Positions 1-64,000 of a DNA stretch of 64,000 nt are shown piece by piece. Numbering within the stretch: the stretch's first letter is position 1; every line of letters starts with the position of its first letter. Location: NCBI GenBank assembly GCA_043228905.1, contig JBHGNT010000006.1:18042001-18106000 (forward strand), written 5' to 3'. Position numbers and translations under genes: made by a program. Under the pieces are notes generated by a model. The model saw only the letters and a program-made list of their open reading frames with translations. It had not been told where the DNA came from and searched no databases. This stretch comes from Azolla caroliniana. Taxonomy: Eukaryota; Plantae; Polypodiophyta.

Positions 1-1
1 C

Positions 2-556
2 GGTTTAGAAGCGGTCATGCCGGTAGAGTTCCAGATCCCCAGCTTACGAATTCAGGTGAAGGAGCGCTTAAGTGAGAACGAGTCCGAACGAATCCGGCTG
101 GCAACGTTGTTGGAATTAGAAGAAAACTGAATAGCCAGCTTACTACAACTCGAACTGGAGCAAAGGAGGAGAAAAGCTTTCGTGGACCGACACCAGCGTG
201 GCAATGAAAAGGAGTTCGAAGTCGGGAAACCGGTGCTACTATTCCAGACACGGATGGGGAACATGCCGGGAAAGTTGCGGTTTCGATGGACCGGACCGTT
301 CTGGATCACCAAGGAGTACAATGGGTCGTATCAGCTCGGCACCTAGTCTGGAGATGTCATCGGCAAGTGGGCAAATGGATTTCGGCTAAAGCCGTATAAG
401 GGAAATATGCCAGCAAACCCGTTAAAGCAAAACCCGGAAATCCGGCAAGATGAAGAACCGGCACCGATATGGACAAAGTCGATCCCGGAAAACCGACAGA
501 AGGATCCGGTATCCACACGAACCGACCCGAACAAATCGGGGGGGACCAGCAAATGA
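2..556 (+). pseudogene. 3' end of Ty3/gypsy integrase (element A), decayed
   Basis: Frame 2 reads GLEAVMPVEFQIPSLRI...FEVGKPVLLF...GKLRFRWTGPFWITKEYNGSYQL...NGFRLKPY, a typical integrase C-terminus with GPF motif; two in-frame stops; truncated by the window start. Confidence 0.85.
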
Positions 557-1335
557 CGTGGTCCAAACAAAGAAAAAAAAAGAAAAAAGAAAAAGAAAAA
601 AAGAAGACGTGGGCAAAATCGACGCGAATCATAGTAATGATGGGGAGATCACAAGAGGTGGGAGCGCCACCATGCAACGAAGAGGCGCCATGCATTAAAG
701 AAGGACGTGCACGTACTTGCTATTTAAAGCATGGAACGTGGGCACTCACACGCGGTAAACAAGAAAGGATATACTAATTATGGCGGGAGAGGAACATGCG
801 CGGGAAACGAAAAAGGGCGGCTCGAGGCAAAAGCCACTATATAAGACACAGGCCTGCGAAGGGCTCACTTTTTACGAATTTTCCTACATACAGGCGCAGA
901 AGCACAGAAGAGCGACCCGACGCACAGAGCACACACAGCGCGATCCCGAACAACAGGCAGCAGAAGAAGAATTCGAAACAATGGTACTGTCGGAAGAAGC
1001 ACGCCAATGGATGAGGGAGAACGGGTTAAAAGGATTGTTGCGGATCGCCGACGCTCCACCACACGCAGAACCAGAGCAGGCGGCAGCATCAATCGATATA
1101 TCAGAAGTCACGGAAGGAGCGGTGCAGGCGCTCACGGGGATAAAAGCAGGAGGACTTCAAACAATCGAAAACCCTTCAAGTGAGATCCTGTTCGAATATT
1201 TCGATGAGTACTCTATCAGCAGCAAGGCGTACCGAACGCAGGGCGGAGAGAACCTGCTGTTCGGAGAAGTGGCCCGCGCCATGATGGAATACGGATTCGT
1301 GAATCCCCGTCCCTCGGCCAAAGCCAAGTACCGGG

Positions 1336-2084
1336 TGTGAAAGTGTTTTTAGAATCTAAGCCATTGAACATTAGGAGAATATAAAGTATAGATAATTCAC
1401 CTTTTGAGGATAAGAACACGAACTAAGACCTTAGGGAAGAAGTCAAAAGTAAAAGTACGAGACCAAGAGAAAAGTAAAAAGAGAAAACGCAGACTATAAA
1501 AAACAGTAAAAATAGAATGGTCATAACTCCCTCGTTGTTTATCCAAATATCACGTTTAAATATGGATTAGAAAGCTTGTAAAAAGAGCTTTCTATAGCTT
1601 TTTAAATCGCTTAATTTGGATATCGGATGAGGGAGATATGACGATTAGAAGGTCGATGTGTCATAGCTAAAAATAGGGAGATAAAAAGCTTCTAAAAATA
1701 GCATGAACGTGGATAAGAAGAGGAAGGTTATAAAAGAAGAAGTGATATTAGTGAGGAGGGGGGCTAAGAGTGAAGGCCAAAGAGTGGATGAGGAGTGTTA
1801 GGAAGAAGTGTCTTTGTGGAAGAGGAAGTGTCTTAGAAGAGGAAGGTCTTTGGTTTTAGTTCAATGTGGAGTTTGTCTCCTTTGTATTCTCTTGATGTTG
1901 GAATATCAGAACATTCTTATTTCTTGCTCGCTTTCTCTATCTTTTTTCTTAGTTTCTTGAGTTATACTCTCTAATCATAATTACCTAGAGCTATATAATA
2001 TATTATGATTTTCAACTCCATCTAATCGGTTTGGTCAAGCCCTCATATAGTGTATAACTATCTATTATCTTATAAACCCTATCA
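1336..2084 (+). repeat. 5' LTR of Tat-like element
   Basis: Direct repeat of 7594-8342; TGTGA...TATCA termini. Confidence 0.96.
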
Positions 2085-2172
2085 TTTTGGTGCTCCAGGG
2101 AGGGCGGATCCTTTCCGTATAGGAGGGAGAACTTATCATTTAATTGTGTTACTATATTACATTAACTTAGCT

Positions 2173-5100
2173 ATGCAATTTGCATTTTCAGGTGAAAGAA
2201 CACAAGATGCGGGTGCCTTTTTGGCATCTTTTGAGCATCATGCTGTCTCTATTGGACGCATCACCGACAATGAGAAGTTACCTTTATTAGTAGCTACATT
2301 CTATGGTCGAGCTCGAGATTGGTATGACTCTCTTCCTCCAAACCAACAGGGAGCATATCAATTGTTGGTGCACCAGTTTCGTGCCAAATATATTCAACGA
2401 CGAAGTGCAACCGAAGTAAGGGAAGAGCTATTTCGACTAAAGATGGAATCACCAATTGGTTTCACTGAGTATGAAAGAAATTTCAAGGATTTGTGGACTA
2501 CATGGATTCGTCTTCGTGGCGGCACTGAAGACGAGTGGTTTAAAATGGAACGATTCAAGATGGGTCTTGATATGTATTTCCGTTTGGAAGCAAACTTGAA
2601 GGATCCCACATCGTTTCAAGCTCTTATCCAAGTTTGTCAAGCTTATGATCGACAAGTGAAGATGATGAGCTCCTTGGGGGATCCCCAAATGACGGCTTTG
2701 GGTGCAAATTTGATGCCTCGTGCCAACTTTCAAGCCTCATCTTCAATTGTGCATGGGGGACAAGTGTTTCCAAATGTGTATACCACCACAACAATAAACC
2801 CAACAAGTATATCCCAAGAAGTTGAACAAGTGAGGAGTGAACAAGATACCATGGCATTGGTAAATCGGCGCTTTGATGAAGTGATGACCCACTTGCGACA
2901 ATCCCAAGCAATTCACAACACTATTCCCGATGGTGGTGGCTCTAGAGGGCATCACGGTGTAATTTGTTATTCTTGTCAAGAGGAGGGACACATCTCAACA
3001 AGATGTCCTCATCGACAACAAAGAGGCATGGGAAGAGGCATTTATCAAGTGCAAAGGAATGGACAACGACCTAACAACAATGAAGTCGAAGGAAACGTAA
3101 CACTCCCTATGGCTCAGGTTCCTACAATTCCTCATAATGTGAATCTTCTTAATTTTATTGATGATAGTGATAATTCTTTTGAAGTAGCTCCTGTGAAAAG
3201 GACAAGGTCCTCGCAAAAGGAGAAAGAAGTTGAAGGAGAATCTAGTGCCTCAAGACAAAAGAAGAAGTCTAAGGAGAATGAGAAAGAGGAAAAATTGAGA
3301 AGGAGACACTCTAGAAGAAAGATCAAGATGGAGGACATTCCTATGGGTGAAGGTGTAGAAGCTTTCAATTTGAAGCACGAGTTGATTTCAAGTGGACCAA
3401 GGATAACATGGCCGCAACTTCTCCAATTATCTCCCACATTACGAAAGGAGTGGGGGCGACTTGCAAGTATTCGCCAAAGTCGGAAGACTGTGCATTATGT
3501 GGGAATCGTGCGAGTAGAAGATCGAAAGGACATACGACCCACCATCCCCGTCTCCATCAAAGGGTTTCACATCAAAGATGCGTTGGTTGATAGTGGTGCT
3601 AGAGTAAGCTTGATTTCTGAATTTGTGGTAAACAAAGTGGGAATTCCTATAAGTAGGTCATCTTCGGCAAGAGTGGCTGTAGCCGATGGTGGAGTGGTCC
3701 ATTGCATTGGCATAGTGGAGGATGTTGTCATCAAGTGTTTTGGGGTAAGCATTTCCATGGATTTTCATGTAATACCACTAAAAGGACCGTCATATTCTTT
3801 GGTACTAGGACGACCATGGATGCAAGAACTCAATGTTGTCCAAGATTGGAGCAAAGGTTTGATGACCATAACGCCATCAAAAGGAGTGAGCATACATTAT
3901 GATATGCGGCAACAAAGACTTATTGAGAAAGAAGAAGATGGAATAACTGAATATGATAGTGGGTCCGCATATGAAAGTGATGAAAGTGAAGATTCCTCGT
4001 CAGAATGGGAAATGACCACATCATATGCCGTTTTGAAGGAAGAAGATGATGAAGGAGGTTTAATTACTATGGAGCAAAAAGAGAAGATGATTTCTAAAGA
4101 TCTTAAAGGGCAAGAGAGGCAACAATTTATTAATTTGATTTCTGAATTTCCTAACCTTTTCATTAGTGATTATGCTCATATTAGGGGTGTAGATGTCATC
4201 CAACATCACATAAATCTAAAGGAGGGTACAACTCCCGTTGCGCAAAAGTTGCGAAGGCTAGGTCACGTGCAAAAGGAGGCCTTATTAAAGGAAGTCAAAG
4301 CTTTGTTGCGTGCACAATTCATTTACCCAGTGGAAGATTCTGAATGGGTTTCGCCCATTGTGGTGGTACCTAAAAAGAATGGAAAATGGAGGGTTTGTGT
4401 TGATTACAAACCTCTAAATGCGGCTACCAAGAGGGATCACTTTCCTCTCCCTTTCCAAGAGGAAATATTAGATGAAATTGCGGGTCATGAAATGTACTCT
4501 GTTTGTGATGGCTATTCAGGTTATTTTCAAATTCGTATTGCGGAAGAGGATCAAAAGAAGACGACATTCATCACTCCATGGGGATGCTTTGCATATCGAT
4601 GCATGCCCTTTGGACTCACAAATGCTGTTTTTACATTTAATCGTCTTGCTATTCATGTATTCCAACCATTCTTTGGAAAGTTTGTTAGAGTCTTTATGGA
4701 TGACTTTGCAATTTATAGTAGCAGGAAAGACCATTTGGAAAAGGTTCGCTTGGCATTCAAAAGATTGGAGGAATGCAAAATGCAACTCAACCCAGAGAAG
4801 TGTCACATAGGTGAAAAGGAGGTGGTGATGCTTGGTCATGTGGTGTCTCAAGAAGGAATCAAAGTTGATAGCTCAAAGATTGAAGCAATTCAAAAGATGA
4901 CAACACCCACGAGTATCAAAGATTTGGAGGTATTTGTTCAAAAAGTTCGTTACTTTGAACGATTCATTCATATGTTGGCCCAAATTCTCTATCCTTTTCG
5001 CATTATTCTTCGCACCAACAACTTCTTATGGACATCTACAACTGAAGAGCAATATGTAAGAATAAAAGAACTATTATGTAATGCTCCTATTCTAAAGCCA

Positions 5101-7332
5101 CCTGATAGAACATCTACCTTCTTTCTTTCTCTTAGTGTTGGATCTCATGCTATAGGAGCCATTCTTATGCAACAAGATTCTGAAAATAGGCTTATGCATC
5201 CTATATATTTTATTAGTAAAGCCATGTCTGATGTAGAGAAAGAATTCTTAGAAGTAGAAAAGTGGATGTTAGCTCTTATATATGCTTGTAAAAAGTTTAG
5301 AAGCTTTCTACTACCTCATCATTTTGTAATAATCACTAGCATGTCATTACTCCCATATGTACTCCAACATGTGAGCATTTCAGCACGAATTGCTAAATGG
5401 GCTCTACTATTGGCGGAGTTTGATTTTGAAGTCAAATTGGAATCAACTATGCGTGCCGAATTGGCGGATCTTCTCACCTTTAGAGAAACCTTTCATGAAG
5501 AAGACTTGGTAAAGCTACGAAAGGCACTTCCCGAGCCAGATATGGAGGATGCATTCACCTTATTCTTTGATGGGGCATTTCGCAAAGCCACAAACATAGC
5601 CGTGGGTGGGATTATTCTCAAGGATCCTCAAGGAGACAGAGTAAAAAGTGAAGGTATTACATTAAGTGGTGTGAATTCAAATAATGAAGCGGAGTATGCT
5701 ACCTTGTGTTATGGTCTTCGTCTATGTAAAGCTATGAAGATAAAAAGATTAATTCTTAAGGGTGATTCCTTATTGGTAATTAAACAAATTCAAGGCAATT
5801 GGAAATGTCAAAGTGATGGGCTTAGAAATTTTTATAAAGAAGCAATGAGTCTACTAAGGTCTTTTGAAAAGATACAGGTTAAGCATGTGGGGAGATTATA
5901 CAATAAAGAAGCGGATGCATTAGCTCAAGCCCAATTAGATAAGATCAAGGAAGGTTTCGTTGGTGTTTTGGAGACGTGCAAAGATGTAGACTCCCTAGAG
6001 GAAGTACATAATTTTCTTAATAAAGGAGAGTTTCCAAATAACCTCAATGCTTTGCAAAGAAAGCGTTTGGTGGCAAAGGCTTCACAATATCATTTGGTGG
6101 GTGAAGATTTGTACAACAAAGGGAAAGATGGAGTTTTACGAAGAGTTCCTAACAAAAGCGAGATTATAAAGATACTCTTTAAGTTGCATGAAGAAGTTTG
6201 TGGTGGGCATTTAGCCCATGATATAATGATAAGAAAGATTTTACTAATTGGTTTTACATGGCCTACTATCCATAGGGATGTGCATGATTGGTGTAGATCT
6301 TGTGATGCATGTCAAAAAGCGGGAATAAGACATCTACAAAGTGGACCTTTACAACCCATTGTGGTGTTTGCTCCATTCGAGAAATGGGGAATTGATGCAG
6401 TAGGACCTCTTCCGAAAACTCAACATGGTAAAGAGTTTATTTTGGTGGCCATTGACTACATGACAAAGTGGGTGGAAGCTATAGCAACTTCCTCGATTAA
6501 AGCCAAAGATGTAGCCCAATTTGTGTATAAGAATATTTGTACTAGATTTGGAGTTCCCATGGAGATTGTATCCGATCATGGACCCGGTTTTAGGAGTGAA
6601 ATGTTAGCTTGTCTATTAAGCAAGTTGAAGATTAAGCATCGATATTCAACGCCTTATTATCCTCAAGCAAATGGTGCAGTTGAGAAAGTGAATGGGCTTA
6701 TAGTGAAGAATTTGACAAAGTTAGTGCAAGACAAAGTAAGAACATGGGATAGGTATTTGGATGATACTCTTTGGGCTTATAGAGTTTCTTATAAATCCTC
6801 CACAGGTTTTACTCCTTTTTATTTGGTTTATGGAAAAGAAGCGTTACTTCCGATCGAACTTGAGATCAAAAGTAATAGACTAATGGAGGCATCGCATCGC
6901 TCAAAAGGAAATGATGTGATGAGTCGTTTAGCGAGCAACCATCTACTACAATATTCAAGAGAAGAAGCTGTGGAGCATTACTTAAATCAAGCAATGAAGA
7001 GAAAGGAGGCATATGACAAAAAACACAAGGGCAACCACATTGAAGAAGGATCATTGGTTCTTAGGTATGATAATAGATATGATTATATTCAAGGACAAAA
7101 GCTTGATAATAAGTGGGAAGGACCCTTTGTGGTTCACAAAAAGTATGACAACAGAAGTTACCAATTGAAAGATGTGGATGGAGCACTTCATTCTTATCGA
7201 GTGAACGGATGGCGCCTTAAAAAGTATGTAACTCGGGGACCTACTTATATTCCCCAAGTTACTAATGATATTGTTGATACGGATGGATGGGAGCAAGAAG
7301 TGGACTTGTTTCCCCATACATTATTTTCTTAA
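2173..7332 (+). CDS. Gag-Pol polyprotein (gag, CCHC, protease, RT, degenerate RNase H, archaeal-type RNase H, integrase)
   Basis: Single ORF; first ATG after the PBS is at 2173. Motifs CYSCQEEGHISTRC, LVDSGA, FMDD, FFDGAF...NNEAEY...GDSLLV...NKEADALA, HHCC zinc finger, DDE core, GPF. Confidence 0.95.
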   Translation: MQFAFSGERTQDAGAFLASFEHHAVSIGRITDNEKLPLLVATFYGRARDWYDSLPPNQQGAYQLLVHQFRAKYIQRRSATEVREELFRLKMESPIGFTEYERNFKDLWTTWIRLRGGTEDEWFKMERFKMGLDMYFRLEANLKDPTSFQALIQVCQAYDRQVKMMSSLGDPQMTALGANLMPRANFQASSSIVHGGQVFPNVYTTTTINPTSISQEVEQVRSEQDTMALVNRRFDEVMTHLRQSQAIHNTIPDGGGSRGHHGVICYSCQEEGHISTRCPHRQQRGMGRGIYQVQRNGQRPNNNEVEGNVTLPMAQVPTIPHNVNLLNFIDDSDNSFEVAPVKRTRSSQKEKEVEGESSASRQKKKSKENEKEEKLRRRHSRRKIKMEDIPMGEGVEAFNLKHELISSGPRITWPQLLQLSPTLRKEWGRLASIRQSRKTVHYVGIVRVEDRKDIRPTIPVSIKGFHIKDALVDSGARVSLISEFVVNKVGIPISRSSSARVAVADGGVVHCIGIVEDVVIKCFGVSISMDFHVIPLKGPSYSLVLGRPWMQELNVVQDWSKGLMTITPSKGVSIHYDMRQQRLIEKEEDGITEYDSGSAYESDESEDSSSEWEMTTSYAVLKEEDDEGGLITMEQKEKMISKDLKGQERQQFINLISEFPNLFISDYAHIRGVDVIQHHINLKEGTTPVAQKLRRLGHVQKEALLKEVKALLRAQFIYPVEDSEWVSPIVVVPKKNGKWRVCVDYKPLNAATKRDHFPLPFQEEILDEIAGHEMYSVCDGYSGYFQIRIAEEDQKKTTFITPWGCFAYRCMPFGLTNAVFTFNRLAIHVFQPFFGKFVRVFMDDFAIYSSRKDHLEKVRLAFKRLEECKMQLNPEKCHIGEKEVVMLGHVVSQEGIKVDSSKIEAIQKMTTPTSIKDLEVFVQKVRYFERFIHMLAQILYPFRIILRTNNFLWTSTTEEQYVRIKELLCNAPILKPPDRTSTFFLSLSVGSHAIGAILMQQDSENRLMHPIYFISKAMSDVEKEFLEVEKWMLALIYACKKFRSFLLPHHFVIITSMSLLPYVLQHVSISARIAKWALLLAEFDFEVKLESTMRAELADLLTFRETFHEEDLVKLRKALPEPDMEDAFTLFFDGAFRKATNIAVGGIILKDPQGDRVKSEGITLSGVNSNNEAEYATLCYGLRLCKAMKIKRLILKGDSLLVIKQIQGNWKCQSDGLRNFYKEAMSLLRSFEKIQVKHVGRLYNKEADALAQAQLDKIKEGFVGVLETCKDVDSLEEVHNFLNKGEFPNNLNALQRKRLVAKASQYHLVGEDLYNKGKDGVLRRVPNKSEIIKILFKLHEEVCGGHLAHDIMIRKILLIGFTWPTIHRDVHDWCRSCDACQKAGIRHLQSGPLQPIVVFAPFEKWGIDAVGPLPKTQHGKEFILVAIDYMTKWVEAIATSSIKAKDVAQFVYKNICTRFGVPMEIVSDHGPGFRSEMLACLLSKLKIKHRYSTPYYPQANGAVEKVNGLIVKNLTKLVQDKVRTWDRYLDDTLWAYRVSYKSSTGFTPFYLVYGKEALLPIELEIKSNRLMEASHRSKGNDVMSRLASNHLLQYSREEAVEHYLNQAMKRKEAYDKKHKGNHIEEGSLVLRYDNRYDYIQGQKLDNKWEGPFVVHKKYDNRSYQLKDVDGALHSYRVNGWRLKKYVTRGPTYIPQVTNDIVDTDGWEQEVDLFPHTLFS

Positions 7333-7593
7333 TAGTCCATATTGTAGACCCATCTTTCTCTCTATTAACAAAGAGGAAGATGGTAATAGTGATTATCTTT
7401 TTTATTTGTAGAGAATGTGAGGTTTTTCCTACCGATTAGCGGGGGTTTTACTCACATCTTTTTATTTTCTTTTTATTATATCTCTCTCATTGTCTATAGC
7501 CAAGAGATTGGCGAGAGAGCTTTTGTTTGTTAAGTACTGCCAATAAGTGCTTCGCCATAAATGGCTTAGCCTCTAACAAGGGGGAGGGCTAAA

Positions 7594-8342
7594 TGTGAAA
7601 GTGTTTTTAGAATCTAAGCCATTGAACATTAGGAGAATATAAAGTATAGATAATTCACCTTTTGAGGATAAGAACACGAACTAAGACCTTAGGGAAGAAG
7701 TCAAAAGTAAAAGTACGAGACCAAGAGAAAAGTAAAAAGAGAAAACGCAGACTATAAAAAACAGTAAAAATAGAATGGTCATAACTCCCTCGTTGTTTAT
7801 CCAAATATCACGTTTAAATATGGATTAGAAAGCTTGTAAAAAGAGCTTTCTATAGCTTTTTAAATCGCTTAATTTGGATATCGGATGAGGGAGATATGAC
7901 GATTAGAAGGTCGATGTGTCATAGCTAAAAATAGGGAGATAAAAAGCTTCTAAAAATAGCATGAACGTGGATAAGAAGAGGAAGGTTATAAAAGAAGAAG
8001 TGATATTAGTGAGGAGGGGGGCTAAGAGTGAAGGCCAAAGAGTGGATGAGGAGTGTTAGGAAGAAGTGTCTTTGTGGAAGAGGAAGTGTCTTAGAAGAGG
8101 AAGGTCTTTGGTTTTAGTTCAATGTGGAGTTTGTCTCCTTTGTATTCTCTTGATGTTGGAATATCAGAACATTCTTATTTCTTGCTCGCTTTCTCTATCT
8201 TTTTTCTTAGTTTCTTGAGTTATACTCTCTAATCATAATTACCTAGAGCTATATAATATATTATGATTTTCAACTCCATCTAATCGGTTTGGTCAAGCCC
8301 TCATATAGTGTATAACTATCTATTATCTTATAAACCCTATCA
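7594..8342 (+). repeat. 3' LTR of Tat-like element
   Basis: Direct repeat of 1336-2084, preceded by PPT and followed by TSD. Confidence 0.96.
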
Positions 8343-10940
8343 CCGGGCAGTGTTCTTAATAGCAGCGTACGAAGGCTTACAAATAGATTGGCTCCATTTC
8401 ATAACCGAAGGATTGAAGGAGGCCATCAAAAATCTTGTGGAAGGAAAAAAGCCATGGGCCGGGATAGCACAATGGCTAACGGTGTTAGTCCCACCGGTGC
8501 TCCCCATCACACAAAAGAAAAGAGGTTGGCAGGAGACGACGCCGAAAAAGGTCACAAAGCGCCGACAGATCTTGGAGAAACACACCCCCGGATGGACCCA
8601 GCAAGAAGCAGAACAGCAGGGGGAAGGACCATCCCGACAGCAACAGGAACCGGCAACAAAGGCAAAACCGGCAGGTAAAGGCAAAGGGAAATCGGTCGAG
8701 GAGGAACCGGTAGCGCGCAAACCAATCCATATAACGTTGCGACGGCCGGAACCGGAACCGGAGGACTTTATACAAAAGGTCCGTCTGGTAACCGCACCGG
8801 AGGAGGAAGCTGAAACAGAAGACTCATCCGAACCACTGGTAAGACTCCCAGCAAGACAAGGTCGGGAGAAATGGGCGAAAGGACCGGCTCCACCAGTGGA
8901 CAGAACTTAGCAGAGGGCGCAAGGACCATCTCCAGTAGCCGAGGCGGAAACAGCACCGGAACCCGTACCGAGGGAAGCAGCACCGACACCGGTTGGGCCG
9001 GACTTCAGAAAACCGGTCATCCCAGAGAAGAAGACGGAACAAGCGTCGGAGCCAGAGAAAAGTCCGGAAAAACAGCCTGAGTTAAGTGAGCAAGGCCACC
9101 CCGACACAGGAAGAACAAAGCCACAATGGCTGAGATGGCTTTCGGAGCAGTTATCGGGAGTAGCGGACCAGTTAGAAAAAGAAGAAACGTGTAGGCAACA
9201 GCTGACGCATACAACAACTCAGAAGTTGGTCGCGCTCCGAACACAGATCGAGGAAATGCAAGGGGAGCTATTGCAGGCAAGGGAAGGAATTCAACAAGCA
9301 CAGGTTGTCACCGAGCCGGTCGGGACAACAAGGAAGCAACCAGAACCGGAACCGGAACCGGTAGCCTTGCAAACCGGCCCTGAGACCGAAAAAATAATAG
9401 AAACCTTACGAGAGGAGTTAAAAGCTCAGGAGGAATTAAGGGAAAGAGAAAGGGAGCAGCGGAAAGCGGTGGAGGACGACAGACGAAAAATGGAAGAAGG
9501 CCTCCGGAAAGGTCGAGCCGCTAATGACCGACTGGAAGAAGAAAAAGAGAAGCTGCAAAAGGAGGAGGACCGACTACGTCGACATGCCGAGCAAGAGATA
9601 GAACGACTGCAGGAAGAACTCCGACAACAAAAGGACGGGGACGATCGGTTAAGAGCTCAGGCAAACCGACGCCTGAAGCAGAAGACGGAGGACTTCGACC
9701 GTCTCTACCGAGATCACAAGCAGGCCGAGTCGGACAACAAGAAACGGGCAGCAGACTACGACCGGCAAATAGAGAAGCTGAAAGAACAGCTCAAAGAGAC
9801 CCGATTAGACCTGGCTAAGGCAATGTATGAGGTCAGTGCCACAAAGGAAGCATTGTCGGCGGAAATAGCCCAAGCGACGGAGAGAAGGAAGGAATTAGAG
9901 GCGCTAAGGCGGGAAAAGCTGGACCTGACCAAGATCAGGAATGAAGAAAAGGAAAAATCGACCTTCACGATCAGCAAACTGTAAAGTACCTATGAAAAGC
10001 AGAAAGCGGATTACGAGGCCCAGGCTCAGATAATGGCCGACATTATAAAACGGGCAAGGAAGGAAAAGCAGGAAGCTTATGCGCATGCTAAGGTAGGGGT
10101 TGACCGGATGAAGCTCATCATGTCAGGATGGAGTACCCGAGCTCAGGCAAGCATCAACGAAAATACGGAAAAGCTATGGAAGGAGTGGTCACAACAGGCA
10201 GCCGAGCTGCAGACACTCCGAGCGGATGCCGAGAATCGGAGGAAGACCGGTGACAAGTTCTAAAAAATGGATGAAGAAAGTATCGTCGCCATTCGGGAAG
10301 AATTGTCAGAGGATTTCTACACTTTAGCAGAAGAACACCTCAAAGAAATCCGAGGGTTGGTAGAGAGGTTGGATGACGGGCAGCTCGCAACTCAGTTGGA
10401 GTTGGAGAGATATGAGCAGGACCGGTTACGACAGGAAGCTAAGGGAAGAACGACGCCAACCACTATTGGTGAGGGAACGCGACCGGCTGAAGTTGAACCA
10501 ACCGACACCGAACAACCCCGACGAGGAATACCCGAAGAAGAACTTGAAGAAGAGCAGGAGCAGACCGATGCCGGAGAAGAAGAAGAGCTGAGACCGGAAG
10601 ACACCAGAGCAGAGGAAGGAGGCATATCGAGCCGACCAGTCGAGATCGGAGAAAGTGACAATGGTAACAGAACAGAGCCAGGAACGGAGGGAGAACAGGA
10701 AGAACCCGGACGAAGCGGTGAGGAAGCACCGGCACCACAGAATCAAGCAGAGCCTGAGCAGCAAATTTTTACGGAACAGCCCACCCAACCGGAGGTCGGA
10801 GACCAGGCAGGCAAGAAACAGGAACAGGAGGAAGAAGCACCACTTGACACCATCGAGCAGAGTGTGCTCGATATTTTGGAGGAAGACTGAGGCCGGGAGT
10901 GGATTCGAAGTGCAAGGCACTTTCCCACGGGCGTGCCATG

Positions 10941-11330
10941 TGTTGGCCGGTCAGAAGAGCAAGGACAAGTGGGAAGGCGGAGTCGGATCGGATAATAGGA
11001 AGTAAATAATAGTAGAATTATTATTCAGAGGGACGGATCCGGTACAGTTGTACCGATCCGGATCCGGACCGATTCGGATGTCGGTTGCCTAAGCGCACCG
11101 ATTGTAACCTTGCCGGATGCCTATAAAAGGATCCGATGATTTGTAAAGGGTTTGGACGGAAGTAATACAATAGTAATTATTGCGTGTTTATCTGTATCTC
11201 GTATTGTTTACCGTCTGTGCTTAATTGTAATCATCTTACGCGTGTAACCTAGCATCCAATCCTTACCACCCCTTTGGAGAAGTGTCGGATAGACACCTGT
11301 GTTGAGGCTAGTCCGGCCAGACAGACAACA
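10941..11330 (+). repeat. Probable 3' LTR of element A
   Basis: TGTTG...CAACA termini, internal TATAAAA near 11122, directly after the extra ORF; the partner LTR is outside the window. Confidence 0.6.
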
Positions 11331-12615
11331 TAAATATATAAGTGAAGCCAAGTTATTGCATAGAAAAACATATAGAAGAGAACAAAAGAGCGAAGGATGA
11401 TTGTCAGCAAAAAAACATAGAGATATTCTTAGGCAAAGACCTAGCCTTCGAGAAGCACACATCCAACGACTGGGCTATCATTTTCTTGTTCTCCAAATCA
11501 AGTTCTATTGTTTTGTGTTTTCCTATCTTCGTTGCTCCATCCATCTTGTTGGATGAAGACTACTATCAAGGTTGTTGTCTTGATGCTTTTGTTATTCCGC
11601 TAGTGATATCTAGAGAGGTTGTACCCACTTGTACTTTGAGTTGTAGTGGAGTTTTTGGTACCTTAAGGGTCTCGTGGTTTTTCCCCGATTTGGGGTTTTC
11701 CACGTAGAAGTCTCATATGCTCTGTTTTTTTGTTTCATTTATCAGTTTTTTTTTGTTGTCTATTTGGTTGATCCCGATTCCGTGCATATTGCAAGAGATC
11801 AAAGATTGAAGCTTGACAACAAGACTAAGCCATGCATCTTCCTTGGGTATTGAGAGGATGAGTTCGGATACAGATTGTGAGATTTCATCGACAAGAAAGT
11901 GGTATGGAGTGTAGGGACATTATCTTATAGAATAAAGACAATCGAAGACTTGAAGCAAAAATATCTAGTGTTGTCTTCCCATCCTACCACTATTATAGAT
12001 CTTGTGTTTCTTGACACCAATCCTATACACCCTACCAGTGTACAATAGTCAGATGATATTCAGCAAGGAGATGTGCATGATGCAGATAATGATGTTGAGC
12101 CGCAAGAAATAACTGAGACTGAGCCAACTGTTAAGGTAAAAAGATATCATATGAGACAATGACAGAGTTTCTCAAGATATCTTGCCCATGACTGTGTTGC
12201 TTATTGATGAAGGTGGCCTGAGTGCTATGAGGAAGCTATGTGGATTTGCACAAAAGGGAGTGGTATAGTGCCATGCAAGATGAGATAAATTCCTTCCATG
12301 CAGACCACACTTCTGATTTGATGAAGTTGCTCAAGGGAAAGAGGGCTCTTAGGAACAAATGGGTTTTCAAACTGAAAATTGGAGAATATGGTTGTCCACT
12401 TATATACAAATCTCACATAGTGGTGAAGGGTTTCAAACAAAACAAGGTTGGTGCTTTTGATGTTCTAAGGCTACTTGCAAATATGAACCTAGAGATTGAG
12501 TAACTAGATGTGAAGACTGCATTCCTTCATGGTGATCTTGAAGTGGAGATATTCATGGAGCAACTTGAGGGTTTTGAGATAAAGGCCAAAGAGAAACCTG
12601 TATGCAAATTGAGGA
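11331..12615 (+). mobile_element. Decayed Ty1/copia fragment (LTR-like piece, integrase end, RT start)
   Basis: VHIARDQRLKLDNKTKPCIFLGY near 11782-11850; WYSAMQDEINS...NKWVFKLK, LDVKTAFLHGDLE; many stops and frameshifts. Confidence 0.75.
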
Positions 12616-12619
12616 ATAT

Positions 12620-14977
12620 TGTTGTTCACAAGGTATCCGGCTGGAGTATACAATGTTGAAGAGTCTAGAACTCAAGGGAATTGGTGAAAGGATGACCGAA
12701 CCATGATAAAGAGAGTTCTATGTATGCTGGCACATGCCAAGTTGCTGTTTACGTAATAAATAGATCTCCCTTAGTGGCCCTAGATGGTGATATCCCACAG
12801 AGAGAGTGTGGATGGGCAAGGATTTTCGGATGCAAAGCATGTGCTGTTAACTGATGAAGGGGAGCCGGAAAGCTTTGAAGAAGCAAAGAAAGACACCCAC
12901 AACCACAAGTGGTTGAGTGCCATGCAGGATCAGATGGATTCCCTGCATGAGAACCATAGATATGAGCTGATAGACTGCCAAGAGGAAAGAGGGCAGTCCG
13001 AAACAAGTGGGTGTACAAGCTAAAACTAGGAGATACCAAAAATCCACCAAGGCACAAAGCCTAGATCGTGGTGAAGGGTTTCAGTAGAAGAAAGGTGTGG
13101 ATTTCGATGAGATCTTCGTCCTGGTTGTAAAGATGACATCCATTTGAACGGTATTGAGCATAGTAGCAAGCATGGACCTCGAGGTCAAGCAACTGGACGT
13201 CAAGACAGCGTTCCTTCATGGTGAACTCAAGGAAGAAATCTACATGTAGCAACCGAAAGGATTTGAGAAGAAAGGGAAGGGGCACCTGGTATGTCAGCTG
13301 AAGAAGAGCTTATACGGATTGAAGCAAGCTCCCCAGCAATGGTATCGGAAGTTTGACTCCTTCATGACCGACCAAGGGTACCACAAGACACAAGCCAATC
13401 ACTGCATATTTGTGAAGAACTTTGATGGAGGAGACTTCCAAATACTCCTTCTGTACGCAGACGACATGTTGATCGTCGGACGAGACCAAATCAAGATCCG
13501 AATGCTGAAGAAGGCCCTGAATCAAACCTTCTCAATGAAAGATTTGAGTCCGGAAAGACAAATTTTGGGGATGCACACCATCCGGGACCGGTCGAAGAAG
13601 CTGTTGTGGCTGTCACAGGAGAAGTACGTGACAAAGGTGCTTCAGTGGATCAACATGGCAGACACAAAGCTACTTGGATCAACACTACCGGTGAACTGAA
13701 GCTGTTCGGAAAACAGAGCCTGAGGACGTAGGTAGAGAAGTCGGATATGATGAAGATACCATATGCCTCTACAATCATAAGCTTGATGTATGCAATGGTG
13801 TGCACCCGGCCGGATATTGCTTATGTTGTAGGAGTAGTCAACCAATTCATGAGCAATCCAGGAAGAGAACATTGGAACGCGGTCAAGTGGATACTCCGGT
13901 ACTTGGAAGGTACCTCGAGTATGTGCCTCCTGTTCAGCTCAGGTAAACCCCAATTGGAAGGCTTTAAGGATTCGGATATGTCGGTTAATGCGGATACCAG
14001 TCGATCCACTTCCGGATACGTCATGACATATGCAGGGGGATCCGTATCCTGAGTTGAGGCTGCAGAAGTCCGTTGCATTGTCAACAACGGAAGCAGAGTA
14101 CATGGGAGCTCTGGAAGCCGGCAAGGAAGTAATCTCAATGAAGGACTTCATCGGAGAGCTAGGGATTTGACAGGAAGAATACCGGCTCTACTGCGATAGC
14201 CAAAGTGTCATCCACCTTGCTAAGAACGTGGCCTACCATTCCTGGACCAAGCACATCCAGAGAAGATACCAAGGGCTCCCAGAGAAGGCAGAAGATCAAG
14301 ACTTCGCACTCACGAAGATCCATACGGAGGAGAATGGGTCGGATATGCTGACCAAGGTGTTGCCAGCCGACAAACTAGACATGTGCCGGAGACAGATCGG
14401 AATAACGAGAAATCCCATGCCGGAATGAAGGGGGAGTTTGTTGGGAATTCGGTCCCTCCGGATGGGAGCCGGAGGAGCCGGATCGGATGAGCCGAAGGAA
14501 GGAACCAGAATGGATGCAGCAACCGGACCGGATTGGAAAATATCCGAATGAATCTGGTTTGAATCGGATCCAAGGACATATCTGCAAATATGTTTCTGGT
14601 GTTCCTATAAAGGCTATATTTGTAAATAGTCTTAAAGTCATATAAGCATAAATATGACTTAGGGCAATCACTTTGAAGTGTGAGTCTTGTTGTTGTTGTT
14701 AGTTGTCTCATAGTAGTACATAGAGAGAGAGAAGTGAAGTAGCCGGTTTGCCAAGATAAAGAGCTCGAGGTCATTGCCTCTAAGTCTCCAGTTGTAACTC
14801 CTTTCTCGTATAGTGATAGTTGGAGTCTGTGGGCTCCCGTGATTTTTCCCTATTAGGGCTTTCCACGTAAACATCCTGTGTCGTCTCTTCTGTGTAACTA
14901 TATGAACCTCCATTTTTGTTTTGTTCTTTCATAAAGTGTTTGAGTCTCGGTTATGGCCGAGCGCTATTCCGCACACA
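12620..14977 (+). mobile_element. Decayed Ty1/copia 3' half (RT, RNase H, PPT, 3' LTR 14439-~14977)
   Basis: LLLYADDMLI, YAMVCTRPDIAY, SDMLTKVL; PPT GAAGGGGGAG at 14427-14436 followed by TGTTGGGA LTR start at 14439. Confidence 0.85.
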
Positions 14978-14979
14978 AT

Positions 14980-17936
14980 CGATGTTGATTGTCAGAGAAA
15001 ACCACGGGGTGGGTCGAGGAACAATCTATCGGAAAACTGGATGTTGTACACTGAGGCAGATCGGCCCCATGGGCGTGGAGGATGAGGTGGGTTAGCACGC
15101 AATGCCTGCAGCCGACAAGAGCAAAACCGAAGGCACAGAGATAGTCCCAACAACAGTTCCGGACCCACCACAAGCAGGTGAAGTCAAAGTTGCGCCGGAA
15201 ACCAGGAAGGGAAAACCAACACGGAATGTTAGTATTGTGGCATGAAAGGCCACCGGGAAAGACAGTGCTGGAAGAAGCGAGCCAATTCGGATAAAGCTAG
15301 ATCTAGCAAGACAGGACAAGGGAACCGACGAAGCTTGCACTACGCAAAAGGATCGAAAAGGATCTGGAACCGGTAAGACCGGGAGAGGGCTAGCCTTTGT
15401 GATGAAGCACAAGGCAAACTCGATGAAGAAGATCACTTCTGGATCGGAGGAAGTGTGATACGTTGACTCTGGAGCATCAAACCACATGACGAGTCATGAA
15501 GAGTGGTTCTCGTTTTTAGAAAAGCCGGAGCAACCGAGAGTTGTCGCAACTGAGACAATACTCCTCATCCGATTGTGGATGTCGGAGAAGTTCATTTAAG
15601 CCATGTCGGAAAGAAGGGAAAGCTGATGAACGTATTACATATTCTGACTATCACAAAGAACATGGCTTCGGTCGGGCAGATCGTCGACCAGGGGATGCAA
15701 GTATGGTTTACGCACCTTGGGTGCTTCATCGAGGAAGATGGCCGAATAATTGTGCAAGGGTGCAGGGACAGGACGATGTTCATCCTCGACAACAGCAACA
15801 TCGACACATCTGTGTTTGCGAAAGGTCAGAAGGTGGAATCGGGTATCGACCTGTGGCACAAGCGAATCGGGCATGTCAACTATCAGAGGCTTCAAGAGTT
15901 GCAATGGAAACAAGTTGTTTTCGGATTGCCCAAATTTATGACACCTGCCAGCTCGAGAAGCAACACCGGCTTTCGTTCCCCACTGAAAGAAGCCGGAGCA
16001 ATAACAAGCTCGATCTAATACATTTGTATGTATGGGGACCGGCACACAACATTAGTCTTGGCAGGAGCCGATATTTTGTCTCCTTCATCGACCACTACAG
16101 CCGACACACATGGATCTACCCAATCGAAAGGAAAAATGAAATTTTCGACTGTTTCTTGAGCCTGCAAAGTCTTCTAAAACGGGAAAAGGAGAGGAAGATC
16201 AAGTGCTTGTAGTCGGATGGCGGAAAAGAATATTGTGAGGGAATTCAGCTACCAATACACACTAGAACAAAACGGTGTGGCCAAAAGGAAGAACCGGTCA
16301 ATTGTGGAGGTGGCACAGGCAATGCTAGAAGAGAAGAGCATGCCCAAGTTCTATTGGGCCGAAGTGGTCCGAATAGCCGTCTACATCGAAAACAAGATCA
16401 AGGATAAGGTGTCCGCACACAAGCTGTATTTCGGGCGGAAAACGAATTTAAGGCATCTTAAGATATTCGGTAGCATTGCATATGTGCATGTGCCGGATGA
16501 GAAGCAGAGAAAGTTGGACCCGAAGTCAGAGAAGTTCATCCTTGTCGGCTACTCACATGAGCAAAAGGGTTATAAGTCTATAACCCTTGAACAAAACAAG
16601 TTTGAGTGCGCTGAGATGTCGAATTTGATGTGTCGGCATCATGGCACTCTCTCTTGACTCCGATGTCCGACTCCGACCCGATTCCAGACGATGAGGCCAG
16701 TGAGCCTAAAACGATTCGGGCAGAAGATGACGATGGTTCGTGTGGTGCTAGGGGTTGTTGCGGCAAGGGGAAGGCATCTTCACCAAATTGACGTGAAGAA
16801 TGCGTTTCTTCAAGGCGACCTTGAAGAACAGGTCTACATGATCCAACCCCCTAGTTTTCAGTCAGAGATGAACAAGTCGGTAATGTGCCAGCTCAAGAAG
16901 TCCCGTTACGTTCTGAAGCAAGCCCCTCGAAATTGGACTCTTCGTTGTTCATCAGGAAAGGTCCAGTATGTATCTTGTTATACGTGGATGATCTAGTCAT
17001 CACCGGACCCGGCCTTGCTGAAGTTAGCTGAGTGAAGTCTTAGTTGTCAAATGCATTTGAAATGAATGACCTGGGGGACCTTAATTACTTCCTCCGGATC
17101 GAAGTGATTCATACCCCCGATCACATATTGGTATCTCAACGACATTATGTGTTGAATATGTTGTACAAGTTTGGCATGACAGGTTGCTGACCGATCTCGA
17201 CACCCCTAGATCTGAACTTGAAGCTTAGTCTTGACTCCGGACCGGCCTGCGATGAGAAACGGCTCCACCAAACTGTTGGAAGCCTCATTTATTTAATGAT
17301 CACCCAACCCGACACTAGCTATCCTGTCGGCACGATCAACCAATTCATGGAGAAGCCAATTGTGGAGCACCTTCAGTGTGCGCACCGAATATTGAAGTAT
17401 GTCAGTGGCACTTAGGACATAGAACTATTGTACCGGTACGGAATAACCAAATTGTTGGTCGGTTATACAGATGCTGACTGGGCCGGAGATCCGTCGGATC
17501 GACGGCCCATTTCCAAATTCACGTTCTCTATTGGTAGCGGTGGCTGTTGCGTGGAAGAGCAAAACACAGCCAGTTGTGGCTCTGTCGAGCACTGAGGCTG
17601 AATATCGGGGGGCTACCATTGCCACCTATGAAGCCATTTGGCTTTCGTGGCTGCCGCAAGACCTATGGATGACTCTGATCTCGATCTACTGTGACAACAT
17701 GAGCAACATGTAGCTAGCGAAGAACCTTGTGTTCCATGTTGTGACAAAGCACATAGAAGTGCATTATCACTTTGTGCGCGAGCGGGTCCTCAGCAGTGAA
17801 GTAGAACTCTGGTATGTCCGAACGGATCGGTAGGTTGCCAACATCTTCACAAAGGCCCTTGGAACCAACAAGTTGTAGCATTTTTCGGAGATGCTTGGTC
17901 TTCAGCACCTCGGCATGCTAGACTTGAGGGGGAGAT
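14980..17936 (+). mobile_element. Decayed Ty1/copia internal region (protease, GAG-pre-integrase, integrase, RT, RNase H)
   Basis: YVDSGASNHM, LWHKRIGHVN, RYFVSFIDHYSR, QIDVKNAFLQGDLEE, YVDDL, ALSSTEAEY, ANIFTKAL; copia domain order; many disablements. Confidence 0.85.
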
Positions 17937-20519
17937 TTGGGATTGATACGGGGAGAACCAGAATGGAAACCGGGAAAACAGGGGGAGACAAGAAGAAAAA
18001 GGAAGCCGAGTCAATTGAAGAAGTCGGTACATCCGATGAAGTCAGAACAAGCGGCGAAGGCAGAATAGTCAAGAAACATAGAGCCGATTGGAATGAGAAG
18101 GCTAAGACCCGGACGTGGTCCGATGTCTCTGTTTTCTATTGTTATACGGATAAACGGGTTTTTCAAAGTTTCCGCATATATGGACCCGTACCATAGATTT
18201 CTGGAAAAAGAATATGCTCTTGTTGAGAATCAAGCTCAACTTGGTCTAGTGTGTGAACTCACCTTGAGAGTGAATAGACACTCCAACGGTCAAGAGTCAC
18301 CATTATGTCACCACTTTGTATTCTATCATTTAGTATGAGTCATAGAATCATATTCTATGACACATAACTTATGAGCTTTCACATTCCCCATGCTCCATGA
18401 GTCTTGTAGTTAATGAAGAGAGAGGGTGACTATATAAAGCACCCTCCTCCCACCTTGTAGAATGTTGTGTCTTACTCCTTGTCTCTTTTTTTTCTGGTGA
18501 AAACACACAATTATATTAATAAATGTGTGTGAAAAACACTGCTTACAATACGTGTGACAATGGAGTATGGTCACACACTAACCACACTACACTACATGGG
18601 TAATGGAACATGTTGAATTGCCAATAGGCAAGACAAACACTCCACCGAGGAAAGAATGTCCACTTGTTCCAATAAAGAAAATTGCCACATTAGTACTCCC
18701 TTCAACTTCCGTAGATATGCTTTCACTCCATGTCTACCATCGAATACAAAAGCATTGCGCATGTTCCAATTATGACACAATCCCCAATATCTCAGAAATA
18801 GGAAAACAATCTCCATCTCTGATTTTGGGTCAGCCTGTGTAAATTGTGCAAACACCCATTTTCTAGGTGTCAAATAACTCCGTGATAAAACTTGCCAAAT
18901 TTGAGAAATGTAACTCCAAATTTGACAAGCAATTGGACATTGTATAAATCGATGAGTATTATCTTCTATCTGAACTGTGCAAAAGAAGCAGGTACCCATT
19001 GCTAGTCCTCCAATCAAAACTCTCCAAATGAATACCTTTGCAACAAGTGGCAATTTAGAATGCCAACTACGTTGTAAGATCTGCCACCACCCATGATCAG
19101 ATTTGTGTATTTTCCATTCTTCTTCAGCCTTAGATGATAACCATCCATAAGACTCAACGGAACAATGATACAAAAGATTAGTAGTCACTTGTAACAATGG
19201 TGTTTGACCCCTTAAACTCCAATCAATCCACGGTTGTTCTCCTGTTTGTAGAGGTAAGGGACCTTGCATCAATGCAATATTCTATAGTTGTTGCCAAATA
19301 AACCCATAATTAGGCAGGATGCGTAATAATTGTTGTGCTTCAGTAAACTCCAAAATTCTTTGAGATGGAACCTCAACTATATCTCCCACCTCTTTGACCC
19401 CCAAACGAAACAAATGATTAAATTGAGAACGTAATCTCTCCTTTCCTGGCCAACATAATAACCGAGAAGACACAAGTAACTCTTTTTGCAAAGAGTTACA
19501 ATGCTCTCTACTAGATGATGGTTTCCATACACATAACAAGAGTGCTTCTTGCCATGAGGTAACTAAGTGTTGAACACATGAAGAACCCGAAATCCTAAGT
19601 GAAATACATCCATTCAGTAATTGCCACCATGAAGCCTTAATTGTTGTCCTCCCATGTGTTAAACCCTTGTTCTCAATGAAATATCGAACAATAGATATCC
19701 ATGGTTGTGAGTTTGAACACATGTCTTGTAATAATGAAAATCTACGAGCCATCATATGCATAGATAAGTTCAATATTCCAACCCCCCTCCAATCGCTTAG
19801 GGGTTGCTAGATGATTCCAAGCAATCCATGTGATTCCCATCTTATCCCTCTTCTTCCACAACAAATATCGAAGAGGTTGCAAAACAAAATTCAACGCCTT
19901 CTTTGTCCATGGCAATAATGGCAAGTAATATAATATCATGGGTTCCATAATACATTGTACAACCTTCAAGCGAACATGAAATGGCCAAGATTGTGACTTC
20001 CAATACATGAACTTATCCCTCAACTTACTAGACATCCATTCAATCAATTGACCATTTGTAACATTCATTCATAATGGATAGCCCAAGTGTCGAAAAATAG
20101 AGCCTTTCTTCGCCACGGATCCTTGCCATCCTAAACATTCCAAATCCCTTTCAGTGCATGATATGAGACTAGACTTCCTCCAATTAATATGTAATCTGGA
20201 AGCCAATGCAAACTGATTCCATACTGTCATGATATGGCAAGACTCGAACCCATGACCTTAGGTTATATGGGTCGAGCTCTTGACCATTAGACCATCTATT
20301 GTAATACGTAGGATATTATTTTCATTTACATTTTATTATAGGAAATTAGTGTATATTCCAGATTTCTCTGGAACATTCTAGAAGCTTCAGGATTACTCCT
20401 GAAAACACTATAAAAGAGGGCACTAGGCATTATGTTGAACCAAATTGGTTCAACGCCAATCTTAAGCCTTTTAGCCACCGTTGTATATTCTCTTCATATA
20501 ATAAATATCTTTCTTATCA

Positions 20520-20562
<43 letters not shown>

Positions 20563-20739
20563 GTCTCGCTCACTTCTTCCTTCTCTCGAAGAAGTTCCAC
20601 ACCTCTCATAGTACTAATCCTTCGTTTAGTACTAATTCCTTCTCTGTCTCAGTACTGTTCATGACAGTTTGAACCAATTTTCCTACCTTCTGTCTCTCTC
20701 ATTTCCTACTAATCTTTTATTCCTCTTTTCTTTCATCCC

Positions 20740-21891
20740 ATGGCCACTGTTAGCGCTGAAGAATATCAATCTGTTTTCTCGGAATTCCAATGCTTGAAGG
20801 AGAAGTTCCATGCTTTGGAACAAGAAAACCAACGGTTGCTGGGGGATCTTCAGCAAATCTCCTTAGAAAAGCAGCAAACGCAACAACAACATGGGGAACT
20901 TGCGTTACGCATGCAACAACTCGAAGCCACCATCGTAGCGATGCAACAACATGGGCCCGGAACACAAGGGATTCATAAAGAACCTAAGATTGGCCTTCCC
21001 ACGAAGTTCGATGGAACGCGATCGCAGTTTAGAGGGTTCCTTAACCAGGTACGATTAGTTATTCAAATGCATCCTTCCCGATATCCCACCGATGCATCAC
21101 GAGTGGGTTTAGTAGGCACTTTGTTAAGTGGCTCAGCGTTGTCATGGTTCGCTCCACTATTAGAAAAGGAATCTCCGTTACTCAACAATTTTGAAGAGTT
21201 TCTAGGTGAGTTTAAAGCATGTTTCGGAGATACTGACAGCATCAGGACCGCAATCAACAAAATCCGGCGATTACGCCAAGGTGACCGTCCAGCCTCCGCA
21301 TACGCTGCAGATTTTCGCCTACTCGCCGCCGATATCCCTTGGGATGATCAAGCGTTGATGGAGCAATTCCGTTATGGTTTACGCAACGACGTCAAGGATT
21401 TACTCTTGACCTTCCCCGAAGAGCCAAAGTCCTTAACAGAAGCAATCAGTCGCGCGGTGAGATGTGACAACCACCTCTTTGAGCGACATTCGGAACGACA
21501 GCTACAGATGCCGAGGGCAAGATCAGAGCCCACCTACGCCTCAGTGGTAGCAAGACCTTTTCCGAGGGAGTCATATAATGCGTCTCCAGCGAATACTCCG
21601 ACTCCGATGGAGATTGACACTACACGTCGTCGAGGGCCATTATCCGAAGAAGAAAAGCAGCGACGCCGTACAAATCGACTATGTCTTTACTGCGGTGGAC
21701 CAGGACATATCGCAATAAATTGCCCCCATAGGCCAAGAAGACAGGTAAACCAAATAGTCGCTAGTTCTAATTGTACTAAATCCGAACCTATTTCAGTAGG
21801 GATATCTGATAGTCCTAATAGTACTAATATCCCAGATCTAGCAAACAAATTTGATGTCCGTAGTCAGTTAGAAGAAGAGTTAAACGACTAA
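20740..21891 (+). CDS. Gag (PEG10/Ty3-like capsid, CCHC knuckle)
   Basis: PTKFDGTR, LSGSALSWF, LRQG, PTPMEID, CLYCGGPGHIAINC. Confidence 0.93.
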   Translation: MATVSAEEYQSVFSEFQCLKEKFHALEQENQRLLGDLQQISLEKQQTQQQHGELALRMQQLEATIVAMQQHGPGTQGIHKEPKIGLPTKFDGTRSQFRGFLNQVRLVIQMHPSRYPTDASRVGLVGTLLSGSALSWFAPLLEKESPLLNNFEEFLGEFKACFGDTDSIRTAINKIRRLRQGDRPASAYAADFRLLAADIPWDDQALMEQFRYGLRNDVKDLLLTFPEEPKSLTEAISRAVRCDNHLFERHSERQLQMPRARSEPTYASVVARPFPRESYNASPANTPTPMEIDTTRRRGPLSEEEKQRRRTNRLCLYCGGPGHIAINCPHRPRRQVNQIVASSNCTKSEPISVGISDSPNSTNIPDLANKFDVRSQLEEELND

Positions 21892-24800
21892 GTCCAGCCA
21901 AAATAGGAGCCGTTTGGTTGGACAGCCCTAGATCTGTGCAGCCCATTAGTGGTTCCATTCCCTCTAAGCAAGTTAGTGATGTGTTCGTAGCCCAAGTAAT
22001 AGTTAGTACTAAAAGTACCCCTCCAGTACATGTCCTAGCACTCCTAGATTCCGGAGCTAACTCTTGCTTTATGGATAAGAAATTTGCTGAAGCTCATATG
22101 ATATCCCTAAGAAAACTCCAGTGTCCAGCCTCTGTAGTAGTCATTGATGGACGTCCCATTGCTTCCGGAAATATCCTAGAAGAGTCAGAGCCCATTAATA
22201 TTGTCCTAGATAACTTAGTATGTGTAGTATCATTTAATATTATTAGTATCCCAGAACATCCTATAGTTTTAGGACTACCGTGGTTTGAGTTACATAACCC
22301 TGACATAGATTGGAGAACAAGAGAAATCCGGTGTCGACAAACCCAAGGGTCAACTCAGAAGATGGCAACCATTTCGCTACGTCAGTTGCGTAAAGAAGGG
22401 CACAAGGAGGAAATGTTCCTCTTTGCAATATCAGTAAACCCCTCCAACACCACTAAAGAAGAATCCACCGTTCAACTTCCCGAGAAGTATCGCCATTACA
22501 CCGATGTGTTCGATAAAGTACAAGCCAACACACTTCCTCATCATCGACCGTACGATTGCCCCATCGATTTACAACCGGGAAAAGAGCCGCCATGGGGACC
22601 GATCTACAATTTGTCACCAACCGAGCTGGAAGTCCTTCGGGCCTATATAGAGGAGAATTTGGAAAATGGTTTCATTCGGCATTCGAAATCTCCAGCCGGT
22701 GCACCCATTTTCTTCGTCAAGAAAAAAGATGGATCGCTTCGTCTCGTTGTAGATTACCGTGGCTTGAATAAGGTTACAATCAGGAATAGGTATGCTCTTC
22801 CCCTTATCTCAAGTCTTTTAGAACGGATCAATGGTGCCAGGTTCTTCACGAAGATCGACTTACGGGGAGCATATAACCTCGTACGGATCCGACCAGGAGA
22901 CGAATGGAAGACCGCGTTTCGCACCAGATATGGGCACTTCGAGTATACTGTCATGCCGTTCGGCCTCACTAATGCGCCGGCAGTCTTCCAGCACATGGCT
23001 AATGATATATTCCGAGATCTATTGGATGATTGTTTGATCATCTATTTGGATGATCTACTGGTTTATTCAAAGACCCAAGAAGAACATGATTCTCATGTAC
23101 TATTAGTACTAAAACGACTTCGAGAACATGGTCTGTATGCAAAGCTAGAAAAATGTAGTTTCGGGTGCAACCAAGTGGAATTTCTCGGCTACATCATTTC
23201 GTCAGAAGGCATCTCCATGGACCCAGCTAAGGTCAGAACGGTGGTAGAATGGCAGACTCCGCGTTCGGTACGGGATGTGCAATGCTTCTTAGGCTTTGCC
23301 AATTTTTACCGGAAGTTCATACAGGATTACTCAAAGATCGTTCTACCTCTCACACAACTTACCAGGAAGGGACAACCGTTCACCTGGTCTGAAGAAACGG
23401 ACATGGCTTTCGAGAGTCTTAAAAAAGCATTTACATCGGCTCCAATTTTAGCTCATGTCGATCCGGAGAAACCATTCATTATCGAAGCTGACGCATCGGA
23501 TTTTGCATTGGGGAGCATTCTGTCACAACAGGGGAATGATGAAAAGCTACATCCTGTGGCTTTTCACTCACGCAAGTTTGATGCCGCCGAAATCAACTAC
23601 GAAATCCATGATAAGGAGCTATTGGCAATAGTGGATTCTTTTATGCAATGGAGGCATTTTCTGGAGGGATCCTCTCATCCAGTCACCGTATTTAGTGACC
23701 ACAAGAATCTTGCCTACTTTCAGGATGCTCGTGTGTTGAATCGACGTCAAGCTCGGTGGGCCCACTTCCTCACGCGTTTCGACTTCAAAATTACATATCG
23801 TCCGGGGAGGCACCAAGGGAAGGCAGATGCATTATCACGGCGTTCGTATCTAGCACCCCGTCCCGGCGAGCCAGCTTTCGATAACCAAAAACAAGTCATC
23901 TTGGGACCGGCACGATTACAAGCAACACAAATCTTTGACATGCCTATGGATTCCCGCATTATCGATACCATACGTGAAGACTTGAAGACAGATGCGTTCG
24001 CCCAAGCTATACTAGCACAAATTGATCCCTCTCGAGCGTCGTGTTCACAGTCGCAACCACCAGGTACGGACTATCGGCAATTCAAATACCATGATGGATT
24101 ACTCTTCTTTAAAGAACTTTTATATGTTCCTAATGGTTCTTGCCGCCTTCGAGTAGTACAAAACTGTCATGACACATATACAACTGGGCATTTTGGTAGT
24201 ACTAAAACATTACATTTAGTACAACGATCATTCTGGTGGCCCTGTATGCGACAATTTGTCGAGGATTTTGTTCGGACTTGTGATACATGTTGCAGAACGA
24301 AAATGCCAAGGCATCATCCATATGGTTTATTAGAACCATTATCAATTCCAAGCAAGCCATGGCAATCCATTGCTCTAGACTTCATCACAGATCTTCCAGT
24401 CTCTAAGGGGTTCAATGCGATTTTAACGGTGGTCGATCGATATACGAAGATGGCTCATTTCTTGCCATGTACTAAGGAGATCTTCAGTGAAGACACTGCC
24501 GAAATTGTCATGCGTGAAGTATGTCGGCATCATGGACTCCCCGATAGTATCATCAGCGACCGTGGACCCCAGTTCGTGTCAAAATTCTGGAAGCACCTTT
24601 TTAACATGCTCAAGGTCACTTGTAACCTCTCTTCCGGCTACCACCCACAAACTGACGGCCAAGCTGAACGAACAAATCAAACGTTGGAGCAGTATCTGCG
24701 GTGCTTTCTCAGCTATCATCAGGACGACTGGGCAGATATTCTCCACTTCGCCGAATTTGCCTATAACAACTCTATCCACGCATCCACTAAAGTTACGCCA

Positions 24801-25475
24801 TTTTATGCTTATACGGGATGTCACCCCCGGTGGAGTGTACTTGAAACCCCAGAGGTGTCCACAAATCCGTGCGCGGAGGATCGTTTGGAGCGGTTACGCA
24901 AGATACAAGCGGATTTATCTACTCATCTCCAGCAAGCTCAACAAACACACAAGGTCTACGCGGATCGTCATCGACTTCCATCTAGTTTTAATATTGGAGA
25001 TCGGGTGTGGTTGCTACGACGACACATCAAGACTACTCGCCCATGTGAGAAGTTGGATTATCGGCGATTAGGTCCTTTCCGTATTATTGGAAAGATTAAT
25101 GATGTTGCTTTTCGTCTCGATCTACCTCCTCAACTTCGGATACATCCGGTGTTTCATAGTTCTCTCTTCGAACCCTACCACGAGAGCACCATCCCAGAAC
25201 GTCTTATCCAACCTCCACCCCCAATCGAGCTTGAAGATGGGCCGGAGTACGAGGTTGCCGCCATTCTTGATTCCAAGATTGTTCGCAACAAGCTCTACTA
25301 TCTAGTCGATTGGCTAGGCTATAGTCCCAGCGAACGTACTTGGGAACCGATCGAGAATGTAACCAATGCTCGTGCTCTTCTTGAAGACTTCCATCGTCAA
25401 TATCCACACAAACCGGGTCCTCAATCCAAGACGACTCGTGACACTCGTCGTTTTAAAGGGGGGATAGTGTCATGA
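21864..25475 (+). CDS. Pol (protease, RT, RNase H, integrase, chromodomain) in the -1 frame relative to gag
   Basis: LLDSGA, YLDD, EADASD, DDE integrase, EYEVAAILD...YLVDWLGY...TWEP. The frame opens at 21864 and overlaps the end of gag. Confidence 0.93.
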   Translation, partial: SVRRRVKRLSPAKIGAVWLDSPRSVQPISGSIPSKQVSDVFVAQVIVSTKSTPPVHVLALLDSGANSCFMDKKFAEAHMISLRKLQCPASVVVIDGRPIASGNILEESEPINIVLDNLVCVVSFNIISIPEHPIVLGLPWFELHNPDIDWRTREIRCRQTQGSTQKMATISLRQLRKEGHKEEMFLFAISVNPSNTTKEESTVQLPEKYRHYTDVFDKVQANTLPHHRPYDCPIDLQPGKEPPWGPIYNLSPTELEVLRAYIEENLENGFIRHSKSPAGAPIFFVKKKDGSLRLVVDYRGLNKVTIRNRYALPLISSLLERINGARFFTKIDLRGAYNLVRIRPGDEWKTAFRTRYGHFEYTVMPFGLTNAPAVFQHMANDIFRDLLDDCLIIYLDDLLVYSKTQEEHDSHVLLVLKRLREHGLYAKLEKCSFGCNQVEFLGYIISSEGISMDPAKVRTVVEWQTPRSVRDVQCFLGFANFYRKFIQDYSKIVLPLTQLTRKGQPFTWSEETDMAFESLKKAFTSAPILAHVDPEKPFIIEADASDFALGSILSQQGNDEKLHPVAFHSRKFDAAEINYEIHDKELLAIVDSFMQWRHFLEGSSHPVTVFSDHKNLAYFQDARVLNRRQARWAHFLTRFDFKITYRPGRHQGKADALSRRSYLAPRPGEPAFDNQKQVILGPARLQATQIFDMPMDSRIIDTIREDLKTDAFAQAILAQIDPSRASCSQSQPPGTDYRQFKYHDGLLFFKELLYVPNGSCRLRVVQNCHDTYTTGHFGSTKTLHLVQRSFWWPCMRQFVEDFVRTCDTCCRTKMPRHHPYGLLEPLSIPSKPWQSIALDFITDLPVSKGFNAILTVVDRYTKMAHFLPCTKEIFSEDTAEIVMREVCRHHGLPDSIISDRGPQFVSKFWKHLFNMLKVTCNLSSGYHPQTDGQAERTNQTLEQYLRCFLSYHQDDWADILHFAEFAYNNSIHASTKVTPFYAYTGCHPRWSVLETPEVSTNPCAEDRLERLRKIQADLSTHLQQAQQTHKVYADRHRLPSSFNIGDRVWLLRRHIKTTRPCEKLDYRRLGPFRIIGKINDVAFRLDLPPQLRIHPVFHSSLFEPYHESTIPERLIQPPPPIELEDGPEYEVAAILDSKIVRNKLYYLVDWLGYSPSERTWEPIENVTNARALLEDFHRQYPHKPGPQSKTTRDTRRFKGGIVS

Positions 25476-25762
25476 TATGGCAAGACTCGAACCCATGACC
25501 TTAGGTTATATGGGTCGAGCTCTTGACCATTAGACCATCTATTGTAATACGTAGGATATTATTTTCATTTACATTTTATTATAGGAAATTAGTGTATATT
25601 CCAGATTTCTCTGGAACATTCTAGAAGCTTTAGGATTACTCCTGAAAACACTATAAAAGAGGGCACTAGGCATTATGTTGAACCAAATTGGTTCAACGCC
25701 AGTCTTAAGCCTTTTAGCCACCGTTGTATATTCTCTTCATATAATAAATATCTTTCTTATCA

Positions 25763-25809
<47 letters not shown>

Positions 25810-26049
25810 GTCTCGCTCACTTCTTCCTTCTCTCGAAGAAGTTCCACACCTCTCATAGTACTAATCCTTCGTTTAGTACTAATTCCTTCTCTGTCTCAGT
25901 ACTGTTCATGACACATACAAGCATCCCCTTCTCAAGATTCTCCCGTGAGGCTTGTAAAAACATGAAAGAATCATCCGCCAAAGCTTGTACTACTATTTGC
26001 CCTCCGGACGGAAGGTGTAAACCCACAATGTCACCATTTATTGGAAGTC

Positions 26050-27105
26050 TTTTTTTTTCCATAAAAAATATGCTCCATTGGTATTAAAATTAACAATGCC
26101 AAAGGCAATCTACAAATTGTACATAATAGTTTCCACTCCATAAGTATATATCGTAAAAAACGGGACCAAATAATGATGGCATTTGTTATGGCCTCTAAAA
26201 AACATCATGTTGCAGCCAACATTGGCTGAATGTGATTCCACATATACTAAAGCTCTTTAGTATACCCATATTCAACCTATAAACAAATTCCTGCGGTCCA
26301 AGTGAATACATATCTTGGTGGTAATCATGGCTAGTAGTCTAAAAACTCCATGTTTGCATTTGGTTCCGCATGTACTAAAGTTGTTCACCATCACCTGGTT
26401 GTCCAATAGCTGTTCCCGTTCCTTGGCCTTTAATTTTCCCTTCTGAATGTCCTTTTGTACCACTTAGGTAATACAAAACTGCTCTCTCCAATCAAGCCAT
26501 TGAGGTAATCTGCTACTTCTTGGCCGTAGTCTTCTTCAAGCTGACTTTCCAAGCTCATAAATCTGTCCAACCTCTTGTATCTTTGTATGTCTTTTCCCAT
26601 GCAAGATTGAACCTTCCTCGGCTGTTGCCGTTGAAAACACAACACCAAAACAGTCCCTGCAGCACCTGTCACTTTGAAGCAACCATGATAATCTCTACCA
26701 ACTCAGAACAGCCATACATTGATTAGACCATAATCTCATCACAACCATTCTTCATTTAACCCACATCAGTCATGTCTCCGATTAACGTCATTGCCCAAAA
26801 ACCCCAAAAATCTGTGATAAGAATAAAATCCGTCTAAAAATTCCTCACCTACTCGTGATGATTGGCTTCGACCCTCCCCACCATCTTCACTCATCCTCAC
26901 CACAAATATTTCTTCCTTTAGTCGACATCAGCCATCTCACCGATTAACCTGGTTCCAATGTCCACGCATATCCTGTATAATCAACAAAAACTTAGGTTAA
27001 AACATGTCCTCACCCACTCCTGCACATTGGCTTCGACCCTCCCCACCATCTTCACTCATCCTTAACACAATAATTCTTCATTCAGTCGACATCAGCCATC
27101 TCACC
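26050..27105 (-). other. ~1 kb unidentified insert inside the LINE RT, ending in poly(A) on the minus strand
   Basis: LINE frame VML|RLPINGDI is split here; T-run at 26050-26058; ~100-bp internal direct repeat (26842-26941 / 27007-27105); no clear TSD. Confidence 0.6.
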
Positions 27106-29507
27106 AAGAGCATCACTAACAAAGGATAAGTAACAATAGCAAACAACAATGGGCTAAGAGGACATCCTTGACGAATGGATCTTGTGAGGGCAATATCTGA
27201 TGTAACTCCCCCATTAAGCATTACTCGAGACATTGCATCTTGTCCTAATAAAAATATGAGGCGAGACATACGAGGTCCAAAGCCCATTGTATGCATTAAC
27301 CCAAAAACAAAAGACCAATTAACATGATCATAAGCTTTCTCCAAATCTAATTGCACCATAATCAATTCTTGATGAGTGTTCCGAGCATAGTCCATGGCCA
27401 TTTGAACATTCAACACATTATGCAATATATTTCTACATGCAATAAAACCATATTGGGCGGGGTGTATTAACTTTGGCAAATATTTTTGTAATCTATTTGC
27501 CAAGACCTTCGTAAATATCTTGTACAACCCCCCCATCAAAGAAATAGGTCTCCATTGATGAAATGACTCAGGAGATGCCACCTTTGGAACTAGTTTAATT
27601 AGACCAATCTTCCAAGCTTGAGGCATACAACCAGAATCCCAAGACTGTTGAAACATCAAAGTCAAGGGCCCCTTTAAAATGTTGGAATATCTCTTAAAAA
27701 CTTCATTTGTCAAGCCATCCCAACCAGGGCTCTTACCACTAGGAAGATGCCTTAAAACTACATCCACCTCATCCTCAGTGAAATCCGCATCCAATTCATG
27801 ACTAATGAAATCATGCACAATACATCAACCACATCATAAAACTCATGACGTGCTCTACTCACCTCATCTGTCATTAACAATTGAGGACCAATCAACTCCT
27901 TAAAGTAATGAAGACATATGTCAATTATTGTTGTAGGATCCACTATCAATTCATCCGCTTGCTTCACATGTACCACATTAGATTGAGCATAAGTAGGATG
28001 TAATGCTTGGAAAAACAAATGAGATTGACATTGATTATCAATGAGTCCTTCCCTGAGTTGTCGCATCTTAGCATAACGATAACTTTGGCATTGCAACTAA
28101 GAAATAATAACATGCAATTGACTCTGAATATCCAAAAGCTCCTCATCTAATGGTGTATGTATCAATAATGCTTTACACCTAGAGAGAACTTGTGAGAATT
28201 GTCGAATAAGACCTCTTCTTCGTTGAGCATTGGTTACTCCATACATACGATGAATGATGTTAATGTTTCGTAATGTGATATCCCATGCTTTAACTCTAAG
28301 ATTCACTTGTTGAGAAAAATTTACCAAAATTTGCTCCATGAGAGAATCAAAGTGAGGTTGAAGCAAAAGAGAAGAGTTAAAGCGTAGTGGAGGCTTTCCA
28401 AGTAAAGATTTATACATGTCAATTGCATGATTACACACCTCCAAGAAAATAGGAAAGTGATTTGAAGTTCCAACATCTTGTAGAACGTTCATACGAAGTG
28501 ATGTCGGTAAAACAGAATCATCATGCATCACATACATTCTATCCAACCGACTCCCTGTTTGTCTATGTTGAGCAGATTGGAAGGTAAAACCTGGATCATT
28601 CCCTTGCAACCATGTCCAAACATCCAACTTCAGAACCTCCATAGCCAATGAGTCCCAAGCAAGTTGCTCAGGATCATCCATGATTGAATGTTCAGACGTG
28701 GATTGAAATGCATCAACACACATGTTAAAATCGCCCATAAGTAATCCTGGACGTCCAATAGATAGGGTTTGAAGGAGTGATCCCCATAATGCAATACGTT
28801 GAGTGGCTTGGTTAGGGGCATAAATCCCAACCACCCACACAACCTCGCCAAAAAAAGTGATTTCTAGAACCAAAAACCGACCATAAGGATCATTATGCAC
28901 CACTTGAGGATAATACTTATCCCTCATGATTAATACCACACCTGAATAATGATTATTAAGATGTCCTGCATAAAATGATGAATATCCACGCAAATGCACT
29001 GTGGATCCTGCTAACTCATGACACTTATGCTCAACTACACATACTACATCCCATTCTCTACATAACAAAGTTTCCCATAGTATATACTTCTTATCAGGAG
29101 AAAATGCCCCTCTCACATTCCATGTTACCACTTTCATTCAATCAACAATGTTATGGGAGCACTTGCTCCTTTAGAGCAACCGATGTCATGAAACGAGTCA
29201 AAGCATGCTCCAATGCTGCATATGGATTTTCATGCACCACATCCTTAGGGTTGTCTATCGAAATCTTTTTTTTAGGTCCTCCTGCTTGACGAAAACCTCG
29301 AGAATTCGATGAATTTACAACTCGCCCCAATGAATCAAATTGAAGGTGAAGAGGTAATCCCTTATCCCTAGGTTGTCGTTGCCAAGGAACTTTTCGAGGG
29401 CCCTCCCTAGTTCCTAAATTACCTTACCAAGTAGTCACACGAGTAGTGGGCAAGCTACTACGCTGCATATTCATTGATTTCCCTTTCGACTTGCCCTTAA
29501 CCTCATG

Positions 29508-30674
29508 TCAATCTTTGTCAACAACATCACTACTAGCTCTATCCAACGGTTTTTTCCCCTTATCTTTAACCACTAAACTTTGTTTTTCCATATCCATAGA
29601 TTCAATTCCCTTATTCTTAGGGCCCAAACCTTGAAATGAGACCTCTTTGTAACCTGCTCTAGGTGATGTTCCTTCATCCACAAAATCTGACACACCAACA
29701 TCTCTCCCAACTTTTTCCTTATCGTTCCCTTCAATAGGAACCTCTGTAGTTGAAGGACAATGACCGTGGCATTCCACCATAAAGGGACCCCATTCACCAC
29801 ATCCAAAACAATGACCTGCAAATGTCTCCCACTTCAGTTTAAAACAAAGACTTCTCATACCAGGAACATTCATATGCACCCATCCTGGCCTCTTGTGACT
29901 TGTATCCCATAACACACAAAATCTACACTTATTTGTAGCATTTGCATGTGGAGATACCAACACTTTACCCATTTGACTCATCAACTCTGGTAAAAGTGGC
30001 CATAAAAAAGCATGCTTACAATCCACTGTAACCCAAACAAGACATTCTTGTTTTAACAAAGCATGATAGTCCACTACGGGGGACCATTGCATAACATGCA
30101 CCGATCGTTTATCAAAAAACACAGGAACTTTACCCAACAATGCACTTCGATGCTCCAGTGAACAAAATACCTCATCATAAAACCCTCGTGGTTCTGCATA
30201 TATATTTTCAACACAATTTGGTGACACGATTGTGTTCAACCATTGTTTAATCCAATTAACATATGGGAGTTTGTCGGTAAAAAATAATATAACAACACGA
30301 TCATAGAATACATCAAATGATTGCAAAACTGCCTTAGCATCAACTTCCACATCATGCACATCCTCTTCAATGCATTCTTTCGCTACATTTTCATTTTCTT
30401 CCACAATATCCGACAATAAGGTATTGGCAATTCCCCATAAATTATCCCAATTATAGTGATCCTTGTCAACTTCATCTACATGTAATATTTCGGCATATGT
30501 TAATTTTTTCTCATTAATTTCTTCAATTCCCTTAAACCTCTTAGAGCTTTCACGATTACATTCAACCATCACATTACTCTTTTTTGGATCAATTGTTTCC
30601 ATATCAATATCCCTCACAATTTGTGAGGAATTCATGTTTATGTCCATCATTATATCGATCCGGGATAAAAACAA
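29508..30674 (-). pseudogene. LINE ORF1-like protein
   Basis: Lies upstream of ORF2 in the same orientation; degenerate knuckle CFGCGEWGPFMVEC; the frame probably continued to ~29140. Confidence 0.7.
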
Positions 30675-31576
30675 TTTTCCATGAACAAGAGTGAAAATCA
30701 GAACTCACCCGATTGAAGAGGTCGAAGATTTTGAAAGCAATCGAAGACCCACAATGAGTTTTGAGTATGTGGATGCCGACAACACAAGATTCCTTATTGC
30801 TATCGCTACTTCTCGTACAAACCGCTAAATTCAAATTGCTATATCTCGTTGTGAAGCTCTACTTGAGGGCTTTCCATTGCTTGTCTTTGTGCTCAATTCC
30901 GTTGTCCTAGAGTGAATCACACACTACGTGAAATATGTAAAATACTATATCCGATTTAAAGTACGTATAATAAATCAAATAAAATATTTAAAACCCCAAC
31001 CTTACCATTGTACTAACTTATCCTAAGTGTTCTAAACATAGATTTAATACGTATAAGACCTTTATTTACCTACCTTTATTAAAAGGTAAGTCATGCACTT
31101 TTTAGAATGCGTGAATACTTTATTTATAAGAAAAATGTACACCAATAAAAAATGACTTGTGCACATCTAGCGAGCATGAGCACTATATTTAGGAAATAAA
31201 AGCATAGTGTAAAAAGGCAACTCATGCACATTTAGTGTGCATGAACACTTTAGAAAAAGCATGTAGCTATGCTTAGCCTCTTCTAACCTTTTATGAGGAG
31301 AGAAAGATGTAGGGGGGGTTGTTGATTATTTTTACAAGGATTGATTAATAGAAAATATTCGTGGGATTCACGATTTTGCCATCTATTTCTCTCTTACATT
31401 CTAAATATCAATTAGTACACTATACTCGTGGGATTCACGAGTTTTTCATATATTTATTTCTTACAATATATTTCATATTCTTAATTGCCTTAGAATTTTC
31501 TTCTCTCCTAGTCCAAAACCTAAGTGGTTCCCACCAGATTCACGCAACGATCCGGAGCCGAAAGGCACGACACAAG

Positions 31577-31594
31577 TGATGAACCCGACGTGAA
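31577..31594 (+). promoter_or_regulatory. Primer binding site complementary to the 3' end of plant tRNA-Trp
   Basis: One mismatch to TGGTGAACCCGACGTGAA, the reverse complement of the plant cytosolic tRNA-Trp 3' end as recalled; 4 nt after the LTR. Confidence 0.75.
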
Positions 31595-32132
31595 CACGGG
31601 TGGCAAGGAGATGGAAAATCAACCAAAGGCGTGAATTAGACTCTACGTATTCACTCTGCTTAACCCCCTTTTGTTGGATCCATTGGATGCGTCTGACAGA
31701 GTTCAGACAGGGGATTCGATCCTTGTGAATCTTTGGATGCATAGCTTTTTGAACAGGGCCGTAGGTAGTCTGAAGGAGATCAAACAGGGGAGGATAAGCA
31801 GGCTCGCCCCTTCCCTCGGTATCCCTCCCGCTCCCCCCGAATGAAAGGGGAGAGCCGAAGACCCTGCGGATGGGGGAGGAAAATAAGTCCTCGAGAATAA
31901 GGACCAATCTGCTGTTGAAGTGGGCATCATTGGCGGAGAAAGCGCTATAGCTTTCTTGCTCCGCTCCTTCGTTCGTAAAGCCAACGGCGGTTCATGCGTG
32001 CGGAGTTATCTGAACCTGAACGATTTAGAACTAACATCCGAAGCAAGTTGAGTGGGTGAGCCGTATGATGGGCGACTGTCTCCTGCGGTTCTAGGGGGAC
32101 TAGGTACCCTAGGACACTGGGGGTCACTCCAT

Positions 32133-32320
32133 TTTATTATATACGCCTGGTGAAAATAATGTATTTCGATACGCCTAAAAGATGGATTCTATATAAACCA
32201 ATGGATCTTGAGAAATCGTTGCTACTAGCTATTAGTTTATCGTCGATTAGTTTCCTCTTCTTATACCTTTCTCTGCTTTTCCTAGTCACTCATGAAATGG
32301 CACGTTGTCTATGTATTCGA
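32133..32320 (+). pseudogene. nad2: Mitochondrial nad2 last exon (after intron nad2i1282), NUMT copy
   Basis: YYIRLVKIMYFDTPKRWILYKPMD.EKSLLLA...VTHEMA; preceded by group II intron DV/DVI ending in AT; CGA at 32318-32320 sits at the conserved stop position (C-to-U would create UGA). Confidence 0.9.
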
Positions 32321-32777
32321 GTGGTCTCATTGAATCTCTTCACTTCGGGGTGGGGGTCCGCCCCCTTTTTTCCTGCCTGCTGCTTTTCGCTTTAGTTGCG
32401 GATGTATGTCGTGGACACACAGATAGATTCATTCCCTAATATCCCCGGCTCGGACGCCCGCCCTTTCTGGGTCCTCCTATCCCACGAATATGTTTGCAGG
32501 GTTAATCGGGTCGGACAGAGGGGTGTATTCACTATACTGAAAGACGACCAAAGTTGCTTGCCCAAAAGCAAGCAGCCCTCCGAACCAAAATGGCGCCCTC
32601 CTTAGGAAAATTGGTTTGAGGGAGAAAATGGTTGGTGGAAAGGTCAATTCGTTTCATTTCCATGGAAGAGGAGGGTACGAGCGGAGTTCTCTAGCCTAGG
32701 CAAAGCATCAGATATACATTTCGCTATCCATTAACAACAGTGAAAGCGTAAATCTTTTTCAGACCTAACCTATTGGG

Positions 32778-32860
32778 TGGGAGAGGCAGGATTTGAACCT
32801 GCGTAGAAAACCTTCAACAGATTTACAGTCTGTCGCTTTTAACCACTCGGCCACTCTCCC
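32778..32860 (-). tRNA. trnY: Mitochondrial tRNA-Tyr(GUA), NUMT copy
   Basis: GGGAGAGTGGCCGAGTGGTTAAAAGCGACAGACTGTAAATCTGTTGAAGGTTTTCTACGCAGGTTCAAATCCTGCCTCTCCCA; GTA anticodon, long variable arm, 7-bp acceptor stem. Confidence 0.95.
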
Positions 32861-33629
32861 CGTTCAAAGTAAGCTTTGACTAACTTTCTGAGCGATTGGG
32901 AAGAGAGAAATCGATTAATCTACACGTCCTAACCCCTTCCAATACTAGCAGTCAGACTAACCAGTCGAAGATGGCCCTAGCCTTGCCTCGGTCATGCTTT
33001 ACTAGGCTTATACACATTTGCTTACGCTGTCCCCTCTTCAGCTCACCCCAGCCCCCATCTTGAGGGACGTTGCCCTCAAGACTTCACACCAAGTCTTTAT
33101 AGTCAAAGCGTGCTTGAGCAAGGTCAGGCAGAACCGTTGCCCGATGGGAACCTCCCCCATATTGCTATCGATGTCTTCATGTCGCATATCGACGAGACAA
33201 AGCGAAGGCCTTCATTGCATTGCATTGCATTGCTGCGACTTGTTGAAGAACCAACCTTTAACTCCCATGCATATGGAGGAGAGAGAAAAAGGGCAAAAAC
33301 CGAACAGACTTAGTGTCACGGATCATAAACTCAAGAGACAACCAAGAAGATAACCAAATGGACAAGAAAGAAGATAGTACTAAAGGAAAGACTCCATAAC
33401 TGGTGTTGTTCACCTTGAATTCCTTCAAGGTGAACTCCTCTATTTATACTACATGGCATGCACACTTGTTGCACGCATGTGAATCTACAATAGAGCATGT
33501 AGGTATGCATGCATGTGCCAAGTGTAAATACTACAAGGGAGCAACTATGCACATGATGCTAGCAAAATAATAAGGACCAATTACATACATAACTAGTACT
33601 AGATATCTTGGTTAACTCATAATAGTAGA

Positions 33630-36600
33630 TTATAACATGGTCGTGTCAAGAGTTCGAATCTTGACATTATCCCCCCTCTTACGCCGCCTTCCCAAATCGG
33701 CCGCTGGTTTGTGGGGATATCGGTGATGAAAATCTTGGACGACCTCTAGGGCATTTTGTAAATTTGCCGATGGTTCCCATGTGGCCTCAGACATGGGGTA
33801 ACCCCTCCATAGGACGAGGTATTGCAAGTGTCGACGGTGCCAACGCGAGTCAAGGATTTGGTCGACCTCGTATTCCTCCCCTGTCGTCAACTGCACAGGT
33901 GGTGGTGGTGGGGCTTGACGTCCTGGGAGTTGTGAAGCATAATGGGGTTCGAGGAGGGAGACATGAAAAACATCGTGAATCCGGAAGTGGGATGGAAGGG
34001 CGAGCCGGAAGGCGACGGGATTGATGCACTCGATGATACGGAATGGTCCCAACTTCTTGTAATCAAGTTTCGCACATGGACGAGTAGTAGAGATGTGTCG
34101 ACGTAACAACCAGACCATGTCTCCAACGACAAAGTGTGGAGTGGAAGATCGATGGCGATCAGCCTGCTTCTTGTATCGTTCATTAGCAAGACTAAGCTCC
34201 AAGGATAAATCATGATGTACTTCTTCCAAAATGCGGGCACGATCCTCCGCCGAAGGGTTCACGGAAGTGGTAGGAAGGGAAATGTTGAAGCGAGGATGTA
34301 AACCATAGTTGGCAAAGAAGGGAGTGACGCCAGTCGATGCATGGAGAGAATTATTGTAGGCGAATTCCGCGAGCGAAAGTAAGTTGACCCAATCATCTTG
34401 TTGGTAACTAACCGAGCACCGAAGATACTGCTCAAGGATTTGGTTGACACGCTCCGTTTGCCCGTCAGTTTGGGGGTGATAAGCGGAGGACAACTTGACA
34501 GAGATGCCTAAAGTTTGTAGCAAGCGCTGCCAGAAGTGAGAGACAAACTGGGGTCCGCGATCCGAGATGACATCATCGGGGAGTCCATGCAAGCGTACTA
34601 CATTGTTGAGTAGGAGATGCACCATTCCTTCTCCGGAAATGGTTTTGGAGCATGGAGTGAAGTGAGCCATCTTCGTAAACCGATCGACAACGACCAACAC
34701 CGAGTCATAACTATTGACCAAGGGTAGATCAGTTATCAGGTCCATAGAGATAGAGGCCCAAGGACGACGAGGACATGGAAGCGGCTGTAGTAAGCCGTAT
34801 GGCCGATGATGAATGGCTTTGGAGCGAGCACAAACCTCACAACTCTTTATGTATTCTTTGACCAGCTTCCATGGTTGTGGCCACCAATACCCCCGAGAGA
34901 TTAGCTCGAGGGTTTTCGCGACCCCGAAATGACCTGCAAGTGGGTCATCGTGGCATTCCCGCAACACCCGGGTGCGACATGGGCCCTCTGGGACGTATAA
35001 GAGATGATCTCGGAACAACAAACCCTCTTGTATGGTGAAGGTGTCAAGATCCTTCCTTTTGGTCGCCTTGGAGGGGTTTTGCAGACTATCTCGAATCTCG
35101 TTGGCGAACGCATCGGTCTTGGATGCATCAGTGATTTGTTGGAGTAAAGAATCATCCTGCAACATACAAGTGGCAAACATATGCAATTGGTCGGGTTTCA
35201 ACAAACGTCTAGATTGTTGAGCGTAAGCAGCATCCCCAGGGCGGAGTGCAAGGTCAGCTCGGCGAGAAAGGGCATCAGCCTTCCCATGTTGGCCACCAGG
35301 TCGAAATACAATCTCAAAATCGTAGTCAGCGAGAAATGTTGACCAACGGGCCTGCCTTCGATTCAAAGTACGAGTGGTGGAAAAATAAACTAAATTTTTA
35401 TGATCAGTCACTACCTGGACACGATGTTGTGCGCCGGCCAAGTAGGGTCGCCATTCTTCAAAGGCAGCAATGATAGCAGCAAGCTCCTTGTCGTAAATGG
35501 GATAATTGATTTCGGATGCCGTAAATTTTCGGGAATAGTAAGCCACTGGGTGCATTAGGTTGTTGTCGTCTGCTTGGGATAAGATGGCGCCAATGGCAAA
35601 GTCAGAGGCATCGGTTTCGACTTGGAAGGGTTTTGTGGGGTCGGCATGTAGCAGCACCGGGGCAGTGATGAATGCGTGTTTGAGTGAGTCGAACGCATTT
35701 TGTGCCTCCGAGGTCCATAAAAATGGAGTGCCCTTATGGGTGAGAGCGATAAGAGGTTGTGCTAGGGTGGAAAACCCCTTGATGAAGCGACGGTAAAAAT
35801 TTGCGAAGCCGAGGAAGGATTGCACATCTTTAAGTCGCCTTGGAGTCGCCCACGCCTGAATGACAGAGACCTTCTTCATATCCATGGTGATGCCAGTGGA
35901 CGAGATGATGTAGCCCAGAAATTCGATCGAGGTACGGTCGAACTCGCATTTCTCGCCTTTGGCATAAAGGCCATGCTCGCGAAGTTTGGCCAGAACTAAT
36001 TGGACTTGGCGAGTGTGCTCCTCCATGTTTGGCGAGAAAATGAGAATATCATCGAGGTAAATGACAACAAAAAGATCAAGATATTCCCGGAAAATATCGT
36101 TCATCATATGTTGAAAAACTGCGGGAGCGTTAGTAAGACCAAAAGGCATTACCTTGTATTCGAAATGCCCATACCGTGTTCGAAATGCGGTTTTCCATTC
36201 ATCCCCCGGCTTGATGCGTACTAGATTGTACGCGCCACGCAGATCAACTTTGGAGAAGACACGCGCAACTCGGAGGCGATCAAGGAGTTCGGGGATCAGA
36301 GGTAGCGGATAGCGGTTGCGCACAGTGAGTTTGTTGAGACCTCGGTAGTCGACGCATAAGCGTAGAGAGCCGTCCTTCTTCTTCACAAATAAAATGGGGG
36401 CCCCGGCTGGTGACTTAGAAGGTTGAATAAAGCCTTTCGCGAGGTTCTCATCAAGATACACACGAAGGGCCTTCAACTCTGGTGCAGACAACGCATATAG
36501 AGGACCAAAGGGTGGACACGCACCTTCTTGAAGATCAATCGGACAGTCGTAGAGCCGATGTTCAGGCAACCGATCAGCATTACATTTTTCAAATACGTCG

Positions 36601-37178
36601 GAGAAGTGTTGGTATTTTTCGGGAATAACATGGAGTGTGTTAGAAATGGCGCCACAAACAAACCCATCCTGGACGAATGATGGGGTAGTCAATTCGGAGT
36701 CGACCGTCTCCGAAGGATAGGAAACTGAATTTACCTTCATACTTTTGCACGAGCATCTTGGCTTGCTAAATGTGATCGAGCGGTTGCACCAATCTACTAT
36801 TGGATTGTGCGCCTCCAACCACGTTAGTCCTAAGACGATCGGATGTCGAGGAGATGCGATGAGGTAAAAGGTGAGCTCCTCTTGGTGTGAGCCCACCCGA
36901 AGCCCTAATGGGATTGTAGCTTGAGTAATTGCACCTGACGAGAGGACGCACCCGTCGATGGCTTCAACTGGAATGGGTTTTGAGAGGCCAACGACAGGTA
37001 CGCCATGTGCTTGGGCAAACGCGACGTCGATGAAGCAAGAAGATGCCCCAGAATCAAGTAAAGCAACAGACTGAATGGAACTAGAGTTAAACGAAAGCCA
37101 TACCTCCAATGTGAAATTGCCTGATGGTCCGGCAATGGAACCAAGAGAATGTGGGCGACGGGAGATGTCCAGTTGCAT
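33630..37178 (-). CDS. Pol (protease, RT, RNase H, integrase, chromodomain), -1 frame relative to gag
   Basis: LLDSGA, YLDD, ETDASD, DDE, EYEVDQILD...YLVLWRGY...TWEP. Confidence 0.93.
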   Translation of the reverse strand: MQLDISRRPHSLGSIAGPSGNFTLEVWLSFNSSSIQSVALLDSGASSCFIDVAFAQAHGVPVVGLSKPIPVEAIDGCVLSSGAITQATIPLGLRVGSHQEELTFYLIASPRHPIVLGLTWLEAHNPIVDWCNRSITFSKPRCSCKSMKVNSVSYPSETVDSELTTPSFVQDGFVCGAISNTLHVIPEKYQHFSDVFEKCNADRLPEHRLYDCPIDLQEGACPPFGPLYALSAPELKALRVYLDENLAKGFIQPSKSPAGAPILFVKKKDGSLRLCVDYRGLNKLTVRNRYPLPLIPELLDRLRVARVFSKVDLRGAYNLVRIKPGDEWKTAFRTRYGHFEYKVMPFGLTNAPAVFQHMMNDIFREYLDLFVVIYLDDILIFSPNMEEHTRQVQLVLAKLREHGLYAKGEKCEFDRTSIEFLGYIISSTGITMDMKKVSVIQAWATPRRLKDVQSFLGFANFYRRFIKGFSTLAQPLIALTHKGTPFLWTSEAQNAFDSLKHAFITAPVLLHADPTKPFQVETDASDFAIGAILSQADDNNLMHPVAYYSRKFTASEINYPIYDKELAAIIAAFEEWRPYLAGAQHRVQVVTDHKNLVYFSTTRTLNRRQARWSTFLADYDFEIVFRPGGQHGKADALSRRADLALRPGDAAYAQQSRRLLKPDQLHMFATCMLQDDSLLQQITDASKTDAFANEIRDSLQNPSKATKRKDLDTFTIQEGLLFRDHLLYVPEGPCRTRVLRECHDDPLAGHFGVAKTLELISRGYWWPQPWKLVKEYIKSCEVCARSKAIHHRPYGLLQPLPCPRRPWASISMDLITDLPLVNSYDSVLVVVDRFTKMAHFTPCSKTISGEGMVHLLLNNVVRLHGLPDDVISDRGPQFVSHFWQRLLQTLGISVKLSSAYHPQTDGQTERVNQILEQYLRCSVSYQQDDWVNLLSLAEFAYNNSLHASTGVTPFFANYGLHPRFNISLPTTSVNPSAEDRARILEEVHHDLSLELSLANERYKKQADRHRSSTPHFVVGDMVWLLRRHISTTRPCAKLDYKKLGPFRIIECINPVAFRLALPSHFRIHDVFHVSLLEPHYASQLPGRQAPPPPPVQLTTGEEYEVDQILDSRWHRRHLQYLVLWRGYPMSEATWEPSANLQNALEVVQDFHHRYPHKPAADLGRRRKRGDNVKIRTLDTTML

Positions 37179-37183
37179 GGCTC

Positions 37184-38200
37184 CTACTGCAACCGAACGA
37201 TGTCGTTTTCCGGATGTTGGGGTCCGTTAGCTCGATGGAATTGTGGGCGAGTACTCCTAGGACAATGGCGAACGACATGACCGGAGGCGCCACAATACAT
37301 GCACAAGCCATTAGCCCGCCGAAATTGTCGTTCAGCATCAGTCAATGGCCGAAATCGGGCTTGATCAATTTCCATGGGGACAGGAGCATCTGCCGAAGTA
37401 GGCGAGTGTGAGTATGCTTGGGGTTGTATGACCGGGGCGTGGCGTGGAAGTGAATGAGGTGGAACCCAAGTCCGGCGCTCTTCTTGGCGAAATTCGAAAA
37501 GACGATTGTCACAATGGACTGCTTGTGAAATCGCTTGGGATAACGAGGTGGGCTCCGGAAAGTTTAAGAGAAGATTCTTGACATTACTTCGAAGACCGCG
37601 CCGAAAGTGATCAACTAAAGCTTGATCATCCCAATTGACGTCGCATGCTAGTTGTCGAAATTCGGAAGCATAGACCGAAGCTGCACGTGAACCTTGTTCG
37701 AGTGCATAAATCTTGTTAAGAGCTGTACGTCGTCGGTCCGTCTCTCCAAATGTGGCCTCTAACTCGGCGAGGAAGGCGGGAAAGTCCTCCAATAAAGGTG
37801 ATGAGGTTTCTACCAATGGTGCAAACCAAGCTTGGGCCGGACCGGAGAGAAGGGTGCCCACAAGACCGACTTGTCGAAGACCATCTCCATAACGTTGAGG
37901 TTGTAGCCGAATGATAAGTCGAACTTGGTTGATGAACCCTCGGAAACGCGACCTCGTTCCATCAAATTTTTCTGGGAGGCTAACCTTAGGCTCAAGAAAC
38001 TGTGACGAAGCTAGGCTAGATGTTGGTAGAAGATCGGGCTCTAGGCTAGGTTGTTGTGGGAGACTAGGGTTCGGGGGTTGTGAGGATAAGGAGGTACCGA
38101 CTTGAAGTTCTTGTAAAGAATTTCGAAGAGCTTCATTTTCAAGTTGTAGTTGTCGTAAGGCTACCATTATTTGGCCTAACTCACTAGTTGAGTCGGACAT
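37184..38200 (-). CDS. Gag (PEG10/Ty3-like)
   Basis: LPEKFDGTR, GPAQAWF, PVPMEID, CMYCGASGHVVRHC. Confidence 0.93.
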   Translation of the reverse strand: MSDSTSELGQIMVALRQLQLENEALRNSLQELQVGTSLSSQPPNPSLPQQPSLEPDLLPTSSLASSQFLEPKVSLPEKFDGTRSRFRGFINQVRLIIRLQPQRYGDGLRQVGLVGTLLSGPAQAWFAPLVETSSPLLEDFPAFLAELEATFGETDRRRTALNKIYALEQGSRAASVYASEFRQLACDVNWDDQALVDHFRRGLRSNVKNLLLNFPEPTSLSQAISQAVHCDNRLFEFRQEERRTWVPPHSLPRHAPVIQPQAYSHSPTSADAPVPMEIDQARFRPLTDAERQFRRANGLCMYCGASGHVVRHCPRSTRPQFHRANGPQHPENDIVRLQ

Positions 38201-38623
38201 AGCTATGGCTTATGAGAGGGAGAGCTATGAGGATGGGAAGGTGAACAAACTGTCACGGATCATAAACTCAAGAGACAACCAAGAAGATAACCAAATGGAC
38301 AAGAAAGAAGATAGTACTAAAGGAAAGACTCCATAACTGGTGTTGTTCACCTTGAATTCCTTCAAGGTGAACTCCTCTATTTATACTACATGGCATGCAC
38401 ACTTGTTGCACGCATGTGAATCTACAATAGAGCATGTAGGTATGCATGCATGTGCCAAGTGTAAATACTACAAGGGAGCAACTATGCACATGATGCTAGC
38501 AAAATAATAAGGACCAATTACATACATAACTAGTACTAGATATCTTGGTTAACTCATAATAGTAGATTATAACATGGTCGTGTCAAGAGTTCGAATCTTG
38601 ACACTTAGAAGTCGTTGAAAGGA

Positions 38624-38779
38624 ATATTTGAGCATGATTCTTTCACGCTTCTTCTAGAGATCTTTCCTGTTAACGCAACTATTATTTTGCCCATTCATGG
38701 AGTTTTGTTTAGTACTTTCAAATAATATTATTATCTACTGCTAGTATGTAACGTGGGTTGGCTCGGTTTACCTAGTGTT
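38624..38779 (+). pseudogene. nad2: Mitochondrial nad2 exon 1, NUMT copy
   Basis: (ATA)FEHD...EIF.VNATII..I.GV.FST.K*Y.Y...V.NVGWLGL.SV; exactly 156 nt, matching the nad2i156 insertion site. Confidence 0.88.
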
Positions 38780-40252
38780 ATGTGTCTAGGAAGGCACGTT
38801 CTGGGATGCGGGGGTTGAAAGCCATCGCTCGGATGGACTCCCTAACTGGCAGGGATCGGACTACTGCCAAACACCATAACATGGGGACTATCCGCTCGCC
38901 GCAGGGCTAGTCGTACGCAACAGGAGCAAGGTAACTCCCCCAGTTTGTAGAATGTTCCGGGAGGCACTTGAGTCCGAACGCTATTATTCATGTGCGACCA
39001 ACCCTCCGAGAGTAACTGTAATAAGCAGGTTCTGTGTACGCAGTACCAAACGGCGAGTCAACTACCAGACGCGCAACCTAGGGATCACCCGAATGGACTC
39101 TATAAAGATTGACTTCAATATAAGTAGAGCATAGCCGCCCAATCCTTAAAGATCGAGGCTTTGTTGGCCCGTACGGGTGAAAGATCCTGTCATAATGTAC
39201 TCCGGAAATTACACCAGGCAACCCAAGTCGAGCATGCGACAATGCCCCCATGAAGAGCTCCGAGGAAAGGGAGGTAGATGATAGTGTGATATTCTGTAAA
39301 CGGACACGCAGAAGTGTCCCCGACAGGTGTACTACACCTAGCGAAAAAGAAAGAAATCGTACGTGGTGGGATAAGCGAATTAGGAGAATGCAGTTGACAG
39401 ACTGGGAAATTTCCCGACCGAATCTCATATGAGACAACTGGAGTAAGCTGCTTGCTGCTTTGGGGCTGGCTACTTCTACAGCCGAGGAACCGGCGGACGA
39501 TGGAACCTTAGCAAATGGAATGGGCGAAATGGAGATACCTACTCCTGTGAGTCATAGAGAATATACGCTCCGGAACTTGCTCTCCGACCTATACAGTGAT
39601 GGTAAGTAGGTCACTCTTGTAGTCAGACTAGCAAGTCGAGCCGCTCGCAAACAAAACTTCTCCAGCCAAGCCAAGCCAAGCCAGGATTGTCCTAAACGTA
39701 AGCCCTGGACACACAACAATAGACATTCTATACTTCCCCCAACAAGCAAGAAAGAAGTGGATAGCTACGCTTGACTCGCTGAGCAAGATGCATTGTGACT
39801 GGATTCCCCCCTGACGAGCCTCACTATAAGTCCTAGAGTAGTGCGGTATGGTAAAGCAACACGGCTAGCCTTCCAGAGACCCGAACTCACTGAAAGCCAA
39901 ATGGAGCCAGCGGGACTTCCGTAGTCAAATAATCGTCCGGGAATCTTTGGTTCAAAATACGGACCTTCGGCCTTCTTTCGTAGAGTGAAGGGCGTGGGTG
40001 AAACTTTTGCTGAATGAAGGACACAAGCAAGGTCGGTTGGTAATTTTGAAGCGAACTCGCGTCTAGACATAGTAAATAGAACTTGAATTCAGGCAACTAA
40101 GCCACGTACTCTGAACACATAAACCAGTGTTCGATTTGAAAGGTTCGCTTGTTCCCGTGAATCTCCAGCAGAAGTCATCACAAACGAGCCACATGCGGGG
40201 AAACTTGCACATGTGGTTCTGACCAGAGAGGGAAGACCTACCCCATCGGTTT
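38780..40252 (+). other. Group II intron nad2i156 (cis), NUMT copy
   Basis: Between exons 1 and 2; degenerate 5' end ATGTG; domain V GAGCCACATGCGGGGAAACTTGCACATGTGGTTC at ~40187-40220. Confidence 0.85.
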
Positions 40253-40638
40253 CTAATAACCATCGTACCAGTCGCTGCTGGCGCACCCATAACGTTTGCT
40301 AATCTACCATATAATAATGGTATGAAAGACAATTCAACATATTTTCGCGAAATATTGCCACTATTAAGTACGGCTAGTACTATTGTTACGTGTTTGGATT
40401 ATTTTAAACGGGAGAGGTTGAATGCTTCTGAATCCATTGTATTAACTTTACCTTCCACTCGCAGTATGCCTTTCATGGTCTTGGCCTACGATTCAATTGC
40501 CATGTATTTAGCTATCGAGCCTTAAAGTTCATGTTTTCATGTGATCGCAGCCTTGAAGAGAGACTCTGAATTTTTCATGGAAGCCGGCCTAAAATATTCT
40601 ATTTCAGGTGCATTCTCCTCCGGAATATTATTGTTTGG
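40253..40638 (+). pseudogene. nad2: Mitochondrial nad2 exon 2, NUMT copy
   Basis: LITI...GAP...STASTIV.CLDYFK...AYD.IAMYLAIE.*S.CF.VIAA.KRDSEF..EAGLKY...[11 protein letters not shown]; 386 nt, ending at position 542. Confidence 0.93.
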
Positions 40639-41770
40639 GTACGACTGGCCAACTACCGATATAGGCAGCGATGGCGACGAGCTATGCCTTAATTTCCGAT
40701 GTGCGACATCTCACTGGTTGGGATAGAGATTCTCCTGGTCTCATTCCATGGCGGCGGAAAGAGTCCTCGGCGTAAAGTTAAGATTAGAAGAAGTAGAGAG
40801 AAAGAAATATACTTGGAGGAGGGTCCCGAGAGAGAGTGTAACCCAGCAAGGACAACAGGAGGGTGCGAAGAAGCCCAATACTTCAACTAAAGGAGCAACC
40901 TTAGTTGGTTCACTAAACCCCAGCCCAGCACTACATGTTCTCCTGGGTCCCGCCGAGGATCCCTCAAGTACCCTTGTCCCGACTTCTCCTGGGATAGGCG
41001 TTATCGAAGACAAGCCAAGAATGGCCGAAGTAAGTGGACACCCACCTTACCGGTTAGAGAGGCCCTCTTTAAGACATTCACCAAAATGTTCACAGGGGCT
41101 AGGAACACTCGATCGTAGGAACTTCCGTACACCACTTACGGATCGCTCCGGGGTACGCAACAACCTTGACCAAATCTACCAAACGAATCAGGCCTTCGGC
41201 CCTGATCACGTGCACTATCAGCTTTATCCAATACATGGTCTTGGATAAAGATTTGTTGTTTACTGCTTACGGAAACATCCGATGATCACACCCCACCGCT
41301 GCCACGGGAAATTATTCAGAACTTCAATCTTCCGAGAAGAGAGAGAAAGATTCGTAAAACTTTTCAGTCAAACAAGATATTCGATCCACTTATATAGATA
41401 TATCTATGTACATATGAATATGTACGTATTCTTTGCTCTCTATTTTGTAGAACCGTCGTTCTTCAAACCAACCTTGCGGCGGGCCGGGCTGGGCCGGCGG
41501 CGTTCTCCTATTAAATCATTCCCACGATACGGGCAATATGATACTGGCATTATCAATGTGTTAAGCGAGGAAAAACTGAAGATGGATTGGCTCTCAGCCA
41601 GCTAGCAGCAGAGTTACAGAGAGCGTCGCCCGGGCGCAGACCTTCTGATGGCCTACCGTGCCCCTAGACGAAAGGGCAACCATCTACACCTGAAATACTG
41701 GCGACAGTATTTGCTTGCGGCGGAACAACAAAAAAGAGTGCAGTCTCCCGCTTAACTGGAATTTGATAAG
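40639..41770 (+). other. 5' part of group II intron nad2i542
   Basis: Starts GTACG (variant of GTGCG) directly after exon 2; no domain V seen before the NUMT ends. Confidence 0.7.
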
Positions 41771-41883
41771 GTTTCGCAAGACACTTCAACATATACCTGA
41801 CGTTAGCAAGGGGGAACCAAGGTTTCTGCCTCGGTTCCCCCGGCAGGCAGGCATTCTCGGAACATCAACCAGAGGCTAACAAC

Positions 41884-44800
41884 ATGATGATGATGTTCGA
41901 GTGGATGCTTCAAGAGCAACGTGCGATGTCCGAGATATCGGCAGCAGTAGAGCGGCTCGTGCAACGGATCGGGCAATTCAACGGAAAGGACGTATCACGC
42001 TATCTTCGGGACTACAAGGCGGAAATGATACGATGTGGGATTTCGGAAGGACTGCAAGTGACATCCTTCAACCGGATAGCTACCGACGGGCTTCAAGCAA
42101 GTATCCATAGGCTACGACAACAAAATCCAATGTGGGAAGCGTTTGAAGAGGCGCTAAAGGCCACGTTCGCTATCGAGGACTCCTCCAAGGCAACGCGGAG
42201 AGGATTTGAGGATTGGGTGGAAACGCCGGAGAAGGGGATGAAGGTCCTCGATGTGTTTTCGGCATTTGAAAGTCGGTTCGGGAGGTTGTCTGTGAGAGAT
42301 CAAGCTATTCTCGCACCGGACAAAGTTATCATGTTCTTACGAGCCGTAGACGTCTGGGACCGGAAGGATCTTGGAGTGCTTCTAGAGGACACGACTACCG
42401 AGAGTGGCCTCACCGAAACATGGGAAAGCATGCGGGATATCGTTGCGCGATACACAAAGAGGGGGCAATGGCTTGCCAACGAAGAAAAGAGGGTTTTGGA
42501 ACCGATTCCGAAACCGAGATCCGGATCGGAAGACTATCAACCGCGGGCTCGAGAGACTACGACCGAGAAGGGAATCGACGCAACCACGGTAGAGCAGTTG
42601 CTGAAAGAAATGGAGAATCTGAAAATCGCGATGGTAAAAAAGTCAGATGACTCTCCCACAAGCTCCAAGTATATGGACCGTCGGTGCATATGGTGTGATA
42701 GCACCAAACATGATCGGAGGGATTGCGACAAGCACAAGGAGGCATTACGACGGGATCTTATCTATCACGAGGGAAATTGGATCCATTCGATGGACTCTTG
42801 GAAGCCACTCCGACCGAACTTCCGGAAAGGTGGCATGAAGAAGGTCCTCAAGGAGGAAATAACGGCGAAAAGCGATTATGCAACAACCGCAGGAATACGT
42901 GTCGGGGAGTCGTCTACAACAAAGACGTCTTTTTGGCCGGAAGTGCTATAAATTTTGAAGAAAGCCGACCATGATGAAATCCGAAGCGCCGCGGAATGTA
43001 TCCGGGAAGCTACGGGATGGGAGTGCGCCATAGATAAGAATAGCATACATGCGCTATGTCAATTGCATGAAGTGTATGTGGATGAAAAACGACGGCGCAC
43101 GGATGATGCGACCGAACCATCAAAGACACCGGAAAGCTGGAGCTCTGGAGGGAAGGGAAAAGAAAAGACGATTCTGGCATTCAAGCTCGCCTCGGACATA
43201 GAACAACAAACGGACTTGAAAAAGGTGTTCGAGGAGAGAATCCTCAATAGCCGGGTAGAATTTTCGCTTTGGGAACTACTCGGAATAGCGAAGAAGGAGT
43301 TCCACGATCTTCTTGTGGATCTCGTGAAGAGAAAAAGACAAAGTACGGAGGAAAATATTGTTTTAATGAATGACACCGAAGTGGAGGACGAGATTCTAAA
43401 CTTCCACTACACAAGGCCACACTGGGCACGTGCAACTACGGAGACTCCGGTCCGAATCGGCAACATCAAAGAGCCCGTGCTAGCATTGATTGATCACGGA
43501 TCAGAGATCAATTTGATGTCCAAGGAGTTCTACCGGAAGGGGAAGTGGCCTATAAACACTAACCATGGATGGAAGATCCGGGCAGCCACTAAAGCAACGA
43601 AAGTTCTATTTGCGGCTTGTCCGAATGTGACGGTGAAGATCGGGGATCTCGAGATCGACCAAAATTTCTTCGTACAAGACGAGGTCTCACATTCCGTGAT
43701 CCTCGGGCAACCCTTTATCACGGCTTCACGGATGGAGACAAAGGTGCTTGATAGCGGTGCGGCTTTCACACGAATTCGGAGCCAAAACGAATGGAAATCT
43801 GTCCAATTCCTAACGGTGCCGGAAAATCATGAAAGGAACAAGAGAGAGCTCTTGTCCCAAACAAGAAGGGATTTTTAGTGAGGACTGTTGCGGAGTGGGG
43901 AAGTGATAGTTCGAGAAGCCCTGATACCCCACACAGGAAGAAACCTCTCGGAGCAAAACAAGTACGAATCGGTCCGGATGGGGCATCCACGTACACGGTC
44001 GTAACCGGACGAATGAAGAAAGAATACCGAAAAGTTGAGGATAAGTTATGGTCAGCATCAATAATAAAAGAAGATGAAGAAATCATGGGAATAGTCGAAG
44101 AACTGTTCTATGAGAGCACGCTACAACGGCTTGAAGAGCTCGTGGAAGATACAAGCCAGGGAAACCGGGTAATTCCGGTGGAATTGGTCGAGATGTACGA
44201 GATCATTGCGAAAATGGGGTCGGATGCGCTCCGCAAAGAAGAAGCAATGGTAAGTACGAAATACAAGACCGTGGAGAAGAAGGTGAAACCAGTTGCAGGA
44301 CCGTTACCCGCCGATAGCAAACAAAAGAGGAAAGAAGTCTCAGGAGATCCGACACTTCAGAGGTCCGTGGATATCGGACATGCCTTCACGGATGAGACCC
44401 GGAAGAAACTTTGGATCGGTGGAGGTGGATTCCTTTTACAAAATGAAGAAGAACTATTCCGTGGGATGTTGGAACAACATGGGAAAGCATTTGCACTCAC
44501 ATCGAAAGAGATAGGGTACGTTGATCCGAAGATAGTGGAGCCGATGGTGATCTTCACGATTGACCATGTCCCGTGGAACCTAAAGCCAATTTCGGTGCCG
44601 CGGGCGCATATTCCAAAAGTCATCGACTTGCTTAAGGTGAAGGTGGCGATGGGGATTCTAGAGCCATCAAACGCTCCGTATTCAAATCGATGGTTTACGG
44701 TTCCGAAGAAGAACGGGTCACTCCGATTTATCCAAGACTTGCAACCGGTGAACAAAGTCACGATCTGGAACTCAGGAGTTGGTCCGATAGTGGACGAATT

Positions 44801-47800
44801 TGTGGAAGCATTTGCCGGTCGTGCGATATACTTCATTGGAGACCTATACTCGGGGTATGACCAATTCCAACTAGCCCTGGAGATCCGAGACATCACTACC
44901 ATGTGGACACCGATAGGATTAGTCCGGATGTGTACGCTACCACAAGGCGCGACGAACTCGGTCGCACATATGATGAATGCAATGAACAAGGTATTTCGAG
45001 ACTGCATTCTGGAGATAACGATGTCGTTCCTAGATGACATTCCGATGAAAGGATGCGCGATAGAAGAAAAAGATGAAACTATGGATAATCGAGGATGCCG
45101 AAAGTTCGTAGTCAACCATATTCGCGATTGCGAGAAAGTGCTTCGAAAGTTAGAAGATGTGCACCTAACACTTTCCGGAGAGAAATCGACATTCGGGCAA
45201 GAAGAAATATTGGTAGTCGGACATCTATGTGGGCCCTAAGGCCGAAGACCGTCACTGACCAAGATCGATGCAATTCAAGCTATGAAAGAAATATATGAGT
45301 CACAATCTGAAGTCCGAAGGTTTCTCGGAGCATGTGCATTCTATCACATATGGATTCCGCACTATGCACATATTGCAGACCCACTCTATCACTTGTTGTG
45401 GAAGGGTAAGAAGTTCGAATAGAAACCGGAGCATACCAAAGCCGTGAAGAAGCTCAAGAAATCACTACGGAGGGCAAAAGCACTAAAGAAGCCGAACTAT
45501 GACCAACCGGTCATAGTAACGGTTGACACAAGTCCAACCGGAATCGGTTGGGTATTCAATCAAGCCGATCCGGATGGTTCGCGATATCCGATCCGATTCG
45601 GAGGAAAGGTTCTCAACGAAAGGCAACGCGGATATGCACAAGTCAAAAGAGAATTATGGGGAGTCATGTCGGCAATCAAATCGGATAGAGATTATTTGAT
45701 CGGAGCCGAAGTAGTGATTGAAACGGATTGTCTTCCGATACCCGGGATGATGCAATGTTGCACGATACCGGATGTGGCTATGCTAAGGTGGATTGCATAT
45801 GTTAAGTCACTTAATCCGGAGGTACGACACATCTCCAGAAAAGACAACGCGGTAGCAGATATGCTATCAAGGGCGCAGTTCGAAGATGACATAACCGAAT
45901 CCGATAATGAACAAGTTTCCGAAGACTACTTTGCTTCGGAGCACATATGTCGGGTGAACGTAATCCGAGAATTCCGGGAAGAAGAATACGAGGGAGAAAG
46001 CTTGCTGATCGGGAAAGTGCTACAAGAAATCGAGGAATCATCAAACAATAAAGAGAAGAGAGCCGAGATCCGAAGTAAGAAGCGGCTAGTCCGAAAGTTC
46101 TTCTTGAAAAATGGAATAATATGGAGGGAGCCGAAAAGACCAGATGGCATACCACTTCGGGTAGTCGGGACGTAAGAGCAACGAAACCGGATAATGTCCG
46201 AATTTCACGAATCCGATTGGGCTAGACATCGAGGAACATGGGCAACTTTTGTGAAAATCAAACAAAAATATTGGTGGAAGAACATGTACAAAGATATAGC
46301 GGAGTTCACGGAAAGTTGCAAGAAGTGTCAAATCTACTCCGGAGTTTGACACCGAGATGAGTTACATCCGACATTCTCACCGACAATCAACTTCAAATGG
46401 ATGGTCGATATTGTAGCCATGCCAACCGGGATCAGACAAAAGAAGTACTTGGTGTTAGCTCAGGAAGATCTCACAAACCAAGTAGAAGGTCGGGCGCTAC
46501 GAAGGAAAACGTGTTCTATAGTATGCCAATTTCTATTGGAGGAGGTGTTTTGAAGGTACGGGTGCGTAGGACAAGTGATTGCAGATCGGGGAGAACTCGA
46601 CTCTGATAAAGCTAAGGAATTCTTCACCAAACATGGAGTTCGGTTAACACTGACAACAACATACAATCCGGAAGCCAACGGGAAGATCGAACGAGGACAT
46701 AGTCCGATTGTCAAAGCACTTGCAAAGGCATGTGATGGAAGGGTGAAGGATTGGCTGCAGATGCTTCCGTATGCACTATGGGCGGATCGGACGACGCATA
46801 GCTCCAGAACCGGTTACATGCCGGCAGAACTCATGACCGGACAAGCACCGGTAATGCCAATGGAAACCGCGATCGCGACATGGACGGTGCTACCATGGAA
46901 GGAAGAGATGGGCTGGGAAGAGCTACTAGCGGTCTGAATACGACAACTAGAGGGAAGACCGGAAGACATAGCAGAAGCAATACGCTGTCGTGCCTTGCGG
47001 CTCTGGATCGTTGCGCGAGTTGGGTGGGAACCGCTGGGGTTTTGGACTAGGAGGAAAGAAAATTCTAAGGCAATTAAGAATATGAAATATATTGTAAGAA
47101 AGAAAGATATGAAAAACTCGTGAATCCCACGAGTATAGTGTATTAGTGAGTACTCAAATTAAGAGAGGAAAAATAGTTAGCAAACTCGTGGATCCCACGA
47201 TTATATTATATTAATCAACCCTTGTAAAAATAATCAACAACCTCTATACATCTTTCTCTCTTCCTTATATAGTGTTGGAAGAGTCTAAGTTTATCACATG
47301 CAAGCATCATGCTTTTCCTATTTTTAGTTTTCATGCACACTGCATGTGCATGATTAGCTTTCTATCTCATCTTTTCTTTTAACTCGAGTGTCTATGCATG
47401 AATAACTTTTTGTACCATGCATGTCTAAAAATTTTACATGGGATAAAGTTTAGTATAACTTTAAAATTCATAATACGCTAGTATAATGATAAGGTTTAAC
47501 ATTATTAACATGGAGGTGCAAGGTTCGATTCTTGCCCTATGCATGTAATATATAATTTTATACTTTCTTCTATTTACAAATATGTCTCTTCATCTCACCG
47601 GCCTTCTTCATCGAGCTCTTGCCGGTTCTGCTTCATCCGGTTCTCGCCGGTTTTCTTTATCCGGTTCTTACCGGATCCTTCTTACTGGTCCTCTTCGTCC
47701 ATTTCTCACCGACTCTCACCGGCCTTCTTCATCCAGCTCTTGCCGGTCTCCTTACCGGTTTCGGTCCTCACGGGTTCTTCCTTCTAGTTCTCACTGGGTA

Positions 47801-48243
47801 CTCCATATCCTATCCGGAGAAACCAAAAATGTAATTTTTCATGTAGTGTGCGAATTACACTACGACAATGCCGACAACCAGAAGCGCGATTCCGGAATAA
47901 AAGCCGGTTCGACACAAAGCACCGACTACGACTGTGAAAGTTTGAAGAAGGAGATTGGGTGATTGTCTACGATAGTAGTTTGGATCATCAACATACAACG
48001 ATGCGGAAGTTCGCGAAAAGGTGGTTTGGGCCATACGAGGTTCGGAAAGTTTTCGACAACGGAACTTACCGACTATGCGAGTTGGATGGAACGATGCTAC
48101 CAGTGCCTATAGTCGGGAAACAGGTGAAGATTTTCAAGAAGTGGATTGATGAAGAACCCTATGTGATCCTAGAGAAGACCGACAAGAAGGAGCAATCGGA
48201 CGAAGATCGCGGTGATGTGGAAAGCGAAGAAAGTGTATTATAA
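41884..48243 (+). pseudogene. Decayed gag-protease / pol of the tRNA-Trp-primed gypsy element
   Basis: CIWCDSTKHDRRDC knuckle, LIDHGSE protease, FLDD RT, VDTS RNase H, IADRG...YNPEANGKIER integrase, WFGPY; multiple stops; no chromodomain. Confidence 0.88.
46986..47867 (-). mobile_element. Solo LTR related to the 30903/48354 LTR family, inserted antisense in integrase
   Basis: TGTCG...CGACA termini; reverse complement aligns with 30903-31572; 4-bp TSD ACGC/ATGC; its removal restores EAIR|RQPEARFRNK. Confidence 0.88.
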
Positions 48244-48859
48244 CTCATAGTCGACTTAAGGGGAGAATCGGAGGAAGCTTCGAATGAAGGTGAATAGCAA
48301 GCATCGGGGACTTCGGCACATACCGGAGGATGTGCGGGTTCGGAGGGGGCGAGTGTCATAGTGTGAATCACACATTACGTGAAATATGTAAAATACTATA
48401 TCCGATTTAAAGTACGTATAATAAATAAAATAAAATATTAAAAATATTTATTACATACATAGGGTAAGATTCAAACCTTGTACCTCCACGTAAACAAACC
48501 CCAACCTTACCATTGTACTAACTTATCCTAAGTGTTCTAAATATAGATTTATTACGTATAAGACCTTTATTTACGCCTACCTTTATTAAAAGATAAGACA
48601 TGCATTTTTTAGGATACGTGAATACATTATTTATAAGAAAAATGTACACCAATAAAAAAGTACTCGTGCACATCTAGCGAGCATGAGCACTATATTTAGG
48701 AAATAAAAGCATAGTGTAAAAAGGCAACTCATGCACATTTAGTGTGCATGAACAGTTTAGAAAAAGCATGAAGCTATGCTTAGCCTCTTCCATCCTTATA
48801 TAAGGAGGAGAGAAAGATGTATGGGGGTTGTTGATTATTTTTACAAGGATTAAACCATG

Positions 48860-50485
48860 TAATGACAGCCTTGCAACAACTTCAACTCGAAAATGAAATC
48901 CTTCGGGAATCATTACGGGAGTTTCAATCCATCACATCAAGAAACCCACCACTTGCCGAGACACAACCACCATCGGCACCTAGCCCAACCACTTTCTCTT
49001 CCCATCCATATGTCCTCGAACCCACCGTCAACCTACCCGACAAATTCAACGGCACGAGGGTGCATCTTCGTGGCTTCATCAATCAAATTCGGTTGATCAT
49101 CTTATTACAGCCCCAACGGTATGCTAATGATTTTTCTCAAGGTTGGCCTCATCAGCACCCTTCTCTACGGGTCAGCGCAAGCATGGTTTACACCCGTGGT
49201 CGAGATATCATCCCCTCTCTTAGAAAACTTCACCGCTTTCCTTGCTGAGGTCGAAGCTACATTTGGCGAGACAGATCGACGACGGATGACACTCACGAAG
49301 CTCTATTCCTTCCAACAAGGCTCACGTCCAGCCTCTGTCTATGCTTCAGAGTTCCACTAGATTGCTTACGATGTTAGTTAGGATGATCAAGCCTTATGCG
49401 ACCATTTTTGTCGTGGTCTCCCAAACGATGTCAAGACTCTTCTCTTGAACTTTTCGGAGCCCACATCATTGTCTCAAGTAATCTCCCAAGTTGTCCAATG
49501 TTATAATCGTCTGTTTGAACTTCGTCAAGAAGAACATGGGACTCGCGGATTTTAGTCTTCCTCCCGAAACGCGTCAATAGCCAAGCCCTATGTCTTAGTT
49601 TCTCCCCCCACTCCAACCTTATCATCACCCAATGATACTCATCCTACGATGGAGGTCAATTCCCATACTCCGATGGAGATCGACCATGCTCTGTTCCAAC
49701 CACTAACTAATGCCCAACGCCAACATCGTCACAACAATGACCTCTGTCTCTATTGTGGTAACCCTGGCCATGTAATCCGCCACTGCCCCATGTGGGGCCC
49801 CCGACACCAATTCCACTGTGCACGACTTGCGGAGGTTCCTCGACAACAGGAAAATGACCAAGTCTGACTGCAGTAGGAGCCATGCAGCTGGACACTTCTT
49901 GTTACCCACCTTCTTCATGCTCCTACAAGTCCGTTCCACCATTAGGAGGGTTTTCTTTGCAAGTAAGTCTTTGTTTCGGGTCGCCATCAATACATTCTCA
50001 TGCTTTGCTTGACTCCGGAGCATCCACTTGTTTTATCGATATATCATTTGTTCGCGCACATAATATCCCCACCATCCGCACCTCACAACCCATATCTGTT
50101 GAAGCAATTGACGGTCGGGTTCTCTCTTCGGGGGCGGTTACAGAAGTCATTATGCCGTTGGTACTTCAAGTCGGGGCCCACCATGAGGTACTAACCTTCT
50201 CCCTCATCGCAACCCCCCGACATCCAATTGTTTTGGGGCTATCTTGGTTGGAGGCACATAATTCGATAGCGGATAGGTGCAATCACTCCATCACTTTTCC
50301 GGTGCGGCCGATTCCGGTTGGGTCAGTACATTCTCTTGATTCCGGTGTGATCGACTCCAGCTTGGTCACTACACTGGCCGTTTTGTCGCGGGACATCTCC
50401 GTTCCTATCAACAATTTGCCTGCACGATATAGCAACTTTTCGGATATATTCGAGAAGCACAATGCAAATCGGTTACCCACACATG
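48860..50485 (+). pseudogene. Truncated chromovirus gag-protease relic (related to family 2)
   Basis: LPDKFNGTR, GSAQAWF, TPMEID, CLYCGNPGHVIRHC, LLDSGA; stops and frameshifts; ends before RT. Confidence 0.85.
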
Positions 50486-51471
50486 ATCACAGTTTCTTTT
50501 AAAATAAGGAAACTTGGAACACATCATACACTTATTATTATCTCTACTCATTTTCTTTTCACATCGTATAATGATTAATGTGACTAAATGTTACCATTGT
50601 TAAGTTATCACAAATATGAGTGACATAGATTTCCAATTACTGGCGAATGTTTGGTTAAAATTTCCATTATGGAATACTACGAACAACCTTGAGCATGGGC
50701 TCTGAGGATATGATTTAACCTTCATGTACTAGTTTACTTCATTACAAGATATATTTTGTCCTACTTGTCTATGGTTTCCCACATTGACACCTCATCAACT
50801 TATATGGTCACATTGAACAATTGTTACTCTTGATTTTGTGAACTCTAAGAATACATGTTAGGATAAACTCACAACTTGGGAGTAGTCATTGACTATATAT
50901 GATAGAACAAATCTAGTTAAATCTAGATAAATCTAATTAATAGTAATGTGCATCTCTTCCGAGATATCTCAAAAAATAAAATTATGTAAGTCCTAATTTA
51001 CTTTTAAAGACATGTCTTGGGAGAGAAGACCAACAATTAATCAATGATTGTGTTCGTATAGACGTACAATATATTGGGCATCCTAAATAAACAAAGAAAA
51101 GTTGGAACGAGAGCATTATTGCCAAGAGAAAGAATGAAGATATTGTAGGTTTTATTATGCAAATACTATATTTTAGAGGAAAGATTAATGGCCAAAGTCA
51201 CATTGAGGGCCTTGTCCTATTTCTTAATCAATATCCTCATTACTCTATTATGTCATCTGCTCGAGCATTAAAAAATAGTGAATTAATTCCAATATTTCAT
51301 CCATATGTAATGAATCACAATCAGGGCAAGAATTTGACGAGTGTCATGCCCGTCTAAGGCCATTTTGCCCGTCAAAAACATACACCCAATAAAAATGTCT
51401 GTCAAGTGACATATAAACTTACAATTTTCATTTTTCATGCGAAAGGCGCCCAAAAATTATCTATGTATGTA

Positions 51472-51497
51472 TGTACGTATGTATGTATGTATGTATG

Positions 51498-51543
<46 letters not shown>
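51472..51543. repeat. (TATG)n(TA)n microsatellite
   Basis: Directly visible. Confidence 0.95.
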
Positions 51544-51551
<8 letters not shown>

Positions 51552-52770
51552 TTGGGCAAAGGTTGAATTGGGAGTCGAGACTTTTGTCGGCCAACGGCAA
51601 CCATTATGGATAGCCGGAATCGATTCCAGCTAGGATTTCCGACCAATTGGAATCTAGCCGGATGAGCCGGATATTTCTATAGTATATGAAAATATTTATA
51701 TTGTATATTTCTTCCAATTTTTCATTCCCAAATTCCCCCCTCTTTCTATTTCCCCCCTGTTTTCTCTTTTCTTGCTTCCTTCTTCACGCGCTGCTCGTTG
51801 CTTTCCTTCATCGCAACTCCTTGTTCCTTGGTTGTTACCCATTGCTCCCGGCTTGCTCACTACTCATTGCTCCCTGTCGCTTCTTGGTGATTGCACGACA
51901 TCTGTTGTTTGCCACTACACCACTCTGAAGTATGTATTTTGTCTCTTTTTTTCTCTTTCTCTCTATTTTCTTTGTTTTTCTCTTTTATTGAATCTCTTTT
52001 CTTTGAAGATTGCTCATGAGAAGCATGTATGACAAAGTGGAATGCATTTTCTTTTATTCCCACAAAAATCTACAATAGGAGAAGGACTAAGCAATTAGAG
52101 TGATTAGTTACATATGTTTGGCCAATATGGACTTATTGAAAGCCATAGAAAGCATGGAGGAGGTGAGATAGGTCTGATTGTTGATTGGATGAACTATTAA
52201 TATGCACAAGTGATGCTAGAGGAATTTTAGGATACTCTAGGAGGTATTTTGAAAATTGGAGGTTAATTTGGTCGATTGAATCTTAATATTGGGGATATTT
52301 TGATTCTTAGAATTAGTGATAAGATTTTTTGTATTTACTCTATTGTATGCTATAAGTCATCGAGTACAATAAGCACATCTTATTGTCACACATCACACAT
52401 CATACAAGTACATATTGTATTATATGAGTTAACAAAACTTTGATAGAGAACAAATATCTTGTAGATGGTATGCTCATTTGGCCATATGAGCTTAGCGAAG
52501 AGGTTTATGACACTAATGCACGAGTAGTTGGGAACAATATGTACATGAGCATGCATGCAAGGAAATTTATATGCAATATCCAAATTTCTTAGGTTATGCA
52601 TGTAAATTGAAGAAGGCATTGTATGTATTACCAACAATGAACATCAAGTGCTTAATTACGCATGGATTTGAAATATCAAAGTTTGGGTATATGTTAGTTA
52701 GTACAATGGAATCATTCTCATTGTGAATTGTGCGGATGTTTATATCCTTGAATTTTTCCTATTAAATTAA

Positions 52771-53620
52771 TGGGCTTGGTTCTCTTTGTCCAAAAATGAA
52801 AATGTGTCTATTTCTCTCTAGTTTGATCTTGTCAGCCGTCGGCCATCTCAGCGTCTTTGAAAGACATTAATATCTCTCTCTCTCTCTTTCACATAGTGTG
52901 TGTTTACTACAAAGTAGTAACTCTCTTCCACATCTAGAGTTTTAACTTTTTACTCCATGCCACACCAAATATTTCATATATCTATTTGTACAACTCTAGA
53001 GAAATTACGAGAAATGTTAAATACTCATGTTTCTTAAAATATTCAAGCATTCATCATTTTGAAAGAGCGAGTTACTAACGCAGTTATTTGGTACATTATG
53101 GGTTGCATAAAAATACAAGATAAATCGTGATGATGGTAGATAGTTAACCTATATAATTTTCCAGCTGGCTATGGATATGTCCCCATCCCCCGGAACTAAC
53201 ATATGAAACTCTTATTATTAAAAGCATGGGCTTGGTTATCCTTGTCCAAAAATGAAAAGGTGAGTGTCTTTCTCTCTAGTTTGGTCTTGTAGGCCATCTT
53301 TGACTCTTTAAAAGACATTAATATATCTCCCTCTCTTCCACATAGAGAGTGTTTAGTACAAAGTAGTAACGCTGTGGCACATACAAAGTTTTTAGTACAT
53401 GCCATACCAAATAATTCCTATATGTATTTGTACAACTATAGAGAAATTATATAAGGAAATGTTAAAATTTTGAGTTTGGGAGCTCATGTTTCTTAGAATA
53501 TTCAAGCAATCATCATTTTGAAAGAGCAAATAAATCTTGAAGATGGACAGTTATCTATACAAGATGTCTATGGATATGTCCCCATCCGTCACAACAAAAA
53601 TATGGAACTCTTAGTATTCA
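52771..53620. repeat. Diverged tandem duplication, two ~400-450 bp units
   Basis: TGGGCTTGGTT...TTGTCCAAAAATGAAAA at 52771 and 53227; CTATGGATATGTCCCCATCC at 53169 and 53568. Confidence 0.8.
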
Positions 53621-53713
53621 ATGGATGGCATAGTATGTAGAGCAAGTTATAAATGGCCCCAATAAACTGTGACTTGGGGCCAGTTCCTGCATAGCAGCAA
53701 TAAAAATATATAC

Positions 53714-53718
<5 letters not shown>

Positions 53719-53754
<36 letters not shown>
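53719..53754. repeat. (CA)n microsatellite
   Basis: Directly visible. Confidence 0.95.
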
Positions 53755-53761
<7 letters not shown>

Positions 53762-55316
53762 GTAGATCCTATGCAGGAACGGCGGTAAATTCCTTGTAAT
53801 CCTAGTAGTGTGACACTACTTAAATGCCCTAAAATACAAATTAACAAACCATGATTATGCTCATACTTCATACCTCCTGATGATAAACGGCCGATTCATA
53901 CTTACAACCTTGGGGGGAGCCAGATCCTTAGTAATCGAATGTGCTGAAGTTGTAGACTAGAGCAGATTAGAGTAGAAGAGCACGGCAGCGAGTGATTGTG
54001 AAGCCGCGAGGTCATCCGCAACTCATAGAAGAAGCAGGTATCATGGCAGCTCGATCTCCTGGACGAGGTCTACAATAGATCATCACAAAAGGGCATGAAT
54101 AAGATCAGAATCAGTGTGTCAGTATATGTAGGCTGGGTGATTCTGATGTTAAGAATTTGCCTCATTGTTGTTTGATGATCCTTTGCAGACATCAGGCAGG
54201 AGCTGGAGGGGCCACGATACGTGCTGCTACTCTTGTATATGGTCGACAGTACCATGGGTGTGGTGTGTCTAGACTCTAAATAGGAGCAGATGCAGATACA
54301 TACATACATAGATGGGCACACGAGAAAAGTGACCCCTTGGGCATGCAAGAATATTGCTTTTTCGATCCCATCCCACACAATAAATAAATAATGTCTCCAT
54401 TACCCCCTCCCCACATCTTTTCCTTCACACTATCTCTACTTCTTCTACTAGGTGCTAATCCTTACCACCTCATCACGTGGTCATCCATCCTATCCCCCCC
54501 TCCCCTTCGACGTCCAACCTTTATATGTAAAAGAATCTCTTTTTTGGGTGCGCCAATTCCCCTTCCCCATCCAATCTATTGATTGCTCTCCGAAAACGTC
54601 TACTATATCTAACTCACGCCTCATAATTGCGGTATGTTGCATGCTGCTTCGTGAGACGTGTATCATGTAATATATATACATATATATATATATTGGGGCA
54701 TGACTTCGATATTGTTAAAGTTAAAGTTTCTTGGATAGTAATATAAAAAATGTAGCCCCACTTGGTCGCTTCCTCTTTGGGTTCGAACGTTGATAAAAAC
54801 AAATCACCATGTGTATTGCAATTTGACTTTGTGATGCGCAATAAATTAGCCATTCTATGAAAATTTCATATAAACTATCCAACTAGTAGAAAACGTGTGC
54901 ACCGAAATTATGGTGGCAATTGAAATCTCTCGAGTTGAAAAGAGTAAGATATCATGTAACTTTGTGGGTCCTACACAAGAATTGTTAGATATGACAAAAT
55001 CTATTAAGTTGAATGGATAACCGAAAGAAGAAGAAGATGTGAAGTCACAATCCCCTTTTTCTATGGAAAGGGGGATTTGCTGAACAACACCATGTTGGTT
55101 GTTGCGACCCGAGAAACTAAGGAGCTACATGGTGCTTGCCTAAATGTAAATGTGACAGTAAGAGATGTGGATATTGACCAACATTTCTTCATGCAAGAGA
55201 CATCCTCTAACCCATCATATTGGGAGAGCCATAAATTACAACAAATTGTATGGAGTTAGGCAATGATGGCACATTGCAATCTAGCCCGACTGCAATGTTT
55301 CCTGTAAAAGGAAATG

Positions 55317-55798
55317 TGTTGAAGCGCATGTGACACACTGAGTACACAGTCGGTTATCCGGAAGTACAACAGTTAGGAAAGCACAGAGAATGGAGATACA
55401 TAGTATGAGAGAGAGACTAAGAGAGCAGACAACAAAACTTCAATTATCAAAATAATCAACACTTTGTACATGGAATGTGCTTAGTGAGCACTATTTATAC
55501 AAGTCTTAAAAAGGACTGACAGAAGTACTAACAAGTACTTCAATGCTCTTAAAAGAACCTCCAACACTAACTGCCTATACTAGGCCTATTTACTAGAATA
55601 GGTCTAATAAGCACGTGTGACGTTTCAGATCGGCTTCCACGGTCGCTTCGTCATCCGGATCCGGTATCCGGCTTCTTCAGCCAATCCGGCATCTGGTCCA
55701 GAACCTAGGCTGGAGCGCCTAGCCAACTGGATCGATTCCAATCTGGCCTAACTGATGTTGCAGCCGGTCCGGCCCATGTTGAGCTTGCTCGCTCAACA
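55317..55798 (-). mobile_element. Probable isolated LTR
   Basis: TGTTGA...TCAACA termini; TATAAATA on the minus strand near 55492-55499; no matching TSD. Confidence 0.5.
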
Positions 55799-55899
55799 TT
55801 TCCTGACTGGAATGAACGATTCATGTGCCTTCTTCTAAGCTTTTGTATACTTGGTTTTTTGTTTCATAAAAGAATCTCATGTACATTCATCAAGAGAGA

Positions 55900-58800
55900 T
55901 TTTTTCAATAGGTTCGAAGCTTTAAATATCTTGGTATTGATGTACTTGCAACAAATAAATGGAGTGCATGCTTTGATTATAAGGCTCCAAGCCGGTTGGA
56001 AATCGTATTATCTTTTTGAGAACCAATGCAACCAAAGTGATACTTGTGGATGGGAAGTAAAACTAATGTTGTTCAATGCCATCATAACTCATGTATTGCT
56101 TTATGGAGTAGAAGTACGGGGTGACACCATCTCTCTTAATGCATGGAATGGCTATGTAGAAGTATGAGATAGCCATGAACAACGGTGTCGAGGCAAAGGT
56201 GGCTATGGACGAGTCGATGGTGTATGATGGTGTCGAGTCTTCCTCCCCACTAGTTCTAGAGACTTGCACAATTGTGTTTGGGAAGCAATGTTAGACGCAA
56301 GAGACGGAAGGTGGTGGCGATGAAGTGAAGGTCAAAGCTAGTGTGTATGACAAAGAGGGCAAACACAACACAATAGAAGAACAATGAGGGCCAAGCGGTC
56401 CGGGTGGATTCGAAAGGTGTTCCTCAGGAAGTGATTAAAACTTCTAATGTGAGGGAGGATACTAGTGTCAATATCGGAGGCTCAAAGGTCAACTCTAACG
56501 CGAGAGTTAACTACAAAGGTGGATGAAATGGGAAACATGTGGTGTGGTCGCCTAAGGACCTAAAGATGAGCATGTACTTTACGAAAAGGCTACATGGCGT
56601 AGTCAACGTCGACGTTCGAATGGGGATTTGTGAAGTCAAGGATGTAATGGGAAAGAAAGAAGGGTGGAAGTGCTTTGACCAAGGGGATGGTCGGAATGAA
56701 GGTGGCACATGCAAGGGTTATTCTTGGGAGAAGCGAAAGAGGCCACAACATCCAGTTGTGTTAAAAAGTACGGACGAAGAATATGGTGGATTGGAAGGTG
56801 ACGGTGGTTCGGGTGGAAAGAATGGACAAGTTCAAAGTGGAGGAACAAAGACAACGCATGCAAGGTGCAAGGAACGAAGGACTCAAAGGTTGACTACCTT
56901 TGACCCTGCCAATCACACTCTTTTCATGGCACATGCAGGAGGATATGCGATTTGGTGGGGGTGGATGTCATGATGCAGCATGGCCAAAGGAGGAAAATGA
57001 GAAAAAGTGAGGTTTCACACAGATTATAAAAATATTATGTATATATGAAAAGAAATAAATAAAAAATAAATATGTATGATCTAGTTATTAGGACCATTAA
57101 TTGTGTATAAAAAAGTGTAGAGTTCAAATCTTGCCAACGTGAATTACGAGGCATTTTGATCTTCCCTTAACTTTTTGAGAGAAGGGATTAAATAGTCGAT
57201 GCATTTAATGTTGAGAGAGGCGCCTCTTTTCTTCTATAAAAGGGGGAGAAGAGGGCTTATTTGGGGTCGGACATTTTGGGGTTTTGAGGTAGACCATTAG
57301 GTTTTTGGGTTCATCTTCCTTTCTTTTCTTTTCTAGGGCTGGTGGTCCTTCGTCTTGAGTTGGAGGTGTGTCGTTAGGGTTTCCCAAGTTTCTTTTCTTC
57401 TACTTCATCATGGGTTTACGGTTAATGAGTTCTTCCCTCATCTTCCTCTAGGTTGGGATTTATGATTCGTACTTCTACTCCTTTTCTCCTCACCATACTA
57501 GGGTTTCTACTTTTACTTCTTCTCCTTCTTTTTCTTTCCTTCTTTCTTTTTGGTTTCTTGGGGTGCTTGATCTCTCTCACTCTCTCTCTCACCCTCTCCT
57601 CTTTGAGGTATGTCTGCGTCCTTGTGTTGGTGTTGGTGCTCGAAGTGATTGAGTCATTTGCGGTGTTCGTGAGACTAAGACTCATTTGGTTCAGTGTTGC
57701 TCCCCTATTTGTCGTTGTGAGTCCGTGTGCTAGTTGTTTAGGTGGCATGGTCATGGTTCGTTGGGATCGGTGTTTTCGTGGTGTGACCGTGCTCGTGTGC
57801 TCGTAGGTGTAGAGATCATGTGCTCACTTAGCGATCATGGTCATCTTCAGAAGCACCATCTACCTCCCTATCTCTTTCCCTATTATTGTTTTCGTGTAGT
57901 TGAGCTTGAATAAATACGTGGTGGCCTTGAGCCTTTCATAAAAAAATATTTTTGGGCGTATGATGTGGTGCCTCTTCCCTTGTGTGGTCCTGTCCCCTTC
58001 TTGTTGTGCATTCAGACATCTTGTGACGAGGGAGAGTTTCGGGCATGCCCATCCACCTCTCCTCCTCACAAAGGCGTATGGGCATTTGTTTTAGTGTTCT
58101 CGTCCCCTTCCTTGTACGTTCAACCGTCTTGTGATGAAGGAGCGTTTCAAGCGTCCCATGCACCTCTCCTCCTCATAAAGGTGTACGGGCATTCATGTTT
58201 GTGTTCTCGCCCCCGTCGTTGTACATTCGGCCTTCTTGTGATGAGGGAGCGTTTCGACCGTGCCCATGCACTTCTCCTCCTCATAAAGGCGTACGGACAT
58301 TCGTGAATGTGTGTTCTTCTTTTCCTTGTGCGTTCATCTTGTGTGCTCGTCTTTACTTGTGTACCCGTTCGTTCACTTGTGTGATGAGCTTGAAAGCTTG
58401 ACGAGTCGTGTTCATCGAAAGCCACCGACTCCACAAAGGGGCAACGAGCCCTTGCTTAGGAAGTAGTCTTCGTTGACAAGCAAACCTCGGCTCTTCTCCA
58501 TCCCTTTGTACTCCCTAGTCCGAGACCCTTGTGGTCCTGCCCAAGTAACACACACACGTGAAACTTCGCAACACCAATTGGGTTGTTGACATAAGGAAAT
58601 GGTTTAGAAGATGGAGTGTAGATGATCTTTTAGAGCTTTTGGGGGATGCTATGCATTATGTAATGATTGAGGAAAGGTTGTTGGAATCATTAAGGATGAA
58701 GTGGGAAGATGCTAAGAGGACAAAGCTAGAATACTACATTGCAAATGTCAACCCTAAATGTTGGTCTTATTATAAAGCAAGAATGTCTACTGATCGTATC

Positions 58801-59237
58801 CAACCTTATCTCATTACCAATATGAGTAGTAATGTTTGTAGTTCCCTTGCACTACTTTGCACTCAATCTCACAACTTAAGTATTGAAGTTGCATCATGGT
58901 AACAAAATGTAACGAATTTGAAGACATGTAAAGAATGCAATGAAGGCATGGTAGAGGATGAATGTCACTTGCTCTTCACATGCTTGACCTATACTGTAAT
59001 TCATTCAAGATATGCTGACATAGTAAGAGGGAGTGATAACTTAAGTGCCCTACTTAAGACACCACCTAGAAGGTTGAGCTCATATGTGTGCTTTATTCCC
59101 ACATAGAGACTTTGTGCTTCAATGTATTGAATACCCCTTCTTAGGAAGGAGACACATATCAAGAACACATGTGTACTCTGGTCAAAACTAGCCTATTAAT
59201 GGATGATAAAAATTCTAATTCTACTTCTAATTCTAAT
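55900..59237 (+). mobile_element. Fragments of a non-L1 LINE 3' end (55900-56150 and 58558-59237), split by a ~2.4 kb insert
   Basis: LFNAII..VLLYGVEV.G post-RT motif; SHNLSIEVASW...CKEC...VEDECHLLFTC zinc finger; (ATTCTA)n-like tail at 59212-59237. Confidence 0.65.
56155..58550 (+). mobile_element. Unclassified LTR-like insert with ~110-bp tandem repeats (58010-58300)
   Basis: TG...CA ends, TATAAAA at ~57235, three CTTGTGA(C/T)GA(G/A)GGAG...CTCCTCCTCA units; no TSD or coding domain recognised. Confidence 0.4.
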
Positions 59238-59650
59238 GGGAGCCAAGACAAGAAGAATTCAGTCTAGTTCCTAATGATCATGCCAAATCATGAATGTAAC
59301 AAGGAATCTGTCAAAGGTGAAATCCGCGAGGATTTTTGTAAGGGGTGTATTAAAGTGTGGGACCACAATAGCCTAGGGCATGTCAAGTGCCCAGAATTTT
59401 GTAATAGAATTACTGCCCCCAAAAATTTCAAATAGAAAGTGAGATTTTCCGAAAATTGGAAGTGTAAATTCTCTAAAGTAGGGTGTAAAGTTAAGGAAAG
59501 GGTAAAGAGTTTTGAAAGCTCTCTAAAACAATGTAGTATATTGGAAGACCAAGATGCCATAGTTGGTGCCATGGAGGTGACTTGTTTAAACTGCTCCAGG
59601 TGGTCATAAGCGTCTCCATACCCTAAGAATCGTGGAACATGTGTTTTTTC

Positions 59651-59887
59651 TGTTGAGAATCGATTCTTAAAACCACAAGATCAAACGATGCTGAAAATAC
59701 ATGATACAGGCACACAATGACACAGTACACAGAGATTTACGTGGAAACCCTAAAAAACGGGAGAAAACCACAGGAGAGTAAGCTTCACTATACAATGGAT
59801 ATACAAGACAGAGATTACAACACTCTTTCTAAGTGTATCACCCTCACAGGGTTCTTATCGTCTACTGTTACGCACACAACTATGATG

Positions 59888-59921
<34 letters not shown>

Positions 59922-60861
59922 GCGTCTCTCTTATGCACACTTCTATTGTCGTCACGTCACTATGTTTGCCCTAGATGTCTATATATATATATACTGATAC
60001 ATTGTGTGGACTATTTACAATTGTAGCCACTGCTACATATCATTACTATTATTATTACTATAATAATAATAGTAATCTGTTTAAATAATCGACTCTCTAT
60101 TGTCGACTCTTCGATTGTTGGCTGTCGGCTATTTCCGAACAATCGGTTCCTTCGACTCTTCGACTGTCGGCTAATTCCGAACAGTCGGTTCCTCCCACTA
60201 GAGGGACATATCCCCAACAAACTCCCCCTTCACTCCTATGGCAGGGAGTCAGTCAATCCTATCTTCTGTCGACAAACTCTAAGTCTGTCCATAGGTAGGT
60301 TCTTCATGAGCATGTCGGATCCATTGTTATCCGTGTGGATCTTCACAAGTGTAAACTCTCCTTCTTCGACTTTCTCCCGCAACTAGTGATACCTTCTCTG
60401 TATGTGCTTGGTCCGAGAGTTATATGCAACATTCTTGGCAAGATGTATGACACTCTGGCTATCATAGTGAAGCAAGAACTCCCTCTGCTTCATCTCTAAC
60501 TTGTTGAGAAAATTTCTCATCCATATCAGCTCTTTGCCGGCCTCTACCGCTACCATATACTCTGGCTCTGTAGTCGACAAGGCTACAGATTTCTATAGTG
60601 ATGATTGCAAGACATTGCTCCCCCTCCATAGGTCATCACATACCCCGACATGGATTGGCTTGAGTCTACATCTCCCGACATGTCCGAGTTGGTAAAACCT
60701 TCCATCACAGGTTTTTCGACACCATACCCTAGGCACACCCATGGGGCGCCTTTTAAGTACCCAAGTATCGACTTCACCGCTGCCCAATGTTCTCTTCCTG
60801 GATTACTCATATACCAGCTTACTACTCCCACAACAAATGCTATGTTTGGTCTCGTACAGAC
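59651..60861 (-). mobile_element. Ty1/copia 3' end (RNase H, PPT, 3' LTR 59651-60219)
   Basis: YMSNPGREHW, STTEPEY, RTKHIQRRYH; PPT GAAGGGGGAG next to the LTR; TGTTG...CAACA; related to the copia at 12620-14977. Confidence 0.85.
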
Positions 60862-63800
60862 TGTCAGGAATAGTACTAAAGCAGAGATGGAATTAGTACT
60901 AAGAAGAGTAGTACTATTAGTACTAAGAAGACAGGTCTGCGTAAGATTCCCGAGAGAGAGGAAGTGAGAAGAGGAGAGAGAGAGAAATAGGATGATGACA
61001 GCAACTCTTATATTATATGAAAGATAAGTACAAATCGGCTAAGAGGCTTAAGACTGGTGTTGAACCAATTTGGTTCAAAACAATGCCTTGTGCCTCCTTT
61101 TATAGTGTTTTTAGAAATAATCTTGAAGCTTCTAGAATGTTCCAGAGAGATCTGGAATATACATCAATTTTCTATGATAAAGTATAAATGAAAATAATAT
61201 CCTACAAAATACAATTCCTAATCTAATGGTAAGAGCTCGACCCATGTAGCATAAAGTCATGGGTTCGAGTCTTGCCATGACACTATCTCCCCCTTAAAGA
61301 CGACGAGTGGAACGAGTCGGCGCTAACTGCGGGCCGGGTTTGTCCGGATACTTTCGGTGGAAATCAGCAAGAAGATCTTGTGCATTGGCAACATTCTCGA
61401 CGGGTTCCCAAGTACGTTCGCTCGGACTATAACCGAGCCAATCGACCAAGTAATAAAGTTTGTTGCGAACAAGTTTGGAATCGAGGATGGCAGCAACTTC
61501 ATACTCCGGGCCGGCGTCCAACTCCAGCGGGGGCGGCGGTGGTGTCACACGATCGGGAATGGTGTTTGCTTTATAAGGTTCAAGAAGAGAACAATGGAAA
61601 ACCGGATGTATCTGAAGCTGCGGAGGGAGATCCAGGCGGAAGGTGACATCATTAATCTTCCCCGTAATACGGAAAGGACCGAGTCGTCGATAATCCAACT
61701 TGTCGCACGGTCGTGTAGTCTTGATGTGACGACGTAAGAGCCATACTCGATCTCCGATGGCAAAAGAGGAGGGAATCCGATGACGATCCGCATAAGTCTT
61801 CTGTGTGTGTTGAGCATGACGAAGGTGAGTAGAGAGATCCATCTGAATCTTGCGTAGCCTCTCCAAATGGTCCTCGGCACGAGGGTTGGTAGGTAGCTCC
61901 GGAGTGTCGATCACCGACCAGCGAGGATGGAAACCGGTATAAGCGAGAAATGGGGAGACCCGAGTCGAGGAGTGAATAGCATTATTATACGCAAACTCCG
62001 CAAAGTGGAGAATCTCGGCCCAATCGTCCTGTTGATAACTCAGGAAACACCGGAGATATTGCTCCAACGTTTGGTTTGTTCGTTCCGCCTGTCCGTCAGT
62101 TTGAGGATGGTAGCCGGAGGAGAGGTTGCAGGAGACCTTGAGCATCCTGAAGAGATGCTGCCAAAATTTGGAGACAAATTGCGGGCCTCGGTCACTGACA
62201 ATACTGTCTGGTAGGCCATGATGCCGAAATACCTCACGCATAACAAGAGCGGCGGTTTCCTCGCTAGTGATGGCTTTAGTACATGGCACAAAATGTGCCA
62301 TCTTCGTATATCGATCGACGACGGTTAGGATAGCATCGAACCCCTTCGAGACCGGCAGATCTGTAATAAAATCAAGACAAATAGACTGCCACGGCTTACT
62401 TGGAATTGGTAAAGGTTCCAACAAGCCATATGGATGGTGTCGTGGCATCTTTGCTCGGCAGCAAGCATCACAGGTCCGAACGTAGTCGTCGACAAAACGG
62501 CGCATGTGGGGCCACCAAAAAGATCGCTGCACTAACTCCAACGTCTTGGTACTACCGAAATGTCCCGCCGTATGGGTGTCATGACAATGTTGGACGATTT
62601 GAAGGCGACAGGAGCAATCGGGGACATATACGCGCTTTTTAAAGAATAACAAACCATCATGATATTCGAATTGTCGGTAGTCAATACCTGGTTGTTGAGA
62701 CTGAGAACAGGATGCCCGAGAAGTATCAATGTGCGCCAGGATGTCTTGAGCAAAACTATCTGTCTTCAAGGTTGCACGTATGTCATCGGTAATCCGTGAA
62801 TCCATCGGGGTGTGAAAAATCCGCGTCGTGTGCAATCGTGTTGGTCCCAAGATTACTTGCTTTTGATTATCAAATGTTGCGTCACCAGGACGAGGTGCAA
62901 GATATGAACGCCGTGATAGTGCGTCTGCTTTTCCTTGCTGCTTCCCCGGTCGATATGTGATTTCGAAGTTGAAACGCGTGAGGAATTGCGCCCACCGAGC
63001 TTGCCGTCGATTTAGTACGCGAGCGTTCTGAAAATAAGCAAGATTTTTATGATCGCTAAAGACAATGACTTGATGTGGAGAGCCCTCTAAGAAATGCCGC
63101 CATTGTACAAATGAATCCACGATGGCTAATAACTCCTTGTCATGTATTTCGTAGTTGATTTCTGCGACATTGAATTTGCGCGAATGGAAAGCCACCGGAT
63201 GCAACTCTTCTTTATCGCCTTGTTGAGAAAGGATGCTACCGAGGGCGAAATCTGATGCGTCGGCCTCCATGATGAATGGTTTGCTTGTATCCACATGAGC
63301 TAGAATCGGTGCTGATGTAAAGGCTTTCTTAAGATGCCGAAAAGCCATATCTGCTTCGATGGACCAAAGAAATGCTTGGCCCTTCTTCGTAAGTTGAGTG
63401 AGAGGTAAAATAATCTTCGAGTAATCCTGTATAAACTTACGGTAGAAGTTAGCAAAGCCTAGAAAACATTGTACATCTCGTACCGACCGTGGAATTTGCC
63501 ACTCTAGTACAGTTTGGATTTTAGCTGGATCCATGGCGATGCCCTTTGAGGAGATGACGTAGCCTAGAAATTCCACTTGCTTGCAGTCAAAGCTACATTT
63601 CTCTAGCTTGGCATAAAGACCATTCTCGCGGAGTCGCTTTAGTACTAATAGTACATGAGAATCGTGCTCTTCCTGGGTCTTCGAATAAATCAAGAGATCA
63701 TCCAGATAAATGATCAAACAGATATCCAAGAGGTCTCTGAATATATCATTTGCCATGTGTTGGAAGACTGCGGGTGCATTGGTTAGGCCAAACGGCATAA

Positions 63801-64000
63801 CAGTATACTCGAAATGCCCATACCGCGTGCGAAAAGCGGTCTTCCACTCATCTCCCGGTCGGATCCGCACGAGATTATACGCTCCTCGTAGGTCGATTTT
63901 AGTAAAAAACTTGGCACCATTAACTCGCTCTAAAAGACTTGATATAAGAGGAAGTGCATACCTATTCCGGATGGTGACCTTATTCAATCCGCGGTAATCA
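60862..64000 (-). mobile_element. Chromovirus related to family 1, 3' part (3' LTR 60862-61282), inserted in copia RT
   Basis: LTR TGTCA...TGACA homologous to 20225-20666; PPT AAGGGGGAGATAG; uninterrupted pol running off the window end. Confidence 0.93.
61294..64000 (-). CDS. Pol (RT, RNase H, integrase, chromodomain), 5'-truncated by the window
   Basis: YLDD, EADASD, DDE, EYEVAAILD...YLVDWLGY...TWEP; closely similar to the 21864-25475 protein. Confidence 0.93.
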   Translation of the reverse strand, partial: DYRGLNKVTIRNRYALPLISSLLERVNGAKFFTKIDLRGAYNLVRIRPGDEWKTAFRTRYGHFEYTVMPFGLTNAPAVFQHMANDIFRDLLDICLIIYLDDLLIYSKTQEEHDSHVLLVLKRLRENGLYAKLEKCSFDCKQVEFLGYVISSKGIAMDPAKIQTVLEWQIPRSVRDVQCFLGFANFYRKFIQDYSKIILPLTQLTKKGQAFLWSIEADMAFRHLKKAFTSAPILAHVDTSKPFIMEADASDFALGSILSQQGDKEELHPVAFHSRKFNVAEINYEIHDKELLAIVDSFVQWRHFLEGSPHQVIVFSDHKNLAYFQNARVLNRRQARWAQFLTRFNFEITYRPGKQQGKADALSRRSYLAPRPGDATFDNQKQVILGPTRLHTTRIFHTPMDSRITDDIRATLKTDSFAQDILAHIDTSRASCSQSQQPGIDYRQFEYHDGLLFFKKRVYVPDCSCRLQIVQHCHDTHTAGHFGSTKTLELVQRSFWWPHMRRFVDDYVRTCDACCRAKMPRHHPYGLLEPLPIPSKPWQSICLDFITDLPVSKGFDAILTVVDRYTKMAHFVPCTKAITSEETAALVMREVFRHHGLPDSIVSDRGPQFVSKFWQHLFRMLKVSCNLSSGYHPQTDGQAERTNQTLEQYLRCFLSYQQDDWAEILHFAEFAYNNAIHSSTRVSPFLAYTGFHPRWSVIDTPELPTNPRAEDHLERLRKIQMDLSTHLRHAQHTQKTYADRHRIPSSFAIGDRVWLLRRHIKTTRPCDKLDYRRLGPFRITGKINDVTFRLDLPPQLQIHPVFHCSLLEPYKANTIPDRVTPPPPPLELDAGPEYEVAAILDSKLVRNKLYYLVDWLGYSPSERTWEPVENVANAQDLLADFHRKYPDKPGPQLAPTRSTRRL

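What the first reader, a model, noticed from the sequence alone, without database searches (positions are those of the whole stretch)
20225..20300. tRNA-shaped Pol III promoter module built antisense into the U3 end of chromovirus LTRs, recurring in several distinct LTR families
Seen: the reverse complement of the LTR start reads TGGTCTAATGGTCAAGAGCTCGACCCATATAACCTAAGGTCATGGGTTCGAGTCTTGCC. It has an A box (20284-20294) and a B box (20241-20250), with the G of GTTCG 45 nt after the A-box T, which is tRNA U8-G53 spacing, plus an AGGTC variable-loop motif. The module is also in the 3' LTR (25484-25537) and is conserved in the diverged LTR at 61219-61271. Similar modules, all followed by TCTT(G/A), occur in other LTR families here (33600-33666, 47479-47536, 48468-48520, 57077-57135). 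Known: A/B boxes recruit TFIIIC and can act as chromatin barriers; Cassandra TRIMs carry a 5S-derived Pol III promoter in their LTRs. Inference: these gypsy elements may have repeatedly captured a tRNA/SINE head as an outward-facing Pol III promoter or insulator. From the 3' LTR it would transcribe antisense across the PPT and the end of pol. I do not know of a description of this for autonomous gypsy LTRs.
Basis: partly seen in the sequence, partly recalled or inferred. Interest (0 to 1): 0.85.

Follow-up and report, generated by a model that had tools for sequence, protein, structure and literature searches.

The report
Backward tRNA promoter in retrotransposon ends
Many families of self-copying jumping genes in a plant that is likely a fern or clubmoss keep, back to front at the start of their terminal repeats, the two control boxes of a tRNA gene at fixed spacing but not the tRNA shape, which likely lets them recruit the host's tRNA-gene machinery to keep their own promoter open.

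Summary
Confirmed. An intact Tcn1-type chromovirus (20225-25913) carries an antisense A box, AAGGTC and B box at the start of both LTRs. Related loci show it in 16 of 26 LTR clusters (2.0 expected by shuffling; 2 on the sense strand). T8-G53 spacing stays at 44-45 nt while distance from the LTR end varies (15-71 nt). Across 14 clusters, the B box and the unscanned AAGGTC are 82-85% identical, against 26-38% for spacers and flanks. The cloverleaf and a terminator are not conserved; one relative still scores 27.8 bits as tRNA. A second, distant gypsy lineage in the window carries it too. The 33600 family keeps only the B box, and 57077 is not shown to be an LTR. Best reading: a tRNA/SINE-derived TFIIIC/Pol III assembly site facing away from the LTR's Pol II promoter, likely a chromatin barrier (about 50%). 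Binding and transcription are untested. Closest known: non-autonomous Helenus/Cassandra TRIMs; nine paper searches found no description in autonomous elements. The scan noted an antisense tRNA piece in another genome's LTR and judged it a decaying relic.

The parts
20225..20666 (+). 5' LTR of element A (TG...CA), preceded by TSD CATAC at 20220-20224
   Evidence: the two LTRs differ at 3 of 443 aligned bases plus one 4-nt gap in the CT repeat
20284..20294 (-). A box (tRNA positions 8-19), antisense to the element
20254..20259 (-). AAGGTC motif (tRNA positions 43-48, variable loop); 82% identical across clusters although not used in the scan
20241..20249 (-). B box (tRNA positions 53-61)
20302..20339 (-). 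AT-rich tract upstream of the A box, predicted TFIIIB platform
   Evidence: AT 0.69-0.94 at T8-24..-8, higher than further into the LTR in 20 of 20 sequences; role inferred from PMC13578239
20409..20415 (+). TATA box of the LTR's sense Pol II promoter, about 115 nt from T8
   Evidence: function inferred
20443..20453 (+). 11-mer in R complementary to the PBS (predicted 5' end of the RNA, self-primer)
20669..20679 (+). self-priming PBS; no tRNA-type PBS seen here
   Evidence: Tcn1 self-priming per PMC6317226
20713..21891 (+). gag ORF (stop to stop)
21864..25475 (+). pol ORF: protease, RT, RNase H, integrase, chromodomain; open throughout
25468..25913 (+). 3' LTR of element A, after the polypurine tract; TSD CATAC at 25914-25918
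25484..25537 (-). module in the 3' LTR, pointing across the PPT into the end of pol
61219..61271 (+). module in the 3' LTR of related element B (same LTR cluster, pol 84% identical to A)
48468..48520 (-). module in LTR family D, which follows the PPT of a chromodomain-less gypsy (RT 27% identical to A); B box has C56>T
47479..47531 (+). module in a second, inverted copy of LTR family D
30998..31025 (-). third D copy: A-box half only, B-box half deleted
33645..33666 (+). B box only, 3' LTR of Tcn1 family C (the same at 38582-38603 in its 5' LTR)
57066..57136 (+). decayed module-like sequence in a low-copy stretch; LTR status not shown

Best explanation
The LTRs of these autonomous gypsy elements carry, antisense at the start of U3, a tRNA-derived A box, AAGGTC and B box at fixed spacing without the tRNA fold, and this likely serves as a binding site for TFIIIC (and likely TFIIIB/Pol III) that would act as a chromatin barrier and keep the element's own Pol II promoter open. 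Shown: the sequence, strand, spacing, excess conservation, loss of stems, and absence of a shared terminator. Inferred: TFIIIC binds the boxes; TFIIIB loads on the AT-rich tract between the A box and the sense TATA box (114-303 nt from T8 in the 10 of 20 sequences where one was found); the complex sits at the outer edge of the 5' LTR, between the host flank and the promoter. The antisense orientation would keep Pol III from running into the element's own start site. The genomic RNA would still be made by Pol II and self-primed. Any Pol III RNA would be a by-product. The module likely entered as a tRNA or SINE head once or a few times, then spread between gypsy lineages of this host group by LTR exchange.
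For: Antisense module in 16 of 26 LTR clusters at score 11/13 or more (2.04 expected, 2 on the sense strand) and 9 of 26 at 12 or more (0.26 expected, 0 sense). Spacing 44-45 nt in most modules when 38-55 was allowed, while G53 lies 15-71 nt from the LTR end. Identity among 14 clusters: B box 0.85, unscanned AAGGTC 0.82, A box 0.53-0.60, positions 21-23 0.59, against 0.26-0.38 for spacers and flanks. No cloverleaf stem exceeds partner shuffles in 19 sequences. First T4 lies 9-1036 nt downstream. AT-rich tract upstream in 20 of 20. L051 scores 27.8 bits on RF00005 with a 7/7 acceptor stem. Orientation-independent tDNA barriers needing TFIIIC and Pol III exist in fission yeast (PMC2040200).
Against: No binding, chromatin or RNA data. 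C61 is replaced in 6 of 19 sequences and G10 is poorly kept; G10>A also segregates within family A, so many boxes may be weak. Active-looking family C has no A box at tRNA spacing. Eight related LTR clusters from the other record series lack the module, so Tcn1 elements do not need it. A CAA motif is present in only 8 of 20. The sequences share ancestry, so counts are not independent. The CpG asymmetry is also expected under tRNA annealing. Barrier precedents come from yeast, not plants.
Confidence: 0.5

Rival explanations
1. The module is an active Pol III promoter whose RNA is the selected product: antisense RNA from the 3' LTR across the PPT and the end of pol (about 0.9 kb in element A) would feed silencing or copy-number control.
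For: Always antisense in LTRs. Both boxes, the spacing and an AT-rich upstream tract are kept, which suggests a full pre-initiation complex rather than a bare B-box site. No T4 for 908 nt in element A.
Against: Predicted length is not conserved: 5 of 20 sequences have T4 within 10 nt of the B box, others at 500-1036 nt. From the 5' LTR and solo LTRs the RNA would be random flank.
Confidence: 0.18
2. The sense RNA of U3 is complementary to tRNA D and T arms and binds a host tRNA during packaging or strand transfer, like the 3' half of the Ty3 bipartite PBS.
For: Direct precedent: Ty3 U3 pairs with the T-psi-C and D arms of tRNAi-Met (PMC5371799). It explains the fixed antisense orientation and U3 position. 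The CA-over-TG bias also fits G:U tolerance. Inter-box letters weakly resemble a tRNA-Asn found in L020 (35% against 26% shuffled, p 0.033; none for tRNA-Thr, p 0.46).
Against: Element A has a self-priming PBS, so no tRNA primer to tether. Positions 49-52 and 59-63 vary between families, so no long match to one tRNA is kept; the longest pairable runs to the three tRNAs at hand are 6-14 nt. G:U-tolerated changes at T47, T54 and T55 occur in 0 of 19 sequences (T54/T55 were scan positions, T47 was not).
Confidence: 0.13
3. TFIIIC binds the ends of the cDNA or the integrated LTR to steer nuclear position or integration, for example tethering to Pol III clusters, rather than to shield the promoter.
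For: The B box always lies within 15-71 nt of the LTR end. Family C keeps the B box alone. TFIIIC-only B-box sites coalesce at the nuclear periphery in fission yeast.
Against: The A box and its spacing are kept in most families, more than tethering needs. I noted no insertion just upstream of a module or tRNA gene in the window or in L020; this was not surveyed systematically.
Confidence: 0.08
4. It is a neutral relic of an old SINE or tRNA insertion, carried along in U3.
For: C61 and G10 decay, family C lost the A-box spacing, and one D copy lost the B half. An earlier scan note on another genome reached this verdict for a similar piece (e1-9852194, unchecked).
Against: Boxes and AAGGTC are 0.82-0.85 identical against 0.26-0.38 for neighbours over pol divergences down to 53% identity; spacing is fixed; CpG decay is biased.
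Confidence: 0.06
5. What is selected is a rod hairpin just after the PPT (positions 21-36 pairing with 48-64), used in RNA or single-stranded DNA during plus-strand priming.
For: Strong fold in the A cluster: z -4.6 and -5.5 for the window copies. 63.8% of cells pair against 30-47% when partners are slid.
Against: z of -3 or lower in only 7 of 27 modules, and the L051 fold among them is a different one. Covariation does not exceed shuffles. It does not explain the A box or the fixed spacing.
Confidence: 0.05

Closest known systems
Helenus (tRNA-derived TRIMp3; Kojima 2024, PMC10886601; parts 1-4 of 6 of the text and searched passages read, supplements not seen)
   Same: tRNA-derived sequence in both LTRs, conservation centred on boxes A and B, mostly no functional tRNA; occurs in a lycophyte (Helenus-1_SMo).
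   Different: Helenus are non-autonomous, 311-1263 bp, with tRNA-type PBSs where determined, and the promoter is proposed to drive the element's own transcript. Here the elements are autonomous (about 5.7 kb), self-priming, keep a Pol II TATA box, and the module is antisense, so it cannot make the genomic RNA. The paper says autonomous partners must use Pol II. It also says 'not a few' Repbase LTRs hold part of a tRNA, but analysed only TRIMs.
Cassandra and Ajax (5S-derived TRIMp3; PMC7215508 passages, PMC10886601)
   Same: Small-RNA-gene Pol III promoter inside an LTR; Cassandra occurs in ferns.
   Different: 5S type-1 promoter (A and C boxes), non-autonomous, transcribes the element, with conserved terminators in Cassandra.
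Tcn1 clade of chromoviruses (PMC2864245 and PMC6317226, passages read)
   Same: Chromodomain pol, 5-bp TSD, TG...CA LTRs, self-priming PBS, seed-free plant host.
   Different: The passages seen mention TATA and CAAT boxes but no Pol III module; 'B box' and 'polymerase III' occur 0 times in PMC2864245.
Ty3 bipartite PBS (PMC5371799, passages read)
   Same: tRNA-complementary sequence for the D and T arms in U3.
   Different: Ty3 pairs with one primer tRNA. These elements have no tRNA PBS and keep only box positions.
tDNA and B-box chromatin barriers of fission yeast (PMC2040200, passages read)
   Same: TFIIIC/Pol III sites act as orientation-independent barriers.
   Different: Host loci, not carried by a mobile element; function shown there, only inferred here.

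Membership tests
Tcn1-type chromovirus (Ty3/gypsy) | gag and PR-RT-RH-INT pol with a C-terminal chromodomain | tested here: met
   (PF00385, E 3e-14)
Tcn1-type chromovirus (Ty3/gypsy) | self-priming PBS instead of a tRNA PBS | tested here: met
   11-nt complement between 20669-20679 and 20443-20453; trait
Tcn1-type chromovirus (Ty3/gypsy) | phylogenetic placement with named Tcn1 reference elements | not tested
   no named references in the trees; the label rests on domains, PBS and host
Helenus / TRIMp3 | tRNA-derived sequence with conserved A and B boxes in the LTR | tested here: met
Helenus / TRIMp3 | non-autonomous, short, no coding capacity | tested here: not met
   5.7-kb element with open gag and pol
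Helenus / TRIMp3 | Pol III promoter placed to transcribe the element's own RNA | tested here: not met
   module is antisense and points out of the 5' LTR
Type-2 Pol III promoter | A box and B box at tRNA-like spacing | tested here: met
   44-45 nt from T8 to G53
Type-2 Pol III promoter | AT-rich upstream region and CAA motif (plants) | tested here: inconclusive
   AT-rich in 20 of 20, CAA in 8 of 20
Type-2 Pol III promoter | TFIIIC/Pol III occupancy and transcription | not testable with these tools
   no chromatin data; only assembled contigs were available
tRNA gene | cloverleaf stems | tested here: not met
   no stem above shuffles in 19 sequences; ARAGORN calls no module in the window or in 31 loci; best Rfam score 27.8, below the cut-off of 29
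tRNA-derived SINE | head followed by body and tail, own TSD, dispersed copies outside LTRs | tested here: inconclusive
Ty3-type 3' PBS | conserved 11+ nt complement to one primer tRNA in a tRNA-primed element | tested here: inconclusive
   element is self-priming; only 3 tRNAs were at hand for comparison

The most novel reading that the evidence does not exclude
Autonomous gypsy retrotransposons of a seed-free plant lineage carry a portable, tRNA-derived Pol III barrier cassette in U3. It has been kept under selection across deep Tcn1 branches and passed to an unrelated gypsy lineage, giving a dual-polymerase LTR: Pol III machinery faces outward and protects an inward Pol II promoter. The best-preserved copies could also inflate tRNA gene counts in such genomes.
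Probability: 0.4. Interest if true: 0.85.

Novelty: new variant of a known kind. Interest (0 to 1): 0.68.

Why it matters
Small-RNA-gene promoters in LTRs are described for non-autonomous TRIMs, where they make the element's RNA. Here the same kind of module is kept in autonomous, recently active elements, in an orientation that cannot make the genomic RNA, so it must be kept for another reason. If it recruits TFIIIC, many LTR copies would seed Pol III-factor sites across the genome, and the elements would carry a built-in defence against silencing. That offers a direct test of whether tDNA-type barriers work in plants. It may also bear on very high tRNA gene counts in repeat-rich seed-free plants. 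A review gives more than 7500 for the fern Azolla filiculoides and warns that predictions may include pseudogenes (PMC13578239). I did not test that link and did not identify the host species.

Tried and rejected
No whole genome is held, so there was no genome-wide LTR survey. Rfam at E up to 5 and ARAGORN do not call the window's modules. Of 28 loci scanned with Rfam, only L051's module hit RF00005. Viral contigs gave nothing by protein or by motif. No RNA holder was listed among 23 runs; this is no evidence on expression, and no RNA run was laid. A conserved cloverleaf was rejected. A conserved terminator was rejected. A rod hairpin conserved across all families is not supported. A module in the Tat-type LTRs (1853, 8111) and at 53901 scored 18.1-18.3 bits, at the edge of the shuffle maximum and without a B-box core, so it is not claimed. 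The idea that 57066-57136 is a sense-oriented LTR module was tested and not supported. The Atlas search did not name the lineage of the gypsy that owns LTR D. The careful tree did not finish; only quick trees were used. A paper search for a structural basis of the AAGGTC motif gave only listings that I did not read, so its role is unexplained. A sequence look-up in earlier scan notes was blank.

Full report
The element. Window 20225-25913 is an intact chromovirus. Its LTRs are 442 and 446 nt, with 3 mismatches and one 4-nt gap, and the TSD is CATAC. Gag and pol are open, and pol ends in a chromodomain. After the 5' LTR there is an 11-nt match to the complement of the R region, the self-priming layout reported for most Tcn1 elements (PMC6317226). 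A sense TATA box lies at 20409. A mitochondrial insertion in the window holds a nad2 exon with an in-frame stop, between group II intron sequences. From recalled knowledge of U-to-C editing and nad2 introns, this points to a fern or lycophyte.

The observation. On the minus strand, the first 70 nt of each LTR hold an A box (T8 = 20294), AAGGTC (20254-20259) and a B box (G53 = 20249), 45 nt from T8 to G53. Rfam and ARAGORN do not call it; the only tRNA in the window is a mitochondrial-type tRNA-Tyr.

Relatives. The scan confirmed 292 stretches, kept the best 80 and returned 76 loci. Nine loci had under 150 nt after pol and were dropped. The other 67 plus three window LTRs formed 26 clusters. 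With recalled consensus patterns, an antisense A+B pair scoring 11 of 13 or more was found in 16 of 26 cluster representatives (2.04 expected from dinucleotide shuffles; 2 on the sense strand). At 12 or more it was 9 of 26 (0.26 expected; 0 sense). The 43-46 nt spacing window was set, which allowed 38-55 nt and returned 44-45 in most modules, while G53 lay 15-71 nt from the LTR end. Of 18 clusters from the window and its closest record series, 14 have the full module (most were in the training alignment, so this is partly by construction). L046 and window family C keep only the B-box side, L061 is decayed, and L038 has none. The 8 clusters of the other record series have no model hit at their LTRs: all 32 loci were searched with default filters and 29 of 32 with filters off. 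A few of them reach 11 or 12 in the pattern scan, but without AAGGTC or a model hit.

What is conserved. With one sequence per cluster (n = 14), mean pairwise identity is 0.85 in the B box, 0.82 at positions 43-48 (AAGGTC, not used in the scan), 0.60 and 0.53 at scanned and unscanned A-box positions, 0.59 at 21-23 and 0.54 at 34-36. It is 0.26 and 0.30 in the other inter-box stretches, 0.38 upstream and 0.33 downstream. A matrix trained without the A cluster ranks the three A/B sites first in the window (41, 41, 37 bits), then the two D copies (22.5, 20.3); the maximum in 60 shuffled windows was 18.8. The CpG at C56-G57 reads CG 18, CA 12, TG 2 in 32 modules anchored without those positions (p 0.013), while CpGs in flanks decay evenly (TG 13, CA 11); the copies are related, so this is supportive, not decisive. 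In contigs of four DNA runs laid on the 3' LTR, none of the 40 differences shown (of 105) falls in the B box. A-box changes occur at positions 9, 11 and 12 (compatible with the consensus) and 10 (not compatible). The tract at T8-24..-8 is more AT-rich than the LTR further in for 20 of 20 sequences; CAA is present in 8 of 20.

What is not conserved. None of the four cloverleaf stems exceeds partner shuffles in 19 sequences. One relative, L051, keeps a 7/7 acceptor stem and scores 27.8 bits on RF00005 (cut-off 29) with a broken anticodon arm; this supports tRNA origin. The first T4 run lies 9-1036 nt after G53 in 20 sequences, and 908 nt in element A. C61 is replaced in 6 of 19 sequences and G10 is poorly kept. 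In the A cluster the module folds into a strong rod hairpin (z -4.6, -5.5), but only 7 of 27 modules reach z -3, and covariation does not exceed shuffles.

47479 and 48468 are two copies of LTR family D; a third at 30903 has lost the B half. D follows the PPT of a gypsy with no chromodomain whose RT is 27% identical to that of A, so the module occurs in a second, distant lineage. D's link to that gypsy rests on adjacency in two places, and the 48354 copy is joined on its other side to a Tcn1 gag. Family C has only the B box. The 57066-57136 copy lies in a low-depth stretch that contigs of the surrounding repeat skip.

History. Quick trees place module-bearing elements in two or three deep branches with module-less clades between them. 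Holding the 14 bearers (including C and L046) together against 8 non-bearers is marginally rejected (p-AU 0.039). With shared extra motifs and identical spacing, the simplest account is one or few captures spread by LTR exchange within a host lineage. Ancestral presence with losses in other hosts is not excluded, and the trees have no independent root.

Mechanism. Conservation follows DNA promoter positions, not RNA stems or RNA length, and the module faces away from a sense TATA box 114-303 nt off (10 of 20 sequences). In plants TFIIIC binds the A and B boxes and loads TFIIIB on an AT-rich upstream region (PMC13578239). In fission yeast such complexes form orientation-independent barriers (PMC2040200). 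I therefore favour a TFIIIC/Pol III assembly site that shields the LTR promoter (0.5). Rivals are a functional antisense RNA (0.18), Ty3-like tRNA annealing in U3 (0.13; PMC5371799), tethering or targeting (0.08), a neutral relic (0.06) and a hairpin (0.05). No binding or expression data were available.

Prior art. Helenus TRIMs carry tRNA-derived A and B boxes in their LTRs but are non-autonomous (PMC10886601); the element here fails two of their defining features. Nine full-text searches listed no paper describing such a module in autonomous gypsy or Tcn1 LTRs. Most hits were seen only as listings, subscription journals are missing, and Kojima notes that other Repbase LTRs hold tRNA pieces; his supplements, which I did not see, may bear on this. 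Verdict: real, selected, a new variant of a known kind; function untested.

Noticed in passing
window 31600-33310 and 38604-41600: Mitochondrial insertion (tRNA-Tyr, group II intron ends, nad2 exon with an in-frame TAA that would need U-to-C editing), interrupted by Tcn1 element C (33314-38603, TSD CTTAG).
   Followed up: partly
window 41770-48353: Divergent chromodomain-less gypsy (DUF4100, RT 27-28% identical to both the Tcn1 and Tat elements here); lineage unnamed. Its LTR (family D) carries the module.
   Followed up: partly
window 48851-48870: LTR D is cut off and joined directly to the start of a Tcn1 gag, a possible trace of LTR exchange or of a deletion after nesting.
   Followed up: no
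window 20230-20295; L003-L005, L014, L028: In the A cluster the inter-box arm is an imperfect inverted copy of the B-box arm, giving a rod hairpin with AAGGT in the loop.
   Followed up: yes
L060:3178-3246: Module-like sequence with two inverted B boxes in AT-rich flank of a locus whose own Tcn1 LTR lacks the module (E 2e-5); parent element unknown.
   Followed up: partly
L020:553-626 and 832-905: Two intact tRNA genes (Asn-GTT, Thr-AGT) lie about 115 nt from a truncated Tcn1 pol fragment; the modules weakly resemble the tRNA-Asn between the boxes.
   Followed up: partly
window 20350-20385; L007, L016, L018: Palindromic repeats built on TCTAGA between the module and the TATA box recur across many Tcn1 LTR families and form a depth peak; possible Pol II enhancer sites.
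   Followed up: no
window 1336-8338: Intact Tat-type gypsy with additional RNase H and identical LTRs; no module detected by model R1.
   Followed up: partly
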